A stretch of DNA of 64,000 nt from Elusimicrobiota bacterium (GCA_016212825.1 JACRDS010000013.1:31677-95676); one strand, 5' to 3'; positions 1-64,000 are shown, numbered from the stretch's first letter. A program made the numbers and translations. The notes: a model not told the origin generated them from the letters alone.

Positions 1-2
1 GG

Positions 3-128
3 CTGCTGGCCCGGCGGGGCGGGCTCGACGACGACCCTGTGCGCTTCGTGCTCCGGGACAAGACGAGCTGGCTCTGCGCGGCCCTGACCGCCGCCGTGCT
101 CGCGGCCGCGAGCGGGTGGACCTCATGA
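3..128 (+). CDS. 3' end of an upstream gene (partial, runs off window start)
   Basis: Frame is open from the window edge to TGA at 126-128. The stop overlaps the next start as ATGA. No recognisable domain in the 41 visible residues. Confidence 0.3.
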   Translation: MLARRGGLDDDPVRFVLRDKTSWLCAALTAAVLAAASGWTS

Positions 129-478
129 ACTGGTCGAGCCGCATCGTCGGGGCTCTGGTGGAGTCGGTCTGCGCCGGGCTGGCGGCCGGCCAGCCGCCGC
201 TGGCGGCGCCTTTCGACGATGTGGCCCGCTTCGTCGACGAGGCCGTGGGCCGCATGCCCTCGCCGCAGGGTCTGGGAGTGCGCCTGCTGGCCATCGCCTT
301 CGACCTCAGCGCCTTTCCGTCCTGCGGAGAACTCTTCCACCGCCTCGACCCGGAGGCACGTGCCGCGCGCCTGAGCGCCTGGCGGCAGAGCCGGCTGGCC
401 GTGTGCCGGCAGTTCGTGCGCCTGCACGAGAGCCTGGCCGTGTTCCGGCTCTACGCGCGGCTGGAGCCCGGGGAATGA
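125..478 (+). CDS. small hypothetical protein, possible accessory subunit of the downstream GMC oxidoreductase
   Basis: ATG at 125 inside track ORF 116..478. Its stop overlaps the GMC start (ATGA at 475-478). Function is inferred from position only. Confidence 0.5.
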   Translation: MNWSSRIVGALVESVCAGLAAGQPPLAAPFDDVARFVDEAVGRMPSPQGLGVRLLAIAFDLSAFPSCGELFHRLDPEARAARLSAWRQSRLAVCRQFVRLHESLAVFRLYARLEPGE

Positions 479-1836
479 GCGAGCGGGCCTCGGTCGCGGT
501 GGTCGGGTCCGGCCCTGGCGGGGCCGTGGCCGCCTGCGTCCTGGCCGAGGCGGGTCGCGACGTCATCCTCGTGGAGGAAGGGCCGGGCCTGGGGCAGCAG
601 TCCTGCCGGCCTTTCTCCATCGAGGAGATGACCCAGAAGTACCGCCACGGCGGGGTCACGGCCGCCCTGGGCCCCTGCCCGGTCGCCTATGTGGAAGGCT
701 GCGCCGTGGGCGGGGGCAGCGAGGTCAACAGCGCGCTCTACCACAGGGCTCCGGCGGCTCGCCTCGAGGAATGGGCCCGGCGCTTCGCGGTGGAGGGGCT
801 GGGGGAGAAGGACCTGGCTCCCCATTTCGAGGCGCTGGAGGCCGAGCTCTCGGTGCTGCGCGATTCCACCGAAGTCCATCCGGCCGGCCGCAAGCTCGCG
901 GCGGGCGCCGCGAGCCTGGGGCTGGAATGCCGCCAGGCCCCGCGCATGGCCCGGCCCGGACCAGGCCCCCTGCACCGGCTCGCCATGTCCGACACCTACA
1001 TCCCGCGCGCGCTCAAGGCCGGCTGCCGCCTCCTGGACCAGACCAGAGTCGAGCGCCTGCAGCGCCGCGGCCGCGGCTGGGTCCTCAAGGCGCGGACTCT
1101 CGGTCCTCTATTCGAAATCGAGGCGGACCAGGTCTTCCTGGCCTGCGGCGCCATCCAGACCCCGGCCCTCCTGCGCCGCAGCGGCCTGGCGCCGCGCGCC
1201 GGCGCGACGCTCGCCATCCATCCCATGGCCAAGCTGGTCGCGCAGTTCCCGGAGGAGGTCAACGGCCCGGACCTGGGCGTGGCCGCCCAGCAGGTCAAGC
1301 CCCCGCACGGGCGCTGGTCCTTCGGCTGCTCGATCAGCTCGCCCCAGAACCTGGCCTTGAACCTGCTGGACTATCCGGAGCCGCTCTCGCGCTTGGCGCG
1401 GGATTGGCGGCGCATGGCTTCCTTCTACGTCATGGTCCCGGGCTCGGGCCGCGGGGAGGTCGGGCTCCTGCCGGGCTGCCCCGACCCTCTGGTGCGCTAC
1501 GCGCTCTCGCCCGAGGAGCTGCGCGGCCTCGACGACGGGCTTCAGGAGCTGGCGCGGCTGCTCCAGGCCGCCGGCGCCGAGAGGGTGTTCGCGGCTCCGG
1601 CGGCGGGGCCCGACGCGCGGCTGACCACCCTGCACCTGATGGCGTCCTGCCCCATGGGCGAGCACGGCGGCCTCTGCGCGGCCGACTCTTTCGGGAGGGT
1701 GCGCGGCAGCGAGGGGCTCCGGCTCGCGGACGCGAGCCTGTTCTGCGGGCCGCTCGGGGTCAACCCGCAGGGCACGGTCATGGCCCTGTCCCGCCGCAAC
1801 GCTCTGGCTTTCCTGAAAGGGGGGCCAGAGGAGTGA
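475..1836 (+). CDS. GMC-family FAD-dependent oxidoreductase
   Basis: N-terminal Rossmann motif VAVVGSGPGGAVAACVLAEAGRDVILVEEG, GGGSEVNSALY block, and C-terminal NPQGTVMAL typical of GMC enzymes. ATG at 475 lies inside track ORF 403..1836. Confidence 0.85.
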   Translation: MSERASVAVVGSGPGGAVAACVLAEAGRDVILVEEGPGLGQQSCRPFSIEEMTQKYRHGGVTAALGPCPVAYVEGCAVGGGSEVNSALYHRAPAARLEEWARRFAVEGLGEKDLAPHFEALEAELSVLRDSTEVHPAGRKLAAGAASLGLECRQAPRMARPGPGPLHRLAMSDTYIPRALKAGCRLLDQTRVERLQRRGRGWVLKARTLGPLFEIEADQVFLACGAIQTPALLRRSGLAPRAGATLAIHPMAKLVAQFPEEVNGPDLGVAAQQVKPPHGRWSFGCSISSPQNLALNLLDYPEPLSRLARDWRRMASFYVMVPGSGRGEVGLLPGCPDPLVRYALSPEELRGLDDGLQELARLLQAAGAERVFAAPAAGPDARLTTLHLMASCPMGEHGGLCAADSFGRVRGSEGLRLADASLFCGPLGVNPQGTVMALSRRNALAFLKGGPEE

Positions 1837-4172
1837 ACGGCCGGGACGACGATCTGGAAGCCATAAAGGCTCTGATCGGCCGCGGGGAATACGACGAGGC
1901 CGCGCGATTGTGCGAAGAGGCGCTGGCGCGGGGGGAGGGCGACCCCAGGCCTCTGATCCTGAAGGCCGAGATCCTGATGGGCCGGAAGGACTACGATGGA
2001 GCCCGGCGCTGCGTCGACGCGGTGCTGAGCCGGGACCCCTCCCACGCCTGGGCCTTGAGGGTGAAAGGCGAGATCTGCGCCGAGGCGGGCGACCCTGAGG
2101 CCGCGGCGGAGCAGTTCCAGACGGCGATACGTCTGGACGGCTCCTCCGGCGCCGCGTGGTCCTATCTTGGCCTCGGCAAGCTCCATATCCTGAAAGGCGA
2201 GCATCCCCTCGCGATAGAGGCCCTCGAGAAAGCGCTGTCCCTGGCCCCGGATTCCCCGGGCATCCTCTATGCCCTGGAAAGAGCGCGCCATCCCGAGCGC
2301 GAGCATCTGGCGGCGGGCGAGGCCCACATCGAGGCGGGCAGATATGACCTGGCCGAGAAGGAACTCAACGAGGCCATAAGGCTGGCGCCGTCGGGCCGGG
2401 CCTATCGCGCGCTGATCGGCGTCTATAAGAAGCAGAAGAAAGTCGACCTGTGCGTCGAAGCCAGCGCGGGATACATGCCGGTGGCCGAGGCGGAGGAGCG
2501 CGTGGGCAACCTGGAGCTGGAGCGCCGGCTGCGCAGCGCCGCCAAAGACCCGCGGCGGGACGGCGAGTTCCGGGTGAAGATCGTCAAGACCCCGTATTTC
2601 GAGCCCGGCGGGGACGACGCCTACAATTATTCGCTGTTGCTGCCTCTGGGGCTGGGGCAGATCGTCTCCTATCTGAGGGCCAACGGCATAGCCGTCGACC
2701 AGGACGACCTGTACATCAAGATCAGCCATGACAACATGTTCGGGGCCCCGGAAGACCGGATCGACCCGGACGTCTTCTCGGACGAGAAGAGGGTCCTCGC
2801 ATACGCCGCAGGCGGGCTGGACGCCGGCATCGAGTCCCTGATGGAGAGGATCGAGGCGAAGACCAAGCTCGCCGGGTATCCCGTCATCCTGCTGTCGATC
2901 GCCGGAGACCCCTCGAAGTCGGGGGGGGCCCTATTCGTGCTGGCTCTGGCCCGGTACCTGAAGGCCAGGTACGGCCCCTTCATCATGGTCGGCGGGATCG
3001 ACAGCGAGATCGATTCCCTCCTGAGGTACGATACCAGGCACATCGATCTCATCGGCAGGGGCCGGGGAGAGCGGCTGCTGTTCGCGGTCCTGACGGCCTT
3101 GAGATACGGGGTGAGCATCGAGGCGATGCCCGGCCTGCCGGTGCGCAGGGACGGGAAGGTGGTGAGAGCGCACGGATACAACCCGTTCTGGACGGAGCCG
3201 GATTACGACGGCCTCCCCCTCCAGCTCTATCGCTACCGGCATTCCCGGGACATCGGGGGGGCGTCCGCGGAGCTGAAGGCGCTCGTGGACGGCTTCAACG
3301 GCAGCGGGACAGCCGTGTCCCCCTACATGTCGATGGAGGGCTGCTTCTACGGCTGCATCTTCTGCAACTCCTCGTCCACCAGCCAGGTCACCGTCTTGAG
3401 CCCCCGGGACGCGGTGGCGCGTCTGCGCGGCCTCAAGGAGAAGTACCGGCTGGACGGCTTCTTCTTCCTGCATCCGCTGATCAACATATCGAAGAAGTAC
3501 CTCGACGGGTTCTGCGACGAGATCATCGGGTCGGGCCTGGACGTCCTGTGGTCCGACTGTGCGCGGGCCGACAACCTGGACCGGGACACGCTCCTGAAGA
3601 TGCGGCGGGCGGGCTGCGTCCGGCTCGTGTACGGGATGGAGACCGCGAGCCCGCGGCTGCTGAGGTACATCGACAAGAGGATCAGCCTCAGGCGCCTGGA
3701 GGATATCCTGCGCTGGTCCGACGAGGCGGGCATCATGAACGGGCTGGAGGTCATATGCGGCTTCCCCGGGGAGACGGATGAGGACGTCCGGATGACGGTC
3801 GATTTCATCGAGCGGAACAGGGAACGCCTCGACTTCGTCTACTGCAACACGCTCTACATCGAGAAGCAGAGCCGGCTGTGCCTGTCCCCGGAGCGGTATG
3901 GGATAAGGTTCCTCGCGGACGGAGAGCGGCGGGAGGGCGCGGCGCCCGACAAGAAGGTCCGCTACGACGAGATCGACGGCCTGCGCTGGGAGGATAGGCT
4001 GAGGCAGATGGGCCGGGCCTACGGCGCCATAACGGAGTGCATCAAGAGGGTCAACCTGGACCTGCACTTCTACGAGAACGAGCACTTCATGTTCTATCTG
4101 TATTCCCGGCTCAAGGACAAGAAGAAGGTCGTCCAGGCGTTCCGAGGGGCCGCGGACGCCGTGTCCGCATGA
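1833..4172 (+). CDS. TPR-repeat / B12-binding-domain radical SAM protein
   Basis: GTG at 1833 overlaps the GMC stop (GTGA). The N-terminal ~200 aa are TPR-like. CFYGCIFC is a CX3CX2C radical SAM motif preceded by a B12-binding-like Rossmann segment. The first 354 codons of track ORF 771..4172 overlap the GMC gene and are not part of this gene. Confidence 0.8.
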   Translation: MNGRDDDLEAIKALIGRGEYDEAARLCEEALARGEGDPRPLILKAEILMGRKDYDGARRCVDAVLSRDPSHAWALRVKGEICAEAGDPEAAAEQFQTAIRLDGSSGAAWSYLGLGKLHILKGEHPLAIEALEKALSLAPDSPGILYALERARHPEREHLAAGEAHIEAGRYDLAEKELNEAIRLAPSGRAYRALIGVYKKQKKVDLCVEASAGYMPVAEAEERVGNLELERRLRSAAKDPRRDGEFRVKIVKTPYFEPGGDDAYNYSLLLPLGLGQIVSYLRANGIAVDQDDLYIKISHDNMFGAPEDRIDPDVFSDEKRVLAYAAGGLDAGIESLMERIEAKTKLAGYPVILLSIAGDPSKSGGALFVLALARYLKARYGPFIMVGGIDSEIDSLLRYDTRHIDLIGRGRGERLLFAVLTALRYGVSIEAMPGLPVRRDGKVVRAHGYNPFWTEPDYDGLPLQLYRYRHSRDIGGASAELKALVDGFNGSGTAVSPYMSMEGCFYGCIFCNSSSTSQVTVLSPRDAVARLRGLKEKYRLDGFFFLHPLINISKKYLDGFCDEIIGSGLDVLWSDCARADNLDRDTLLKMRRAGCVRLVYGMETASPRLLRYIDKRISLRRLEDILRWSDEAGIMNGLEVICGFPGETDEDVRMTVDFIERNRERLDFVYCNTLYIEKQSRLCLSPERYGIRFLADGERREGAAPDKKVRYDEIDGLRWEDRLRQMGRAYGAITECIKRVNLDLHFYENEHFMFYLYSRLKDKKKVVQAFRGAADAVSA

Positions 4173-5533
4173 GCGCGCGCCGCCCCCGGCTGGCCGCCCT
4201 GCTGCTCGGGCTGCTTTGCGCCGCGGTCCTGCTTGAGCTTGGGCTGCGCGCGGCCTGCCTGCCTCGCTTTCGGACTCCGGATGAGACGCGGGTCTTCACC
4301 CTCTACGCCGTGGGCGGCTCGACCACCCAGGGCCAGCCCTTCTCCCGGAGGCTCTCTTTCCCGGCCATCGTCAGCGCCATGTTCTCGGACCGGGCCCGGG
4401 GCCTGCCCATCCGCGTGCGCAACCTCGGGAAGGGGGGGGAGAACATCGGCGCGCAATGGCGCCGGCTCAGGCGGGAGCTCGCCTTCCGCCGCCGCGGCGC
4501 CCCGGGCGCCGTGCTCATCTACGCCGGCCTCGAGCCGGGAGGGCCCTGGCCCCAGGCCGGCTGGGCCGAGCGCCTGAGCCTGTGGTTCGAACGCCGGGTC
4601 GCGGTCCGCTCCTTCTTCCTGACGGACCTCGTGCAGCTGGTCAAGCAGAGCCGGCCGCCGCGGTACTCCCGCGCGTCCTACGAGTTCTACCTGCGCCAGA
4701 CCGTGCGCCTGGCGCAGGACCGCGGCCTGGTCCCCGTGCTCTCCACCGTGGCGGCCAACCTCTCCGACATGGAGCCGAGCTTCCTGGGCGACGAGCGGAC
4801 CGACCCGGCGCTCCCGGTCGTCCTGGAGGGACGGCGCCTGGAGGCCGCGCGGCGCTTCCCCGCGGCCATCGCGCTCTACGAGTCCGCCGCCTCCGCCGGC
4901 GAGCCTGCGCGCCCGTACCTGATCTATCGCGCCGCGAAATGCTGGCAGGCCCTGGGCCGCTACGACCAGGCCCGCGAGGGGTTCTGGCGGGCGGCCGAGG
5001 GGGACGCCGACCTCCGGTTCTGGAGGCCCAGCCGGGCCCAGAACGACCTCCTGCGCCGCATCGCCTCCGAGAGCGGGGCCGTCCTGTCGGACGCGGCCCG
5101 GCTCTTCGAGGAGTCCGCCCCCCACGGGCTGCTCGGCGCGGAGTTCTTCATGGACTTCCACCACCCCAACCTGCGCGGCTACCACCTTCTGGCGCGCGGT
5201 TTCGCGGAGGCGCTCGGGACGGCGCTGGGGGAGCGGCCGGAGGGAGCCGGCTGGGACGAAGAGGAGTTGCGGCGCCGGTTCTCCCTCGACGACGACTCCC
5301 TGGCGTGGTCGTCCCTGACCTCCGGGAGGCTGTTGCTGGAGTGCGCTTGCACCCTCTATCCTTGGCCGGATGACCGTCTGGCCCTGGCCCGGCGCGACTT
5401 CGCCGCGGCCCTGCGCCTGAGCCCCGGGGACAGCCGGGCCGCGCTGGGGCTGTCCCTGACCCAGTCCCCCGCCTTGCGGCCGCTGCTGCGCGACCGGGAG
5501 GCCATGGTCCGGCTCCTCCCCCGCCTGCGCTGA
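4169..5533 (+). CDS. membrane-anchored/secreted protein, SGNH/GDSL-hydrolase-like N-terminal part with C-terminal TPR-like region
   Basis: ATG at 4169 overlaps the previous stop (ATGA). Signal/anchor RLAALLLGLLCAAVLLELG. LYAVGGSTTQG resembles SGNH block I. The C-terminus is helical-repeat-like. The domain call is tentative. Confidence 0.5.
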   Translation: MSARRPRLAALLLGLLCAAVLLELGLRAACLPRFRTPDETRVFTLYAVGGSTTQGQPFSRRLSFPAIVSAMFSDRARGLPIRVRNLGKGGENIGAQWRRLRRELAFRRRGAPGAVLIYAGLEPGGPWPQAGWAERLSLWFERRVAVRSFFLTDLVQLVKQSRPPRYSRASYEFYLRQTVRLAQDRGLVPVLSTVAANLSDMEPSFLGDERTDPALPVVLEGRRLEAARRFPAAIALYESAASAGEPARPYLIYRAAKCWQALGRYDQAREGFWRAAEGDADLRFWRPSRAQNDLLRRIASESGAVLSDAARLFEESAPHGLLGAEFFMDFHHPNLRGYHLLARGFAEALGTALGERPEGAGWDEEELRRRFSLDDDSLAWSSLTSGRLLLECACTLYPWPDDRLALARRDFAAALRLSPGDSRAALGLSLTQSPALRPLLRDREAMVRLLPRLR

Positions 5534-5574
5534 TGCCCCGCTCCCTGCTTCTAGTAGTTGCGGGATTATCCTTG

Positions 5575-5580
5575 TATAAT
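5575..5580 (+). promoter_or_regulatory. -10 box (TATAAT) of the ancestral tRNA-Thr promoter, now in front of the truncated tRNA copy
   Basis: Perfect TATAAT lies 9 nt upstream of the first tRNA nucleotide (5590). No good -35 is seen. Confidence 0.4.
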
Positions 5581-5589
5581 AGGCGCACC

Positions 5590-5626
5590 GCCGACGTAGC
5601 TCAGCGGTAGAGCAACCGCCTTGTAA
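5590..5626 (+). repeat. attL core: 37-nt 5' half of tRNA-Thr(UGU), truncated copy
   Basis: Identical base for base to 40617-40653. Identity ends exactly at the 3' end of the anticodon loop, and the following sequence cannot complete a cloverleaf. Confidence 0.85.
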
Positions 5627-5730
5627 TCCCCAGCCTGCTTCCTTCCTGCGGCGGCTCCGCGCCCGTCGGGAACGCTGTTTCTCGACGAGAAACGCCCGAA
5701 TCGTCGGCTTGTGCCCAGTTGTGCCGGCCG

Positions 5731-5778
5731 GTGTCCAACTGGCCGGTTTTGGCTCCAGCGTGGACACTTTTTGGACAC
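5731..5778. repeat. candidate arm-type recombinase binding sites (GTGTCCA ... TGGACAC-TTTT-TGGACAC), attL side
   Basis: The 22-bp AGCGTGGACACTTTTTGGACAC (5757-5778) is identical to 40516-40537. An inverted copy of the TGGACAC heptamer is at 5731-5737. Confidence 0.45.
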
Positions 5779-5784
5779 CGGCGC

Positions 5785-5952
5785 TCAAGGGGACCGGAGG
5801 AGCCGTTCGAGCCCAAGGATGATCCGGACGACATCGCGCCGGGCGCCGGCGCCGCCGGCGGCAAGATGCCGCGCTGCCTGGGAGAGCACCGCCTCCCCGT
5901 CCCAGGGGACTGGATGCTGCGCGACGATGGGCCGTTCAGGCCGCGTATTCAT
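5785..5952 (-). CDS. small hypothetical protein (55 aa)
   Basis: Its start overlaps the stop of the upstream 63-aa gene (ATGA on the minus strand). This is the tail of track ORF 5785..6219. No recognisable domain. Confidence 0.4.
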   Translation of the reverse strand: MNTRPERPIVAQHPVPWDGEAVLSQAARHLAAGGAGARRDVVRIILGLERLLRSP

Positions 5953-6140
5953 CGCACGGCCTCCACATACTGCATGGCCAGGCGTATCAGCGCGACCCGG
6001 ATCGGGCCGGCCCCTTTGCGGCCGTCCACGATGAGCCCGAGATGACATGATGCGTAGAGGGGGAACCCCTCGACCGCGCTTTCGCGCCAGCCGTTCCCGT
6101 CCTGCCCGAATCCGACTGCGCCCTGCCCGTTGATCTTCAT
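5949..6140 (-). CDS. small hypothetical protein (63 aa)
   Basis: ATG at 6140 is preceded by GGAGGTGCGATT, the same SD context as the second RadC-like gene. Lies inside track ORF 5949..6158. Confidence 0.45.
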   Translation of the reverse strand: MKINGQGAVGFGQDGNGWRESAVEGFPLYASCHLGLIVDGRKGAGPIRVALIRLAMQYVEAVR

Positions 6141-6413
6141 AATCGCACCTCCGCCCACCCGGAGGGCGAAGGCGTCCGAGGGCCCGGCCCGAGGCGAGGA
6201 TTAAATGGCGGGCCCCCACCGGACGGCGGTCCTCGGCGCAGCCGAGCTGACCGCCCCGGCGCAGCCGGGCTGCCTGAAAATTTGGGGCCTGAGAAACGTC
6301 ATGAAAAACGCGCGGCGGGGGTTGGGCCGGATTTTCAGGCCGTCGGAGGGGAGGGCCGTTTATGCCGCAGCCGCGGTCCGGGCCGCTCCTGGACGCCTGA
6401 GGGGGGTGCGATT
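6141..6413. repeat. hairpin-rich non-coding module, copy 1 (inverted relative to 10811-11083)
   Basis: Aligns end to end with the reverse complement of 10811-11083 at high identity (my estimate is 80-90%). Both ends carry GGTGCGA SD-like boxes facing outward. A 2-nt indel breaks the overlapping track ORFs. Confidence 0.7.
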
Positions 6414-6554
6414 ATGACAGATTGCGAACGGGGCGCATCCGGACCGAGCAGGGTGATCTTGGCGCTGACCGCTACCGCTATGGCGCGATGGGGTCTTGAG
6501 GGGTGGGAACTTCCCAGGCGCTCGGCCGTTTGGATTGGTGGAGGACAAAGATGA
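6414..6554 (+). CDS. small hypothetical ORF (46 aa) translationally coupled to the RadC-like gene
   Basis: ATG at 6414 follows GGGGGTGCGATT. Its stop overlaps the RadC-like ATG (ATGA at 6551-6554). No homology recognised. Confidence 0.35.
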   Translation: MTDCERGASGPSRVILALTATAMARWGLEGWELPRRSAVWIGGGQR

Positions 6555-6976
6555 TCGATTCCGACATGGTTGCCACGAAAAAGGTCTCGTGCCCTGCGGG
6601 CGTCTCGATAGACGCCGCAGAGGACGTATTTCTACTGCTTGCCGCACGGGCTCAGGCGCTGGCGGACGCGCATCTGTGGCGGGTGGACCTTGACCGGATG
6701 AACCGAGTCATTGGCTGCGAGTTGATCGTGCCGCGCGGCGCGGACACGCATATCGTCCATCCGTATGCGGTCTTCCGAGGGGCCGTCGCCGCTCGCGCGG
6801 CGAAAGTGGCGCTTGTGCATAATCATCCCGCGCAGAACCTGGTCTTGTCGGATGGAGACCGCATCCTAACGGAAATGATGGCGATTTTCGGCGACCTTCT
6901 GCGGATTCCTGTCTACGACCACATCATCGTGACGGACAAGGCCTATTTTAGCTTCAATGAAGCTGGTCTACTCTAG
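6551..6976 (+). CDS. RadC-like JAB/MPN domain protein
   Basis: HNHPAQNLVLSDGD is the H-x-H-P...S-x-x-D JAB metal motif, and the C-terminal IPVYDHIIV is typical of RadC C-terminal domains. The alternative start at 6503 cannot be excluded. Confidence 0.8.
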   Translation: MIDSDMVATKKVSCPAGVSIDAAEDVFLLLAARAQALADAHLWRVDLDRMNRVIGCELIVPRGADTHIVHPYAVFRGAVAARAAKVALVHNHPAQNLVLSDGDRILTEMMAIFGDLLRIPVYDHIIVTDKAYFSFNEAGLL

Positions 6977-7009
6977 CCGAATACCCAGACCGCTTCGAAG
7001 GTCCGCTGC

Positions 7010-7216
7010 GTGAGCGATAACGGCGGGATTCGTTGGCGGATGGGCTGGGTGAAGGTGAAGGTCTCGATGGCCTGCATCGGAGAGAACGTCGGCCTTGAAG
7101 AAGTCGACAACGGCATCTGGGACGTCTACTTCGGTTCTTTCAAGCTAGGCCGGCTAAATGACAGAAAAATGGAGATCGAGAGTCCTTGCCGGAAATTCAA
7201 CCAAAGAAAAGTGTGA
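7010..7216 (+). pseudogene. 3' remnant of a DDE transposase (IS481-family-like C-terminus)
   Basis: GIRWRMGWVKV..CIGENVGLEEVDNGIWDVYFGSFKLGRLNDRKMEI resembles the conserved C-terminal tail of IS481-type integrase-core transposases. The catalytic part is absent. Confidence 0.5.
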
Positions 7217-7444
7217 CCTGTGTCTCTGGAACACCACGAGATATGCCCTTCCCATCCCGGCCTCCGGGTTCAGCAAGGCAACGCCACGATTGCCTTAAGC
7301 TTCTGGATAATGATATTACGTAGATAGGTTCATTTCTTGGGAATGTGTCAGAGCTTCAGGCACATGGAGCCCGCAGAACGTAGTCTTCATTGGCAGCTTG
7401 GAACTTGCCAACTTAAAAGGTATCAATTGAGGTAAAGCCCCACC

Positions 7445-8044
7445 ATGACCGAGGAGGCTGTTAGGGATTTAAAACACGATTACATTGAAGTTGTGTGTTG
7501 GGTGTCATTTCTTGCGTTGCTCCACCCGATGGTTTATTTGGCTATGCACGACTTCCCGAAGCCCATGCAATATTCATGCGTTGTGCTTCTGGTGTTGCCG
7601 TTCATTATTCTCTCCGCCGCCAATTCCGCGGTCGATCCATTCAAGATTTCTGCGGCAAGAGCGAGAGCATTTCTCTATTTTTTTGGGGCTGTGTTGCTGG
7701 TGTTCTCCACGTGGGTTATCAATTCCACGGGTGGACCAGCCTACAGTTTCTTCACCTGGCTCTTCGGCGTCGCCTTTATTCTGGCCTATTGCTTGGGGAA
7801 GTCGACTGTTCATCCGAGCGGCGGATACAGCGAAGCACTCGACCCCCTCCTCACTCGCCCCGTCATCTCAACGCTATCTTTGATGAGTTTGCTTTGTATT
7901 GTACTCGTTTGGTTCGCTCAGCGTTCGCCGGCGGACCCGCCGCCGGCGGCCACGCTGGAATCGATTTGGGGGGCCACTGCTATCTTGTGGTCGACCATTG
8001 TGTCCCTATTCACCTACCACAATAGTTTGAAGAGGTTCTTCTAA
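7445..8044 (+). CDS. polytopic membrane protein, unknown function
   Basis: Several hydrophobic helices. Lies in a visibly lower-GC block, with its stop 5 nt before the MFS start. Confidence 0.6.
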   Translation: MTEEAVRDLKHDYIEVVCWVSFLALLHPMVYLAMHDFPKPMQYSCVVLLVLPFIILSAANSAVDPFKISAARARAFLYFFGAVLLVFSTWVINSTGGPAYSFFTWLFGVAFILAYCLGKSTVHPSGGYSEALDPLLTRPVISTLSLMSLLCIVLVWFAQRSPADPPPAATLESIWGATAILWSTIVSLFTYHNSLKRFF

Positions 8045-8049
8045 CCGCC

Positions 8050-9279
8050 ATGACGACGAAACAGATTGAGACATCTGCGCTCAAAACAGGCCTCCAGTGG
8101 TCGCTTTATGACTTTGGGAACTCCGCCTATGCGCTAAACATTATCACGCTTTTTTTCCCGCTCTACTTCAGTTCGTTTGTGTCCAGCAACCCCGCAACAT
8201 GGAGCCGAACAGTTGCCGTCTCCATTCTGGCTTCCGCTTTGATTGCGCCAATAGCAGGGTATTTTGCGGACCGATACTCGGCCCGGAGAATCTCACTGAT
8301 TGCCTTCGCGTCCCTCGCGGTGGTTGGCACTTTGTTGCTTGGCTTCACCACCTCGTCCGCGGAAACGACAATCATATTCATCGCTACTAACATAGCTTTC
8401 TACGTAAGCACGTCCTTTTACGATGCGATCCTGGTCACTATTGCGCGTGATCGTCGCACCTTCACGTCAGGTTTGGGCTGGGCGATCGGCTACTTTGGCG
8501 GGCTGCTCTGCCTTGGCTTCTGTTATCTCATGCTCGGCTCACAAATGCCCACAAACCAGGGCGATTTCCTAAAAGTCTTTTTTTTGACAGGCCTGTTTTA
8601 CATGGTCAGCTCCCTATTTTTCTTCCGCAATCTCTCCCCCGATTCCGATGCGCATGCCGCTTCCTTGGCAGTGAGCCGAAGCGACATGGCTGGGATGGGC
8701 AGTGATTTCCGCGGCCCTCTTCTTTATGTGCTAATTGGGAGTTTCCTAGTGATGGAGGGGGTCACCACAATCGTTTATTTCACTGCAATCTACGCGAGCA
8801 GCACGTTGCATTTTTCAATCGGCCGAATCGCAGGATTACTTTCCCTCACCCAATTGATTGCGGCACCCGCTACCTATTTGATTTGCCGCTATGCGGAACG
8901 GCGGCAGAACGAATTCACTATCCTGATCATGTGCAATGTCGTTTGGCTTTTGCTTGCCTTGGCGATGTTTAAGTTCCGCTCCCCTTTGGCCTATATCGGA
9001 ATCGCCTGCCTGACAGGTCTCGTTATTGGGACTTCACCCGCATTGTTGCGTGCCTGCCTCTCGAAAATCACTCCGCCGCATCGGCGCGGATCGATTTTTG
9101 GGTTTAGCCTGCTCTGTAGTCGCGCCGCATCCGTAGTCGGGCCGCTTGTCTTCGGCTTGGTGGCTAGCAAATTCAGTGCGCCCGTTGGGATGTTGAGCGT
9201 GATTCCATTTTTTGTGCTTGGTTCAATCATCTTGTTCTCGGCTTCAGTCAAGATTTCAGCACTCCAAACTCATGCCTAA
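8050..9279 (+). CDS. MFS-type transporter
   Basis: 409 aa with ~12 predicted helices and a DRYSARR-type loop between TM2 and TM3 that resembles the MFS signature. Confidence 0.75.
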   Translation: MTTKQIETSALKTGLQWSLYDFGNSAYALNIITLFFPLYFSSFVSSNPATWSRTVAVSILASALIAPIAGYFADRYSARRISLIAFASLAVVGTLLLGFTTSSAETTIIFIATNIAFYVSTSFYDAILVTIARDRRTFTSGLGWAIGYFGGLLCLGFCYLMLGSQMPTNQGDFLKVFFLTGLFYMVSSLFFFRNLSPDSDAHAASLAVSRSDMAGMGSDFRGPLLYVLIGSFLVMEGVTTIVYFTAIYASSTLHFSIGRIAGLLSLTQLIAAPATYLICRYAERRQNEFTILIMCNVVWLLLALAMFKFRSPLAYIGIACLTGLVIGTSPALLRACLSKITPPHRRGSIFGFSLLCSRAASVVGPLVFGLVASKFSAPVGMLSVIPFFVLGSIILFSASVKISALQTHA

Positions 9280-10159
9280 TTCTTCGCTTCCAAGCGACAT
9301 CCTGCGATTTGGTTTGGCTCATGAGGTTGCGCGCGCGCGGGAAACCCGCGGGGCTGTCTTGGCTGAAATCCTCGACTACGCTTTGACCGATGGGGTCGGG
9401 AACTACGGCGGCTCGCTGTCCCGGGGTTCGCTAGCCTTGCTTCTATCTGGACAAACGACAGCGCAGGCTTGCGATTTTGGCCTTGGTATCGAACTCCTGC
9501 ACCATGCAACCTTATGCGTTGATGACTTGGTCGACCTCGGCGTGAGTCGACGAGAAAAGCTCGCAGTATGGCGGCGTTTTTCGCGGGAGTCGGCGGTCTT
9601 GCTATCCCACTACCTAACCAATCGAAGCCAAGGGCTTTTCGCGGCTAACCTCTCTTCGGAAAACAATGCGCAGGCTAGCACCTTGGTCGAGAAGATGGTC
9701 TCGGCCGAATTGCAGATTCGCACTCAATTACCCAAGAATCTCATTGATTATTCTCATCTCGTCAGTCACAAAACCGGTGCGCTCTATGCGATCGCCGGTC
9801 TGGGCATTACCCTGAATCCCGCAGTGTCCTTCGATCCGCTAATTTTGACTGCTTTCGAGGACATTGGCAGCGCCCGCCAAATTCGTGACGATCTCGCGGA
9901 TGCCGCTATAGTCACGCATCAACTGTTCCTCGACCCTGCGGCTCACCAGCGCGATATGGAGAGAGCCTTTGGTCTTGGCTGTAAACTCCTTGCCTTGAAA
10001 AACGACTTGGTCGTGCTCCAGCACGAGCTTGCAGAAAGTGCACTGAGGGCGATCTCTGCCGCCCTTGTTAATCATCCCGAGCACGAACCCATTCTTGGCT
10101 TGCTGCGGATGGTCGCCTACGGAACTGCGTCTGTAGCACGCGCGGATTTGGTGGCGTAG
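9272..10159 (+). CDS. polyprenyl synthetase / isoprenoid synthase family protein
   Basis: Two Asp-rich motifs, LHHATLCVDDLVD...RR and RQIRDDLAD. ATG at 9272 overlaps the MFS stop by 8 nt. Confidence 0.7.
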   Translation: MPNSSLPSDILRFGLAHEVARARETRGAVLAEILDYALTDGVGNYGGSLSRGSLALLLSGQTTAQACDFGLGIELLHHATLCVDDLVDLGVSRREKLAVWRRFSRESAVLLSHYLTNRSQGLFAANLSSENNAQASTLVEKMVSAELQIRTQLPKNLIDYSHLVSHKTGALYAIAGLGITLNPAVSFDPLILTAFEDIGSARQIRDDLADAAIVTHQLFLDPAAHQRDMERAFGLGCKLLALKNDLVVLQHELAESALRAISAALVNHPEHEPILGLLRMVAYGTASVARADLVA

Positions 10160-10810
10160 CGCAGTCTCGCGTTCGGAAGCGCCCCATGCGATCCCGAACT
10201 GCGCCGTGGCCAACTTGTAGATATTTGGTGGTTCGAATCGACCTTGCTAGCAGCCGAGGCCTCTTGAAGAACACGATGTCCCTTGGCCTTGGACCGCTTG
10301 GGTTTAGAGCACCTAACAAAACCACCTCTGGATGAAATTCCAGCAGATGAACGCACAGCCAATCCGGACGAAGGCCATGTAGATGTCGTCTCGCCGTTCG
10401 ACAAGGCTCTTTCCGCACGGCTTTTCGCGGGCTGCATCAAGAACTATTTGAGCAGTTGAGATCTCATTCATGAATGTCTCGGCCTAACGATAGAGTCACT
10501 CGATCTTTGTAGCACGGGTCTCGAAACGATCGTCAATGAAGATTGTATCTGAGCCGCCTACATTTGGCAACGGGAAAGAGGCTCCACTTCCCAGGATATA
10601 CTGCAAAAGCGGCCCAGGTATCACGTCGGCCTTCCCATCAGCCTATTCGCCACGCGGTCCTCGACCCGGAGCGGGTGCTGCGGACCGCGCGACTTCGATT
10701 TGAGATTCCGATATGCCGATCTGGCTGATGGCGTCCGACCCAGAGTAGTTGTGTGGCTCCGCTATGTGTCTCGCCTGGCCCTATAGCGCCTTCTCCGCAT
10801 TTTTCAGTGT

Positions 10811-11083
10811 CGCACCTCTCCTCGGGACCCAGGAGCGCCGGCCTCCCGGGCTTGCGGCATAAACGGCCCTCCCCTCCGACGGCCTGAAAATCCGGCCCAA
10901 CCCCCGCCGTGCGTTTCTTTGTTGGCGTTTATTGGGCCCCGGATTTTCAGGCAGCCCGGCTGCGCCGGGGCGGTCAGCTCGGCTGCGCCGAGGACCGCCG
11001 CCTGGTGGGGCCCCGCCATTTATTCCGCGCCCGCGCGGCGCGGCCTCGGGTCCCTCGCCCTCCGGGTGGGCGGAGGTGCGAAC
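10811..11083. repeat. hairpin-rich non-coding module, copy 2 (inverted relative to 6141-6413)
   Basis: Reverse complement aligns with 6141-6413. It ends in GGAGGTGCGAAC immediately before the ATG at 11084. Confidence 0.7.
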
Positions 11084-11491
11084 ATGAAAAAAGACTTCGA
11101 AGGAGCAAAGCAGGGCGGCCAGCCGGCGACGGCGGCCTCAAGCAAGCAGCACTACTACATCCCGTCCTACAGCGTCCGCCTGGTCCGCGAGACGTTCGTC
11201 CGGGCCGAGAGCAAGCTGGCGGACAGCCCGCAACGCGTGGTGGACATCATCCGGGCCTATTGGGGTGACGGGGAGTTGGACCGCGAGCACCTGGTCTGCT
11301 TGATGCTGAATGCGCGCTCCCAGTGCATGGCCATCAACACGATCAGCGTGGGCACGTTGACCGCCAGCTTGGTGGCGCCCCGCGAGGTTTTTAAACCTGC
11401 CGCAATCTTGGGCGCGGCTGGACTTGTCCTCTGCCATAATTTATGTGAAGCTTCACATAAGTTATGTTATGTGGAGCGCCGAGTTATGTGA
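11084..11491 (+). pseudogene. RadC-like gene, 3'-truncated
   Basis: N-terminal and linker regions are RadC-like (REVFKPAAILGAAGLVLCHN). Similarity breaks inside the HNHP motif at about 11439, where unrelated AT-rich sequence begins. Confidence 0.65.
11441..11491. repeat. 20-bp perfect palindrome plus TTATGTG heptamer repeats at the RadC truncation junction
   Basis: TTATGTGAAGCTTCACATAA (11441-11460) is self-complementary. TTATGTG recurs at 11467 and 11484. Confidence 0.5.
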
Positions 11492-11536
11492 ACTCGCGGG
11501 CGTTTGGGCTCATGCTGACTGGTATGCGCCCCGTTC

Positions 11537-12367
11537 TCAGGACAGCTTGACCCCATTCTTGTGTAGGGCTTGACCGGTTCCGATATTGAACTCCATCTGC
11601 TGCTCGAATTCAACCGGCGGCAGATAGCCTAGCGACGAATGCAACCGCTTCTTGTTGTAGACCTCCTCGATGAAACGCGGCAGTCTCTCGACGACATCTT
11701 CGTGGGTCTCGTAGTTCCCGAGATAGACCTCCTCGTATTTGAGCGTCTTCATGAAGCTCTCGGCCGCGGCGTTGTCATAGGGGTTCCCCGCCCGCGACAT
11801 GCTCGGCCGCAGTCCCCAAGCCTGCAGCAGGGCCACGTAATCCCCGCAGGCATACTGCACCCCTTGATCCGAGTGGTGGATGCAGCCAGGAGGCGCCTGG
11901 CGGGCCTCCAGGGCATGCCTGAGCGCTCCCAGCGCCAGCTGGGCGTCGATGCGCTTCGACACGGACCAGCCGATGACCCGTCGGGAATGCAGGTCCAGGA
12001 TCACGGCCAGGAACACGAACCCCGTCAGGATCCGGATGTAAGTAATGTCCGCCACCCAGACTTGGTTGAGCCCGGTGGTGACCAGTCCCCTCAGGAGGTT
12101 GGGATACCTCGGGAAGGGATGCTGCGAGTCGGTGGTGCGCACGAAGGCCCGCGGCCGGATCGGGAAGAGCCCGTATTGGCGCATGACGCGCCTGACGCGT
12201 TTCCCGTTGATGTGGATTCCCTGGCGCCCGAGCTCCACCTGGAGGCGCCGATAGCCGTAGGCCGGCAGCTCGAGATGGATCGCATCGATGCGGTCCTTGA
12301 GTTCGACGTCTGCCACCACACGGGCCCCGCTGGACCGGTAGTAGTATCCGCTTGTCGAGAGGCCCAC
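11537..12367 (-). CDS. IS3-family transposase OrfB (DDE integrase core)
   Basis: Typical rve domain with HSDQGVQYA, a [11 protein letters not shown] block and a C-terminal [10 protein letters not shown]. Probably expressed as an OrfAB fusion. Confidence 0.85.
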
Positions 12368-12717
12368 TATGCCGCATCCTTGCGAAACCGATGCCAGTTT
12401 AGCCCGGTTATCGTCGACGAATCGGCGCTTTTCAGCCGTCGTGCGTATGCTTCGAGTTTTTTTAAAAGGTCGATCTCCATCGTCAGTGAACCGACCTTCT
12501 CGCGAAGCTCCCGGACTTCTTTCTCCAGGCTTTTCTCTCGGACGGAGGGCTGGCCATCGAGCGCCCCATCTTTAAGCTGCTCGCGCCAACGGCTGATGGC
12601 TGTCGCCGAGATCGAATACTTCCGGGCGGCTCCCGTCAACGACACCTGCCCAGATTCGATCTCTGAAACGATATGCTTCTTCAACTCCGGCGGGAAAGAC
12701 CGTCTCTTCTTTGGCAT
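12367..12717 (-). CDS. IS3-family transposase OrfA (HTH)
   Basis: [17 protein letters not shown]...[18 protein letters not shown] is the IS3/IS911 HTH_Tnp_1 pattern. The leucine-zipper-like end contains the slippery site. Confidence 0.8.
12457..12463 (-). other. programmed -1 frameshift slippery heptamer A AAA AAA
   Basis: The minus strand reads TTA AAA AAA CTC in the orfA frame. The orfB frame is -1 relative to orfA (checked by coordinate arithmetic). Confidence 0.6.
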
Positions 12718-13066
12718 TTCCAGCTCCTTTTCAGCAGACATTTTACCATGCCTCCTTTCGGGAGCCGGTCTGAGGCCATCACAAAAACGACATCAATCTA
12801 TCCAGTCCAAGGGCGCAGTCCAGCCAGCATTTTGGTGCATATCTACAATCGTTCCATCTTGGTTGGGCCGCCGCTAACAAAATCCAGCGATGAGTGTTGG
12901 CTGCATATTCTTGGAGTCCTCCTATTTTCCGGCTACTTCATTGGCATTGGCATCGGGATTCTAGAGGTTCTTAAAGCACGACTTCTTTGTGCGCAATTTT
13001 CACGAGCCCATGGTCAGGCACCTCAATTCGGAGATAGTACAACGACTGGCATGAAGGAGCAGGGCG

Positions 13067-13798
13067 ATGATTAATTTGGGATCCCGACCGCCGAGTGTGA
13101 GGGGAAGTTTGTTCGCATTGATTGTGCTGGCCGTCCCTGGCTGGTCCGCAACTCCGCAAGCCGATTCAACCGATCTCCGCCGCCAGCAACTCATCAAGGC
13201 CCAGAACCTCGTCATCGTCGACGTCCGCGACCCCGACTCCTACGCCAAGGGCCACATCCAAGGCGCAAAAAGCATTCCCGCCCACTCCCTCGCAACAGCC
13301 CAACTCCCCCGCGACTCCCGGATCGTCATCTATTGCGGCGAAGACGCCTGCTCCCTCGGCGCCCAAGCCAGCCAAAGCCTCATCGCCGCAGGCTACACCA
13401 AGGTCCAGACTTTGGCCGGCGGCTTTGCCGACTGGCTCAAACACGGCTACCCCGCCCAGACCGGCACACCCAACACTCCCCAGGCCAAACACGACCGCAT
13501 CACCGCCAAAGCGGCCCAAGCTCGCCTCGACAAAGAACAGCTCATCCCCATCGATACCCGCCCCAGCCTCGAATACTTAGCCGGCCGCATACCCCGCAGC
13601 CGCAACATCCCATTGGAACAATTCGACGCCAACATCGCCGGCCTCGCCAAGGACAAGGAATACCTCGTCTACGACCGAGACCCCAAGCGCAGCAAGCTCG
13701 CCGCAGACAAGCTCATATCAGCCGGCTATAAGACCCTGGAACTCTCGGGCGGCTGGGCCGCCTGGGTCAAGACCAAGCAGCCCGTGGAGATCAGATAG
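13067..13798 (+). CDS. secreted tandem rhodanese-domain protein
   Basis: Signal peptide followed by two rhodanese-like domains. The first has a Cys loop (IYCGEDACS). The second has Asp in the catalytic position (VYDRDPKRS). Confidence 0.75.
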   Translation: MINLGSRPPSVRGSLFALIVLAVPGWSATPQADSTDLRRQQLIKAQNLVIVDVRDPDSYAKGHIQGAKSIPAHSLATAQLPRDSRIVIYCGEDACSLGAQASQSLIAAGYTKVQTLAGGFADWLKHGYPAQTGTPNTPQAKHDRITAKAAQARLDKEQLIPIDTRPSLEYLAGRIPRSRNIPLEQFDANIAGLAKDKEYLVYDRDPKRSKLAADKLISAGYKTLELSGGWAAWVKTKQPVEIR

Positions 13799-16700
13799 AT
13801 GAGCCCCAAAGGCCTTAGACGCCTCGGCCTCGCAAGCGCAGCTTCAGCGCTCTGCCTCGCCCTGCCCGTCATCAAGGCCCTCGGCCAGACCAACTCCCTG
13901 TGCGCCGTCGTCAAACTCGAGATCAAGCAACAGGCCACCCTGGAGCGCGAAGGCTTCGACGCCCATCTCGTCATAGAGAACAACGTCATAGACCAACCCC
14001 TCACCAGCCTCAAGGTCCAGATCTACTTCAAGGACGCCGAAGGCAACCCTGCGGACCAAAGCTTCTTCGTCAAGGTCGCCACACTCACCGGCACCAACGC
14101 CGTAGACGGCACCGGCGTCGTCCAATCCTCCGGCACAGCCGACATCCACTGGCTCATCATCCCCGCCGCCGGCGCAGGCGGCAACAACCCAGCCGGCCAC
14201 CGCTACGGCGTCAGCGCGCTCATCACCAGCGTATCCAATGGCGCGCCCCAATCCGTCAAGACCTTCGACGCCTACATCACCGTCCACCCCCAGCCCCTCA
14301 TCAAGCTCGAATACGCCCTGCCCTACGAAGTCTTTGGCGACGAGCCCATGACCGAAGGCAGCATTGAGCCTGTCGAGCCCTTCCCATTGGCCGCACGCGT
14401 CACCAACATCGGCTACGGCGCCGCCAACAACTTCCAGATAGAATCCGCCCAGCCAAAGATCGTTGAGAACAAGCAGGGCCTCCTCGTGGACTTCAAGCTC
14501 ATCGGCACCCAGGTGGGGGGCAAGACCATCCCCGACACCTTGCTCATCCCCTTCGGCGACATCCAGCCCGGCGCCGTCAGCCAAGCCTCCTGGCTCATGA
14601 CCGCCACTCTCTCCGGACGGTTCATCTCCTTCACATCCACCTTCAGCCACGCCGCCGAGTTGGGCGGCCAGCTCACCTCCCTCATGCAGAGCGTCACCAC
14701 TTATACGCTCCTTAGGGACGTGCTGGTGGACCTGCCCGGCCGCGACCAAGTTCCCGACTATCTGGTCAATACCAGCATGGACCGCGAAGCCATGCAGGAC
14801 CTCCTCAATAGCGGAAGCCAGCCTCCGGCCGAGTTGATATTGGAGTCCGACCAAGCCCAGCCCCTGCCCGTCACCGAAGTCCCAGGCAGCCTCTCCGGCG
14901 GCATCGGAGGCACTAGCGCGGCACTCACCTATACCATGACTGGGGCTGTCGGCTCCAACATCTGGGTGCACAGCTACGCTCCCTGGCCCTACGGAAAGAA
15001 CGTCGTCCTGGCCTATGCCAAGCGCGGCGACGGCAAGCTGCTCAACACCAAGAACGTCTGGATCTCCAAGCACTTCCGCAAGTCCGACCTCTCCACCATA
15101 TACTGGATCAACATTCTCGACCTCACCGGCTCGACCAACACCTACACCCTCCAATTCGACCCCGCCGGACTGGACCTGCCGCCCGGTGCGGTCACGGACC
15201 TGGCCGCGGCCACCTACCCAAGCGGCGGCAGTCTGGCCCTATCCTGGAGCTCTCCCGGCGAGGACGGCTACACAGGCCAGCTCTTCGGCGGCCACGTCTT
15301 CATCGACGCCCAGCTCAGTTCGGCCGCGGCTTTCTCCCCGGCCAACTCCCAGGTGCGCTTCGCCACCAGCGCCGCCGCCGGCGGCTCCCAGACTTATCTG
15401 GCATCTGGCTTTATCGGAAACGCCACCTACTATGCTGCCATCTTCATACAGGACACCGGTGGCGGCATGTCCGGCCTCTCCAACCTGGCCACGGCCTATA
15501 CCCTGCCCAATCCTCCGCTGAACCTGGCCATATCATCCGTGTCGGCCTTCTCCATCGCCGCCAACTGGCAGGTCGGCAACAACAGCCTGCCCGTCACCTA
15601 TAGCCTCGGCATCTCCACGGCCATGGGCGGCGCCATCGTGGCCGCAAGCCCGCCCCAGGACTCCTTCAACCGCAGCTACACCTTCACCGGCCTCTTGCCC
15701 GGCACCACTTACTTCATCTATGGCTCGGCCAAGAATCCCGACAGCAGCGTGACCTCGCCCTTCTCCTTCATGGGTTCCACCCAGACTTTGCCCGGCCCGC
15801 GCGATGCCTTGCCGCCCAGGACCGCTTTGGCCGTGAACAGCCCGTCCGCGACAGGGGCGGACAACGTCCTGATCGTAGGCCGCGTCTCCACGTTCACCTT
15901 GACCTCCCTCGATGACGCCCTGGCCGTGGGCGACGGCACGGGCATGGGCACGGCCTTCCAGGTCCTGGCCGTTGACGGAATGGTCCGGCCCACCTTCACC
16001 AACCCCAGCCCGGCCCCAGGCCAGGTCTTTGCCAGCACGTTCTCCTTGGCTTCTGAGGCGGACGGCCTCTATGTGCTCGCCTACCACGGTGAGGATAGCC
16101 TGGGCAACCGCGAGGATGTCCATCTGGCCACCGTGGCCGTGGACAACACTCCGCCTGCCGCAGTCCTCACTTCCCCATCTTCAGCCTGCCAGGGCCTCTG
16201 CGGCGTGGTCAAGGGACGGCTCGATGTTCGCGGCTCGGCGGCGGATGAGCATCTTGCCTATTGGAGCCTGGAGGTGTCCTCGGGCGCTGACTATGCGCTC
16301 ATCTCCTCGGGAACGGCCGCATCCTCAGGCACTTTGGCGGTCTGGGACACGGTCGGCCTCACCGGTTGGCAGACCCTGCGCCTCACAGCCGTTGACGCGG
16401 TCCTCAACGTTGCGGTAGCCACCGCCTCTGTGTTCCTGGGCGAGCCTTCCGCTACCCTCATCCTGGGCGACAATACCGTATTCAATAAGCCCGCAGGCGT
16501 GGCCGTGGGCATGGACGGCAAGATCTACGCGGCTGACGCCAACAACGACCGCGTGGCCGTGTTCAGTGCCACAGGGACCTTCCTGGCGTCCTTCACAGGA
16601 TTCAAGAAGCCCAAGGCTGTCGCGGTGGATGCTTCCGGCAGCATCTTCGTGGCCGATACCAACGGCAGCAGCTTGGTCAAGCTCTCCACCTCAGGCCAGA

Positions 16701-18109
16701 TTCTCATGGCCGTGGGCCGGACCAAGAAAAAGAATGAAGGCTTTATCCCAGGCTCCGGATCGGGCGAGTTCAACAAGCCCCAGGGCGTGGCCCTGGACGA
16801 GGCAGGCAACATCTACGTCTCGGACACCAACAACCACCGGGTGCAGAAGCTCGGGCCGGACGGCAGCTTCAAGCTGGCCTTCCAGCTGCCTCCGGCCCCG
16901 GCGTGGTCCGGTGATGAGGACGACGGTGCGGACAGCTCCGGGCTGGGCCGGCCCGTGGGCATCGCCTTGGACGCCGCAGGCAACATCTATACGGCAGACC
17001 AGGCAGGAAGCCGCATCCTGAAGTTCGACCCGGCCGGGCTCCTGCTGGCCAGTTTCGGCGTGGGCATCACCTCCAGCCCCTTGGGCGTTGCGGTGAGCAG
17101 TTCTGGCGACTGCCTCTTCGCCTCGGATTCAGGCCATGACCGCATACTGCGCTTTGACGCCTCCGGCGAACTCCTGCTCGAGTTCAGCCTGGGCTTCAAC
17201 AAGCCTGCGGGCTTGGCCTTTGACGCAGGCCAGAGCCTCTTCGTCGCTGACCGCAACAACAACCGCATCGTCAAGATTGGAGCGCCTGCCGGACAGGCCG
17301 CGAAGGTCGTTTCGGGAGGCGAGAAGAACAAGACGGTCAAGGGGCGCATCACCAAGCAAGCCGGCGGCAGGCTCGACCGCGAGGACAAGGCCGCAGTGCT
17401 CATCCCGGCCCAGGCCTTGGCCGAGGACCTGGAGATCACCATCTCCTCGCCCGTGCTGCGCAGCGAGCTTGAAGAAGCCCTCAAGGCTCGCAAGCTCGGC
17501 CAGGCCAGCTTGGTCTCGGTCTCCACCGGTGTGGAGTACGGCCCCGAAGGCACGGTGTTCAACGCTCCCGTGACCCTGGTCCTGCCGTACGACCCGGTCG
17601 CGGTGAGCGCGGCCGGCTTGCGCGAGGCCGATCTTAAGGTCCACTACTGGAACCGGGACAGGCAGGAGTGGGAGGTCCTGACTTCCATCGTAGATGCGGG
17701 CGGCCGCGTGGTCATGGCCCAGACAATGCATTTCTCGCTCTATGAGGTGCTTGGCTCAGGTTCAGGAATGGGCGTGGCGGCCGCGGCCGACGAGGCCTTC
17801 GGTTATCGCGACGTCTACGCTTTCCCGAACCCGGCCCGACGCAGCAACCCCGTCATCCGGACCCAGGTGGGTCTGGCCGATTCCGTGGACGTGAACATCT
17901 ACGACATAGCGGGCAAGCTGGTCGGCTCCGGCAGCCTGACGGGCAGCCAGGTCCTTGACGACGGCAACGGCAAGGGGCCGCAGTACACCTACGATTACCT
18001 TTGGGACACCTCGAACGTGGGTTCCGGGGTCTACATCTATGCTGTGACGGCCAGGAAGGCAGGCTATTCGCCCATACGCAAACAAGGGAAGGTCGGCATC
18101 CTGAAATAG
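13799..18109 (+). CDS. 1436-aa secreted surface protein with FN3-like domains, NHL repeats and a FlgD-Ig/T9SS-type C-terminal domain
   Basis: Signal peptide. Repeated NKP.GVA.D..G.IYV.D..N.R(V/I) NHL units. C-terminal YAFPNPAR...VNIYDIAGKLV...GVYIYAV...GKVGILK matches the CTD/FlgD-Ig pattern. The start abuts the rhodanese stop. Confidence 0.8.
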   Translation: MSPKGLRRLGLASAASALCLALPVIKALGQTNSLCAVVKLEIKQQATLEREGFDAHLVIENNVIDQPLTSLKVQIYFKDAEGNPADQSFFVKVATLTGTNAVDGTGVVQSSGTADIHWLIIPAAGAGGNNPAGHRYGVSALITSVSNGAPQSVKTFDAYITVHPQPLIKLEYALPYEVFGDEPMTEGSIEPVEPFPLAARVTNIGYGAANNFQIESAQPKIVENKQGLLVDFKLIGTQVGGKTIPDTLLIPFGDIQPGAVSQASWLMTATLSGRFISFTSTFSHAAELGGQLTSLMQSVTTYTLLRDVLVDLPGRDQVPDYLVNTSMDREAMQDLLNSGSQPPAELILESDQAQPLPVTEVPGSLSGGIGGTSAALTYTMTGAVGSNIWVHSYAPWPYGKNVVLAYAKRGDGKLLNTKNVWISKHFRKSDLSTIYWINILDLTGSTNTYTLQFDPAGLDLPPGAVTDLAAATYPSGGSLALSWSSPGEDGYTGQLFGGHVFIDAQLSSAAAFSPANSQVRFATSAAAGGSQTYLASGFIGNATYYAAIFIQDTGGGMSGLSNLATAYTLPNPPLNLAISSVSAFSIAANWQVGNNSLPVTYSLGISTAMGGAIVAASPPQDSFNRSYTFTGLLPGTTYFIYGSAKNPDSSVTSPFSFMGSTQTLPGPRDALPPRTALAVNSPSATGADNVLIVGRVSTFTLTSLDDALAVGDGTGMGTAFQVLAVDGMVRPTFTNPSPAPGQVFASTFSLASEADGLYVLAYHGEDSLGNREDVHLATVAVDNTPPAAVLTSPSSACQGLCGVVKGRLDVRGSAADEHLAYWSLEVSSGADYALISSGTAASSGTLAVWDTVGLTGWQTLRLTAVDAVLNVAVATASVFLGEPSATLILGDNTVFNKPAGVAVGMDGKIYAADANNDRVAVFSATGTFLASFTGFKKPKAVAVDASGSIFVADTNGSSLVKLSTSGQILMAVGRTKKKNEGFIPGSGSGEFNKPQGVALDEAGNIYVSDTNNHRVQKLGPDGSFKLAFQLPPAPAWSGDEDDGADSSGLGRPVGIALDAAGNIYTADQAGSRILKFDPAGLLLASFGVGITSSPLGVAVSSSGDCLFASDSGHDRILRFDASGELLLEFSLGFNKPAGLAFDAGQSLFVADRNNNRIVKIGAPAGQAAKVVSGGEKNKTVKGRITKQAGGRLDREDKAAVLIPAQALAEDLEITISSPVLRSELEEALKARKLGQASLVSVSTGVEYGPEGTVFNAPVTLVLPYDPVAVSAAGLREADLKVHYWNRDRQEWEVLTSIVDAGGRVVMAQTMHFSLYEVLGSGSGMGVAAAADEAFGYRDVYAFPNPARRSNPVIRTQVGLADSVDVNIYDIAGKLVGSGSLTGSQVLDDGNGKGPQYTYDYLWDTSNVGSGVYIYAVTARKAGYSPIRKQGKVGILK

Positions 18110-18110
18110 C

Positions 18111-19034
18111 ATGAAGATAACCACTCTCGCCTTGCTGGCGCTTCTGACGCCCGCGGCAGTCCGGGGCGGCGAGACCGCGGCCTTCCTCAAGCTGGGCGTA
18201 GGCGCCCGGGCCGTGGGCATGGGAGGAGCCTACACGGCCTTGGCCAACGACGTCAACGCCCTGGGCTGGAACCCGGCTGGGCTCTCCTCTCTGAATAAGC
18301 GGGAACTGGGCGCCATGCACGCGGAGCTGGCAGCGCAGACCCGCTACGACTTCATAGGCTATGCCCAGCCCGTCAAGTACGGCACCCTTGGAGTCGGTGC
18401 TGTTTACCTGAGCCATGGCGGGCTGGAAGGACGCAGTGAGACTGGTGCTCCCACCGGCACCTACGGCGCCTCGGACCAGGCCGTGAGCCTGGGACTGGCA
18501 TCCCGACTGGACGCGGGCCTGCGCCTGGGCGCCAACGTCAAGTACATCAGAAGCAGCATCGCAAATGTCTCGGCGCAGAGCTTCGCCTTGGATCTGGGTG
18601 GGCAGTACGCTTTGAAAGGAGTCCGGGGCCCGGGTCTGCCTTTGCTAGGCGTGTCGGTCCAGAACCTGGGCCCCGGGATGAAATACCTGGACCAGACCTC
18701 GCAACTGCCCCTGACCATGGCGGCCGGCATAGGCTATCAGTTGCCCGTGGGCCTCACCTTTGCCATGGACTTCAAGCACAGGCCCCATAGCCGTGATTCA
18801 GAGCTCAGTGTAGGCACTGAATACGCCCTGCTGGCAAACTTCGCCTTGCGGGCCGGCTATGCCACGCAGAAGGCCTACAACGGCACCCGCGCCTCGGCGG
18901 GGGGATTCTCGGCCTTGAGCGGCTTCGCGACCGGCCTGGGCTTCAAGATGAAGGCCTACAGTCTGGACTACGCCTTCACCCCTGCCGGCGAAATGGGCAA
19001 CGTGCAGAGGTTCTCCCTCGGCGCCAGGTGGTGA
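18111..19034 (+). CDS. PorV/PorQ-family (TraF_2-like) outer-membrane beta-barrel protein
   Basis: Signal peptide, then LGVGARAVGMGGAYTALANDVNALGWNPAGL, the family N-terminal signature. Alternating beta-strand pattern with a terminal aromatic residue. Confidence 0.7.
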   Translation: MKITTLALLALLTPAAVRGGETAAFLKLGVGARAVGMGGAYTALANDVNALGWNPAGLSSLNKRELGAMHAELAAQTRYDFIGYAQPVKYGTLGVGAVYLSHGGLEGRSETGAPTGTYGASDQAVSLGLASRLDAGLRLGANVKYIRSSIANVSAQSFALDLGGQYALKGVRGPGLPLLGVSVQNLGPGMKYLDQTSQLPLTMAAGIGYQLPVGLTFAMDFKHRPHSRDSELSVGTEYALLANFALRAGYATQKAYNGTRASAGGFSALSGFATGLGFKMKAYSLDYAFTPAGEMGNVQRFSLGARW

Positions 19035-19046
19035 TTGGGGCGGGCG

Positions 19047-20384
19047 TCAGGTTCCCTGCTTCTTCAGCGTGGAGTATAGCAACCTGTTCGATATCTTGAG
19101 ACTGGACAGCGTCTTGATCTTCTTTCCGTGGTTTTCCGCGAGATTCCTGCGGATGACCTCGCCGATAAAGCGGTCCACGGTCTCAGGCAGGCCGTGGTCC
19201 AGGGCATAGCGGTACCAGACATCGTCCACGCAGACCCCGTCGGCCGACGGTCTGCCTGAGTCCTGGGCCAGATGCCGCCGCACCTGCTCCAAGGTCACAT
19301 GCCCCTCGACGCCGGCGGCCAACAACTCCACGAACTTCTTCAACTCCCGGGTATTTCCCGGCCAAGCGTGTTCGAGCAGGCAAGCCTTGGCCTCCGGGGC
19401 GAAGGAAAGCCGCTTGCCGCCCCGGGTGAAGAATCTGACGAGGGGCAGGATATCGCACTTGCGCTGGTACAGCGGCTTGAGGTTCACCGTGAAGCCGTGG
19501 ATGCGCTGGAAGAAATCGAAGCGCAGCCGCCCTTGAGCGATCAGCTTCTGCAGATCCTCCAGAGTGGCGCTGATGATGCGGAACTCGGAGGACTCAGGTT
19601 GGTCGGACCCCACCGGATAGAATGAGCGCTCCTCGATGGCCTTCAAGAGCTTGGTCTGCATGTTCAGGCTCATGGACCCAATCTCGTCGAGGAACAGGGT
19701 GCCCTTGTGCGCCTGCAGGAGCTTGCCCTTGCGGCTGTCCGCGGCGCCGGTGAAGGCCCCCTTCCTGTAGCCGAAGAGCTCCGCCTCCAGCAACTCTTCG
19801 GTATAGGCGGAGCAGTTGATGGCCACGAAAGCGCCTGCCCTGCGGGAGTGCTCGTGGATGAGCTGGCCCAGGCTCGTCTTGCCGGTTCCCGACGGCCCCA
19901 GTATCAAGATCGGCAGGTCCGAAGGGGCATACTTGGCGGCCTCGACGATGCTGGCCCTGGTGGCCGGGTCCTCGGTGACGAACTGGCGGGTGAAGACGAA
20001 ATCGGCGTTGAAGCCGGTCTTGCTCTGCCGGTACTTGGCGATGACTTCGCCGACATTGGCCTCCTCGTTGCCCTTGGCGTAGAAATCCTTGCACCCGAGG
20101 GCGTAGGCCTGCGTGACCACCTCCTCGGACTCCGAGGAGGACATGACCACGGGATAGATGCCCTTCTTGGCCGCGCGTGGGATGACCTTCAGGCCCGAGC
20201 ACTCATGGTCGTCCTCGCCCAGACGCAGGTCGATGAAGCAGATGTCGAAGCCGCCGGCGTCGAGAGCGTGGGAAGCCGCAGCCAAGTCCCCGGCCAACGT
20301 CACATCATGGCTGCCCAGGTGCTTGGCCATCGCTTTTTGGGCCAGCTTGTCGTCCTCGACCACGAGAATCCTGAGCTTTTCCAT
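19047..20384 (-). CDS. sigma-54-dependent response regulator (NtrC-type bEBP)
   Basis: Receiver domain, AAA+ Walker A GPSGTGKT, GAFTGA loop, and C-terminal Fis-type HTH. Confidence 0.9.
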   Translation of the reverse strand: MEKLRILVVEDDKLAQKAMAKHLGSHDVTLAGDLAAASHALDAGGFDICFIDLRLGEDDHECSGLKVIPRAAKKGIYPVVMSSSESEEVVTQAYALGCKDFYAKGNEEANVGEVIAKYRQSKTGFNADFVFTRQFVTEDPATRASIVEAAKYAPSDLPILILGPSGTGKTSLGQLIHEHSRRAGAFVAINCSAYTEELLEAELFGYRKGAFTGAADSRKGKLLQAHKGTLFLDEIGSMSLNMQTKLLKAIEERSFYPVGSDQPESSEFRIISATLEDLQKLIAQGRLRFDFFQRIHGFTVNLKPLYQRKCDILPLVRFFTRGGKRLSFAPEAKACLLEHAWPGNTRELKKFVELLAAGVEGHVTLEQVRRHLAQDSGRPSADGVCVDDVWYRYALDHGLPETVDRFIGEVIRRNLAENHGKKIKTLSSLKISNRLLYSTLKKQGT

Positions 20385-20499
20385 GAATGCAGCCTCCGTT
20401 TGAGCGGCTATTCTTTCAAATGAGAGATGGCCCCCTATTATACCCCACTTCCCGGCATCAGCAGGGTGCTTTTCCGCGCAATCCTGCGAGCGCAGTCCA

Positions 20500-20515
20500 T
20501 GGCACTCCGATTGCT
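20500..20515 (+). promoter_or_regulatory. sigma-54 (-24/-12) promoter TGGCAC-N5-TTGCT
   Basis: TGGCACTCCGATTGCT has exact consensus spacing. It lies 50 nt upstream of the 38-aa ORF and next to the divergent bEBP gene. Confidence 0.65.
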
Positions 20516-20565
20516 CCGCAAGGGGTGCATGTCGGCCATGAAATCAAAAACACGGAGGATTACAA

Positions 20566-20682
20566 ATGAAGAACATCGGCTCGCTGATGCAGGAACTCGG
20601 TCTCAGGATGGACGCGCAGAGCGCCACGATCTCCGCCGAGGCCTTGGAGGACGTCGAGGTCAACAGCATCCGGAAATACTAG
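20566..20682 (+). CDS. 38-aa candidate RiPP precursor peptide (not in ORF track)
   Basis: MKNIGSLMQELGLRMDAQSATISAEALEDVEVNSIRKY. GGAGG SD lies 8 nt upstream. The ORF sits directly upstream of the ABC exporter and RRE-rSAM/SPASM genes. Confidence 0.55.
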   Translation: MKNIGSLMQELGLRMDAQSATISAEALEDVEVNSIRKY

Positions 20683-20752
20683 AGTATCGCCCGTGGGGAA
20701 CGGCGTTGGCGGCGGGAAAGCCCGCCAACGTCTCCCCGCGAGGAGAGCCGAT

Positions 20753-22090
20753 ATGAGGTCCGTCTTCCTGACGCGCTGCACGGGGCTGAGCCTGGCCTTT
20801 CTGTTCCTGGAGCAGGCCATAGTGGCCTCCTCGACCATCTGGCTCGCGTTGCTGGCCCGGGCAGTCACCGGAGGAGGGGATATCCTCCCTCCTTTCATCG
20901 GCTTCATGTGCAGTCTCACCTTGGTGTACGTCCCGTCCATCTTCATGCGGACCTTCCTCGCCAAGGCGAAGGTCGCGGCGCTCGAACGATACCTGGACCT
21001 CTGCATGAAAGGACTGCGCTGCGTACCGCATCTCTCCCGCAGCCAGGCGTTCCAGCGCGAGAAGCGCCCCGCCATCGAGACGGAGTCTTTCCTGGTGATC
21101 GACGAGGCCTTCGATTTCGCGCAGCTCTCGCTGAGCCTCATCCTCAACGTGGCGTTCAACGTGTCCGCGCTCTGCATCGCCTTCGGCGCGCAGCTCCTGT
21201 GGGCGTACCTGCTTACGGCGGTCCTGGGAGTGGCCCTGACCGCGGCTTCCTCCGGGAAGGCGCGCCGCGACTCCGCTGCCATGCAGAAGACGCGCGGCAG
21301 AGCCTACGGAGCGCTGGCCGGAGCCTGGGACGCCGTTACCCTCGGCAACGCCTACAACCTGGGGCTTTGGAAGGCGGACTTCGAGGGCAAGGCCGCGGAC
21401 TACAGCTCGAAGTCCGCGGCCGCGGTCCGCAATCTCGAGGCCCTGACGAGCATGACCTTGTGGGTCTCGGTCATCCCCGTTGCCGCGGTCATGGCGCATG
21501 GGATGTTCTCGCCGACTTCCGACGCCGCGTTGAAGACCATGATCCTGGCTACGTTCCCTCGCCAGATCCAGGTCATCCAGTACATCGCGGAGATCGTCAA
21601 CTGCCTGCTCAAAGGCAGCGCCATCCGCGAGCGCGTCAGCGCCCTTGACCGGGCCATGACCGTCGGCAGTGCGACCGACGGCATGACAGGCAGGGTCCAG
21701 GTGGAGCGGCTTTCATGCGTCGATGCCGAGGGCCGGCGCATCGGGCTGGAGGGATTCGAGCCGCCCAAGGCGGGCCGCCTCACCGTGAGGGGGGACAACG
21801 GCTCCGGGAAATCCACCTTGCTCCTGGATCTCAAGCGCCGTCGGCCGGAGGGGTCCATCATCCTTCCGGCCCACAACCGGCTGCGCTTCGCGTCCGTGGC
21901 GGACGGGGACCTCTCCACGGGCCAGCGGCTCAGCCGCATCATGGACGAACTCTGCGGCGTCGAACCCCTGAGCCTGGTCCTCCTGGACGAGTGGGACGCC
22001 AACCTGGACAAGGAGAACATGGGCAGGATAGACGCCATGATCGACCGGCTGGCGCGGCGCTGCTGCGTCATCGAGGTCCGGCACCGATAG
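20753..22090 (+). CDS. ABC transporter, fused permease/ATPase (compact NBD)
   Basis: N-terminal multi-helix TMD. Walker A GDNGSGKST, signature LSTGQ, Walker B LVLLDEWD. ATG at 20753 with AGGAG SD. Confidence 0.75.
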   Translation: MRSVFLTRCTGLSLAFLFLEQAIVASSTIWLALLARAVTGGGDILPPFIGFMCSLTLVYVPSIFMRTFLAKAKVAALERYLDLCMKGLRCVPHLSRSQAFQREKRPAIETESFLVIDEAFDFAQLSLSLILNVAFNVSALCIAFGAQLLWAYLLTAVLGVALTAASSGKARRDSAAMQKTRGRAYGALAGAWDAVTLGNAYNLGLWKADFEGKAADYSSKSAAAVRNLEALTSMTLWVSVIPVAAVMAHGMFSPTSDAALKTMILATFPRQIQVIQYIAEIVNCLLKGSAIRERVSALDRAMTVGSATDGMTGRVQVERLSCVDAEGRRIGLEGFEPPKAGRLTVRGDNGSGKSTLLLDLKRRRPEGSIILPAHNRLRFASVADGDLSTGQRLSRIMDELCGVEPLSLVLLDEWDANLDKENMGRIDAMIDRLARRCCVIEVRHR

Positions 22091-22098
22091 GAGGCCGC

Positions 22099-23496
22099 AT
22101 GCTCAAACTCATGGAGGACGGCGCCGTCCAGGAATGCCGGCGGCCCGGCCCGGCGCAGGCCGGCGGCGGGACGGCCTATCCCGTCTACCATAGAGACCTG
22201 CACGGCGGCATGCTGGCGGCCAACTCCTTCATGGACGAGGTCTGGTTCGTGGAGGGCGGCGAACTCCTCGCGCACGGCAGGGACGCCATCCTCTCCCGCC
22301 TCGCTCAGGGCCCGGCGCCGGAGGCCTTGATCCGGGAGGCCGCCCTGCGGACCCAACGGCTGAAGGAGGCCGCGCCTTACGAACTCGCTTTTTGCCCGAC
22401 CTATTCCTGCAACCTCAGATGCGCCTACTGCTATCAGCAATTCGACCCCACGCTCGACAAGCGGGTCGTCAGCGACGAGAACCTCTCCAAGTTCCTCGCC
22501 TACGCCGGCGGGATGATAGACAAAGTCCGCGCCGCGCGGCCCGAGCGCCCCGTCGTCCTCCAGTTCTTCGGCGGAGAGCCGTTCACCCGGCCCGCCAAGC
22601 CCGTCATCAAGAAGCTCTTCGAGTTCTGCCGCGAGAGGAAGGTCCACGTCGCGGTGACGACCAACGGCGTCGGGGTTGACGACTTCTTCGACATCCTCCT
22701 GCCCTACCACGGCTACATCGCCAAGGTCGGGGTCACTCTCGACGGGGTGGGGGAGTTCCACGACAGCCGGCGCAAGAGCCGCGACGGCCGGGACACCTTC
22801 GACGGGATCGTCCGCAACATCAACGTGCTCCTGCGCGCGGGCATCCGCGTCATGACCTCCCTGACGCTCGACAAGAGCAACCTCGGCCAAGCGGAGCGGT
22901 TCTTCGCCTTCGCCGAGGCCCAAGGCTGGAGCGACAACCCCCTGGTCGAGCTTTCCGTGGCTCGGGTGGACGACCGCAAGTACGAGACCGGATACGACGC
23001 CATCATGTCCGAGGCGCGGCTCTTCAAGGAGCTGCTCGACCTCAACAGCCGCAAGCCTTTCCCGGCGAACATCCGCTTCGCCTTCCTCAAGACCAGCCTC
23101 CCGCTGGCCGCGAGACTCCGCAGCGCCTTCAATCAGAACGAGGCGGGCCGCGACAAGTTCAGGTACTGCTGGTCCTGCTCCGGCCTGGACAGCATGGTCT
23201 ACGTCGATTCCGGGCTCGATGTCTACCGCTGCACCTACACCGTGGGCGACAAGAGGTTCCGGATCGGGACCCTGGCCGGAGGATTCTCCACCGAGGAATG
23301 GGAGAAGCACTGGACCTGGGGCCGCAGGGAATGCCGCGAATGCCCGATAGGGGGCTACTGCTCCGGCGGCTGCCGGCTATCCGCTCAGAAGGACTTCGAG
23401 CGCAACTGCCGGGAAGAAAAGGCCAACTTCGAATACCTCATAGAGCATGTCGTCGCCCCCAAGCTCGCCGGCATGCTTCCCGCCAAGGCCGCCTGA
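22099..23496 (+). CDS. radical SAM/SPASM peptide-modifying enzyme with N-terminal PqqD-like RRE
   Basis: CNLRCAYC is a CX3CX2C motif. C-terminal CWSC...C and CRECPIGGYCSGGC (CX2CX5CX3C) form the SPASM motif. About 85 aa N-terminal extension resembles a PqqD-type recognition element. Confidence 0.85.
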   Translation: MLKLMEDGAVQECRRPGPAQAGGGTAYPVYHRDLHGGMLAANSFMDEVWFVEGGELLAHGRDAILSRLAQGPAPEALIREAALRTQRLKEAAPYELAFCPTYSCNLRCAYCYQQFDPTLDKRVVSDENLSKFLAYAGGMIDKVRAARPERPVVLQFFGGEPFTRPAKPVIKKLFEFCRERKVHVAVTTNGVGVDDFFDILLPYHGYIAKVGVTLDGVGEFHDSRRKSRDGRDTFDGIVRNINVLLRAGIRVMTSLTLDKSNLGQAERFFAFAEAQGWSDNPLVELSVARVDDRKYETGYDAIMSEARLFKELLDLNSRKPFPANIRFAFLKTSLPLAARLRSAFNQNEAGRDKFRYCWSCSGLDSMVYVDSGLDVYRCTYTVGDKRFRIGTLAGGFSTEEWEKHWTWGRRECRECPIGGYCSGGCRLSAQKDFERNCREEKANFEYLIEHVVAPKLAGMLPAKAA

Positions 23497-23574
23497 CGCT
23501 TCCGGCCGTCCTGCATCTTCAAGGCGCACAGCTCTCCGTGCATCGCGCGGCGTACTCTTTCTCCCGCCGCCCCG

Positions 23575-23590
23575 TGGCATTCGGATTGCT
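23575..23590 (+). promoter_or_regulatory. second sigma-54 promoter TGGCAT-N5-TTGCT
   Basis: TGGCATTCGGATTGCTCCGCA is nearly identical to the 20500 promoter, including the shared GATTGCTCCGCA. Confidence 0.55.
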
Positions 23591-23673
23591 CCGCATCAGG
23601 TGAAGGCGCAAGCCTTCGACCTGTGTAGCTTGGGGAATCGGCCCCAGGGCATCCACGATCCCGCCGGAACGGG

Positions 23674-24186
23674 ATGAGACCACGGGAGAAGACCAAACTC
23701 GTTTCTCTCTTCCGTCCCGGCCGCAGGAAGGCCGGACCGGAAGCGGGAGACGCGCCGAGGGGTCAAATGGATACGAAAGAGCCTGTATGCGTACAAGCAG
23801 CGAATCGGTCCGCGGCCTGCGCGGCCAGCCGTCCGGGCCCGGCCGTGGAGGAGGTGATGCGCCGCCGGACCTCCAGGGAGCGATGGGTCATCCTGATGAG
23901 GCATGTCCGCGGCCAGTACCCGCACGGGATCATGTACGGGGTGAACGTCGCCGACGGCATCATCGTCTCCTGCGACAAGCTGCAGCCTTGCTTGTCCTTG
24001 GAGCCCTCCCCGGCGGCGGGCGACGGAGCCGGGAAGGCCTTCGACGCCAATTGGGAGAAGCTGGAAGCCCTGTGCGGACGCATGGGAACGGGGCGTCTGA
24101 GCGAACTGAGGTTCAACGAGGGAAGGCCCGTATCCGTGCTGCCCCCGGCGCGGGGCTGGAGGTTCGGACGCAGAACTGATAACTGA
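23674..24186 (+). CDS. hypothetical protein
   Basis: Track ORF downstream of the second sigma-54 promoter. Alternative start at 23767 (MDTKE). No domain recognised. Confidence 0.45.
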   Translation: MRPREKTKLVSLFRPGRRKAGPEAGDAPRGQMDTKEPVCVQAANRSAACAASRPGPAVEEVMRRRTSRERWVILMRHVRGQYPHGIMYGVNVADGIIVSCDKLQPCLSLEPSPAAGDGAGKAFDANWEKLEALCGRMGTGRLSELRFNEGRPVSVLPPARGWRFGRRTDN

Positions 24187-24452
24187 CGACGTTCGCGTAA
24201 AGATCGGGTCAAGGTTAAGTACGCAGTCACCCGTGCGGCCGAAAGGCCGCGCCTGGTCCCAATGAGGGGCGGGGTGAGATCCCCCAGGCTTCGTTGTGAA
24301 GCCAGCCGGCCGGTCCCCCGGGCATAAGTCCCGGCACGACGGCAAGGCGACAGGTACCGTCTTGGCAGGGCATCCAGGCTATGACCTGGAGCCTCAACCC
24401 TAGAATCATCCGCTGACCGAAGAACGGAGGCGGGTGGCAGGATGGTACCTAA

Positions 24453-25052
24453 ATGGCCTTTAAGAACACCGTTGCACCCGCCGTCGCCGTGCCCGCCTCA
24501 GAGAAGAACGCCGAGCTCGATCGGGAAGCCGCCGCAATCCTCGTCGACAGCCTGATCGAGGGCGCCGAGGAAGCCGTCCGCCAGGACTCCCACAGGGAGT
24601 TCTACGCCGCCAACCACAGCAAGGCCCTGGTCATCGCCCTCGCGGCGCTCAAGGACCGCTGCGAGGCTGAGGATGCCGTGGCGCAGACCTACGTGGAGCT
24701 CCTCAAGGGCCGCACCAGGCCCGCATGCTTCTTCCACGCGCTCAGGTGCAACATCCTCGACCGCAAACGCCGGCTGCGCCGCGAACAGTCTCTGTTTGAG
24801 CCGGCCGACCTAGCCTTCGATTCCAGGAACGCGTCCGGCGAGGACCGGCTGGCCGGGGGTGACAGCGAGGAGTTCGCGGCCGAGCCGGCGTCCCCGCAGC
24901 CGGAAGACCAGGACCCCTTGGCGATACTGGTCCAACGGGAGGAAGCCGCCGCGCGCCTTGCCATGGTGGAGCGCGCCATGGCCGACCCCCGGTGGCGGTA
25001 CGTCAAAGGCCGGAAGTGGGCGCGGCCGCTCGTCGGCGATGTGCGGAAATGA
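24453..25052 (+). CDS. hypothetical protein with sigma-70 region-2-like segment
   Basis: EFYAANHSKALVIALAALKDRCEAEDAVAQTYVELLKG resembles ECF sigma region 2. No clear region 4. First gene of the co-directional T4SS gene train. Confidence 0.45.
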   Translation: MAFKNTVAPAVAVPASEKNAELDREAAAILVDSLIEGAEEAVRQDSHREFYAANHSKALVIALAALKDRCEAEDAVAQTYVELLKGRTRPACFFHALRCNILDRKRRLRREQSLFEPADLAFDSRNASGEDRLAGGDSEEFAAEPASPQPEDQDPLAILVQREEAAARLAMVERAMADPRWRYVKGRKWARPLVGDVRK

Positions 25053-25166
25053 CGGGCTCAAGCGAATATTGTGTGCAGGGTGACTTTGCGGGCAGCCCGG
25101 TCGCCAGTCGGTGAAAACTCGGGGAGCAAATCCCCACCTGCCCGACAGAACGCAGGAGGTGGAAGA

Positions 25167-25709
25167 ATGGACCAGTCGGCGACGCGGACGTGCGGAAAGC
25201 CGGACATCGGGGATGGGGCGGGAAGGAAGCCGCGCTTCCTCAAGGTGCGGTTCTACCTGCCGCACCAGGACATGGTCAGCCTGGAGGAGGAGCGCCTCAG
25301 GCTCATCAAGGAGGGCCACGACGTGAGCCTCAGCAGGCTCATCTCCGAGGCCATCCGGCATCACATCCAGACCGGCCGGCGCCAAGCGGCGGGCGGCGCG
25401 GCCCTGGCCGCGCTGCTGGCCTTCGGCCTGTTGGCGCCGGGCCTGGCCGGGGCCCAGTCCTACGGCTCGCAGATCACGCAGGCAGGCCAGGCGCTCTACT
25501 CCTGGATCCGCAGCATCGGGGCCGTCATCCTGGCCATCGGCATCTCGGGGGCGGGTTTCCAGATGGCGGTGGCGCATGACCGGGAGGCCATGAAGAAGTT
25601 CTTCTACGTCATCCTGGGTGGGCTCATCGTGTTCCTGGCCCCTTCGTTCGTCTCCCTCATCCAGGGCGTGGCCGGTTCCGCGCAGTCGCTCAACATGTCG
25701 GGGCAGTGA
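25167..25709 (+). CDS. VirB2/TrbC-type pilin with N-terminal ribbon-helix-helix-like extension
   Basis: AGGAGG SD precedes the ATG at 25167. Residues ~25-68 fit an RHH pattern (KVRFYLP...VSLSRLISEAIRHHI). These are followed by the signal sequence ALAALLAFGLLAPGLAGA and two hydrophobic helices separated by AHDREAMKK, the VirB2 topology. Confidence 0.6.
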   Translation: MDQSATRTCGKPDIGDGAGRKPRFLKVRFYLPHQDMVSLEEERLRLIKEGHDVSLSRLISEAIRHHIQTGRRQAAGGAALAALLAFGLLAPGLAGAQSYGSQITQAGQALYSWIRSIGAVILAIGISGAGFQMAVAHDREAMKKFFYVILGGLIVFLAPSFVSLIQGVAGSAQSLNMSGQ

Positions 25710-25978
25710 GCGGGATGAACACCTACAAGGCGCTCGACTACCACCTCAAGACCTTCGGCTTCTGGCCTGGGGACTTGATCGGCACGTTCCTGGGCTTCTG
25801 CGTGGTCCACTGGGTCTTCAACAGCTTCCTGCTGGACCTGGTGGTAGTCGGGCCCTTGCTTTTCGCGGCGTTCAAGACGAGGAAGCGCGCTCCCGCCTAT
25901 GTCGGGTCGCTGTGGCGCTTCGCCACCACGGCCCGGCGCTTCAGCGTGGGGCTGGGCAGGGAGGGCTGCGGCCGATGA
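25706..25978 (+). CDS. VirB3/TrbD-like small membrane protein
   Basis: About 90 aa with a two-helix hydrophobic core. Its stop overlaps the VirB4 start (ATGA). The call rests on position and size. Confidence 0.55.
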   Translation: MSGMNTYKALDYHLKTFGFWPGDLIGTFLGFCVVHWVFNSFLLDLVVVGPLLFAAFKTRKRAPAYVGSLWRFATTARRFSVGLGREGCGR

Positions 25979-28425
25979 TTCTGCCTACCTTGACGCGCGA
26001 CTTGTTCCAGACCCGGCGCGAGCCCTGCGCGCACAACCTGCTCAACCTGTGGGCTCTGGAGGACGGAGCCTTGGTCGGCGTGGACCTGCAATACACCAAG
26101 CTCTTCAGGCTCACCTGTCCGGACGCCCTCTTCGCAAGCGAAGCGGAGCTGGAGCAGCACGCGGTGGCCCTCGGCCGCCTCCTTGACGGCCTGCCCGAGA
26201 ACTGCACGGCCCAGCTCATCGTCAGGGTGCGCTGGGACGCGGGCAGCAAGATCGAGGAGTACGCCTCCTACGAGCGGCCGGAGGGGGACATGCTGCGCTT
26301 CATCGTGGGCGCGAGGGTGGATTTCCTGCGGAAACTGCCGTTCAAGCGAGTGGAGCACTTCCTGGCCCTGAGCACCTATGCGGAGAAGACGGACCTCATG
26401 AAGCTGGGCCTGCGGCCCCTGGCGCTCAAGGTCCCGGACCTGGGCCGCGAGCTGGCCGGCCTGCATGAGCGCAGGATAGAGGGGCTCAGGAAAGTCTGCG
26501 CCACCGCCTCGGCCGCATTGCGCGACGCCAAGGTCGCGGCTTTGCCGCTCTCCGAGGCTGAGTCTTTGGCCTTCCTCTACGGCCGCCTCAATCCGGCCTT
26601 GGCCCAGCACACCCCGCCTCCGCCCCTGCGCAAGTCCGCGACCTTGCGCAGCCAGCTGGCGCTCAACGCCTGGGACTGCGGCTTCGACACCTTGACCGTG
26701 GACGGCCACCACCACCGGGCGGTCAACCTGGTGGTCAGGCCGGGCGGGCTCGACGGCCGGGCCATGGCCGCCTTGGCGGACCAGGTGCCGGGAGACTTCG
26801 ACCTGGTCATCGCCGTGCACAGCCTCTCGCAGGAGAAGGCGCAGCGCGAGGTGGAGTGGAACTCCACCTCGGCCGCGGTCATTGGCGGGCTGAGCATGTT
26901 CACACGCTACCACGAGGCCGACCTCAAGTGCGAGGACGCGGACGCCCTGCTGGCCCATGTGAAGTCCTCCTGCCAGAAGCTCTACCTCATGAGCTGCCAC
27001 CTGGTCCTGCGCGACGTGGACTTGAAGGCCCTGACGCGCAGCACGGACCAGGCCATCCAGGCCCTGCGCCGGCTCGACGACGCGGTGGGGGTGGTGGACG
27101 ACATGAACCACCTGCCGCTCTTCCTGGCGTCCTTGCCCGGCCATTCCCATCTCAATCCCCGCGCGCACCTGGTCCACACCGAGGCCGCGGCGCGCTTCCT
27201 GACCATGAGTTCGGGCTGGGACGGCTGTCCATGGCCGCAGTTCATGACCCCGGGAGACGACGGCAAGGCCTTGGGCATAGACCTCTTCTCCCCGGAGCTG
27301 ACCGCCAAGCACTCCCTCATCCTGGGGGTGTCCGGTGAGGGTAAGAGCGTGCTGACCAACTCGCTGCTGACCAGCTTCTTCAGCGCGGACGAGAGCCACA
27401 ACGTCATCGTCATAGACGACGGCGGCTCCTACAGGCGTCTGTGCGGCCTCTTGGGCGGGCAGTACCTTGAGCCCACCTTGGACGGCACCTACGCCTTCAA
27501 CCCCTTCCTGGCCCGCGAGTACGCCTTCGACGAAGCCGGCCGGCTCGACGCGGACTTCCTCTCCTTCATGACCTTGCTGGTCCAGCTCATGGTGCACAAG
27601 GCCGACCTGAGCAACAACCAGAAGTCCATCATCCAAAGGTGCGTGCTGGCGGCATACGAGAGCGGCAAGAGCCGGACCCCCATTCTGGCCGACCTGCGCG
27701 AAGCCTTCAGGGCCTTCCGGGGCGACGAGGAGGATGAGGCCCTGGCCCGGAGCTTCTACAAGGATCTGGACCTCTGGACCGAGGGCACCTACGGCCGGCT
27801 GCTCAACCGGCCGGGGACCTTCGACGCGGCCTCGCGCTTCATCGTCTTCGACCTCAACAAGATGACGCAGGAGGACCTCAAGCCCGTGCTCCTGCTCATT
27901 ATCAAGAGCGTCATCCATCCCAAGCTGGCGGACAAGAGCCTGCGCAAGGTGATCGCCTTGGACGAGGTGTGGAAGTTCCTGCGCGAGAAGGCCGGGGCCG
28001 ACCTGGCGGCCGAGTGGTACAAGACCGGCCGGCGCTTCAACGCCGCGGTCATGGTGGTCACCCAGTCGGCAGAGGACCTGCTGGCCAGCAAGGCGGCGGA
28101 GGCCATCACTCATAACTCCACGGTGAAGTGGATCCTCAACCTGGGCGGGGGCTACGAGAAGCTGGCGGACCTCAAGCTCTCGGCCGAAGAGATCGAGGCG
28201 GTCAAAAGCCTGGGCAAGAACGTGGACCGCTCGCGCTTCCGCAAGGTGTTCCTGCGCTTCGGCGAGCGCAAGGCCGTGATCCGCAACCAGCTCTCACCCA
28301 CCGAGTACTGGCTCTACACCACGGACCCCAACGACGTGAACCGGGAGGCCGCCCTGCGCGAGGCCCACCCGGAGTGGGGCGCGGTGGAGCTCCTGCGCGC
28401 TCTGGCCGGAGGGGCCCGTGCTTAG
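25975..28425 (+). CDS. virB4: type IV secretion ATPase VirB4/TrbE family
   Basis: 816 aa. Walker A GVSGEGKS, Walker B VIALDEVWKF, VVTQS motif, conserved N-terminal VirB4 architecture. Confidence 0.9.
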   Translation: MILPTLTRDLFQTRREPCAHNLLNLWALEDGALVGVDLQYTKLFRLTCPDALFASEAELEQHAVALGRLLDGLPENCTAQLIVRVRWDAGSKIEEYASYERPEGDMLRFIVGARVDFLRKLPFKRVEHFLALSTYAEKTDLMKLGLRPLALKVPDLGRELAGLHERRIEGLRKVCATASAALRDAKVAALPLSEAESLAFLYGRLNPALAQHTPPPPLRKSATLRSQLALNAWDCGFDTLTVDGHHHRAVNLVVRPGGLDGRAMAALADQVPGDFDLVIAVHSLSQEKAQREVEWNSTSAAVIGGLSMFTRYHEADLKCEDADALLAHVKSSCQKLYLMSCHLVLRDVDLKALTRSTDQAIQALRRLDDAVGVVDDMNHLPLFLASLPGHSHLNPRAHLVHTEAAARFLTMSSGWDGCPWPQFMTPGDDGKALGIDLFSPELTAKHSLILGVSGEGKSVLTNSLLTSFFSADESHNVIVIDDGGSYRRLCGLLGGQYLEPTLDGTYAFNPFLAREYAFDEAGRLDADFLSFMTLLVQLMVHKADLSNNQKSIIQRCVLAAYESGKSRTPILADLREAFRAFRGDEEDEALARSFYKDLDLWTEGTYGRLLNRPGTFDAASRFIVFDLNKMTQEDLKPVLLLIIKSVIHPKLADKSLRKVIALDEVWKFLREKAGADLAAEWYKTGRRFNAAVMVVTQSAEDLLASKAAEAITHNSTVKWILNLGGGYEKLADLKLSAEEIEAVKSLGKNVDRSRFRKVFLRFGERKAVIRNQLSPTEYWLYTTDPNDVNREAALREAHPEWGAVELLRALAGGARA

Positions 28426-29272
28426 GCCGCTCGCCCTGGTCCTGTTCCTGGCCGCGCCGGCCCGGCCCGCGGTCATGATCGTCAACGACCCGGTCCAGAC
28501 CTCGATCCAGAAGGTGAACCTGTCGGTTCAGACCCTGCACACCAAGTTCATGAAGCTGCAGATGGTGCAGGACGCCATCACGCTCAAGAACAACTACCTG
28601 GCGGCCAAGCGCTTCTACGACAATATCGAGGCCAAGAGCAGGCACCGCGGCGGGCTCATGGGCTACTACGCGGACTATGCCAAGGAGCAGTTCAAGGCCA
28701 TGGCCGAGCAGGAGTGGGCGCGGCTCTACGCGGAGGGCACCAGCCAGACCGGGCCTGCGGCTGTCGAGGACCTCATCAACGGGGTCTTCGGCGCGGTCAA
28801 CCAGAAGGTGGGAGGGGTCATAGACTCGGCCGAGGGCGCGGTGGCCGAGGGCATGGCGGTCCCGGACCGGGGTTACGCCAACGTGCGCCACTCCCTTTTC
28901 TCCCAGCAGAAGCGCCAGACCGAGGCCGTGGACAAGATGGTCGCGTCTTCGGAGAAAGGCGCCGCAGCCACCAACAAGCAAATACAGGACCTGGTCCGGC
29001 GCGGCTCCGCGGCACAGATAGACGACAAGGCCAGCGACAGCATCCAGATGCAGGCGGCCATACTGCAGGTCCAGCTCCTCTCCCAGATACGCCAGCTCCT
29101 CAACCTCAACGCCCAAATCAACAATTTCCAGGCCAAGCAGGGCATGGCCGAGGAGGCGGTGGGCATGGCCACTGCCAACGACCTGGCCGAGTACCGGGCC
29201 CAGGCGGCCAAGAGCAGGCGCTCGGCCGCGGCGTCGCGGAGCCGGCTCGCAACAGTCCTCGGGAGGCCATAA
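28418..29272 (+). CDS. secreted coiled-coil protein, TrbJ/VirB5-like
   Basis: Signal peptide, then IVNDPVQTSIQKVNLSVQTL..MKLQMVQD, which resembles the TrbJ N-terminus. Position after VirB4. Confidence 0.5.
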   Translation: MLRPLALVLFLAAPARPAVMIVNDPVQTSIQKVNLSVQTLHTKFMKLQMVQDAITLKNNYLAAKRFYDNIEAKSRHRGGLMGYYADYAKEQFKAMAEQEWARLYAEGTSQTGPAAVEDLINGVFGAVNQKVGGVIDSAEGAVAEGMAVPDRGYANVRHSLFSQQKRQTEAVDKMVASSEKGAAATNKQIQDLVRRGSAAQIDDKASDSIQMQAAILQVQLLSQIRQLLNLNAQINNFQAKQGMAEEAVGMATANDLAEYRAQAAKSRRSAAASRSRLATVLGRP

Positions 29273-29273
29273 C

Positions 29274-30266
29274 ATGGATGTCTCATTCCTCGGCAAGGCG
29301 GCCACGCCCTACAACGACCTGGCCATCCCTGAGGTGATGGGCTCGGTCATGCTCATCACTCGGAGCATCGGTCTGGCGCTTTTCAGCCTGTTCTTCTTCG
29401 CCGAGGCCCTGCGCCTGCAGGCGGCCGGAGTTGAGAACGCCTGGGACAGGCAGGCGGCCAGGCCCAGGTGGCTGAGCTTCCTGTGGCGCTCGGCGGTGGT
29501 CTTTCTCTCTTCGGTTTTCCTCTACAAGTGGGCGTTCCTGCAGATGGTGTCCCTGTGCGACAACATCGCCATGGCCATCTCCGACGAGGAGAGCTGGATG
29601 CGGCTCCTGAGCTCCCTGTCCCAGGGCGGGGCCACCAGCGTCAGCCTGCTCAACGTGACCGTGCCCACGCTCCTGAGCGCAGCCGCCATGTCCCTGCTGC
29701 AGATCGTGGAGGACGTGCTCATCATGATCCGCTTCGTGATGCTCTCGCTGCTCTTCATCGTGGGGCCCATCGTCTGGTCCTTCGGCATCTCGGAGCTGGG
29801 CCTGGGCGCGGTCAAGGGCTGGTTCAAGAACACCTGGCAGGTCTCTTTCTGGCTGGTGGCCTTCTCGGCCATCAAGGCATCCATCGTTCCCCTGGGCATA
29901 AGCGCCTTCCAGGACGGGGCGGCCAGCGGGGCCGTGCTGGCCATGGTCTACGCGGTCGTCATCGTCCTGTGCATCCTGCTCGTCCCGGCCATTACGGCCG
30001 CGCTGTTCTCCCAGGCCAACATTGACGCGGTAGGCGGCGCTGTGACCAGCTCCATCGTCTCCTACACGGCCCTGCGCAGCACGGTGGCCGCGGGCGGGGC
30101 GGCGCACCGGGGCATCGTCGGCGCCGCAGCTTTCGGCTCGGCAGTCAAGAGCGCCTACCAGGCGGATGGGGTCAAGGGTGTGCTGAAGACCTTGGTCTCG
30201 TCCAAACCGGCAGCCTTGGGCTGGAGCGCTTCCGCGGGCGGCTCCAGCAAGGAGCGGACCAGGTAG
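29274..30266 (+). CDS. polytopic membrane protein, VirB6/TrbL-like
   Basis: 330 aa with multiple TM helices in the gene-order position of VirB6/TrbL. Confidence 0.55.
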   Translation: MDVSFLGKAATPYNDLAIPEVMGSVMLITRSIGLALFSLFFFAEALRLQAAGVENAWDRQAARPRWLSFLWRSAVVFLSSVFLYKWAFLQMVSLCDNIAMAISDEESWMRLLSSLSQGGATSVSLLNVTVPTLLSAAAMSLLQIVEDVLIMIRFVMLSLLFIVGPIVWSFGISELGLGAVKGWFKNTWQVSFWLVAFSAIKASIVPLGISAFQDGAASGAVLAMVYAVVIVLCILLVPAITAALFSQANIDAVGGAVTSSIVSYTALRSTVAAGGAAHRGIVGAAAFGSAVKSAYQADGVKGVLKTLVSSKPAALGWSASAGGSSKERTR

Positions 30267-30268
30267 CC

Positions 30269-30940
30269 ATGTTCTCCGCTATCAAGGCCAGGCTGCAGGC
30301 AGCCGCGGCCGCCAAGAGGGAGCGCGGGGAGCCTCGGTTCTTCGAGGTGTTCGGCGACGCGGTCTCCGAGACCTTGTTCCTGCGCAACCTGGCCATCGTG
30401 CTGGGAGGCGCCAGCCTGGTGCTGTGCATGGCCCTCCTGCGCCTCTGCGTCCGGCCGCCCCTGGTCATCCGGGTAAGCGACCTGGGCGAGCCGATGCCAA
30501 TCACGGATGCGCGCCGCGCCGCCTATGTGACCGCCCCCGAGGTGCGCAACTTCGCGGAGCACTTCACGCGCAACCTGCTGGCCTGGGACCTCTACACCTT
30601 CGTGGACGACATAGACCGCGCCCTGGCCATGATGGCCCCGGAGGCCGCGGCCAAGATGAAGAGCCGCCTCGACGGGCTCAACACGACCTCCGCCATCCGG
30701 GAGAACTCGCTGCGCACCACCGTGGCCATCACCGAGATCGAGGTTGAGAAGGACACCCCGGATGTGGTGCGCGTCAAGGTCCGGGGAACGCGGACCGCGG
30801 CGAGCTACGAGAAAAAGGATTACCACAAGGAGACCTCGTTCGAGGATACGCTGGTGGCGAACAAGGTCGCCCGGACGGCCAAGACGCCATGGGGTTTGCT
30901 GGTCGTGGAGTGGACGGAAGCCATATACGAGGAGCGATAG
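30269..30940 (+). CDS. bitopic protein, VirB8/TrbF-like
   Basis: A single N-terminal TM helix followed by ~150 aa with an NTF2-like alpha+beta pattern. The gene order is consistent. Confidence 0.5.
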   Translation: MFSAIKARLQAAAAAKRERGEPRFFEVFGDAVSETLFLRNLAIVLGGASLVLCMALLRLCVRPPLVIRVSDLGEPMPITDARRAAYVTAPEVRNFAEHFTRNLLAWDLYTFVDDIDRALAMMAPEAAAKMKSRLDGLNTTSAIRENSLRTTVAITEIEVEKDTPDVVRVKVRGTRTAASYEKKDYHKETSFEDTLVANKVARTAKTPWGLLVVEWTEAIYEER

Positions 30941-32347
30941 ATGACCAAGAGAATCATATCGTCGATAGGGGCGGCCCTGCTGGCCGCGACGTTGGCGACC
31001 GCCTCCTACGCGGTCCAGTTGCAGACCATGTTGCAGGGCTACCTTACGGACTCGAGCGGCACGCCCTATACCGGTCCCCAGGCCGCTGAGTTCAAAGTCT
31101 ACCAAGGCGGCAGTCCGGCCGCCGCAGGCTCCGGAATCTTGGTCTACGATGAGACCGCCACCGTCCTTCCCGCGGCCAGCGGAGTCTTCAACTACATGCT
31201 GGGCAGCGGGACGCCGGTCGCGCCCGTGCTCCTGGTGGGCAGCCAGGCCATCCCCAACGCGCTGTCCACCGCCACCTTCGACACCGCTCAATCGGTCTAT
31301 GTCGAGATCGCCGTGGGTGGGACGGTCCTGCTGCCGAGACTCCAGCTCGTGGGGATGCCCTTCGCGGCCGTGGCGGGGGTGGCGGAGAGCCTCAAGCCGG
31401 GCGTCCGCTTGCCCGCGGAGAACCTCCTGCCAGGCCCGCTGACCGTGACTTCCGGGACCTTCAGCGCGGCTGGAGCCGAGCAGTACAGCCTGAGGACCTC
31501 GTCGGGCATCGAGGTCGGCGGCGGCGGCGTCAAGGCGGCTTTCTTCGCCGGCTCGTTCCACGGCGACGGCGCGGGGCTCAGCGGCGTCAGCGCGTCGTCG
31601 GTCCCGGCGGGCAGCGTGACGCCCGGCATACTCGGCGCCGGAGTGCTCCTGCCCGCAGGGAGCATCCTTCCCGGTCCCGTGGCAGTGACCTCCGGCACAT
31701 TCTCGGCGAGCGGCCCCACGCAGTTCAGCATCCAGACCTCATCCGGCATCAGCGTGGGCGGAGGGGGAGGCGTCAGCGCGGCATTCTTCAGCGGCGCATT
31801 TTACGGCAACGGCGCTGGGCTGACCGGCGTCGGCGGAGTCGCGCCCGTCGGCTCCATCACGGCCTTCGCGGGCCAGAGCGAGCCTTCCGGGTGGGTGGAA
31901 TGCGACGGCCGGTCCCTTCCCCAGAGCGGCTCTGCTGCCGCGTCCTGGGGCTCGTTCAACACGGCTGCGCTTTTCGCCGTCATCGGCACGGTCTGGGGCT
32001 CGCAGGGCGCCGGGCAGTTCAACATCCCCGACCTGCGCGGTATCTTCCCGCGCGGCTGGAACCACGGCAAGTCCTCCGGCCTGTACGATCCTGACGCGGG
32101 CTCACGCGTAAACCAGTACTCGAGCGGCGCCACGGGAGACGCCATCGGCTCCTATCAGACGGATGACTTCAGGTCGCATACACACTCGGGGTTTGCAGCC
32201 AGCGGTTTGCAGGCTCAAAATGGCGGACCCTGGGCGGGTTCCGGCGGGGTCGGAGGCTCGACCGGAGCCCCGAATTCCGGCATGGCGCACGGCAACGAGA
32301 CCCGCGCCAAGAACGCCTCGGTCATGTACATCCTGAGGGTCCAGTGA
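30941..32347 (+). CDS. secreted protein with internal tandem repeats and C-terminal phage tail-collar domain
   Basis: Signal peptide. Two ~55-aa repeats (LPGP.(T/A)VTSGTFSA.G...GGGG(V)..AFF.G.F.G(D/N)GAGL(S/T)GV). The C-terminus ITAFAGQSEPSGWVECDGRSL...ALFAVIGTVWG...FNIPDLRGIFPRG matches the tail-collar (Collar/MdpB) pattern. Confidence 0.75.
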   Translation: MTKRIISSIGAALLAATLATASYAVQLQTMLQGYLTDSSGTPYTGPQAAEFKVYQGGSPAAAGSGILVYDETATVLPAASGVFNYMLGSGTPVAPVLLVGSQAIPNALSTATFDTAQSVYVEIAVGGTVLLPRLQLVGMPFAAVAGVAESLKPGVRLPAENLLPGPLTVTSGTFSAAGAEQYSLRTSSGIEVGGGGVKAAFFAGSFHGDGAGLSGVSASSVPAGSVTPGILGAGVLLPAGSILPGPVAVTSGTFSASGPTQFSIQTSSGISVGGGGGVSAAFFSGAFYGNGAGLTGVGGVAPVGSITAFAGQSEPSGWVECDGRSLPQSGSAAASWGSFNTAALFAVIGTVWGSQGAGQFNIPDLRGIFPRGWNHGKSSGLYDPDAGSRVNQYSSGATGDAIGSYQTDDFRSHTHSGFAASGLQAQNGGPWAGSGGVGGSTGAPNSGMAHGNETRAKNASVMYILRVQ

Positions 32348-33192
32348 GCCTGATGTTCCTGCGGTCCTTCCTGCTCGGCCTGGGCATGCTGGTCTTGAAG
32401 GGCGCTGCCAATGCCAACATGTGTGCCCTTCCCCAGTTGGGCGCGGCCGGCGCTGGGACGCTCTCCGGCAGTGCCAAGTCGGCGGTGGTCACGGCTGGCC
32501 TGGCCGCGGGTGTGGCGGTCGCGCCGGGCATGGTGCTCTCCATCGGCCTGCAGTCTGTGTCGCAGGGGTCCTTCGCCTGCTTTTTGTCCACGGATGCGCC
32601 TCTCGCCGTGGCAGCCTTGCCCGGCACGTATTCGGTCCAACGCCTGGTGCCCAGCCCAGGCCGCACCATGACCCTGCAATGGAGCGAGGCTGCCGGCCTC
32701 CTGCCCGTCACCTACGAGGTATTCCTGGGGGAGTCTCCCTCCGCTCTGGCCAGCGTCGCCCGGGGCCTGGCAGCGCCGAGCCACACCCTCTCCAGCCTGG
32801 AGTTCATGCGTCCCTACTACTGGCGCGTCATGGCCTCGGACCAGTTCGGGCGGTACTCACAGAGCGGGATCTACTCCTTCTCCATAGCCCCGGCCCAGGA
32901 TCGCATGATAGCGGCGCCCAACCCGTTCCACCCGGGCAAAGTCGGCATCACCTTCATGTGGCTCATGCCCGGTCCGGGCTGGGCCGAGCTCGAGGTGTTC
33001 GCCTTGCCTGAGGCGCGTCGGGTCTTCAGGACCCGGCTGGAAGGCCTGCAGGACGGAGTCAACACCTTTCTCTACGACGGCCGGGATAGCGACGGTCGGC
33101 TGCTCTCCAACGGAATCTACACAGTCCGAATGAGGATGAAGGGAGCCAATGGCAACAAGACAGAGCTTCTCAAGATTATCGGCGTGCGTTAG
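32344..33192 (+). CDS. secreted FN3-like protein with FlgD-Ig/T9SS-type C-terminal domain
   Basis: Signal peptide, an FN3-like block (TLQWSE..PVTYEVFLGES...YYWRVMA), and a C-terminal APNPFHPG...LEVFAL...NGIYTVRM...LKIIGVR CTD pattern. Confidence 0.6.
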   Translation: MSLMFLRSFLLGLGMLVLKGAANANMCALPQLGAAGAGTLSGSAKSAVVTAGLAAGVAVAPGMVLSIGLQSVSQGSFACFLSTDAPLAVAALPGTYSVQRLVPSPGRTMTLQWSEAAGLLPVTYEVFLGESPSALASVARGLAAPSHTLSSLEFMRPYYWRVMASDQFGRYSQSGIYSFSIAPAQDRMIAAPNPFHPGKVGITFMWLMPGPGWAELEVFALPEARRVFRTRLEGLQDGVNTFLYDGRDSDGRLLSNGIYTVRMRMKGANGNKTELLKIIGVR

Positions 33193-35038
33193 CCTGCTCC
33201 TGGCAGGCCAGGCCGCGGCTTCAGGGTTTCTGGCTACAGGACCTGGAGCGCGCGCCGCAGCGCTGGGCGGGGCCTTCACGGGCCTGGCTGACGACGCCTC
33301 GGCCGTGTACTACAACCCGGCCGGCCTGGCGGGCCAGCGCGGGGCCCTGATGCTGGAGCATGTGCCTGTCAACCAAGCCGGAACCGGCCTGGCTTTCGAC
33401 GACGGCAGGCTGGACTTCGCGGGTATCCATTATCCCAGCCGCATCGGGACCTTCGGCTTCGCCGCTTTACAGTTCGCCGCAGGCCGAATCGAGGGCCGCC
33501 AGACCCTCTCGGAGGCCGCCGATCGCATCCAAGCGACGCAAACCGCGCTCTTCCTCCCTTACGCGGCCGCCTTGGGCTCCCTGTCCTTGGGCGTGACCGG
33601 CAAATCCATCATGTACTCGCTGGGCTCCTATCGGGGGACGGGCTACGGCGCGGACCTCGGGGCCAAGGCCGCCCTGTTCCAGGGCGATTCCGCGCTGGGC
33701 CGGGAGACGCGTCTGTTCGCCGGCGTGACGGTGCGCAACGCCGTTGCCCCGGCCATGCGGCTCTACCAGGACCCGGTCGCCCTGGAGCGGACCTTTGCCG
33801 CGGGCCTGGGAGCCTCGGCCCTGGTGCGGGAGAGCTATGATGCGGCCCAGAACCGGGTGTCCTACGACCGCATCGCCGCGGACCTCGATTTCGTGCGCGG
33901 GGACCAGGACACCGTGCTGAGCCCTGCCGGCGGACTTGAATACTCCTACCTGGACCGCTACGCGCTTCGCGGAGGCTTCAGCAGGCTTGGCAACATCACC
34001 ATCGGCTTCGGGCTGGGCGGACCTGACTCGGCCTTCCGCTTCGACTACGCGGCGGATGTGGGGGCGCTGGCTCCCCAGCACCGGTTCACGGTCTCCTGGG
34101 TGTTCACTCCTTCCAAGGCCAAGGTGGAGAGCGGCGTGCGCTTCTCAGCCTTCAGGCGCGCCAAGCTCGACCAGGAGCGTCTCAAGGACCGGTTCGTCAG
34201 GGAGGGACGCGCCGCGGCCGCGGCTGGTGACTACGAGCTGGCCTGGGCCGACTTCCAGAAAGCTAGGGTGCTGGACCCGGAGGACAAGATCGCGGCCGAC
34301 CTGGCGGAGTCGAGCCGGGAGGGGAGCAGGCTGGCCGGGGTCAAGGCGCGCCTCGACGAAGCGCGCCGCCAGCGGGCCGCGGGAAACGATGCAAAGGCAG
34401 TCGCCGCGGCCCTGGCCGCCCTGGTCTTCGACCCGGCGAGCCCGGAGGCCGCGGACTACGCCGCTCAACTGCGCAACGAGCTCATAAGCTCGGGCACCGC
34501 GGCGCAGTTCGAGAGCACGCGGCGCGCCATGATCGAGGAAGGGGAGCTGGCTTTCCAGGCGGCCCGCGCGGACGGCAATGTCGCGGCCATGCGCCGCGCC
34601 TTGGAGCGCGTCAAAGCCCTGGAGCCGGACGCGGACGCGGTCTGGAAGCCGCTTGAGGCGAGCCTGGACGAGGCCCGGCAGCAACTCCTGGCAAGCAGCC
34701 TGGACGATGCCCGGCGGGCCTTTGCGGCGAAGGACGCCGTAGTTGTGGCGCGCTCCGTGCGCCGCATCAGACGCCTGGATCCGGACCAGTCTGAACTGCC
34801 CGGCCTGGAGGCCAAGCTGAGGAAGGCCAGCCGCAGAGGGATGCTCTCCTTCTACGACGCGCACTATGTGCGCCAGCTTTACGATACTGCCGCGGCCGAC
34901 TATGTGCTGGGCAACTATGCCACTTCGGCCCAGACCTTGGCACTGCTGTTGCGCTGCGACGCGGCCCACCGAGACGCCAATGCCCTCGTGGACAGGCTGC
35001 GGGAAGAGGGGAGGATCGCGCAGGAGCAGGAACCCTGA
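33149..35038 (+). CDS. PorV/TraF_2-like beta-barrel fused to C-terminal TPR-like helical region
   Basis: Signal peptide, then GPGARAAALGGAFTGLADDASAVYYNPAGL, the same signature as the 18111 protein. The C-terminal ~300 aa are helical repeats. Overlaps the previous gene by 44 nt. Confidence 0.6.
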   Translation: MATRQSFSRLSACVSLLLAGQAAASGFLATGPGARAAALGGAFTGLADDASAVYYNPAGLAGQRGALMLEHVPVNQAGTGLAFDDGRLDFAGIHYPSRIGTFGFAALQFAAGRIEGRQTLSEAADRIQATQTALFLPYAAALGSLSLGVTGKSIMYSLGSYRGTGYGADLGAKAALFQGDSALGRETRLFAGVTVRNAVAPAMRLYQDPVALERTFAAGLGASALVRESYDAAQNRVSYDRIAADLDFVRGDQDTVLSPAGGLEYSYLDRYALRGGFSRLGNITIGFGLGGPDSAFRFDYAADVGALAPQHRFTVSWVFTPSKAKVESGVRFSAFRRAKLDQERLKDRFVREGRAAAAAGDYELAWADFQKARVLDPEDKIAADLAESSREGSRLAGVKARLDEARRQRAAGNDAKAVAAALAALVFDPASPEAADYAAQLRNELISSGTAAQFESTRRAMIEEGELAFQAARADGNVAAMRRALERVKALEPDADAVWKPLEASLDEARQQLLASSLDDARRAFAAKDAVVVARSVRRIRRLDPDQSELPGLEAKLRKASRRGMLSFYDAHYVRQLYDTAAADYVLGNYATSAQTLALLLRCDAAHRDANALVDRLREEGRIAQEQEP

Positions 35039-35817
35039 TGGCGCGGGTAAGCCCTGTCGTGACCTTCCTCGTGGTCGCCGCGCTCTGCGGCCTGGCGGTC
35101 TTCGCGGGCCCGCACGAGCCTTCGGATCCGCCCGAGCCCATCTCAGGCGTGCTCTTTTCGGTCAGGAAGGCCACCTGCGCGCCGGCCGGGGCCTCACCGG
35201 CCAAGGCGGCCGCCCCTGCCCTTCCGGCCAGCCCGGCAAGGGCCAAAGCCCTTCCCAGGAAAGCGGCAAGGACTGCCGAGCCTGTCCGGGCCATGGCCGA
35301 GGCCGCGCCTGCGGCCCTGGTGGATCTGTCCTCAGCCCCAGCCGCGCCGGCCGCTGCTCCCGTGGCACTGGCCGTCGCGCCTGCGGCTGCGACGCCAATG
35401 CCGGCGGCGAAGCCGACTTCCAAGCCCGAGCCTGCCGGCCCTGTCGCTTTCGGGGACCTGGACGAGGCCCTGCGCCAGAGCCCCACGACCCAGGCCCTGA
35501 ACTTGCGGGTCAAGAAGGGCGGGATGGTGTTCCGCATCACGCACGTGGGCCGTGCGCGGGGGCGCGCCGCGGCGCGCTTCGCGCTGGCCAACGAGGAAGC
35601 GGCGGATTTCTTCCTGTCCGTGGTCAGCGTGTCGGCCGGCGGCGCGCCCGTCCTGGCTGATACCGCCGGGCCCTACGTGTGCCGAGCCGGGGAGGAAATC
35701 TACGGCGTGGTCCACCTCGCGCCCGAGGCAGCCTCCGGCAAGCGCCTCTCAGTGACCTTGGTGCAGAGCGGCGGGGAGCGTCGTCGCTTCCAACTCGCCT
35801 TGGAGTACCCGTTTTGA
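35038..35817 (+). CDS. secreted Pro/Ala-rich protein (possible VirB9-position component)
   Basis: Signal/anchor helix, long P/A-rich linker, ~100-aa beta-rich C-terminal domain. TGATG overlap with the upstream gene. No motif-level assignment. Confidence 0.45.
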   Translation: MARVSPVVTFLVVAALCGLAVFAGPHEPSDPPEPISGVLFSVRKATCAPAGASPAKAAAPALPASPARAKALPRKAARTAEPVRAMAEAAPAALVDLSSAPAAPAAAPVALAVAPAAATPMPAAKPTSKPEPAGPVAFGDLDEALRQSPTTQALNLRVKKGGMVFRITHVGRARGRAAARFALANEEAADFFLSVVSVSAGGAPVLADTAGPYVCRAGEEIYGVVHLAPEAASGKRLSVTLVQSGGERRRFQLALEYPF

Positions 35818-36206
35818 GGCGCCATCATCCTGCCGTGCGCCGGGACGGCCCCTTGGAGGGGCTTCTGCGCTGCGGCGCGAGCCCTGAGCCGGCCCGGATG
35901 CCGGAGCAGGCCGAGTTCTGGCCCGCGGCTTCCGGCCCCGCAGGGGTGTACCGGCAGGAGAAACTGCTCCTGCGCGGCGACTACCTTGACGGCCTGGAGA
36001 GGGTGAGGCGGGACTTCGGCTTGAGAAAGGCTGAGTTCAGGAAGTCCTTGACCATTGGGGAGCTGGTGGACGCGGCAGTGGGCTTCATGCTCCGCCAGGT
36101 GGACTTCAGCACCCTGGAAAGCGCGGAGGACCTGGAGCGCCACGTTGCCAGGCAGGCCCTGCGCGGGACGCAGGCGAGCCTGGGCAGGTCGTGGCAGGAG
36201 GGATGA
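35814..36206 (+). CDS. hypothetical protein
   Basis: TTG at 35814 overlaps the previous stop, with an alternative ATG at 35899. Its stop overlaps the next ATG. No domain recognised. Confidence 0.35.
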   Translation: MRRHHPAVRRDGPLEGLLRCGASPEPARMPEQAEFWPAASGPAGVYRQEKLLLRGDYLDGLERVRRDFGLRKAEFRKSLTIGELVDAAVGFMLRQVDFSTLESAEDLERHVARQALRGTQASLGRSWQEG

Positions 36207-36889
36207 TGATGAGATACGCGGCGCTGTTCCTGCTTCTTGCACGGCCTGGAGCGGCCGAGGACCTGGTGGACCCCACGGCGCTCTTCAGCCAGGCGGCGCA
36301 GGCGGCCAAGCCTGCCGCGGCCGAGCGGCCGCCGGCCTGCCCGGGCGCGGACGACTTCTTCCTGCCCACGGGCTTCACCTTCCCGGCCCTGCTTCCCGAC
36401 GCCATCTTCAGCTACAACACCGCGGCCCCGGTCAACGCCGTGCTGGAAGACGACGTGAAGTCCCGCGGCCGCGTGATCCTGCCCAGGCACACGCGCCTCA
36501 TCGGCGGCGTCAACGCCCTGCACACGCTGGACCGGGTCAACATCGCCTGGCGCCTGGCGGTACTGCCCGAGGGGTGCGAGTTCGAGTTCTCGGGCATCGC
36601 CCTCTCGGCGGACGACGGCTCGGGAGGAGTGAAAGGCAAGGTGGAGAAGCATGAGGATTCGGTCGCGGCGCAGGTGGCCCTTAAGTCCATCCTCAACGGC
36701 GCACAGCAGGCCGCGGCCATAGCAGTCCCGGTCGAAGGCGCGCTGGCCTCCGGGTTCTCCGGCGAGGCCAACCTGATGCTCGACCAGAACATAGCCAAGG
36801 TCAAGAGCCTGGAGTCCATCTACATCCGCGAAAGGACGCAGATCCGCGTCTTGGTCATGAGGAGGTTCGCCCGAGATGGCGGAAAATGA
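36203..36889 (+). CDS. VirB10/TrbI-like protein (short form)
   Basis: Signal-like N-terminus. The core VLEDDVKSRGRVILPRHTRLIGG...RVNIAWRLAVLPEG...DDGSGGVKGKVEKH follows the TrbI/VirB10 C-terminal domain pattern. It lacks the usual long Pro-rich N-terminal region. Confidence 0.6.
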   Translation: MMMRYAALFLLLARPGAAEDLVDPTALFSQAAQAAKPAAAERPPACPGADDFFLPTGFTFPALLPDAIFSYNTAAPVNAVLEDDVKSRGRVILPRHTRLIGGVNALHTLDRVNIAWRLAVLPEGCEFEFSGIALSADDGSGGVKGKVEKHEDSVAAQVALKSILNGAQQAAAIAVPVEGALASGFSGEANLMLDQNIAKVKSLESIYIRERTQIRVLVMRRFARDGGK

Positions 36890-38765
36890 ATCCTCGCCCT
36901 GCGGCTGGGAGTTCGTGCTCATGGTCGCTCTGATAGGCATGGCCTTGCAGAAGAACGCGCCGGCCATGGAGCGCCGGCTCGTGGCCTGGGAGGTGGCGCC
37001 TGTCACCGCGGCCGGGGTCGCGGCCCGCGCGGCCTATCGCCGGCTGGGGCAAGGGGCGACCCTCGGCAAGAAGGCATGCCTCAACGTCGCGGTCAACCTC
37101 TTTGCGAAGTCGGCCAATCCGCTTCGTCCTGGCGTGGGCTGGTTCGGGTTGTTGTCGCTCGGAGTCTTTCTCTGCCCCTTGGCGGCGCGCCGCATGGGCT
37201 CGTTGCGTTATTGGAACACCGAGTGGCTCGCAGCCGCGGTGCTGGTCACGGGGGCAGGCGCGTGTTTCGGGTTGGCCATGCCCGCTGCCTGGCCCTGGCC
37301 GGTGCTCTGGGTGGGCGGCGTGTGGGCCTTCGCCAACACAGGGGCCGCCCTCTTCTGCCTATGCCTGGCAATCTGGTCCTTCCATAAGGGTTCGAAGCGT
37401 CTCCACCATGGTCCGGCATTCAAACTGCCCATGATGTCGAAGCCATGCTCCGGCTTCACCGTGGGCCGCGTGGACCCGAAGATCATGCCCGGCCACTCCC
37501 GGTGGCTGGCCTCAGGTGGAGGCGACATCCAACTCCCTTTCAACCGCCTTTCCTGCGGCCTGACCGTGCTGGGAGAGAAGGGCGCCGGGAAGTCTCGGCT
37601 GCTTTTCGCCATACACGATGCCATCAGGAGGCAGCATCCGAACGTCCCCATCCTCATCCACGACCCCAAGAGCGAATGGTACCGGACCTACTACGACCCC
37701 AAGGCGGACCTGTTCTTCGCCCCGCACTTCAAGGGCACCGCGGCCTGGAGCCTGTGGCGGGATTTCAGGGAGGTGCCGGAGCTGCGCCACGAACTGCTTT
37801 CGACCTGCGTCTACGCCCACCAGGACCGGGATGATACCTTCTGGATGGACCAGGCCGTGGACCTCCTGCACCAGGTCTCGGGTTTCAAGACTCTCTCCAA
37901 AGCTGCGGATTATCTGGGAGACATCCCGCACCAGCACCCGGACGACGAGTTCCTCTTGTCGGTCTTCGGCACCGCAAAGCTCGGCTTCCTGGATCTGGCC
38001 AAGACCGAGCTGATGTCCGCCATCTCGGGGGCCCGGCCGCTGTCCATTGACGATTTCCTCCGGCAGAAGGGCCGCATCATCCTGCTCAACAACCCCTCCT
38101 GCGCATCCGAACAGAAGGGGGCTTTCAGCCTGTTTTTGTCCGCATTCCTGCTGAGGGCGCTTTCGCTGCCGGACGTGCCGGAGGGCACCCTGCGCGCTGT
38201 CGCCATCATCGACGAGGCGCTGACCTTCAACCTGCCCCCGGACGTGGAGAGGCGCATCTCGACGCTGTGCCGGTCCAAGGGCGTCTGCGTCGTGGCCGGC
38301 GCCCAGCGCCTGCCGGACCGCCAGCGCAACGAACGCGGCGAATGGCGCACCGCGGAGCACACCTTCGCCATGAAATGCGTGAACCAGGACACGCAACGCG
38401 AGCTGTCCAGGAAGGCCGGCAGCCTGCTGTTCCGACGCATGGCCCAGAGCACGACCACTTCGGCCTCGGAGCGCGCGGCCGGGCAGTCTCATACCAGGAG
38501 CGAGCAGGACCTCAGCCAGGAGGCCATCCCGCCGGAGCACTTCGGAAGGCTGTCGCCCCGCGAGTTCGTCTTGTTCCACGACCAGGGCATCGTGACCGGC
38601 AGGACCGTGGAGGTGGGGCGCGAGCAGCGCGCCGTCGCCCTGCCGCCGTACGAGCTGCGCGAGGACGTGCGCCGGATATCTATGGGGCTGATCGCCGACA
38701 TGCCTGCGCAGAAGGAGGACGAAAAAGAAGACGGAAAGGAGGATGGAGAAGATGAGCGTGATTGA
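36876..38765 (+). CDS. virD4: type IV coupling protein (VirD4/TraG/TraD family)
   Basis: N-terminal TM helices, Walker A GEKGAGKS, Walker B AIIDEALTF, acidic KEDEKEDGKEDGEDE tail. Confidence 0.85.
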   Translation: MAENESSPCGWEFVLMVALIGMALQKNAPAMERRLVAWEVAPVTAAGVAARAAYRRLGQGATLGKKACLNVAVNLFAKSANPLRPGVGWFGLLSLGVFLCPLAARRMGSLRYWNTEWLAAAVLVTGAGACFGLAMPAAWPWPVLWVGGVWAFANTGAALFCLCLAIWSFHKGSKRLHHGPAFKLPMMSKPCSGFTVGRVDPKIMPGHSRWLASGGGDIQLPFNRLSCGLTVLGEKGAGKSRLLFAIHDAIRRQHPNVPILIHDPKSEWYRTYYDPKADLFFAPHFKGTAAWSLWRDFREVPELRHELLSTCVYAHQDRDDTFWMDQAVDLLHQVSGFKTLSKAADYLGDIPHQHPDDEFLLSVFGTAKLGFLDLAKTELMSAISGARPLSIDDFLRQKGRIILLNNPSCASEQKGAFSLFLSAFLLRALSLPDVPEGTLRAVAIIDEALTFNLPPDVERRISTLCRSKGVCVVAGAQRLPDRQRNERGEWRTAEHTFAMKCVNQDTQRELSRKAGSLLFRRMAQSTTTSASERAAGQSHTRSEQDLSQEAIPPEHFGRLSPREFVLFHDQGIVTGRTVEVGREQRAVALPPYELREDVRRISMGLIADMPAQKEDEKEDGKEDGEDERD

Positions 38766-38994
38766 CATCGGAGGGATCAAGATCAACTACTTGTCGTTGC
38801 AGGGGCTGGGCCGGGCGGTTGAGGCGGAACTGGCCAACACCGACCGAAGACTCGCCGAAACCCTCAAGGAGCTCAAGAGGCTGCGCCGCGCCCGGCGGGC
38901 GCTGCAGCAGATGCTGGGCGGCCAGAAAGCCAGGCCGGTCCAGCCGGCTCCCGCGGCCGGGGCCGCGCGCGAGCCGGCCTGCGCCTCGCGCTGA
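38743..38994 (+). CDS. small hypothetical coiled-coil protein
   Basis: Track ORF overlapping the T4CP 3' end. No domain recognised. Confidence 0.3.
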   Translation: MEKMSVIDIGGIKINYLSLQGLGRAVEAELANTDRRLAETLKELKRLRRARRALQQMLGGQKARPVQPAPAAGAAREPACASR

Positions 38995-39031
38995 GGCGGA
39001 GCGCGGCATGGCGGTCTTTCGCTGGCGGCTG

Positions 39032-39070
39032 ATCCCCGCCCGGGCGTCGTCCGGGCCGGAGGCGGGGGAT
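39032..39070. repeat. GC-rich imperfect inverted repeat (ATCCCCGCC...GGCGGGGGAT)
   Basis: A 9-10 bp outer stem with an inner CCCGG/CCGGG stem, lying between the T4SS genes and xis. Candidate terminator or oriT-type structure. Confidence 0.3.
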
Positions 39071-39107
39071 TGCGAGAGGAAGAGCTTCGTTTGGAAGGAG
39101 GTGCGGC

Positions 39108-39296
39108 ATGACGGAGAGATTGCTGACGATAGAGGAGGTCTGCGTGAAGCTGGGGGGGGTCAAGCCTTGGACGATACGCGGCTGGGTGAGCCAGAGGAGG
39201 ATACCCTTCACCAAGGTGGGCCGGCTCACCAGGTACCCCGAGGCTCAGATCAACGACTGGATCAGGTCCAACACCCGCGTCCCCCTCGGCGCCTGA
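39108..39296 (+). CDS. xis: excisionase-family / MerR-type HTH DNA-binding protein
   Basis: 62 aa. LLTIEEVCVKLGGVKPWTIRGWVSQRRIPFTKVGRLTRYP matches the excisionase-family HTH_17 pattern. Located directly upstream of the integrase. Confidence 0.7.
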   Translation: MTERLLTIEEVCVKLGGVKPWTIRGWVSQRRIPFTKVGRLTRYPEAQINDWIRSNTRVPLGA

Positions 39297-39350
39297 GCAA
39301 GGGAACTTCTCCAGGCCTCGTCCGTTGGAAGTAGAGGGGGAGGAGCCGCC

Positions 39351-40493
39351 ATGGGACTGGTGAAGAAGGGCGAGAACTGGTTTATAGACTACCGCGCCAA
39401 CGGGCGGCGCATCCGGGAGAAGGTCGGCCCGAGCAGGAAGCTGGCCGAATCGGCGCTGGCCAAGCGGAGGCTGGAACTCGCGGAGAACAGGTTCCTGGAC
39501 GTCCGCAAGGCCAGCCGGGAGACCTTCCAGAGCTTCGCCGAGAAGTACCTGGAGTGGGTCCAGGGGCGCATCCGCTCGATCGCCAACGAGCGCATCTACG
39601 TGCGGCGGCTCAACGCGACCTTCGGCGGCACCTGCCTCTCGGATATAGACGTGGCCCGCGTCGAGAAGTTCATGGCGCAGAGGCTCAAGGAGCCGCGCCA
39701 GCATCCATATCGCGGGAAATCCGCATGGAAGCTCGACGCGGTCGAGCGCGAGGCGAAGATTAAGGCGTGGTACGCGGGGAACGGAAAGACGATCTCAAGG
39801 GCGCACGTGAATCGCGAGGTCTCCTGCCTCCGGCGCATCCTTAATAAGGCGGCGGACTGGAAACTGCTGCCGGCGCGTCCGCTCGGGGGGCTCAGGCTGT
39901 TCGATGAGCGAGAGTCGATACGCAAGCGCTATCTGAAGCCCGAGGAGATCCGGACCCTGCTTGCCGCCTGCGGCCCGGGCCTCAGGCAGGTCGTGACCTT
40001 CGCCCTCTACACCGGCCGCAGGTACGGCGAGATATCCGGAATGCGGTGGCAGGACGTGGACGTCGAGAACGGATACGTGTACTTCCCGAGGACCAAGAAG
40101 AAGGAGCCGGACCAGGTGGCTCTGCCGCCGCGGGCGCGTGAGGTCCTGGCGGAGTTGCGCCGCGATGCGAACGGCGATTTCGTCTTTCATAAGAAAGACG
40201 GCGGGCAGCTGCGGGTCGTGCGGTCGGGCTTCAAGAGGGCCCTGCGCAGGGCGGGAATCGCGAATTTCAGGTTCCATGATTTGCGGCATACGGCCATATC
40301 TTATATGATGATGAACGGCATCGATTTGAAGACCATCGCCGAGCTCGTGGGCCATGCGACGGCTCAAATGGTGGACAAGCGCTACGGCCATCTTTCGCCG
40401 GACCACAAGCGCGCCGCCGCGGAGGTTTACGGTTCGGCGATGGACAGGTTGTGCGGGCATGGGCAAGTCCCCTCTCAAGCCGGGGCGGCCTGA
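39351..40493 (+). CDS. int: tyrosine recombinase / integrase
   Basis: N-terminal SAM-like domain. Catalytic region with R...HDLRHTAISYMMMNG...GHAT...Y (RFHDLRH, RYGHL). Confidence 0.9.
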   Translation: MGLVKKGENWFIDYRANGRRIREKVGPSRKLAESALAKRRLELAENRFLDVRKASRETFQSFAEKYLEWVQGRIRSIANERIYVRRLNATFGGTCLSDIDVARVEKFMAQRLKEPRQHPYRGKSAWKLDAVEREAKIKAWYAGNGKTISRAHVNREVSCLRRILNKAADWKLLPARPLGGLRLFDERESIRKRYLKPEEIRTLLAACGPGLRQVVTFALYTGRRYGEISGMRWQDVDVENGYVYFPRTKKKEPDQVALPPRAREVLAELRRDANGDFVFHKKDGGQLRVVRSGFKRALRRAGIANFRFHDLRHTAISYMMMNGIDLKTIAELVGHATAQMVDKRYGHLSPDHKRAAAEVYGSAMDRLCGHGQVPSQAGAA

Positions 40494-40515
40494 CGATTTG
40501 GCTGACTGTGGGTTT

Positions 40516-40537
40516 AGCGTGGACACTTTTTGGACAC
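40516..40537. repeat. candidate arm-type site (AGCGTGGACACTTTTTGGACAC), attR side
   Basis: Identical 22-mer to 5757-5778. Lies 79 bp upstream of the core. Confidence 0.45.
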
Positions 40538-40616
40538 TCGCCCCGATTCTGGAACTCCGGTCGCAAATCCCTTGTTGTGAATTATGTAGGAAAAACCAAT
40601 AGAAACAATTGCCGAT

Positions 40617-40653
40617 GCCGACGTAGCTCAGCGGTAGAGCAACCGCCTTGTAA
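40617..40653 (+). repeat. attR core (37 bp, 5' half of the intact tRNA-Thr)
   Basis: Identical to 5590-5626. Confidence 0.85.
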
Positions 40654-40688
40654 GCGGTAGGTCGCCGGTTCGATCCCGGCCGTCGGCT
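40617..40688 (+). tRNA. tRNA-Thr (anticodon UGU)
   Basis: Hand-folded cloverleaf: acceptor GCCGACG/CGUCGGC, D arm GCUC-AGCGGUA-GAGC, anticodon stem ACCGC/GCGGU with loop CUUGUAA, T arm GCCGG-UUCGAUC-CCGGC. CCA is not encoded. Confidence 0.9.
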
Positions 40689-40702
40689 GAGCCATTTCCT
40701 CG

Positions 40703-42577
40703 ATGACGAAGAGCCACGCCAAGGCGCACCCCCACGAGAGCCCCCACCACCCTCATTGGCCGCTGGCCGCGGCCCTCTTCCTCTTCGTCCTGCTCACGGC
40801 CGCCTACTCCGTCCACGATTCCTCCACCTGGCTGCACATCCGCAGCGGCGCCGAGATCCTTTCCCGCAAGGCCCTTCCCGCGGCCGACACCTTCTCCTAC
40901 ACCGCCTCCGGCCAGCCCTGGTCCACCGACTCCTGGCTCAGCGACGTCATCTTCCGGCACCTCGACCAGAACGGCGGGTTCCTCGCCCTGGCCGCCCTCA
41001 AGTGCGTCGTCGTCGCCGCCGCCTTCGCCCTGCTCCTGCCCCTCTCCCCGGGCAGCCCCCTGCTCGCGGCCGGCGTGCTGGCCCTGGCTGCGGCCGGGGC
41101 TTGGCCCGGGATGACCGAGACCCCCAACTTCTTCGACTTCCTGCTCCTGGCCCTCCTCGTGCGCGTGCTGCGGCCCAAGCGCCCCTTCACCTGGGGCACC
41201 ACGGCCGCAGTCGGCGTCATCATGCTCCTCTGGTCCAACCTCAACGGCTCCTCCGCCTTCCTAGGGCTGGGGCTGGTCGCCCTGAAGGTGGTCAAGACCA
41301 CCATCCACGCGGGCCGGGGCGAGCGCCTGCGCTTCGGGGCGCTCATCGCCGCGGCCCTGGCCGGGCTCGCCCTCAACCCCCAGGGCTTCGCCGTCATCCG
41401 GCACACCTTCCTCGGCGCGGAGCCCGCCTTCGCTCCGCGCTTCCCGTGGCTGAGCCTCTACGTCGCCTTCGTCCTGGCCGGAGCCGCCGCGGTCTGGGTG
41501 TGCCTGCAGCAGGAGTTCTTCCTGGCCGTGGCCGCGGCCGGCCTGCTCGGCCTCTCCCTCGTCGCGCCGGGCCTACGGTCCCTCTACATGCTGGCCGCCT
41601 GTCCCGTCATCGTCCTGGCCCTCGGGCACTTCATCCATCCCCTGCGCGACACCGCCGGCCGCGTGGCGCGCCTGGCCCTGGCCCTCGCCGCCCTCTTCGC
41701 CTGGCATTGGTACACGGTCTACACTCCCTTGAGGAGCCTCCCCGGCTACGGCCGCCCCGCGCTGGGCGGGGCGGCCAACTTCCTCAAGGCCAATGACATC
41801 CGCGGCCGCATGTTCAACGAGCCCGAGACCGGGGCCGAACTCATGGCCCTCTCGGAGCGGCCGGTCTTCGCGGACCAGCGGGCCGAGCTCTACGAACCCT
41901 CGTTCCTGAAGGAGGCCTCCCGCTGGCCGGGGCGCTTCCGGCAGCTGGCCGAGGTCTACCGCTTCGACTATGCCGTCATCCGCAACCGCCGGGCCGCCTA
42001 TCCGGCCCGCGTCCTCGACGAGGACCCCGACTGGAGGCTGGCCTACGCGGACGACGCGGCCCTGGTCTACCTGCGCCGCTCCGGGACCGCCGGCTGGCTG
42101 GTGTCCAGCGCCCCGCGGCGGCTCCTGGCGCCCAACGGGCTCTGGCCCGACGCCCTGGACCCCCTGCTGGCCAAGCCCCTGACGCGGGCCAGGGCCCTGG
42201 CCGAGCTCGACGCCTGGATCCTGCAATCCCCGGAGAGCGTCCAGCCCCTCCTGTGGAAGGCGTACGCCTTCGACCGCCTGCGCCTCTCCCCCAAGGCCGA
42301 CCGGTTCCTGGAGTTGGCGCGCGGCCGCTTGGCGGGGCGGGGCGAGCCCGAGCTTACCGCCGTCATGGCCTGCGTCCTGGAGCGGCGCGGCCGCGACGCC
42401 GAGGCCCGGCGCCTCTATCAGGGGACGGCCCGGCTGGCGCGCCGGCGCGGGGAGAGCGCCCTGGAATCCGCCGTCGGGTCGCGTCTGGCCGCCCTCTGGC
42501 GCCGGGCCGGCGACGAGGCCCGGGCGCGGCGCTGGGAGGAGCGGGCCCGGGAGCCCGCGGCCCCGGCGGCGGACTAG
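40703..42577 (+). CDS. polytopic membrane protein with C-terminal TPR-like region
   Basis: About 10 hydrophobic helices followed by a soluble helical-repeat C-terminus. Function not assignable. Confidence 0.6.
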   Translation: MTKSHAKAHPHESPHHPHWPLAAALFLFVLLTAAYSVHDSSTWLHIRSGAEILSRKALPAADTFSYTASGQPWSTDSWLSDVIFRHLDQNGGFLALAALKCVVVAAAFALLLPLSPGSPLLAAGVLALAAAGAWPGMTETPNFFDFLLLALLVRVLRPKRPFTWGTTAAVGVIMLLWSNLNGSSAFLGLGLVALKVVKTTIHAGRGERLRFGALIAAALAGLALNPQGFAVIRHTFLGAEPAFAPRFPWLSLYVAFVLAGAAAVWVCLQQEFFLAVAAAGLLGLSLVAPGLRSLYMLAACPVIVLALGHFIHPLRDTAGRVARLALALAALFAWHWYTVYTPLRSLPGYGRPALGGAANFLKANDIRGRMFNEPETGAELMALSERPVFADQRAELYEPSFLKEASRWPGRFRQLAEVYRFDYAVIRNRRAAYPARVLDEDPDWRLAYADDAALVYLRRSGTAGWLVSSAPRRLLAPNGLWPDALDPLLAKPLTRARALAELDAWILQSPESVQPLLWKAYAFDRLRLSPKADRFLELARGRLAGRGEPELTAVMACVLERRGRDAEARRLYQGTARLARRRGESALESAVGSRLAALWRRAGDEARARRWEERAREPAAPAAD

Positions 42578-42627
42578 CGCGATTCTGGACAAAGCACTCT
42601 TTCCCTGATATACTCACAACGGGCTTT

Positions 42628-43317
42628 ATGAGAAGATCCGCGGCCGTCGCGGTGTTGGCGCTGTGCGCCCTGGTCTGCGGCTGCAAGTCCCCCAAGTACG
42701 CCCTCTACACCTCGCTGAACCGCGATTTCCAGTGCGACGTGCCCTGGGCCTGGAACGTCATGTACGACTCCGAGGGGACCCATTTCACGCACGTGAACTT
42801 CATCGGGCCGTTCGAGCCCGACTTCTACCTGGGCGCCCCGAGCTACAGCGTGCGCTGGTACAGCAACTACGCCACGCACCGCCTGCGCGACGGCCGCCTG
42901 GAGATGTACGCCGGCCCCGACGACTTCATCAGGCAGACCCTCGACGGGGTCTACGGCGCGGACCGAGACCTGGTCCAGCCCGTCCATGACGTGGCCATCG
43001 ACGGGCTGAAGTTCAAGTGCTTCACCGTGGTCTCGGCCGGTCCCGCCCAGCCCGGGGCCCGCTGGGGGACGGCCGTGGACGGAATCACCAAGCAGGTCAT
43101 CAACCCCCGCCAGCACGCCTACGCGATACTTCCCATGCGCAGCGGGTTCTACGTGCTGACCTATCCGGCCACGACCGCGGCTTTCAAGACCGACCGCCTG
43201 CAGGCCTACAAGAAAGATTTCGAGCATCTGGTGAATTCCTTCGTGCCGTTCAAGGACGGCCCCGGAGGCGCGCCGCTGCCGCCGTCGGGCCGCAGCAAGC
43301 CCGCCAAGCCGGTCTGA
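42628..43317 (+). CDS. lipoprotein, unknown function
   Basis: Signal peptide with a lipobox-like LVCGC. ATG at 42628 lies inside track ORF 42253..43317. Confidence 0.55.
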   Translation: MRRSAAVAVLALCALVCGCKSPKYALYTSLNRDFQCDVPWAWNVMYDSEGTHFTHVNFIGPFEPDFYLGAPSYSVRWYSNYATHRLRDGRLEMYAGPDDFIRQTLDGVYGADRDLVQPVHDVAIDGLKFKCFTVVSAGPAQPGARWGTAVDGITKQVINPRQHAYAILPMRSGFYVLTYPATTAAFKTDRLQAYKKDFEHLVNSFVPFKDGPGGAPLPPSGRSKPAKPV

Positions 43318-43340
43318 CGGGAGTCCGCCGAGTGTCTGCC

Positions 43341-43886
43341 ATGTGCGCCGAGAAGGGACCTGCCCCCGCGCCCGCGCGAACCCGTTCGCGCACGCGCGAC
43401 GTGCGCCTGTCGGTCCGGATACAGGCCAAGCCCGCCCAGGTCTACCGCGTCCTGACCTCGGCCCGGGAGCTGTGCCGCTGGTGGCTCACCGGGGCGGAGA
43501 CCGACGCGCGCAACGCCGGCCGCCTGCGCATGGTCTGGCCCAAGCGGCCCGGCTGCCGCAGCTTCTCGGGCGAGCGCGAGGGCTGCTTCGTGGACCTCGA
43601 TCCCGAGCGCAAGGTGGCCTGGATGTGGAAGCTGGGCGCGCGCGGCAACGGCATCCCGCCCCTGTGCAGCTTCTTCCTCCTGCCCAAGGGCCGGGGCTGC
43701 GAGGTGACCCTGCTGCACGCGGGCTTCCCGCGCCGCCGGGCGGCGGACAAGGCCTTCGCCTGCTTCTCCACGGGGTGGGAGGACGCCCTGGCCAAGCTCA
43801 AGCTCTACCTGGAGACGGGCCGCACCTGCAAGCAGGAGGTCCTCACCCTCACCGGACTGCGCATCCTCCTCCGACCCCGACGGTAG
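43341..43886 (+). CDS. SRPBCC/AHSA1-like domain protein
   Basis: The patterns VRIQAKPAQVYRVLTSARELCRWW and GWEDALAKLKLYLE fit the Aha1/SRPBCC family. Confidence 0.55.
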   Translation: MCAEKGPAPAPARTRSRTRDVRLSVRIQAKPAQVYRVLTSARELCRWWLTGAETDARNAGRLRMVWPKRPGCRSFSGEREGCFVDLDPERKVAWMWKLGARGNGIPPLCSFFLLPKGRGCEVTLLHAGFPRRRAADKAFACFSTGWEDALAKLKLYLETGRTCKQEVLTLTGLRILLRPRR

Positions 43887-43965
43887 CCCGCGGGGCATGA
43901 CGGGAATCATGGCGAAAGATCGGAACATCTGCTACCCTTCTTCTCGTCCTCAGAGGAGGGCTCCC

Positions 43966-44244
43966 ATGTCAGACGATCAGGCCCATCGCGCCGCCGGCTC
44001 GCTGCAGAGCGCCTTGGAGATGTTGTTCTCCGGGACGCATGATCAGGAGGCGTTCACGCGGCTGCTCGCCGCCGCCGAGTCCGGGGACCTCCAGGGCCAG
44101 TACCTCGCCGGCATGCTCTACGCCCTCGGCAAGGGCACCGAGAAGGACCTGGGGAAATCCCTGCAATGGCTGACCCGCGCCGCGGAGCAGGGCCATCCGG
44201 ACGCGCAGTACGAGTTGTCCCAGCGCCGCGCCTCCACCAACTAG
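43966..44244 (+). CDS. Sel1-repeat protein
   Basis: GDLQGQYLAGMLYALGKGTEKDLGKSLQWLTRAAEQGHPDAQYEL is a Sel1/TPR-like repeat. ATG at 43966 with a GAGGAGG SD. Confidence 0.65.
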   Translation: MSDDQAHRAAGSLQSALEMLFSGTHDQEAFTRLLAAAESGDLQGQYLAGMLYALGKGTEKDLGKSLQWLTRAAEQGHPDAQYELSQRRASTN

Positions 44245-44265
44245 CCGGCTTGCCGGCCCCGCGTG

Positions 44266-44274
44266 TGGTATGAT
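44266..44274 (+). promoter_or_regulatory. extended -10 promoter TGGTATGAT
   Basis: TGnTATGAT lies 25 nt upstream of the ATG at 44299 (which has a GGAGGA SD). Confidence 0.4.
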
Positions 44275-44298
44275 ACTCCCACACGGATCGGAGGAGCC

Positions 44299-44730
44299 AT
44301 GATCACCGCCAGACTCATCCTCGGAGCCTCCCTGTTGCTGGGGCCCGCCGCCGCCTTCGCCGAGCCTGCCCAGCCGCGCCTGTTCCGGCCGCCGACTTTG
44401 GTGCGGGCCATCGGCTTCTCAGCCTGGTTCGAGGGCGGGCGGGTCCTCGCGACGTGGAAGAAGTACAAGCGGGCGGACTTCAAGGCTTACAAGCTCGTCC
44501 GGTCCTCCACCATGCACGACCCCGTCTATCCTGAGAACGGGGAGATCTTCTCCGCGGATAAGCCGTCCGTCACCAAGCACGTCGACGCCAAGGTCGACAC
44601 CGGCATCTGGTACTACCGCCTCTGCGTCATCACCAAGGAGAACAACCGCTGGGTCAGCCCGGTGGTGGAGATCGTGGTGAACCGGGACGCCGGGCGGGAG
44701 ACCGTGCCCTCCGCCGCAGACTTCGAATAA
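44299..44730 (+). CDS. secreted FN3/Ig-like small protein
   Basis: Signal peptide MITARLILGASLLLGPAAAFA. The beta-rich body has an FN3-like W...Y..YKLVRS...YYRLCV pattern. Confidence 0.55.
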   Translation: MITARLILGASLLLGPAAAFAEPAQPRLFRPPTLVRAIGFSAWFEGGRVLATWKKYKRADFKAYKLVRSSTMHDPVYPENGEIFSADKPSVTKHVDAKVDTGIWYYRLCVITKENNRWVSPVVEIVVNRDAGRETVPSAADFE

Positions 44731-44735
44731 AGCAG

Positions 44736-44770
44736 GAGTCCGCCTCCCTGGGACACGAGGCGGACTCTTT
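44736..44770 (+). terminator. rho-independent terminator-like hairpin
   Basis: GAGTCCGCCTC / GAGGCGGACTC is a perfect 11-bp stem with a 10-nt loop, followed by TTTG. Begins 6 nt after the stop. Confidence 0.6.
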
Positions 44771-44958
44771 GCGCTAGGCCTTGGAGGGGCGTCCTCTTCG
44801 GCTCGGCCTTCATCCGGGATCCCGTCCGGCTCGTCCCGTCCGGGTAGGAGGATGTCGACCTTGTGATGAGTGTAGCCGGGCACCGCCCCGGCCCCCAGGG
44901 CCATGGGGGGAAGTCCGTTCTGGGCCGAAAGGCCTATGTCAGCGGACCCGTGCGTTTG

Positions 44959-44967
44959 TGGTAGAAT
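44959..44967 (+). promoter_or_regulatory. extended -10 promoter TGGTAGAAT, probably giving a leaderless mRNA
   Basis: TAGAAT ends 6 nt before the GTG start at 44974. No SD is possible. Confidence 0.45.
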
Positions 44968-44973
44968 GGCACC

Positions 44974-45633
44974 GTGAACCGGCAGGCCCAGGTCGACGGT
45001 GTCGAGCGCTACATCACCTTGGAACCGCGGGCGCGCGTGCTCGACCTCGCCTGCGGCAGCGGCCGCCAGACGCTGGAGCTGGCCCGGCGGGGATACCGGG
45101 TCCTGGGCGTGGACAGCGCGGAGGGGCCGCTGGCCGAGGCCCGCGCCGCGGCCCGCCAGGAGCGGCTCAACGCCCACTTCCTCCACACCGACATCCGGCA
45201 GATCTCCTACCGCGGCGAATTCGACGCGGTGGTCAACCTGCATTCCTCCATCGGCTGCCTGCCCAACGACCGCGACCACCTGAGGGTCCTGGAAGGGGTG
45301 CGCAAGGGGCTCAAGAGCGGCGGCCGGCTCCTGCTCGACATGCCCAACAGGGAGTGGCTCATGCGGCACTCCGACCCCGGCTCCTTCGACCTCCAGACCG
45401 GCCGGCGGGCGGGACAGCGGGTCTACGCCTTGACCGAGCTCAAGGCCCTCCTGGAGCGCGCCGGCCTGGAGTGCCTCGAGGTCTGGGGCGGCTACGAGGG
45501 CGAGGCCTACGGCATGGACAGTCCGCGCATGGTCGTGCTGGCCCAGCGGGCCGCGGAGGCCGCGCCGCGCCGGCCCAAGGACGAGGGCCTGGTCTCGGCC
45601 ATCCGCATCAAGGGGCGCAGCAAGGGGAGATGA
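44974..45633 (+). CDS. class I SAM-dependent methyltransferase
   Basis: VLDLACGSGRQTLELARRGYRVLGVD is SAM-binding motif I, with the downstream motif II/III pattern. Confidence 0.8.
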   Translation: MNRQAQVDGVERYITLEPRARVLDLACGSGRQTLELARRGYRVLGVDSAEGPLAEARAAARQERLNAHFLHTDIRQISYRGEFDAVVNLHSSIGCLPNDRDHLRVLEGVRKGLKSGGRLLLDMPNREWLMRHSDPGSFDLQTGRRAGQRVYALTELKALLERAGLECLEVWGGYEGEAYGMDSPRMVVLAQRAAEAAPRRPKDEGLVSAIRIKGRSKGR

Positions 45634-46976
45634 TGAGAGGCGGCGCCGCGCAGCTGGCTTTGGCCCTGGCACTTCCCGTCGCGGCCGCCTCCAGCCCGCG
45701 CATCGACTACACGGACTTCACCTTGCCCAACGGCCTGCGCGTGCTGGTCTCCACGGACCATGCCGTGCCCGTGGCCGCGGTGTCCATGGTCTTCGACGCC
45801 GGCGCCCGCCACGAGGCGCGGGGGCGCTCCGGCTTCGCGCACCTCTTCGAGCACATGATGTTCGAGGGCTCCCAGAACGTGCCTAAGGGGGCCTTCGACC
45901 GGACCCTGGAGTCCTACGGCGGCGACAACAACGCCTCCACCCACCAGGACCTGACCTTCTACTACGAGGAGGTGCCCTCCAACGCGGTGCCCGTGGCCCT
46001 GTGGCTCGACGCGGACCGGGTCGGCGCGCTCGACGTCTCTAAGGATTCGGTCAAGAACCAGATCGAGGTGGTCAAGGAAGAGAAGCGCATGCGGGTGGAC
46101 AACAAGCCTTACGGCCCCCTGCTCGACCTCGAGATGTCATCGGGCACCTTCAGCAACTGGGCCAACGCCCATCCCGTCATAGGCTCGGCCGAGGATCTCG
46201 ATGCCGCCGGCCTTGACGACGTGCGCGACTTCTTCAAGGCCTATTACGCTCCCTCCAACGCCATCATGGCCGTGGTCGGCGACGTGGACCCCCTCGAGGT
46301 GAGGAGGTGGGTGACCGAGCTCTTCGGCCCCCTGCCGAACCGCCCCAAGCCCCCGGCGCCGGACACCGCGGAGCCTGAGCCCGGGCCGGGCCGGCGCTTC
46401 GAGGTCAAGGACGGCCAGGCCAAGCTGCCGGCCCTGGCCCTCTCCTGGAAAGGCATGCCGGCCCGCGGCACCCCGGATTTCTGCGCCCTGGTCCTGCTGG
46501 GGCAGGCCCTTTTCGACGGCAAGGGCTCGCGGCTATACCAGGAACTGGTCAAGACCGCCAAGGCCGCGGTGGACCTGAGCGGCGGCCTGGGCTTCCCGGT
46601 CAGCGACCTCTCCGACTACAAGACCCCCGCGCTCTTCGGCGCCTTCATCATCCACACGGCCGAGCGCAAGCCCGAGGAGGTCAAGGCTCTGGCCCTGGCC
46701 CAGGTCGCGCGCGTCGCGGCCCAGGGCCTGCCCGCGGTCGAACTGGGCCGGGTCAAGACCAAGTTCCGCTCGGGCTGGATCCTCGGCCAGCAGACGGCCC
46801 TGGGCCGGGCCCGGAAGCTGCTCATGGCCGCCCTGCTCGACGGAGACCCCGAGGCGGCCAACGGACTGGACCGGTACATGGCGGTGACGAGCGAGGATAT
46901 CAAGAGGGTGGCGGGGAAATACTTGAAGTCTGACCTCGCCAACACGTTCGTGCTTATACCCGGAGGGGCACAGTGA
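45630..46976 (+). CDS. M16-family zinc peptidase (active subunit)
   Basis: Signal peptide. HLFEHMMFEG is the inverted HxxEH zinc motif. Pitrilysin family architecture. Confidence 0.85.
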   Translation: MMRGGAAQLALALALPVAAASSPRIDYTDFTLPNGLRVLVSTDHAVPVAAVSMVFDAGARHEARGRSGFAHLFEHMMFEGSQNVPKGAFDRTLESYGGDNNASTHQDLTFYYEEVPSNAVPVALWLDADRVGALDVSKDSVKNQIEVVKEEKRMRVDNKPYGPLLDLEMSSGTFSNWANAHPVIGSAEDLDAAGLDDVRDFFKAYYAPSNAIMAVVGDVDPLEVRRWVTELFGPLPNRPKPPAPDTAEPEPGPGRRFEVKDGQAKLPALALSWKGMPARGTPDFCALVLLGQALFDGKGSRLYQELVKTAKAAVDLSGGLGFPVSDLSDYKTPALFGAFIIHTAERKPEEVKALALAQVARVAAQGLPAVELGRVKTKFRSGWILGQQTALGRARKLLMAALLDGDPEAANGLDRYMAVTSEDIKRVAGKYLKSDLANTFVLIPGGAQ

Positions 46977-47029
46977 GGCCTTTCGTTGAAGGGCGCGGCG
47001 GCTTTGCCGCCGCGCAACCCGCGACCCCT

Positions 47030-48445
47030 ATGAGGGGTCGCGGGTTCCGTTGGGTGGCCATGCTTTTGATGCCACTAGCGGCACCGTCTCTCTTCAGCGC
47101 CCCCATACCCTCCGTCCCCCCCATGAAGCCCTACCAGGCCCCGCCGCGCCAGGAGTGGAAGCTCCCCAACGGCCTGAAGGTCGTCCTGGTGACTGACCGG
47201 CGCTCTCCCATGGTCACGGCCAAGCTGGCGGTCCGCGCCGGCGCCGCGGCCCTGCCGGCCGAGGCCGCGGGCCTGGCCGACGCCATGGCCGAGCTCCTGA
47301 CCGACGGCACGGCCCGGCGCTCCTCCAAGGCCGTCGCCGACGCGGCGGACGAGTACGGTGGCCGCATCGCCGCGGCCGCCGGGCCGGACGACGTCGTGCT
47401 GGAGAGCTACTGCCTCTCCGAGCACGCCGGGAAGATGCTGGCCCTCATGTCGGAGGTCGCGCTCTCCCCCTCGTTCCCCGAGAGCGAGGTGGCCCTGCGG
47501 CGCAAGAACATGCAGGACGAGCTCAACGTCGAGCGCTCCGAGCCGGACTTCCTGGCCTCCGTGGCCTTCCATAAGAAGCTCTTCGGCGCCCACCCCTACG
47601 CCGTGACCGCCCCGACCGACGCCTCCATCAAGCGCATCAGCCGGGCCCGCGTGGCCAAGGCCCACAGGCGCCTCTTCACCCCGCGCAGCGCCCTGCTGGT
47701 CCTGGTCGGCGACATCCGGCTCGCCCAGGCCAAGGTCCTGGTGCGCGACAGCTTCGGCGGTTGGCGGGGGGAGCCGGGCCCGGCGGCCGCTCCCGCCGTG
47801 ACCAGCCGGCCCCGGGTGCGGCGCGTCTACGTGGTGGACCGCCCCGGCTCCGTGCAGGCCTCCCTGTTCCTGGGGAACCTGGCCATCCGCGAGGACCATC
47901 CGTCCTACTTCGACTTCCTCCTGGCCAACCAGGTCTTGGGCGGCAGCTTCTCCTCCCGCCTGGTGTCGGACATCCGCGAGAGCAAGGGCTACACCTACCG
48001 CATCGGCAGCCGCATCGACACCTTTCTCACCACCGGGGTCTTCCGCGTGCGCACCCCGGTGCGCAACGAGGTGGTCAGGCCGGCCCTGGAGGCCATCCTC
48101 TCCCACCTTGACCGCATCCGCCGCAAGCAGGTGAGCCCCGAGGAGCTGGCCCAGGCCAAGAACTATCTGGCCGGGAGTTTCGCGCGCGGCCTGGAGACCC
48201 AGGAGGGTCTGGCTTCGGCGCTGCTGCACGTCAAGCTGCGCCGTCTGCCGGACGACTACCTCGACACCTTCGTGCCCAAGGTCCAGGCCGTGGACGCCGC
48301 GGGAGTGCTGCGCGCCGCCGAGACCTTCATCCGGCCCGAGGAGATGGTGCTGGTGGCCGTGGGTGACGGCGCCCGCATCCGGGGCGACGTGGGCCAGTTC
48401 TCCTCCGAGCCCCTCGAGATGGCCGACCTGGACGGCAACCGATGA
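47030..48445 (+). CDS. M16-family peptidase, non-catalytic partner
   Basis: Homologous fold pattern (LPNGLKVVLVTD...) without HxxEH. The start is uncertain (GTG at 46973 is possible). Confidence 0.7.
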   Translation: MRGRGFRWVAMLLMPLAAPSLFSAPIPSVPPMKPYQAPPRQEWKLPNGLKVVLVTDRRSPMVTAKLAVRAGAAALPAEAAGLADAMAELLTDGTARRSSKAVADAADEYGGRIAAAAGPDDVVLESYCLSEHAGKMLALMSEVALSPSFPESEVALRRKNMQDELNVERSEPDFLASVAFHKKLFGAHPYAVTAPTDASIKRISRARVAKAHRRLFTPRSALLVLVGDIRLAQAKVLVRDSFGGWRGEPGPAAAPAVTSRPRVRRVYVVDRPGSVQASLFLGNLAIREDHPSYFDFLLANQVLGGSFSSRLVSDIRESKGYTYRIGSRIDTFLTTGVFRVRTPVRNEVVRPALEAILSHLDRIRRKQVSPEELAQAKNYLAGSFARGLETQEGLASALLHVKLRRLPDDYLDTFVPKVQAVDAAGVLRAAETFIRPEEMVLVAVGDGARIRGDVGQFSSEPLEMADLDGNR

Positions 48446-49917
48446 CGCGGAGGGCCGCGCCGTTCTCCGACTCCGTCCTGCCCGCCGTCTGCGCCGCGCT
48501 GGGCCTGGCCGCCTTCGCCTGGGTCGACCGGCTGCCCGCGGCGGCCGACTACGTGGTCCCCCGGCATCCGGGCTGGGGGCTCTTCTCCCTGGGCCTGGCC
48601 GCGGCCGGCGGACCAGGCGGTCGGGCCGTCACCATCGCGGCCCTCCTCCTGCTGGCTGCGGCCCTGGCGCTGCTGGCGCGGGGGTTCTGGCGGTCTCTGG
48701 GCTCTCCCGAGGAGCGCCGGCACCTGTGGACTCCGCGCGGCGTCCTGGTCCTGGCCGCCGGGGTCGTGGCGCTGGCCGGGGCCGCGCGGCTGGCTTCCGC
48801 GGTGTGGTTCGACCTGCTCTTCAATTCCTGGTTCGACCCGGGCGGCGCTGACCCCCGCGAAACCATCCTCGCCGGGCTGGGCGCGCTCTGGGTCGTGTTC
48901 TGGCTCGGCGCGGCCCTGTCCTTCTGGGCCCGCCGCCTGGCGGGAGGCGGGGCCGCGGCCCTGGCAAGCGGCGCCGGGTGCGCCGCGGCCTTGCTGGTCC
49001 CGGCCCTGGCCCTCTACGTTTGGGCGGTTGCCGCCTGCGACGCTCGCGCCGCGAGCCTGGCCCGCGCGGCCGGGATACCGGCCGACCCGTCCGGCCGCGA
49101 GACCCTCCTGGTCCTGACCGCGGAGCCGAGAGGGGCGGGCTCCCAGGTCTACGACGTCCCGTTCGGGATGCCGGGGGTGGCCGACCTCTCGGGCCGGAGC
49201 CTCCAGGCCCTGGAGGGCTACCTGGCCCGCCGGCCGCGCTCGGTTTACCGCCAGCAGGCCCAGAGGCTGCTCTGGGAAGGCTATTCCCGGCGCCAGGACG
49301 TGGGCCGCCTGCGCCAGAGCCTGCTGGCCTCGGCGCGCGACGGCGACGCCCTAGCCTGGCTGATCCTGGCGGACCATCTCTCCAGCGCGCCGCCGGACGC
49401 CCTGGCCGTGAGCCTGCTCGACGAGCTGGCCGACGAGAGGCGCTGGCGCGTCGGCGGCCGCGCCGCCCTGCTCCTGGCAGCCGCCTACGCGCACCTCGGC
49501 CTGCCCGAGCGGGCCGGGGAGTGGGGCCGCCGCGGCGCCGCGGCCCTGGGCATGCCGGTCGAGCTCGTCCCCACGCCCCCGCGGGGCGGGGCTCTGCGGC
49601 CCGGCGCCATCGGCGCGACCCTCCGGGGACCGCGCTGCGCGCGCGCCGCGCTCTACGCGCGGCAGGGGGTCCAGGAGCCCTACTCCCTGAGCCCTAACCG
49701 CCTGGTGGCGGCGGTCCCATGCGGCGCGCGGGGAGGGGCCCGTTTCGGAGGGCTCGCCGCCGGGGACTACTACATGGCCTTCTCATTCCCGCCCGGCGCG
49801 CTGTCCGCGCGCAGCGGGGACCTTGTCGTGCGCGGGCATCGGGGCGACATCAGGCTCTCGGTGCGGCAGCCTGCGGCCCGGGTCGAGCTGGACATCTCAG
49901 GAGGACGCGCGCCATGA
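48442..49917 (+). CDS. membrane protein, unknown function
   Basis: Several N-terminal TM helices and an Ala/Arg-rich soluble part. ATGA overlaps at both ends. Confidence 0.5.
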   Translation: MTRRAAPFSDSVLPAVCAALGLAAFAWVDRLPAAADYVVPRHPGWGLFSLGLAAAGGPGGRAVTIAALLLLAAALALLARGFWRSLGSPEERRHLWTPRGVLVLAAGVVALAGAARLASAVWFDLLFNSWFDPGGADPRETILAGLGALWVVFWLGAALSFWARRLAGGGAAALASGAGCAAALLVPALALYVWAVAACDARAASLARAAGIPADPSGRETLLVLTAEPRGAGSQVYDVPFGMPGVADLSGRSLQALEGYLARRPRSVYRQQAQRLLWEGYSRRQDVGRLRQSLLASARDGDALAWLILADHLSSAPPDALAVSLLDELADERRWRVGGRAALLLAAAYAHLGLPERAGEWGRRGAAALGMPVELVPTPPRGGALRPGAIGATLRGPRCARAALYARQGVQEPYSLSPNRLVAAVPCGARGGARFGGLAAGDYYMAFSFPPGALSARSGDLVVRGHRGDIRLSVRQPAARVELDISGGRAP

Positions 49918-51707
49918 CCGAACATCCCCCGCATCCCCACGCCCCGCCCGCGCATCCGGAGCGCGAGCCGCAGCTGACCGTGCGCGCCGTGGTCGCGGGC
50001 ATGCTCCTGGGCGGCGTCCTGAGCCTCTCCAACCTCTATGTGGCCTTGAAGACCGGCTGGTCCATCGGGGTCTCCATCACCTCGGCCATACTCGCCTTCG
50101 CGATCTTCGCGATCCTGTTCCGGCTCAAGCTCGTGCGCAAGCACTTCGGCATGCTCGAGAACAACGTCATGCAGTCCACGGCCAGCGCGGCCGGCTACAT
50201 GACCGGCGGCGGGACTATCGCCGCCATACCGGCCCTGATGATGATAACAGGCGAAGTCATGGGCGGCTGGCAGATGTTCTTCTGGATCTCCGCCATCGGC
50301 ATGATGGGCTTGGTCATGTCCATCCCCATGAAGGCCCAGATGATCGACATCGAACAACTGCGCTTCCCCACGGGCATCGCCACGGCCGAGACCTTGCGCG
50401 CTTTGCACGGGGCCGAGGGCGCGGGCGGCAAGGGCAAGGCCAACCTCCTGGCCTGGGGCGGGGTGGCCGGCGCGGTGGTGGCCTTCTGGCGCGACGCCAA
50501 GTTCGACTGGCTCTGGAATCTGCCCGAGAAGATCAAGATCCCGGGCGTGACCCTGGCCGGCCGACCTCTGGTGGACTACACTCTCTCCTTCGAGGGCTCT
50601 CTCATCATGGTGGGCGCGGGCGCCATCATGGGCTTCCGCGCGGCCTGGAGCATGCTGCTCGGCGCGCTCATAAACTTCGGCATCCTCGCCCCTTGGCTCT
50701 ACAGCCAGGGGGTCATCAACCCCAAGCTGGGCTATAAGCACATCGTGGCCTGGAGCGTATGGTTCGGCTCGGCCATGATCCTGACCTGCGGCCTGACCGC
50801 CTTCGCTTTCCAGTGGAAGACGGTGATGCGTGCGGTCGACAGCGTGTTCAAGGCCTTCCGCGGCCAGGTGGTCGACGAGCACGGCGAGGTGCCCATGCTG
50901 TGGTTCGTCATCGGCATGGTCCTGCTCACGCCGGTCGTGGTGTTCCTGGAGTGGTTCCTCTTCGGCATCAAGTGGTGGATGGGCATCCTATCGGTGGTGC
51001 TGGGCTTCTTCATCGCCATCGTGGCCTGCCGCGCCACGGGCGAGACGGACACCACCCCGACCGGGGCCCTGGGCAAGATCACCCAGATCACCTTCGGCGT
51101 GCTCGATCCGGGCAACGTCACCACCAACCTCATGACCGCCAACGTGACCGGCGGCGTGGGCCTGCACGCGGCGGACATGCTCACCGTGCTCAAGAGCGGC
51201 TGGCTGCTCAAGGCCGACCCCAAGCATCAGTTCTGGGCCCAGTTCTTCGGCGTGGCGGCGGGCTCCTGCTTCGTGGTGCCGGCCTACCGCCTGCTCATCC
51301 CCACCGCGGACCTGCTGGGCACGGACAAGTGGCCGGCGCCCGGGGCGCAGACCTGGAAGGGCGTGGCCGAACTCCTGGCCAAGGGCTTCCACACCTTGCA
51401 TCCCACGGCGCAGTGGGCGCTGTTCATCGGCGGGGCCTTGGGCGTCATCCTGGTGCTTATGGAGAGATGGTTGCCGAAATACCGCGCCTACATCCCCTCG
51501 GCCACGGGCCTGGGGCTGGCCTTCACCACGCCGGCCAACAACACCATCTCCATGTTCGCGGGCTCGCTGATTGCTTTGCTCATCGAGCGGCGCAAGCCGG
51601 CGCTGGCGGAGAAGACCGTGGTGCCGGTGAGCTCCGGCTTCATCGCCGGGGAGAGCCTGATAGGCGTGCTGCTGGCGGCCCTGGTCGTGCTGGGCCTGAT
51701 GCAGTAA
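49914..51707 (+). CDS. OPT-family oligopeptide transporter
   Basis: About 600 aa with ~16 helices. LTVRAVVAGMLLGGVLSLSNLYVALKTGW is the typical OPT N-terminus. Confidence 0.75.
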   Translation: MTEHPPHPHAPPAHPEREPQLTVRAVVAGMLLGGVLSLSNLYVALKTGWSIGVSITSAILAFAIFAILFRLKLVRKHFGMLENNVMQSTASAAGYMTGGGTIAAIPALMMITGEVMGGWQMFFWISAIGMMGLVMSIPMKAQMIDIEQLRFPTGIATAETLRALHGAEGAGGKGKANLLAWGGVAGAVVAFWRDAKFDWLWNLPEKIKIPGVTLAGRPLVDYTLSFEGSLIMVGAGAIMGFRAAWSMLLGALINFGILAPWLYSQGVINPKLGYKHIVAWSVWFGSAMILTCGLTAFAFQWKTVMRAVDSVFKAFRGQVVDEHGEVPMLWFVIGMVLLTPVVVFLEWFLFGIKWWMGILSVVLGFFIAIVACRATGETDTTPTGALGKITQITFGVLDPGNVTTNLMTANVTGGVGLHAADMLTVLKSGWLLKADPKHQFWAQFFGVAAGSCFVVPAYRLLIPTADLLGTDKWPAPGAQTWKGVAELLAKGFHTLHPTAQWALFIGGALGVILVLMERWLPKYRAYIPSATGLGLAFTTPANNTISMFAGSLIALLIERRKPALAEKTVVPVSSGFIAGESLIGVLLAALVVLGLMQ

Positions 51708-51735
51708 CCGGTACCTGGTTTTAACTTTTTACTTA

Positions 51736-52092
51736 TTAGGCCTGCTTCTTGAGCTTCTCGGCCAGGCGCTGGAGCTCCTCGCCCGCGGCTGCCAGGCCGG
51801 CGCTGAGGGTTCGGCGCAGGTCCTTGGTGGCCTTGAGGCCTTCCTCTTTGCCCAGGGACGCGACCTTGCGGGCCTGTCCCTTGATGGCATGGAGCTCCTC
51901 GCTGGCCGCCGCCTTCTTGATGGCCTTGGCGACCCGGTCGCTGACGCCGCGCACGCTGTCCTTGATATCGGAGCGGATCTCGGAGACGTCGCGGCTGGTG
52001 GCCGCGCTCTTGATGGCATCGCTGATCTGCTCCGCGAGCAGGCCGATCTCGCCGCGCAGCCCGTGACGCTGGTCGTGCTTCTTTCTAGCCAT
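51736..52092 (-). CDS. small helical protein, unknown function
   Basis: 118-aa Lys/Ala-rich amphipathic repeats. The only convincing minus-strand ORF in this region. Confidence 0.5.
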   Translation of the reverse strand: MARKKHDQRHGLRGEIGLLAEQISDAIKSAATSRDVSEIRSDIKDSVRGVSDRVAKAIKKAAASEELHAIKGQARKVASLGKEEGLKATKDLRRTLSAGLAAAGEELQRLAEKLKKQA

Positions 52093-52130
52093 GTTGGTCC
52101 CTCCTTGTTTCCGACGCAGCCCCCATCATA

Positions 52131-52136
52131 TATAAT
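52131..52136 (+). promoter_or_regulatory. -10 box TATAAT close to the regulator start
   Basis: TATAAT lies 11 nt upstream of the ATG at 52148. There is no SD, so a short-leader or leaderless transcript is likely. Confidence 0.35.
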
Positions 52137-52147
52137 CTATCCCAGCC

Positions 52148-52855
52148 ATGCCCAACGAACGCATCCTCATCGTGGACGACGAGCCGGCCTGGGTGACCCT
52201 GGTCAGGTTCTGGCTTGAGTCCGCGGGCTACAAGAACCTCGAGTCCGCGGGCAGCGGCGGCGAAGCCTTGGTCATGGCGCAGAATAACCCCCCGGACTGC
52301 ATTCTGCTCGACCTGGAGCTCCCGGACCAGAGCGGCATGGAGGTCTGCCGCAAGCTGCGCTCCCTGCCCGCCCTGAGCCGCACCCCGGTGGTACTCTTCA
52401 CCGCGCACAAGCGCGAGAAGGTCCTGGGCCTGCAGAGCGGGGCGGACTACTTCGTGGGCAAGTCCGACCGACCTCACGAGCTGCTGGCCACTATTGACGC
52501 GGTGCTGCGTCGCAAGCAAATGGAGGAGGGGCTCTTGTCCTTGGGCAGCCTCATCCTCAAGTCCGCGACGCGGCAGGTCTTCTTCAAGGACGGGCTCGTG
52601 GCCACGCTCACTCCCAAGATGTTCGTACTCCTGCATGTTCTGGTCAAGCATAGCCCCCAGCCCGTGAGCCGCGCCGAGCTCTACCGCTTGGTGGAGGGCG
52701 TGGAAGACCCGGGGCTCTCCCGGGCCCTGGACGTGATGCTCAACCGTATGCGCAAGATGTTGCCCGCAGAGCTGGAGAAGCGCATCGTCAACGTCAAGAA
52801 CTTCGGCTATGTGTTCCTCGGGGAAGCGACCCAGGAACCTCCTCAGTTAGTCTGA
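52148..52855 (+). CDS. OmpR/PhoB-type response regulator
   Basis: Receiver domain (ILIVDDE...LLDLELPD) plus a winged-helix output (LTPKMFVLLHVL...VKNFGYVF). Confidence 0.85.
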   Translation: MPNERILIVDDEPAWVTLVRFWLESAGYKNLESAGSGGEALVMAQNNPPDCILLDLELPDQSGMEVCRKLRSLPALSRTPVVLFTAHKREKVLGLQSGADYFVGKSDRPHELLATIDAVLRRKQMEEGLLSLGSLILKSATRQVFFKDGLVATLTPKMFVLLHVLVKHSPQPVSRAELYRLVEGVEDPGLSRALDVMLNRMRKMLPAELEKRIVNVKNFGYVFLGEATQEPPQLV

Positions 52856-52892
52856 TTAACATTGTCGTTACTTTAAGTAACGGCGATGTGAA

Positions 52893-52921
52893 TTGACAGA
52901 ACAAAATCCTCCTGTTAAGCT
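52893..52921 (+). promoter_or_regulatory. sigma-70-type promoter TTGACA-N17-TAAGCT
   Basis: Perfect -35 with 17-nt spacing in an AT-rich patch. Lies ~60 nt upstream of the riboswitch-like element. Confidence 0.5.
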
Positions 52922-52990
52922 CCTATTAGCTCTTTTATTTGGGCTGGACGACAAATGGCACACGGTCTGCTTCAGGCAGGCCCCCAGAGG

Positions 52991-53085
52991 AATGCCGCTG
53001 GGCCGGGGAAACCCGGGGTCGCAAAGCTACGGGGCTAAAGGGAAGCCAGCCGGGCTTCTCCAAGTTCGCCGGGTTGCCGAAGGTG
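52991..53085 (+). promoter_or_regulatory. candidate c-di-GMP-I (GEMM-I) riboswitch aptamer
   Basis: A CCGGGG-GAAA-CCCGGGG hairpin is followed by GUCGCAAAGCUACGGGGCUAAAG, an inner GAAGCC/GGCUUC hairpin, and a 3' GCCGGGUUGCCGAAGG. Compare Vc2: GACGCAAAGCCUCCGGCCUAAAC ... GCGGGGUUACCGAUGG. Confidence 0.55.
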
Positions 53086-53113
53086 ATAACCGCGGAGGCG
53101 GCCGCAGCGCTAT

Positions 53114-53149
53114 CCCGGGGATCTTCGACAGCCCGGTTATTTTTTATCC
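53114..53149 (+). terminator. possible riboswitch expression-platform terminator
   Basis: A short CCGGG/CCCGG stem is followed by TTATTTTTTAT, a striking U-tract for this GC content. The stem is weak. Confidence 0.35.
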
Positions 53150-53322
53150 TAAAAAGACCAGCCGGCAGTCGCCTGCCAGCGACCGCCGGCTCTGTTGGGG
53201 GCCGAGGTTCGGGGGAACCATGCCAGCGCCCGTTAGTGAGTGTAGCAGACAGCCTGCGGGAAGCAAGCCCGCCTCAGTCAGCGTTGGTCAGAGGCTGTCA
53301 CCGGTCCTCGCCCTCCTTACTT

Positions 53323-54144
53323 ATGGCCGCCCCTGCCGTGGCCGGGGAATACGAGCGCGTCGCGGAGGAACTCTGCCGCGCGGCCCGGGCCCAGGGCCGC
53401 GGCCGCGTGGCCGTGCTCCCCTTCCAGAACGTGGGCAAGAAGAACGCCTTGGCCGGCGGCATCATATCGGAGAAGCTGGTGACCGCGGTGATGGGGAGGG
53501 GAGAACTCGAGGTCGTGGAGCGCACCCTGCTGGCCGCGGTGCTGCGCGAGCAGAGGCTCATGCACTCCGGCGCGGTGGACGCGGGCTCCATGAAGGAACT
53601 GGGGCGCATCCTGGGCGTCGATGCCCTGGTGGGGGGCACGGTCATGGAGCGCCAGGATGGACGCTTCGAGGTCAACATGCGGCTCATCGACACGCAGAGC
53701 GCGCGCATCCTCGGCGCGGCCTCGGCCAAGGTCCAGAAGGAATGGGCCGAGTCCTTCTTCGACGACTTCAACATGGAGCCGGCCCTGCCGTCCTGGGGCA
53801 GCTTCCAGATTGCGGGTCCGGCCTACGGAGCGGAGGCTGGCGAGCCGGACTGCGGCCGGGCCGCCGAGGACATGGACGAGCTCGACCGGGCCATCCTCGA
53901 CGTCAAGGCCCGCTACTGGGCGGGCCGGCTCAAGGACCGGGACATCGAGCGCGGCGCCCTGAAGCGCAACCCGGGCTCAGAGATCCGCAACGAGCTGACC
54001 CGGCAGGAGTTCTACCGGGTCCTGCGCAGCCACTACGACGACCCGGGAATGCGGCGGGTGACGCGCGGCGAGTTTCAGAGGCTGGTGGACACCCAGAAGA
54101 CGATCGACCGGGTGGCGGAGGCGTGCGGCGGCAGCGGCGTGTGA
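53323..54144 (+). CDS. FlgO/CsgG-like periplasmic or outer-membrane-associated protein
   Basis: VAVLPFQNVGKKNALAGGIISEKLVTAVM...LEVVERTLLAAVLREQ...LGVDALVGGTV resembles the FlgO/LpoB/CsgG-type fold. The start is uncertain. Confidence 0.45.
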   Translation: MAAPAVAGEYERVAEELCRAARAQGRGRVAVLPFQNVGKKNALAGGIISEKLVTAVMGRGELEVVERTLLAAVLREQRLMHSGAVDAGSMKELGRILGVDALVGGTVMERQDGRFEVNMRLIDTQSARILGAASAKVQKEWAESFFDDFNMEPALPSWGSFQIAGPAYGAEAGEPDCGRAAEDMDELDRAILDVKARYWAGRLKDRDIERGALKRNPGSEIRNELTRQEFYRVLRSHYDDPGMRRVTRGEFQRLVDTQKTIDRVAEACGGSGV

Positions 54145-54154
54145 GGGAGGAGCT

Positions 54155-54598
54155 ATGAGAACAGCGAGATGGATGGTGTTGGCAGCGGTCGCGTGTCTGG
54201 CCGGCTGCGCCGGCGTGGAGAGCCGTGTGCGGGGGGGCAAGGTGCCGCAGACTTTGGACCAGAAGCCGGTGCGCGGGGGCTTCCTCGAGGCCATCGGCAT
54301 CGGGGCCTCGGATCCGGCCCTGCCCACCGAGACCCAGCGCAAGGCCTTGGCCCGGGACGCGGCCATCGTCAAGGCGCAGTACGAGCTGCTCTCCATGGTC
54401 AAGGGCGTGACCATGGAGGGCGGCGTCTCCGTGTCGCGGGCCCTGGAGACGGACTCGGTCCTGGCGGCAAAGGTCAACGCGGCCATCGTGGGGGCCGAGG
54501 TGCGCAAGAGCGAGTTCACGGCTGACAACGGCTGCGTGGTGACCTTGCGCCTGCCCAAGCAGCGCCTGGAAGAGCTGATGGGCGTGAGGTTCCAGTGA
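54155..54598 (+). CDS. LPP20-family lipoprotein
   Basis: Lipobox LAGCAG. EAIGIGAS...TQRKALARDAAIVKAQYELLSMVKGV is the LPP20/FlgP-type pattern. Confidence 0.6.
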   Translation: MRTARWMVLAAVACLAGCAGVESRVRGGKVPQTLDQKPVRGGFLEAIGIGASDPALPTETQRKALARDAAIVKAQYELLSMVKGVTMEGGVSVSRALETDSVLAAKVNAAIVGAEVRKSEFTADNGCVVTLRLPKQRLEELMGVRFQ

Positions 54599-55359
54599 AG
54601 AGAGCCGGGCTCGCCGTCCTGCTCCTCCTGGCCGGCTGCGCGCACGGGCCGGCGCGGCGAGGCGGGCCTGAGCGGGTCTGCGTGACGGCCGAGGGTTGGT
54701 CCGCGGTGGTCCCATCCGACCAACTGGGCACGGCCAAGCGGGCCTTGGCCGAGGCGCAAAGGAAGGCCGTGGAGGCCGTCACGGGAGTCTCGGTGCGCGC
54801 GCGCACCCGTGTGGAACAGGCCGTGTCGGTGGAGCAGAAGATATGGTCCGATGCGGAGGGTCGCATCCTGTCCTACGAGGTGCTCGGCGAGCGCGAGGAG
54901 GGGGGCTTCCACAAGACCCGCATCCGGGCCGTGGTGCTCAAGGATTCGCCTCAGCCGGGCCAAACCAGGCCCGCGTCCTTGCCCGGGGACCCGAAGGTCG
55001 CGGTGGTGGTGGACACCTGGGCCTTCCCGGACCGGGGCGCGGCTGAGAGGGGAGTGGCGCAGGGGCTCAAGGAAGCGGGCGTGAAGGTGGGTTTCGGCGC
55101 GGCGGATTATGTGGTCAGCGGCGAGGCTTCGGTGGCGCCGCTGGACTCGGGCGGGCTGGAGGGCTTCGTGTCGTATCGGGCGCGTCTGGCCGTGGAGCTC
55201 AAGGACCCGGCCAAGGACGAGGTCATAGCGGCGCGGAACTTCGAGGCCTCGGCCATGGATGTGTCGCGCCCAGCGGCCGCGGGCAAGGCTTTGGCGCAGG
55301 CCGGACGCCTGGCCGGAGAAAGGCTGGCTGCGGACCTGCGGGCCCGCTTGGAGGAATGA
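54595..55359 (+). CDS. lipoprotein with LPP20-like N-terminal domain
   Basis: Lipobox LLAGCAHG plus AKRALAEAQRKAVEAVTGV. Its start overlaps the previous stop. Confidence 0.5.
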   Translation: MKRAGLAVLLLLAGCAHGPARRGGPERVCVTAEGWSAVVPSDQLGTAKRALAEAQRKAVEAVTGVSVRARTRVEQAVSVEQKIWSDAEGRILSYEVLGEREEGGFHKTRIRAVVLKDSPQPGQTRPASLPGDPKVAVVVDTWAFPDRGAAERGVAQGLKEAGVKVGFGAADYVVSGEASVAPLDSGGLEGFVSYRARLAVELKDPAKDEVIAARNFEASAMDVSRPAAAGKALAQAGRLAGERLAADLRARLEE

Positions 55360-55428
55360 GGCCTTGGTTGGTGCCTGGTTTTCACTATTTCACGATTTTT
55401 GGGATAACTCGGACGGGTTGGAGGAACG

Positions 55429-55902
55429 ATGAATATCATCTTGGCGTTGCTGCTTCTGCCTTCTCTGGCTCAAGCGCAGGAGTCCTCGCCGTGGACCGTG
55501 TTCCAGGTCGAGATGGCCCTGGCGGACCGGCTGCAGGAGAAGGTCCTCGACCGCATCCTGGGGCCGGGACAGAGCGCTGCCTTCGTGTCCATGGACATCG
55601 AGTTCGCCGAGGAGGAAACGTCCTCCTCGCGCGACGGCTTGGGCCGGGTTGACACGGTCCTGTCCGTGGCGACTTCCACCGGGACCTCCCAGTCTCAGAG
55701 GGCCAGCCAGGCCAAGGGCTCCCGAGACTCCAAGTCCATCGTCCGGCGGGAAGCCAAGCGCCTGGCCGTGCGCGTGCTCTACGACCAGAAGCTGAGCGGC
55801 GAGGAGGTCACGGCGGCGAAGAAGGCCCTGGAGACGGCTCTGGAGCCGTACGGGAAGGGCGCGGACATCCGGTTCGTCGCTGCTCCGTTCCGGGAGACCT
55901 AG
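55429..55902 (+). CDS. secreted hypothetical protein
   Basis: Signal peptide MNIILALLLLPSLAQA. No domain recognised. Confidence 0.5.
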   Translation: MNIILALLLLPSLAQAQESSPWTVFQVEMALADRLQEKVLDRILGPGQSAAFVSMDIEFAEEETSSSRDGLGRVDTVLSVATSTGTSQSQRASQAKGSRDSKSIVRREAKRLAVRVLYDQKLSGEEVTAAKKALETALEPYGKGADIRFVAAPFRET

Positions 55903-56006
55903 CCCACGCGGGCCACGGGATCCGGGGACAATACTCATCTCCGGAATTAGGTATTGTGTTCCCCAACTGGAATCCTGTCTGTTGTCCGGCCGCCTCCTTG
56001 ATTAGC

Positions 56007-56012
56007 TAGAAT
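56007..56012 (+). promoter_or_regulatory. -10 box TAGAAT, probably giving a leaderless mRNA
   Basis: TAGAAT ends 6 nt before the ATG at 56019. Confidence 0.4.
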
Positions 56013-56018
56013 CCCTCC

Positions 56019-57563
56019 ATGCCTCTGCGCGACGCCCTGGCCGCGGCCTTCACTCCGACCATGCTCTGGTCCTTCCCCCTGCTCCTCGCGGCCATCGCCG
56101 CCCTCTCCGCCGCCGCGCCTGCGGCGCGCCGCCGGCTCGGGGCGGCCGGCCTGCTGGCCCTGGCCGCCGCCGTGGGTCTGCTCCTGGCCGCGGCCCTGCG
56201 CACTCTTGGCCTGCAGGCGGACGCCGGCTTCTACCGCATCACGCACGGCCTGGCCGTCCTGCTCCTGGCCTTGGCCGCCATCAACGCGGCCGCGGCCACG
56301 GCCTTCGGCGTCATCCTGCCGGCCCTGCGTCTGCCTCTCTCTCCCATCCTGCGCGACCTCATCCTGGCCGTGCTCTACGTCGGGGCCGCCCTCACCGTGG
56401 CCGGCCACGAGGGCGCCAATCTCACCGGCATACTCGCCACCTCGGCCATGGTCACGGCCGTGGTCGCCTTCTCCTTGCAGGACACCCTGGGCAACGTCAT
56501 CGGCGGCATGGTCCTGCACCTGGAGAGCTCCTTCGCGCCCGGGGACTGGATCCGCGTCGGGGAGGAAGAGGGCGTGGTGCGCGAGATCCGCTGGCGCCAG
56601 ACCACCTTGGACACCGGCTCGGGCAACATCATCGTCATCCCCAACAGCAGCATCATGAAGGGGACGGTGACGGTCCTGGGCCGCGCTGCGGGGCTGCCCC
56701 CGCGCCGCCTGATGCGGGTGCCGTTCAACGTCTATTACGACCGGCAGCCCAACGAGGTGATAGCCGCGGTGGCCGACGCCCTGCGCGCGGACCCGCCGGC
56801 CGGAGTGGCGGCCGACCCGCCGCCCTGGTGCGTGCTCGTGGATTTCGCGGAGGGCCACGCGGTCTACGCGGCGCGGTACTGGCTGCGCGACCTGGGCCGG
56901 GTCGAGGCCGTGGCCTCGGAGGTGCGCGTGCGCGTCTACCACGCTTTGGCCCGCGCCGGCATCAAGATATCCATCCCCAGCCGCTCCATCGTGGTCACCC
57001 AGCAGGACGCGGACGTCCAGGAGCGCCGCCGCCGCCTGGAGCTCGAGCGCCGCCTGGCCGCCCTGCGCGGGGTGGACATATTCCAGAGCCTCACCGACGA
57101 GGAGGTCCGCACCTTGGCCGGGCGCCTCAAGGCCACCCCCTTCGCCCGCGGCGAGGCCATCACGCGCGAGGGCGCGGCCGAGGACTGGCTCTTCATCGTC
57201 TACGCCGGGGAGGCGGACGTGCGCGTGCACGCCGCCGGAGGCCCGGCCTTCCAGAGCGTGGCGCGCCTGAAGGCCGGCTCCTTCCTGGGCGAGATGGCCC
57301 TCATGACCGGGGAGCCGCGCTCCGCCACCGTGGTGGCGGTCAACGACGTGGGCTGCTACCGCCTCGACCGGGCCGGCTTCAAGGACATCCTGGCGCGACG
57401 GCCCCAGCTCGCCGAAGCCATCTCCCTGATCCTGGTCCAGCGCCGGCTCGAGCTCAAGAGCGCGCGCGAGGGCCTCGACGAGGAGGCCGGCCGCCGCAAC
57501 CTGGGCCGCGCGCAGGGGGACCTGCTCTCGCGCATCCGCAGCATCTTCTCCCTGGGAGGCTGA
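56019..57563 (+). CDS. MscS-family mechanosensitive channel with C-terminal cyclic-nucleotide-binding domain
   Basis: TM helices, an MscS beta-domain (GDWIRVGEEEGVVREIRWRQTTL), and a cNMP domain (FLGEMALMTGEPRSATVVA). Confidence 0.8.
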   Translation: MPLRDALAAAFTPTMLWSFPLLLAAIAALSAAAPAARRRLGAAGLLALAAAVGLLLAAALRTLGLQADAGFYRITHGLAVLLLALAAINAAAATAFGVILPALRLPLSPILRDLILAVLYVGAALTVAGHEGANLTGILATSAMVTAVVAFSLQDTLGNVIGGMVLHLESSFAPGDWIRVGEEEGVVREIRWRQTTLDTGSGNIIVIPNSSIMKGTVTVLGRAAGLPPRRLMRVPFNVYYDRQPNEVIAAVADALRADPPAGVAADPPPWCVLVDFAEGHAVYAARYWLRDLGRVEAVASEVRVRVYHALARAGIKISIPSRSIVVTQQDADVQERRRRLELERRLAALRGVDIFQSLTDEEVRTLAGRLKATPFARGEAITREGAAEDWLFIVYAGEADVRVHAAGGPAFQSVARLKAGSFLGEMALMTGEPRSATVVAVNDVGCYRLDRAGFKDILARRPQLAEAISLILVQRRLELKSAREGLDEEAGRRNLGRAQGDLLSRIRSIFSLGG

Positions 57564-57565
57564 GC

Positions 57566-57967
57566 ATGTCAGTCAAGATCACGGCCCGGTACGTCGGCGA
57601 CGACACGGTGGAGCTCGAGCACGGCCCCAGCGGCCGCAAGATCGCCACGGACCTGCCCGTGGACAACGGGGGCCGGGGCCGGACCTTCTCGCCCACGGAC
57701 CTGCTGGCCGCGTCTCTGTCCTCCTGCATCCTGACCATCATGGCCAAGGCCGCCAAGAGGGACGAGCTGGACCTCAAGGGCGCCACGGTGGAAGTCGAGA
57801 AGGAGATGCAGGCCAGCCCGCGGCGCGTGGCGCGCTTCGTGGGGCGCATCGTCCTGCCCAAGCACGTGACCGCCGAGCAGAGGGAGCGGCTCAAGGCCTT
57901 CATCAAGGCCTGCCCGGTGCACGGCAGCCTGCATCCGGACGTCAAAGTCGACCTGGCCGTCGAATAG
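57566..57967 (+). CDS. OsmC/Ohr-family protein
   Basis: GGRGRTFSPTDLLAASLSSCILT and ACPVHGSL are the two conserved-Cys OsmC motifs. Confidence 0.75.
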   Translation: MSVKITARYVGDDTVELEHGPSGRKIATDLPVDNGGRGRTFSPTDLLAASLSSCILTIMAKAAKRDELDLKGATVEVEKEMQASPRRVARFVGRIVLPKHVTAEQRERLKAFIKACPVHGSLHPDVKVDLAVE

Positions 57968-58025
57968 GGCCGGAGCGGGAACCTTCGGCTGCCCCTGGTG
58001 TCTAGTAGGTCATGGAGGTGATGAG

Positions 58026-59252
58026 ATGATCAAGAACGCGTTGGCTCTGGCGGCGGCCCTGCTGGCCGCGCCCGCCGCGGCGGCTCCGGCGGACCAGGCG
58101 GCGGTGGTGCAGGGGAACACGTCCTTCGCCCTCCAGCTCTATTCTCGCCTGGCGTCCCGGCCGGGGAACCTCTTCTTCTCGCCCTACAGCATCTCCAGCG
58201 CTTTGGCCATGACCTATGGCGGGGCCGCGGGCCATACCGCCGAGGAGATGGCCAAGACCCTTCGTCTGGACCTTCCGTCCTCGCGGCTGCATGCGGCCTT
58301 CGGCGGGCTCAATCAGGCGCTCAACGAAGGAGGGAAGAAGGGCGGCTACTCCTTGAGCGTGGCCAACGCCCTTTGGGGTCAGCGAGGAGCCGCGTTCCTG
58401 GCTCCCTTTCTCGATCTTGTGAAGCGCGGCTATGGGGCCGGCCTGAGCCAGCTGGATTTCAAGGGCGATGCGGAGGGGGCGCGCAAATCCATCAACGGGT
58501 GGGTGGAACAGAAGACGAGCGGGAGGATCAAGGACCTCATCGCTCCCGGCGTGCTCAACCACCTGACGCAGTTGGTTCTGACGAACGCCATCTACTTCAA
58601 AGGAAAGTGGGAGAAGGAGTTCAAGGCGGGCTTCACCTCGGACGAGCCGTTCTATGCGGTTTCGGGAAAACAGGTCAAGGCCCGGCTGATGCGGCAGACG
58701 ACGGAGTTCGGCTATTTCGATGGCGGGACGTTCCAGCAGCTGGAGATGCCCTACCAAGGCCAGGATCTGGCCATGGTGGTCCTGCTCCCAAGAGACAAGT
58801 ACGGCCTGGCGGCGCTAGAGCAGACGCTTTCTGCGGAAGCTCTGCAGGACTGGTCGGCCAAGGTGCGTCGAGTCAAGGTGCAGGTCCATCTTCCGAAGTT
58901 CAAGATGACGGAGCAGATCGCTTTGGCGAAGGAGCTCAAGGCTCTGGGCATGTCCGAGGCTTTCGATAAGCAGAAGGCGGATTTCGCGCCGATGAACGGC
59001 AAGAGGCCGCCGGATGCCGAGGCCTTGTCCATCTCGGAAGTCATCCATAAGGCCTTCGTCGAGGTCAACGAGGAGGGGACCGAGGCCGCCGCCGCGACAG
59101 CGGTAGTGATGCAGACCCTTGGGATGAGCGCCCATCCCCGGCTTCCTCCTCCGCCGGTTTTCCGGGCCGACCATCCCTTCTTGTTCCTGATCCGCGACCT
59201 GCACTCGGGCTCGATCCTGTTCTTGGGCCGGGTCGTGGACCCCAAGGCGTGA
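58026..59252 (+). CDS. serpin-family protease inhibitor (secreted)
   Basis: Signal peptide. NLFFSPYSISSALAMTYGGA block. Hinge and reactive-centre loop EEGTEAAAATAVVMQTLGMS. C-terminal FRADHPFLFLIRD. Confidence 0.85.
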   Translation: MIKNALALAAALLAAPAAAAPADQAAVVQGNTSFALQLYSRLASRPGNLFFSPYSISSALAMTYGGAAGHTAEEMAKTLRLDLPSSRLHAAFGGLNQALNEGGKKGGYSLSVANALWGQRGAAFLAPFLDLVKRGYGAGLSQLDFKGDAEGARKSINGWVEQKTSGRIKDLIAPGVLNHLTQLVLTNAIYFKGKWEKEFKAGFTSDEPFYAVSGKQVKARLMRQTTEFGYFDGGTFQQLEMPYQGQDLAMVVLLPRDKYGLAALEQTLSAEALQDWSAKVRRVKVQVHLPKFKMTEQIALAKELKALGMSEAFDKQKADFAPMNGKRPPDAEALSISEVIHKAFVEVNEEGTEAAAATAVVMQTLGMSAHPRLPPPPVFRADHPFLFLIRDLHSGSILFLGRVVDPKA

Positions 59253-59734
59253 TCCCCGAGCGCGTCGTGTCCGGCGGGCAGACCGGCGTGGACCGCGCCG
59301 CGCTCGACGCGGCCCTGGATGCCGGCATCCCCTGCGGCGGCTATGTCCCAAAGGGCCGGCGCGCCGAGGACGGCCCCATACCGGAGCGCTACCCTGTCCA
59401 GGAGGCCGATTCCCCGGACTACGTCTTGCGCACGGAGCTCAACGTAATCCACTCCGACGCCACGCTCATCCTCAACCGCGGCCGGCTCGACGGCGGCTCT
59501 GCGGCGACTTTGGAGTTCTGCCGGGACCATGACAAGCCCCACTGCGTCCTGCAGTTGGACGGGGTCTCGGCGCAGCAAGCCGCAGCCGAGATCTCCAGGT
59601 TCCTGGCTCTGGCCAAGCCCCGCACGCTCAATGTGGCCGGCCCGCGCGAGTCCAAATGTCCGGGGATAGGGCAGGCCGTGCGGGAGGCGCTCGGCCTGGT
59701 CTTCAGGGATGCAGCTTCGCGCCCAGCTCCCTGA
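59249..59734 (+). CDS. YpsA/SLOG-type (putative molybdenum-carrier family) protein
   Basis: VVSGGQTGVDRAALDAALDAGIPCGGYVPKGRRAEDG fits the SLOG/MoCo_carrier pattern. The GTG start overlaps the serpin stop. Confidence 0.55.
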   Translation: MIPERVVSGGQTGVDRAALDAALDAGIPCGGYVPKGRRAEDGPIPERYPVQEADSPDYVLRTELNVIHSDATLILNRGRLDGGSAATLEFCRDHDKPHCVLQLDGVSAQQAAAEISRFLALAKPRTLNVAGPRESKCPGIGQAVREALGLVFRDAASRPAP

Positions 59735-60296
59735 CCTCTGCGTGCCGGAAGCAGCCGGTCAGGTGGTCGTTGACCATGCCCACGGCCTGCATGTGCGCGT
59801 AGATGATGGTCGAGCCCACGAAGCTCATGCCCCGGGCCTTGAGGTCCTGGCTGAAGACGTCCGATTCCTTGGAGGTCGCGGGCAGCTGCGACTGGCACTT
59901 CCAGAGGTTCTCGACCGGCCGGCCGCCCACGAAGCGCCACTGGTAGGCTGAGAAGCTCCCGAACTCCTCCTGGATGTCCAGGAAGACCCCGGCGTTCTTC
60001 GCCGCGGCGCGCACCTTCATCCTGTTGCGGATGATGCCGGTGTCCTGCAGCAGGCGGGAGACATCCTTCTCCCCGAACCGGGCCACCTTCTCCGGGTCGA
60101 AGCCCGCGAAAGCCCTGCGGTAGCCTTCGCGGCGTTTGAGGATGGTGAGCCAGGACAGCCCCGCCTGCGCCCCTTCGAGGATGAGGAACTCGAAGAGCTT
60201 CCGGTCGTCCGTGAGCGGCACGCCCCATTCCCGGTCGTGATAAGGGATGTACTCGGGCGCCGATTCTCCCCAGGGGCAGCGCCGCATGGGTCCCAT
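59703..60296 (-). CDS. tag: DNA-3-methyladenine glycosylase I
   Basis: CPW...YHDREWGVP..DDRKLFEFLILEGAQAGLSWLTILKRRE is the Tag family signature. Confidence 0.85.
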   Translation of the reverse strand: MGPMRRCPWGESAPEYIPYHDREWGVPLTDDRKLFEFLILEGAQAGLSWLTILKRREGYRRAFAGFDPEKVARFGEKDVSRLLQDTGIIRNRMKVRAAAKNAGVFLDIQEEFGSFSAYQWRFVGGRPVENLWKCQSQLPATSKESDVFSQDLKARGMSFVGSTIIYAHMQAVGMVNDHLTGCFRHAEVRELGAKLHP

Positions 60297-60356
60297 GATA
60301 ACACATCGCGGGTCCGCGTTCCTTGAGTCTGGTCATGGGTCGGCCCTGCCGTGATT

Positions 60357-60365
60357 TGGTAGAAT
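60357..60365 (+). promoter_or_regulatory. extended -10 promoter TGGTAGAAT
   Basis: Lies 10 nt upstream of the ATG at 60376, with no SD in between. Confidence 0.4.
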
Positions 60366-60375
60366 CCGCCTGAAC

Positions 60376-61728
60376 ATGGAGATGTTCCGCTCGGTCAAGT
60401 TCAACGTCGGGCTGATCTGCGTCCTGGCGTTCGCCTGCGGCGTGGGTTCGTTCATCCCCCAGGCCGCGGAATCGCCCGAGAGGGTGGAGGTCTTCCTGCG
60501 AGCCCAGCCCTTCTGGGGGGGCGTCCTGGAAGGGGCCGGGCTCTTCAACGTCTTCCGGAACTGGTGGTTCTTCTCCTTGCTGGCCCTGCTGGGCTTCGAC
60601 ATCGCGCTGTGTAAGTGCCTCCGCCTGCCCGGGCTGGAGCCGCAGGAGAGCGCGGAGGAGGTCGCGCAGAGCATCGGCGGCAGGCCCCTGCGCGCCTCCT
60701 TCATGGGCGGCGTCCGTCCGGCCGCCGCCGCCGAAGCCATCCGGTCTTTGCTGCGGGCCTCCGGCTATTCGGTGCGCCAGGCGCCTGGGGCGGACTCTGA
60801 CCGAGTCGCTCTGTGCGCGTCCCGGCACCGCCTCCAGCGCTGGGGCTCCTTCATCAGCCACTCGTCTATGGTCGTCATCCTGGCCGGCGGCTTGGTCAAG
60901 CTGGTCTTCGGCTTCCAGGGGTCATTGGCCATCCCGGAGGGCGGCCAAGCCCCGGTCCCGCGTCGTCCCGGCTGGGAGCTGGCCATGGACAGGTTCCAGG
61001 TCGAGCACTATCAGGGCAGCGGCTCGCCCAAGCTCTTCGCCTCGGACCTGCGGCTGCTGGATAGGGGCCGGGTCCTGGCGCAGAAGCTCATCCGGGTCAA
61101 CAAGCCCATGGTGATCGGGCGCCTGGGTTTCTACCAGGAGACCTGGGGCGCCACCGGCGCCTGGCGCAGCGCCACCCTGAGCTCCCCCCAGGGGGATGTG
61201 GTCTTGCGCCCCGGCCGAGCCCAGGCCCTGCCCGGGGGCCGGGGTCGGGTCTCCGTGGGCGAGCTCATACCGGATATTGCGATCGCCGAGGATGGGCATG
61301 CCCATCAGGCGTCTTCCGAGCCCCGCAACCCGGCCCTGCGCGTGCGCTGGGAGGCTCCGGGCCAGAAGCCCCGGGCCCTCTGGCTGCTACGCGACGAGCC
61401 GGACGCGGCCTTCGCCGAAGACGCCCGCGGAGTCCTCAGCCGCGTGCCTCCCCCCTTCCGTCTGGCGGCTGTGGACATGGTCCTTTTCTCGGGCATCCAG
61501 TTCGTCTACGACCCCGGCTATCCGCTGATCGTGGCCGGCGCCCTGGCCTGGCTCGCCGGGATGATGCTCCTGTTCTACCTGCACGGAAGGAGGCTCTGGG
61601 TCCTGGTGTCGCCCGGGACCGGGCAGGCGTGCCGGGTGCTCATGGGGGGATGGAACTCCCAGGGGCCTGTGGCCTACAGGGATGAGTTCGAGGCGCTGAC
61701 CGAACGGATGAGGGAGGTCTCTTCATGA
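60376..61728 (+). CDS. resB: cytochrome c biogenesis protein ResB/Ccs1
   Basis: N-terminal pattern MFRSVKFNVGLICVLAFACGVGSFIPQ with a large periplasmic domain. Directly precedes and overlaps ccsA. Confidence 0.65.
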   Translation: MEMFRSVKFNVGLICVLAFACGVGSFIPQAAESPERVEVFLRAQPFWGGVLEGAGLFNVFRNWWFFSLLALLGFDIALCKCLRLPGLEPQESAEEVAQSIGGRPLRASFMGGVRPAAAAEAIRSLLRASGYSVRQAPGADSDRVALCASRHRLQRWGSFISHSSMVVILAGGLVKLVFGFQGSLAIPEGGQAPVPRRPGWELAMDRFQVEHYQGSGSPKLFASDLRLLDRGRVLAQKLIRVNKPMVIGRLGFYQETWGATGAWRSATLSSPQGDVVLRPGRAQALPGGRGRVSVGELIPDIAIAEDGHAHQASSEPRNPALRVRWEAPGQKPRALWLLRDEPDAAFAEDARGVLSRVPPPFRLAAVDMVLFSGIQFVYDPGYPLIVAGALAWLAGMMLLFYLHGRRLWVLVSPGTGQACRVLMGGWNSQGPVAYRDEFEALTERMREVSS

Positions 61729-62585
61729 TGGAGTTAGTCCTTTTTCAGGCCGCGGCCGCCCTCTACACCGCGGGCACGGTCCTGGGATTCATCTATCTCT
61801 GGAACCGGGGGGAGCGCTGGAGCCGCTGGATGTACTACCTCCTGGCCGTGGGCGTGGCCTTCCACCTCGCCTCGAGCGGCCTGCGCCTGGCCGCCTTCTG
61901 GGCCATCCCGGAGAACCGTTTCTTCGTGCCCATCAACTCCTTCTTCGGCGCGCTCTCCGCCATGACCTTGGCCATCACCGGCACGTTCATCGTGGTGGAG
62001 GGCCGGCACAGGCTCGGCATACTCGGGGCCTTCGTCCTGCCCTGGGCCTGGCTGGCCGCGGCCGGGACGGCCTTCCGCGGCTATTCCATGGGCGGCACCG
62101 AGATCCACGGCCTAGCGCCGGCCCTGCAGAGCTACTGGATGAACATCCACCCTCTGGTCATCATGGTCTCCTACGCGATATTCGGCAACGCCTTTGGCGT
62201 GGGGCTGGCCCTGCTCATCCAGGAGCGGCAGCTGCGCTCCAAGCGGCCGCAGGAACTCTGCTACCGCCTGCCCTCCATCGAGGAGCTCGACAACCTGAAC
62301 TACCGACTCATCGCCGTGGCCTTCCCCATCCTCACCGTCGGCATCATCATGGGCGGCATCTGGGCCCACGAGGCCTGGGGCCGTTTCTGGGGCTGGGACG
62401 CCAAGGAGACCTGGTCGCTCATCACCGCGCTGATTTACGCCGTGTTCCTGCACATGCGCCTGGTCGCGGGATGGCGCGGCCGCAAGGCCGTTTACACCTC
62501 CATGTGCGGCTTCGCCTGCGTCCTGTTCACCTTCATCGGCGTGAACTTCATCTCCCAGCTGCACGGATACCTCTCGGCGAGATAG
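61725..62585 (+). CDS. ccsA: cytochrome c assembly protein CcsA/ResC
   Basis: Trp-rich haem-handling motif WAHEAWGRFWGWDAKETWSLI. Polytopic. Confidence 0.85.
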   Translation: MMELVLFQAAAALYTAGTVLGFIYLWNRGERWSRWMYYLLAVGVAFHLASSGLRLAAFWAIPENRFFVPINSFFGALSAMTLAITGTFIVVEGRHRLGILGAFVLPWAWLAAAGTAFRGYSMGGTEIHGLAPALQSYWMNIHPLVIMVSYAIFGNAFGVGLALLIQERQLRSKRPQELCYRLPSIEELDNLNYRLIAVAFPILTVGIIMGGIWAHEAWGRFWGWDAKETWSLITALIYAVFLHMRLVAGWRGRKAVYTSMCGFACVLFTFIGVNFISQLHGYLSAR

Positions 62586-62592
62586 CGCGGAA

Positions 62593-63684
62593 ATGGAACT
62601 TCTGCTGGCGGGCATCAACCACAAGAGCGGGGCCCCGGTCTCGGTCCGGGAAAACCTCGCCGCGAAGGGCACCCCCGAGATCCTGCGGCGGCTGCGCGAG
62701 GCGGGGTGGACGGAGGCCGTGGTCATCTCCACCTGCAACCGCTGCGAGGTCTACGTCGTGCGCTCGGGGGGCGCTCCGTGCGGGGGCCTCTCGGAACTGG
62801 CCCGCCTGGTGGAGGGGTTGGGCGGCACCAACCTGGGAAGCCACCTCTACCGCCGACAGGGCGCCGAGGCGGTGAACCATCTCTTCTGCGTGACCGCCGG
62901 CCTCGACTCGCTGGTCCTCGGCGAGAACGAGATCCTGGGCCAGGTCAAGACCGCCTATGAGGCGGCTTTCGCGGCCGGCGCCACGGGCAAGCTGACCAAC
63001 ATCCTCTTCCAGAGAGCCCTCTTCGTGGGCAAGAAGGTGCGCGGCGAGACCGGCATCTCGGCCGGCCAACTCTCCGTCTCCTCCGTGGCCGTGGCCCTGG
63101 CCGAGCGCATCTTCGGCTCGCTCAAGGAGAGTTCGGTGCTCATCCTCGGCGCCGGCCAGATGGCCGAGCTGGCGGCCCGGCATCTGCTCAGCGCCAAAGT
63201 CTCCCGCTTGTACATCGCGAACCGCACCTTCGAGCGCGGCCGGGAGCTGGCCGAGAAGTTCCAGGCCGAGGCCGTGCGCTGGGAGGACTTCCCGCGGCTG
63301 CTGCGCAGCGTCGACGTGGTGCTCACCTCGACCGGCGCCACCGAGCCCGTGCTGACCCGCGCCATGGTGTCGGCCGCCATGGAGGCTCGAATGGGCCGCT
63401 CGCTGTTCCTCATCGACATTGCCATGCCGCGCGACGTGGAGGATGTGGCCGGGGAGCTGGACCAGGTCTACCTCTACACGCTCAAGGACCTGCAGGGCAT
63501 CGTGGACGAGAACATGGGCCAGCGCCGCAAGGAGATCATCGCGGCCCAGGCTCTGGTGGACCGGGTGACCGAGGAGTTCGCCGGCTGGCTGACGGACACG
63601 GCCGCCGGCAAGAAGGCCAGCCTGCGCCACGCCCCGGGTCGCAGCGCCCGCCGCGGCGAGCGGCCTTTCGGAGGCGCCTCATGA
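62593..63684 (+). CDS. hemA: glutamyl-tRNA reductase
   Basis: LLLAGINHKSAPV..RE, the STCNRCEVY catalytic Cys motif, and an NADPH Rossmann segment VLILGAGQMAE. Confidence 0.9.
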   Translation: MELLLAGINHKSGAPVSVRENLAAKGTPEILRRLREAGWTEAVVISTCNRCEVYVVRSGGAPCGGLSELARLVEGLGGTNLGSHLYRRQGAEAVNHLFCVTAGLDSLVLGENEILGQVKTAYEAAFAAGATGKLTNILFQRALFVGKKVRGETGISAGQLSVSSVAVALAERIFGSLKESSVLILGAGQMAELAARHLLSAKVSRLYIANRTFERGRELAEKFQAEAVRWEDFPRLLRSVDVVLTSTGATEPVLTRAMVSAAMEARMGRSLFLIDIAMPRDVEDVAGELDQVYLYTLKDLQGIVDENMGQRRKEIIAAQALVDRVTEEFAGWLTDTAAGKKASLRHAPGRSARRGERPFGGAS

Positions 63685-64000
63685 AGATCCGTTACGGGAC
63701 GCGGGGCTCGGCCCTGGCCCTGGCCCAGTCCGGGCAGTTCGCCGAGGAGTTGGCCCGCGGCCGTCCGGGCCTGGAGGTGGAGCGGGTCGTCATCCAGACC
63801 AGCGGCGACCGCTTCTCCTTGGCCAGGCCGCGGGCCGCGGCCGGCGCCGAGCCCGAGAACGTCAAGGCCATGTTCGTCAAGGAGCTCGAGGAGGCCCTGC
63901 TTGCCGGGACCATCGACTTCGCGGTGCACTCCAGCAAGGACCTGCCCGGCGAGCTTCCCCCGGGCCTGGTGGTGGCCGCTTTCCCTCAGCGCGCCGACCC
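63681..64000 (+). CDS. hemC: porphobilinogen deaminase (5' part, runs off window end)
   Basis: MKIRYGTRGSALALAQS...IQTSGD...FVKELEEALLAGTIDFAVHSSKDLP. ATGA overlap with hemA. Confidence 0.85.
   Translation, partial: MKIRYGTRGSALALAQSGQFAEELARGRPGLEVERVVIQTSGDRFSLARPRAAAGAEPENVKAMFVKELEEALLAGTIDFAVHSSKDLPGELPPGLVVAAFPQRAD

Follow-up and report, generated by a model that had tools for sequence, protein, structure and literature searches.

The conjugative T4SS encoded by an ICE of an uncultured Elusimicrobia bacterium is divergent, and its operon contains three adjoining genes on the + strand, for a secreted trimeric-fibre protein (30941-32347), an FN3 protein with a FlgD-Ig/T9SS-like C-terminal domain (CTD; 32344-33192) and a PorV/PorQ-family barrel carrying a TPR-like helical solenoid (33149-35038). 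The linkage of the three genes to one another and to this family of T4SS is strict and holds in two gene orders. We favour, with about even confidence, the view that this trio is one functional cassette, a T4SS-dedicated adhesin anchored in the outer membrane, with a MAT-like trimer and variable tips, that does not replace the channel. A literature search found no prior description of the trio in a T4SS operon, in agreement with an initial annotation of this DNA that considered the architecture undescribed. All positions refer to the window, the 64,000-nucleotide stretch of a metagenome-assembled genome (MAG) that was analysed.

The integrative element and its transfer genes

The ICE occupies about 35 kb of the window and is inserted in tRNA-Thr. 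It is bounded by a 37-bp direct repeat (5590-5626 and 40617-40653) that corresponds to the 5' half of tRNA-Thr. The copy at 5590-5626 (attL, + strand) is exact and forms the left end of the element, while attR is made up of the first 37 bases of tRNA-Thr(TGT) itself (40617-40688, + strand). None of 100 shuffles gave a second copy of the repeat. A tyrosine integrase gene (39351-40493, + strand; PF00589, 101 bits) adjoins the tRNA-Thr repeat, and the features expected of an ICE, namely VirB4, a coupling protein, an integrase and flanking direct repeats, are all present. No relaxase domain was detected in the subset of ICE ORFs that was scanned, and tblastn with the TrwC relaxases of two related loci (L005 and L088) gave no match in the ICE. 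Relatives of the element encode a TrwC relaxase; as no relaxase is recognisable here, it is uncertain whether this copy of the element is active.

Upstream of the trio, and on the same + strand, are genes for a VirB2/TrbC pilin (25071-25709), a VirB3-like protein (25706-25978), a VirB4/TraC-like ATPase (approximately 25975-28425), a secreted helical protein of 284 aa (28418-29272), a VirB6-like polytopic protein (29274-30266; its orthologue in L086 matches TrbL) and a VirB8-like protein (30269-30940; its orthologue in L098 matches VirB8). Downstream, also on the + strand, follow genes for a 259-aa protein (35038-35817), a VirB10/TrbI-like protein (36191-36889) and a type IV coupling protein related to VirD4/TraD (36876-38765; PF10412, 50.4 bits; PF12696, 26.3 bits). 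The three + strand ORFs that the initial annotation named between the tail-collar gene (30941-32347) and the VirB10 gene are present, with stops and starts that overlap or abut, but its count was one too low: a small, lineage-specific ORF (approximately 35898-36206, + strand) fills the 374-nt gap ahead of VirB10. The closest relative, which is 74% identical, has a 153-aa gene called at this place, and the ORF has no homologue in the other loci fetched.

The VirB10-like protein consists of a signal-peptide-like N-terminus and a TrbI domain (PF03743, 56.8 bits against a cut-off of 35, profile positions 2-184 of 188). The profile of its orthologues matches CagY and ComB10 weakly, up to a G..G..H motif. 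Judged from sequence only, the N-terminus resembles a cleavable signal peptide and lacks a Pro-rich region, and the G..G..H motif is followed by an Ala-rich segment, in the place where an antenna would be expected. The protein is short in this family (226-257 aa).

Three proteins of one cassette

The fibre protein has a conserved MAT_N-like N-terminal region of about 150 aa, internal repeats and a C-terminal phage tail-collar domain (PF07484 Collar, 56.8 bits). The window protein matches the Bdello_MAT_N model NF053851 at E 1.7e-6 with 27.9 bits, below the cut-off of 60, and seven of nine fibre orthologues match it at E<0.01 (best E 1.8e-9). Conservation across loci is confined to the N-terminus, and the C-terminal tips vary even between close relatives. 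Variable tips on a conserved base are the pattern expected for receptor-binding proteins. The tail-collar gene had been left outside the earlier finding; it is part of the same cassette.

The second protein (282 aa, + strand) is as initially described, an FN3-like protein ending in a FlgD-Ig/T9SS-type CTD. Its sequence starts with a signal peptide, followed by an FN3-like middle (fn3 is matched by two of nine orthologues), and a FlgD-Ig domain at its extreme C-terminus scores 26.9 bits against PF13860 FlgD_ig (cut-off 27, E 4.9e-6), a model also matched by five of the nine orthologues at E<0.01. The motif APNPF...NG(V/I)Y...K is invariant, and TIGR04183 was not reported for the protein in the NCBIfam search. 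In every locus the orthologous gene adjoins the barrel gene on its upstream side, and we propose that its product is an adaptor between fibre and barrel.

The third protein (629 aa, + strand) combines a barrel (aa ~25-320) with a C-terminal TPR-like solenoid (aa 333-619), as had been read from its sequence. The PorV/PorQ family model NF033709 matches aa 25-319 at E 2.6e-24 and covers profile positions 4-326 of 326, with a score of 86.4 bits just under the cut-off of 90. Scores for the equivalog models (NF033710 and NF033711 tests) are far below their cut-offs (PorV 23.6 against 250, PorQ 37.2 against 220), as is that for the PorV2 model (39 against 325). The AF2 model (pLDDT 82.7) has 14 main strands and 13 helices, and its best Foldseek matches are 8gl6_F (E 4.5e-10) and 6h3i_F (E 3e-8), with target TM of 0.63-0.65. 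These chains, of 345-367 residues and from SprA-PorV translocon entries, rank ahead of FadL and TodX and, by their length, are probably PorV. Weaker matches include FhaC, CdiB, TamA, BamA-type transporters, BcsC and PelB. Because both ends of an even-stranded barrel face the periplasm, the TPR arm is predicted to be periplasmic. About 50 full-length relatives of the barrel-TPR protein were found. The TPR fusion is specific to T4SS-linked barrels; most other PorV-like matches are without TPR.

The same ICE encodes a second pair, consisting of a 1436-aa NHL-repeat protein with a Por_Secre_tail-like CTD (13799-18109, + strand) and a 307-aa PorV/PorQ-family barrel (18111-19034, + strand) that exceeds the NF033709 cut-off of 90 with 183.9 bits. 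The two barrels are 30% identical (E 5e-21) and share the motif G.GARA..(L/M)GGA(F/Y)T.LA(D/N)D..A...NPAGL. The claim of two CTD/barrel pairs in one ICE is borne out, as both lie within the 37-bp repeats that the integrase gene adjoins. The accompanying label "TraF_2-like" is not, since neither barrel is listed for PF13729 TraF_2 at E<=0.1; this domain is present in one distant barrel-TPR relative (P0119). A comparable arrangement, in which the gene for a giant protein that ends with a CTD of similar type directly precedes that for a PorV-like barrel, recurs in at least 13 unrelated loci from metagenomes. Together with the pair at 13799 and 18111, these loci make cognate cargo-barrel pairing look like a general design.

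Conservation and mobility of the trio

The fibre, FN3-CTD and barrel-TPR genes are contiguous in the window and in 15 further distinct loci. Fifteen of these loci, including the window, contain a T4SS, and in the remaining one (L011) the trio stands alone. The trio is kept in three sublineages of the T4SS and in two gene orders. In ten T4SS loci (the window, the P0002 locus, L001, L002, L003, L007, L009, L097, L098 and the short L008) it lies between the VirB8 gene and the 259-aa gene, which VirB10 follows. In the other five (L086-L089 and L099) it lies upstream of VirB2, after the coupling protein gene and a small gene, and the run from VirB2 to VirB8 is followed by the 259-aa gene and VirB10. 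These alternative placements indicate a movable cassette.

A barrel-TPR gene and its CTD partner occur in every related T4SS operon that was retrieved, with VirB4 identities to the window of 33-74%. No homologous operon without the barrel-TPR gene was encountered, but this universality is partly ascertainment, since that gene served to retrieve all the related loci but two, L097, which came from a search with the 259-aa protein, and L005, from one with VirB4. Identities between lineages are 33% for VirB4, 45-50% for VirB10, 32-37% for the VirB8-like protein, 37-38% for the FN3-CTD protein and 26-32% for the barrel-TPR protein. The similar divergence of all parts argues for long co-inheritance.

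The VirB9 position

The CTD/barrel pair had been assigned to the VirB7/VirB9 slot, as part of an outer-membrane complex built from T9SS-like components instead of the VirB7/9 core. The gene that owns the VirB9 slot is that of the 259-aa protein alone, since its homologue stays between VirB8 and VirB10 while the trio moves. In L086-L088 and L099 its immediate neighbours are the VirB8-like and TrbI genes, one on either side, and in nearly all other loci that extend far enough it is found directly upstream of TrbI; a single small ORF separates the two in the window and in the P0002 locus. The AF2 model of the 259-aa product is that of a bitopic protein with an N-terminal TM helix, a disordered Pro/Ala-rich linker of about 110 aa and a C-terminal beta-sandwich (aa 138-259), so the earlier description as Pro/Ala-rich holds, with the helix and the sandwich as additions.

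As the initial annotation implied, no ORF scored clearly as VirB9 or VirB7 in Pfam and NCBIfam searches, and neither the 259-aa protein nor 24 members of its family matched PF03524 or the VirB9 NCBIfam models at E<=1. DUF4138/TraN was matched by 2 of 25 family members (best E 0.0075). In hhalign, the family aligned with eight TraN sequences over 101 columns with a score of 33.3 (P 7.4e-4; probability 26%, which is weak), and the reversed and 30 shuffled controls scored at most 20.2. Foldseek searches with the 259-aa model returned generic Ig-like sandwiches, and no VirB9-type chain was among the top 50. TraN of Bacteroidota has been reported as a VirB9 homologue (Guglielmini et al., 2014, PMC4027160). 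From its gene position and sequence similarity, the 259-aa protein is probably a distant TraN/DUF4138/VirB9-like subunit. The presence of this TraN-like C-terminal domain together with TrbI/VirB10 makes the outer-membrane core look conventional though divergent. The T9SS-homologous parts of the proposed complex are real and conserved, but neither their place in the VirB7/VirB9 slot nor the replacement of the core is upheld, given a TraN-like similarity above background and a TrbI/VirB10 match above the Pfam threshold.

Proposed function and alternatives

In the adhesin model, the fibre, the FN3-CTD protein and the barrel-TPR protein would all be exported by Sec, and the 14-strand PorV-like barrel would insert into the outer membrane. 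There it may bind the uncleaved CTD of the FN3 protein, much as the PorV, PorQ and PorP/SprF-type barrels of Bacteroidota retain PorU, PorZ, PG1035 and SprB on the cell surface. The trimeric fibre would be held by its invariant MAT_N-like base, gripped by the N-terminal part of the FN3 protein, and its variable tip (here a tail-collar) could recognise recipients and thereby promote the formation or stabilisation of mating pairs. The periplasmic TPR solenoid may serve as a tether between the adhesin and either the T4SS core or the cell wall. In this model the channel would be conventional but divergent, with the 259-aa TraN/DUF4138-like protein as the VirB9-position subunit and TrbI as VirB10.

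Alternatively, the barrel-TPR protein and its CTD partner could be outer-membrane core subunits, a VirB7/pilotin-like anchor and an outer ring that replace VirB7/VirB9, with the TPR arm docking on VirB10 and the 259-aa protein. A periplasmic TPR arm would suit such docking, and the short VirB10 with its merely signal-peptide-like N-terminus makes for an atypical envelope-spanning architecture; the lack of a VirB7-like lipoprotein and of a clear VirB9 in the profile searches, and the occurrence of the barrel-TPR gene in every related operon examined, point the same way. We nevertheless regard this as unlikely. The trio changes place as one unit, without the 259-aa gene leaving its slot; a fibre with variable tips, for which a core ring has no need, always accompanies it; and in L011 it has no T4SS genes nearby. 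The VirB9-type similarity of the 259-aa domain and the TrbI match also tell against replacement.

The isolated trio of L011 is also in keeping with hitch-hiking surface-display cargo unrelated to DNA transfer, serving for example in substrate or host attachment, surface or entry exclusion, or as a phage decoy. CTD-cargo/PorV-like-barrel pairs are common outside T4SS contexts, and the pair at 13799-19034 is apparent cargo of this very ICE. However, an IS lies immediately downstream of the trio in L011, which fits a remnant, and in the window the trio is embedded in the operon by overlapping start and stop codons. Its persistence in three sublineages and two orders with core-like divergence would be unusual for hitch-hiking cargo, and the restriction of the TPR fusion to T4SS-linked barrels also counts against this explanation, which we consider improbable. 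It is very doubtful that the barrel-TPR protein is a minimal exporter of the CTD protein and fibre, a two-partner-like system recruited by the T4SS and working without a SprA-type translocon: cognate pairs are widespread in metagenomes, in lineages with no documented T9SS, a literature search found no T9SS report for Elusimicrobia, and the weaker Foldseek matches include FhaC, CdiB, TamA and BamA-type transporters, but these Omp85/TpsB similarities are weak (TM <=0.29), the lumen of a 14-strand FadL/PorV-type barrel with its N-terminal plug is narrow, and PorV acts as a shuttle and forms no pore.

Returning to the adhesin, we tentatively suggest a wider scheme in which CTD/PorV-like-barrel pairs outside Bacteroidota form a self-sufficient system for surface anchoring, and perhaps export, without a canonical T9SS. 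An Elusimicrobia T4SS might then have recruited one such pair, fused to a periplasmic TPR arm, to mount a MAT-type fibre. This T4SS would be the first to dock an adhesin through T9SS-derived parts, and it would reveal the sort of surface element by which MAT-type fibres are held, one still sought in Bdellovibrio.

Comparison with known systems

In Bacteroidota, the PorP-PorE-PG1035 and SprF-SprB complexes anchor CTD proteins (PMC9143113), and cognate PorP/SprF shuttles are encoded beside their substrates (PMC12618676). As in the T9SS pairs PorV-PorU, PorQ-PorZ, PorP-PorE-PG1035 and SprF-SprB, the barrel described here is encoded beside a protein with a putative C-terminal Ig-like sorting domain, and PorP-PorE-PG1035 offers a further likeness to the barrel-TPR protein in that its barrel also works with a periplasmic TPR-containing partner (PMC9143113, PMC12618676, PMC12773672). 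The present case differs from these pairs in its host (for Elusimicrobia no T9SS is documented), in having the TPR region fused to the barrel's C-terminal end, in the partner, a small FN3 protein that is the proposed adaptor to a phage-like fibre, and in the location of the genes within a conjugation operon, with family scores just under the curated cut-offs.

Among conjugation systems, the Bacteroidota MPF_B type (CTnDOT TraG-TraN) shares with this operon VirB4, VirB6/TraJ-like, VirB8/TraK-like and TrbI/TraM-like components, and weak Transposon_TraM and CtnDOT_TraJ matches were found in L099 and L088. The TraN/DUF4138-like domain of the 259-aa protein is another resemblance, with only the C-terminal half of TraN matched. 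The window VirB4, however, is only 27% identical to a Bacteroidota TraG, and its best NCBIfam score is for F-type TraC, far below the cut-off. To our knowledge, neither a PorV-like barrel nor a CTD protein or fibre has been reported in MPF_B operons. TraN of the F plasmid and the PilV tip adhesins of R64 stabilise mating pairs, with variable receptor-binding parts that select or hold recipients. The fibre would likewise be a surface-exposed product of a transfer operon, with variable receptor-binding parts and a proposed role in selecting or holding recipients. It has no sequence or fold relation to TraN or PilV and, unlike them, would be a phage-like trimer on a separate barrel/CTD anchor.

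The MAT fibres of Bdellovibrio have a conserved N-terminal domain, thought to bind an unidentified surface element, a trimeric fibre body and swappable tips that include phage-derived domains (PMC10769870). The window fibre resembles this plan but stays below the family cut-off, and its organism and context differ. Finally, BcsC and PelB of exopolysaccharide export also combine in one polypeptide an outer-membrane barrel and a periplasmic TPR solenoid linking to inner components. Their TPR is N-terminal and their barrel a 16-strand export pore, whereas here a C-terminal TPR follows a barrel of the PorV/FadL type.

A tRNA-bounded element with a divergent T4SS

The operon at about 25.0-40.5 kb of the window encodes a conjugative T4SS of divergent type, accompanied by a conserved accessory cassette in which T9SS-type and phage-type parts are combined. 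Based on Pfam and NCBIfam annotation, it is a single, tightly packed + strand operon for a TrbC/VirB2 pilin, a VirB3-like protein, VirB4, a secreted helical protein (284 aa), a polytopic protein (330 aa), a bitopic protein (223 aa), a tail-collar fibre (30941-32347), an FN3-like protein with a C-terminal domain (CTD) of the T9SS/FlgD-Ig type (32344-33192), a barrel-TPR protein (33149-35038), a 259-aa protein (35038-35817), a small ORF, TrbI/VirB10 (36191-36889), a VirD4-type coupling protein and a tyrosine integrase. The best NCBIfam score of VirB4 is to TraC-F-type (219.8 bits, far under the cut-off). The polytopic protein has orthologues that match TrbL/VirB6, and one orthologue of the bitopic protein matches VirB8.

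A tRNA-Thr gene (40617-40688) lies 3' of the integrase. An exact copy of the first 37 bases of this gene lies at 5590-5626, so that the two copies delimit an ICE of about 35 kb. The repeats also enclose an NHL-repeat CTD protein and its PorV-like barrel (13799-19034), which bears out the initial annotation in placing two CTD/barrel pairs in one ICE. No recognisable relaxase was found among the ORFs scanned in the ICE (5590-40653); TrwC-type relaxases adjoin the T4SS genes in some related loci (L003/L005 and L088). The copy in the window may be non-autonomous, or may use a relaxase of unrecognised type, for example the unassigned 412-aa ORF at 11639-12877. The left part of the ICE (6000-14000) is markedly poorer in G+C (0.53-0.60 vs 0.65-0.71) and carries cargo-like genes for an MFS transporter, a polyprenyl synthetase, RadC and a tandem rhodanese, which together suggest a mosaic origin.

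A cassette of fibre, CTD protein and barrel

The FN3-CTD protein (282 aa) has a signal peptide and an FN3-like middle part. Its C-terminal domain scores 26.9 bits against FlgD_ig (cut-off 27), and nine orthologues share, without variation, the CTD-like motifs APNPF, NG(V/I)Y and a terminal K. The barrel-TPR protein (629 aa) has an identical counterpart, annotated as hypothetical, in an Elusimicrobia MAG (locus tag HY926_01510). It aligns with the whole PorV/PorQ family model at 86.4 bits (cut-off 90). Alignment with the barrel of the second pair (18111-19034; 30% identity) confirmed that both carry the signature by which the two had been linked, and the TraF_2 family, also proposed for these barrels, was detected by Pfam in neither. 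The AF2 model of the barrel-TPR protein (pLDDT 82.7) shows 14 strands and then 13 helices; it is most similar in structure to PorV-sized chains from entries for the SprA-PorV translocon, with FadL and TodX ranking lower. Since the number of strands is even, the helical tail is predicted to be periplasmic.

The fibre is conserved over its first 150-190 residues in all loci, and in seven of nine orthologues this part matches the model for the N-terminal domain of Bdellovibrio mosaic adhesive trimer (MAT) fibres, a domain proposed to attach to some element of the surface (PMC10769870). The remainder varies between loci in length (230-1172 aa) and content; a Collar domain is confined to the window, L001 and the P0002 locus. 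Such a combination of a constant base and exchangeable tips is what receptor-binding fibres show. In L001 (5179-5877) and L003 (8244-8945), and not in the window, a gene for a TylF-like O-methyltransferase lies between the fibre and FN3-CTD genes; the enzyme could act on the fibre or on a glycan.

Relatives of the barrel-TPR protein comprise about 35 full-length sequences at 50-82% identity and a second set of 16 at 26-32%. Gene context was compared at 16 distinct loci, the window and 15 others. One gene order (order A) is VirB2-B3-B4-x-B6-B8-(fibre, FN3-CTD, barrel-TPR)-259aa-VirB10-coupling protein, found in the window, the P0002 locus, L001, L002, L003 (the same as L005 and L010), L007, L009, L097 and L098; on the short contig L008 just two of these genes are present, FN3-CTD and barrel-TPR, arranged in the same way. 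The other (order B; L086-L089 and L099) is coupling protein-small-(fibre, FN3-CTD, barrel-TPR)-VirB2-B3-B4-x-B6-B8-259aa-VirB10. In L011, an AcrB gene and an IS flank the trio, and T4SS genes are lacking. Because the three genes stay together across both orders and L011, they form a cassette whose members never separate and to which the tail-collar protein belongs. L011 was rejected as proof of independence from the T4SS: since the other examined relatives of its barrel lie in T4SS operons, it is an exception, possibly a remnant.

The trio and this T4SS family have remained together over a divergence of VirB4 down to 33% identity, and all parts, of trio and T4SS, have diverged to similar degrees; most loci were retrieved via the barrel itself, the independent retrievals being only L097 (via the 259-aa protein) and L005 (via VirB4). 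A VirB4-anchored scan of GTDB returned only two Elusimicrobia loci and one Bacteroidota locus, and a VirB4-anchored scan of viral contigs returned nothing. In both orders, a conserved coiled-coil gene of about 70 aa always lies 3' of the coupling-protein gene (L001, 12005-12220; L086, 7918-8118; and equivalents elsewhere); tblastn with the L001 copy found no equivalent in the window. Our literature search gave no report of PorV-like or CTD components in T4SS operons, nor of a T4SS or T9SS in Elusimicrobia.

The VirB9 position and the outer-membrane core

The initial annotation placed the CTD/barrel pair in the VirB7/VirB9 slot. Because the 259-aa gene is kept before VirB10 in both order A and order B, this protein, and not the pair, is the true occupant of the VirB9 position. 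In an AF2 model built from only six sequences, its TM helix leads through a disordered Pro/Ala linker to a well-predicted beta-sandwich. The C-terminal domain of the protein defines a very small family, with 33 representatives in 1.84 billion proteins, all of similar architecture. The 259-aa protein matches no Pfam or NCBIfam model for VirB9; two of 25 family members match DUF4138 (the Bacteroidota TraN family), and one weakly matches TIGR03780 TraN. Aligned by hhalign to the C-terminal half of TraN (one Sunxiuqinia locus and seven Bacteroidota plasmids), the domain matched over 101 columns with a score of 33.3 (P 7.4e-4, probability 26%), and controls with reversed alignments and 30 column shuffles scored at most 20.2. 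TraN of MPF_B is reported to be a VirB9 homologue (Guglielmini et al.; PMC4027160). Weak matches to Transposon_TraM in one TrbI orthologue and to CtnDOT_TraJ in one VirB6-like orthologue point the same way. A Foldseek search with the model gave only generic Ig-like sandwiches (adaptin ear, MSP domains), which we regard as uninformative similarity of fold and not as homology, and the family sequences had no meaningful match in the PDB. As the evidence for and against is mixed, we consider the 259-aa protein a probable, not proven, divergent VirB9/TraN-like subunit.

Two candidates for a VirB7-like lipoprotein, the 259-aa protein and the coiled-coil protein of about 70 aa, were rejected: their Cys residues are not conserved or lie outside a lipobox, and the latter looks like a cytoplasmic coiled coil. 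TrbI/VirB10 itself is recognised (56.8 bits, cut-off 35). It is short, with an N-terminus that resembles a signal peptide; the TrbI domain is kept and, judging by sequence alone, an Ala-rich segment stands where known VirB10 proteins have the antenna helices. Phmmer against the PDB found nothing, and a VirB10 profile found only weak CagY/ComB10 matches. The 374-nt spacer that separates the 259-aa gene from VirB10 (35818-36190) contains an ORF (35898-36206) with a helical product of about 100 aa. Most relatives have the 259-aa and VirB10 genes about 10 nt apart, without a homologue of this ORF; the closest relative (barrel 74% identical) has a 153-aa gene there.

With no VirB7 detected and an atypical VirB10, the CTD/barrel pair may still have a structural role in the outer-membrane core, as first proposed. 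The stronger idea of a core rebuilt from T9SS parts finds no support in the gene order.

Cargo/barrel pairs outside T4SS operons and a model for the cassette

A CTD profile from the FN3-CTD orthologues, searched against all fetched loci, identified, immediately 5' of genes for PorV-like barrels, very large ORFs whose products end in a CTD of this kind, on at least 13 otherwise unrelated metagenome contigs (L013-L016, L018-L022, L024, L025, L029 and L056). These ORFs encode about 1100-1800 aa with a FlgD-Ig-like CTD, a few being ended by the contig edge. The 13799-19034 pair has the same layout, but its CTD is recognised by Por_Secre_tail and not by the FN3-CTD profile. Dedicated cargo/barrel pairs thus seem to be widespread outside a T4SS context. 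Because of these pairs and the stand-alone trio of L011, a surface function of the trio unrelated to transfer is possible; that the barrel is a minimal exporter is the most speculative alternative.

In the PorP-PorE-PG1035 and SprF-SprB systems of Bacteroidota, barrels hold uncleaved CTD proteins at the cell surface (PMC9143113), and cognate PorP/SprF shuttles are encoded beside their substrates (PMC12618676). The PorP complex includes PorE as a TPR-containing periplasmic partner, whereas here the TPR arm is fused to the barrel. Beyond the observed folds, family relations, gene linkage and ICE borders, we infer an adhesin role in transfer. The barrel would anchor the FN3-CTD adaptor through the CTD of the latter, the adaptor would hold the fibre base, and the fibre tip would bind recipients. 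The putatively periplasmic TPR arm may tie this assembly to the T4SS core or the wall, and the channel would be built from the TraN-like 259-aa protein and VirB10.

If so, a conjugation system has borrowed type IX cargo-anchoring logic to mount a phage-like fibre with exchangeable tips, and would thereby recognise recipients in a new way. The core of this apparently undescribed T4SS family, from a poorly studied phylum, is related to, yet distinct from, the Bacteroidota and F-type classes. The family bears on CTD binding by PorV-like barrels outside the T9SS, on the anchor of MAT-type fibres and on the minimal outer-membrane core of divergent T4SSs. The barrel-TPR and 259-aa genes can serve as markers for this ICE family in metagenomes.

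Regulatory genes and riboswitches

Genes for stand-alone response-regulator receivers recur in or beside the T4SS operons (L002, 1-2125; L086, 3400-3906 and 20971-21402; L001, 12758-13123), one of those in L002 separating VirB3 from VirB4, a hint that a phosphorelay controls transfer. Within the ICE, a 2'-dG-II purine riboswitch aptamer (23618-23688, + strand; Rfam RF03165, 74.9 bits, gathering score 60) is flanked by genes for a radical-SAM/SPASM peptide maturase (21715-23496) and an uncharacterised 170-aa protein (23674-24186), with the pilin gene about 1.4 kb downstream. Outside the ICE, a c-di-GMP-I riboswitch aptamer (52986-53081, + strand; RF01051, 46.8 bits, gathering score 35) lies at the start of an ORF without a Pfam match (52893-54158).
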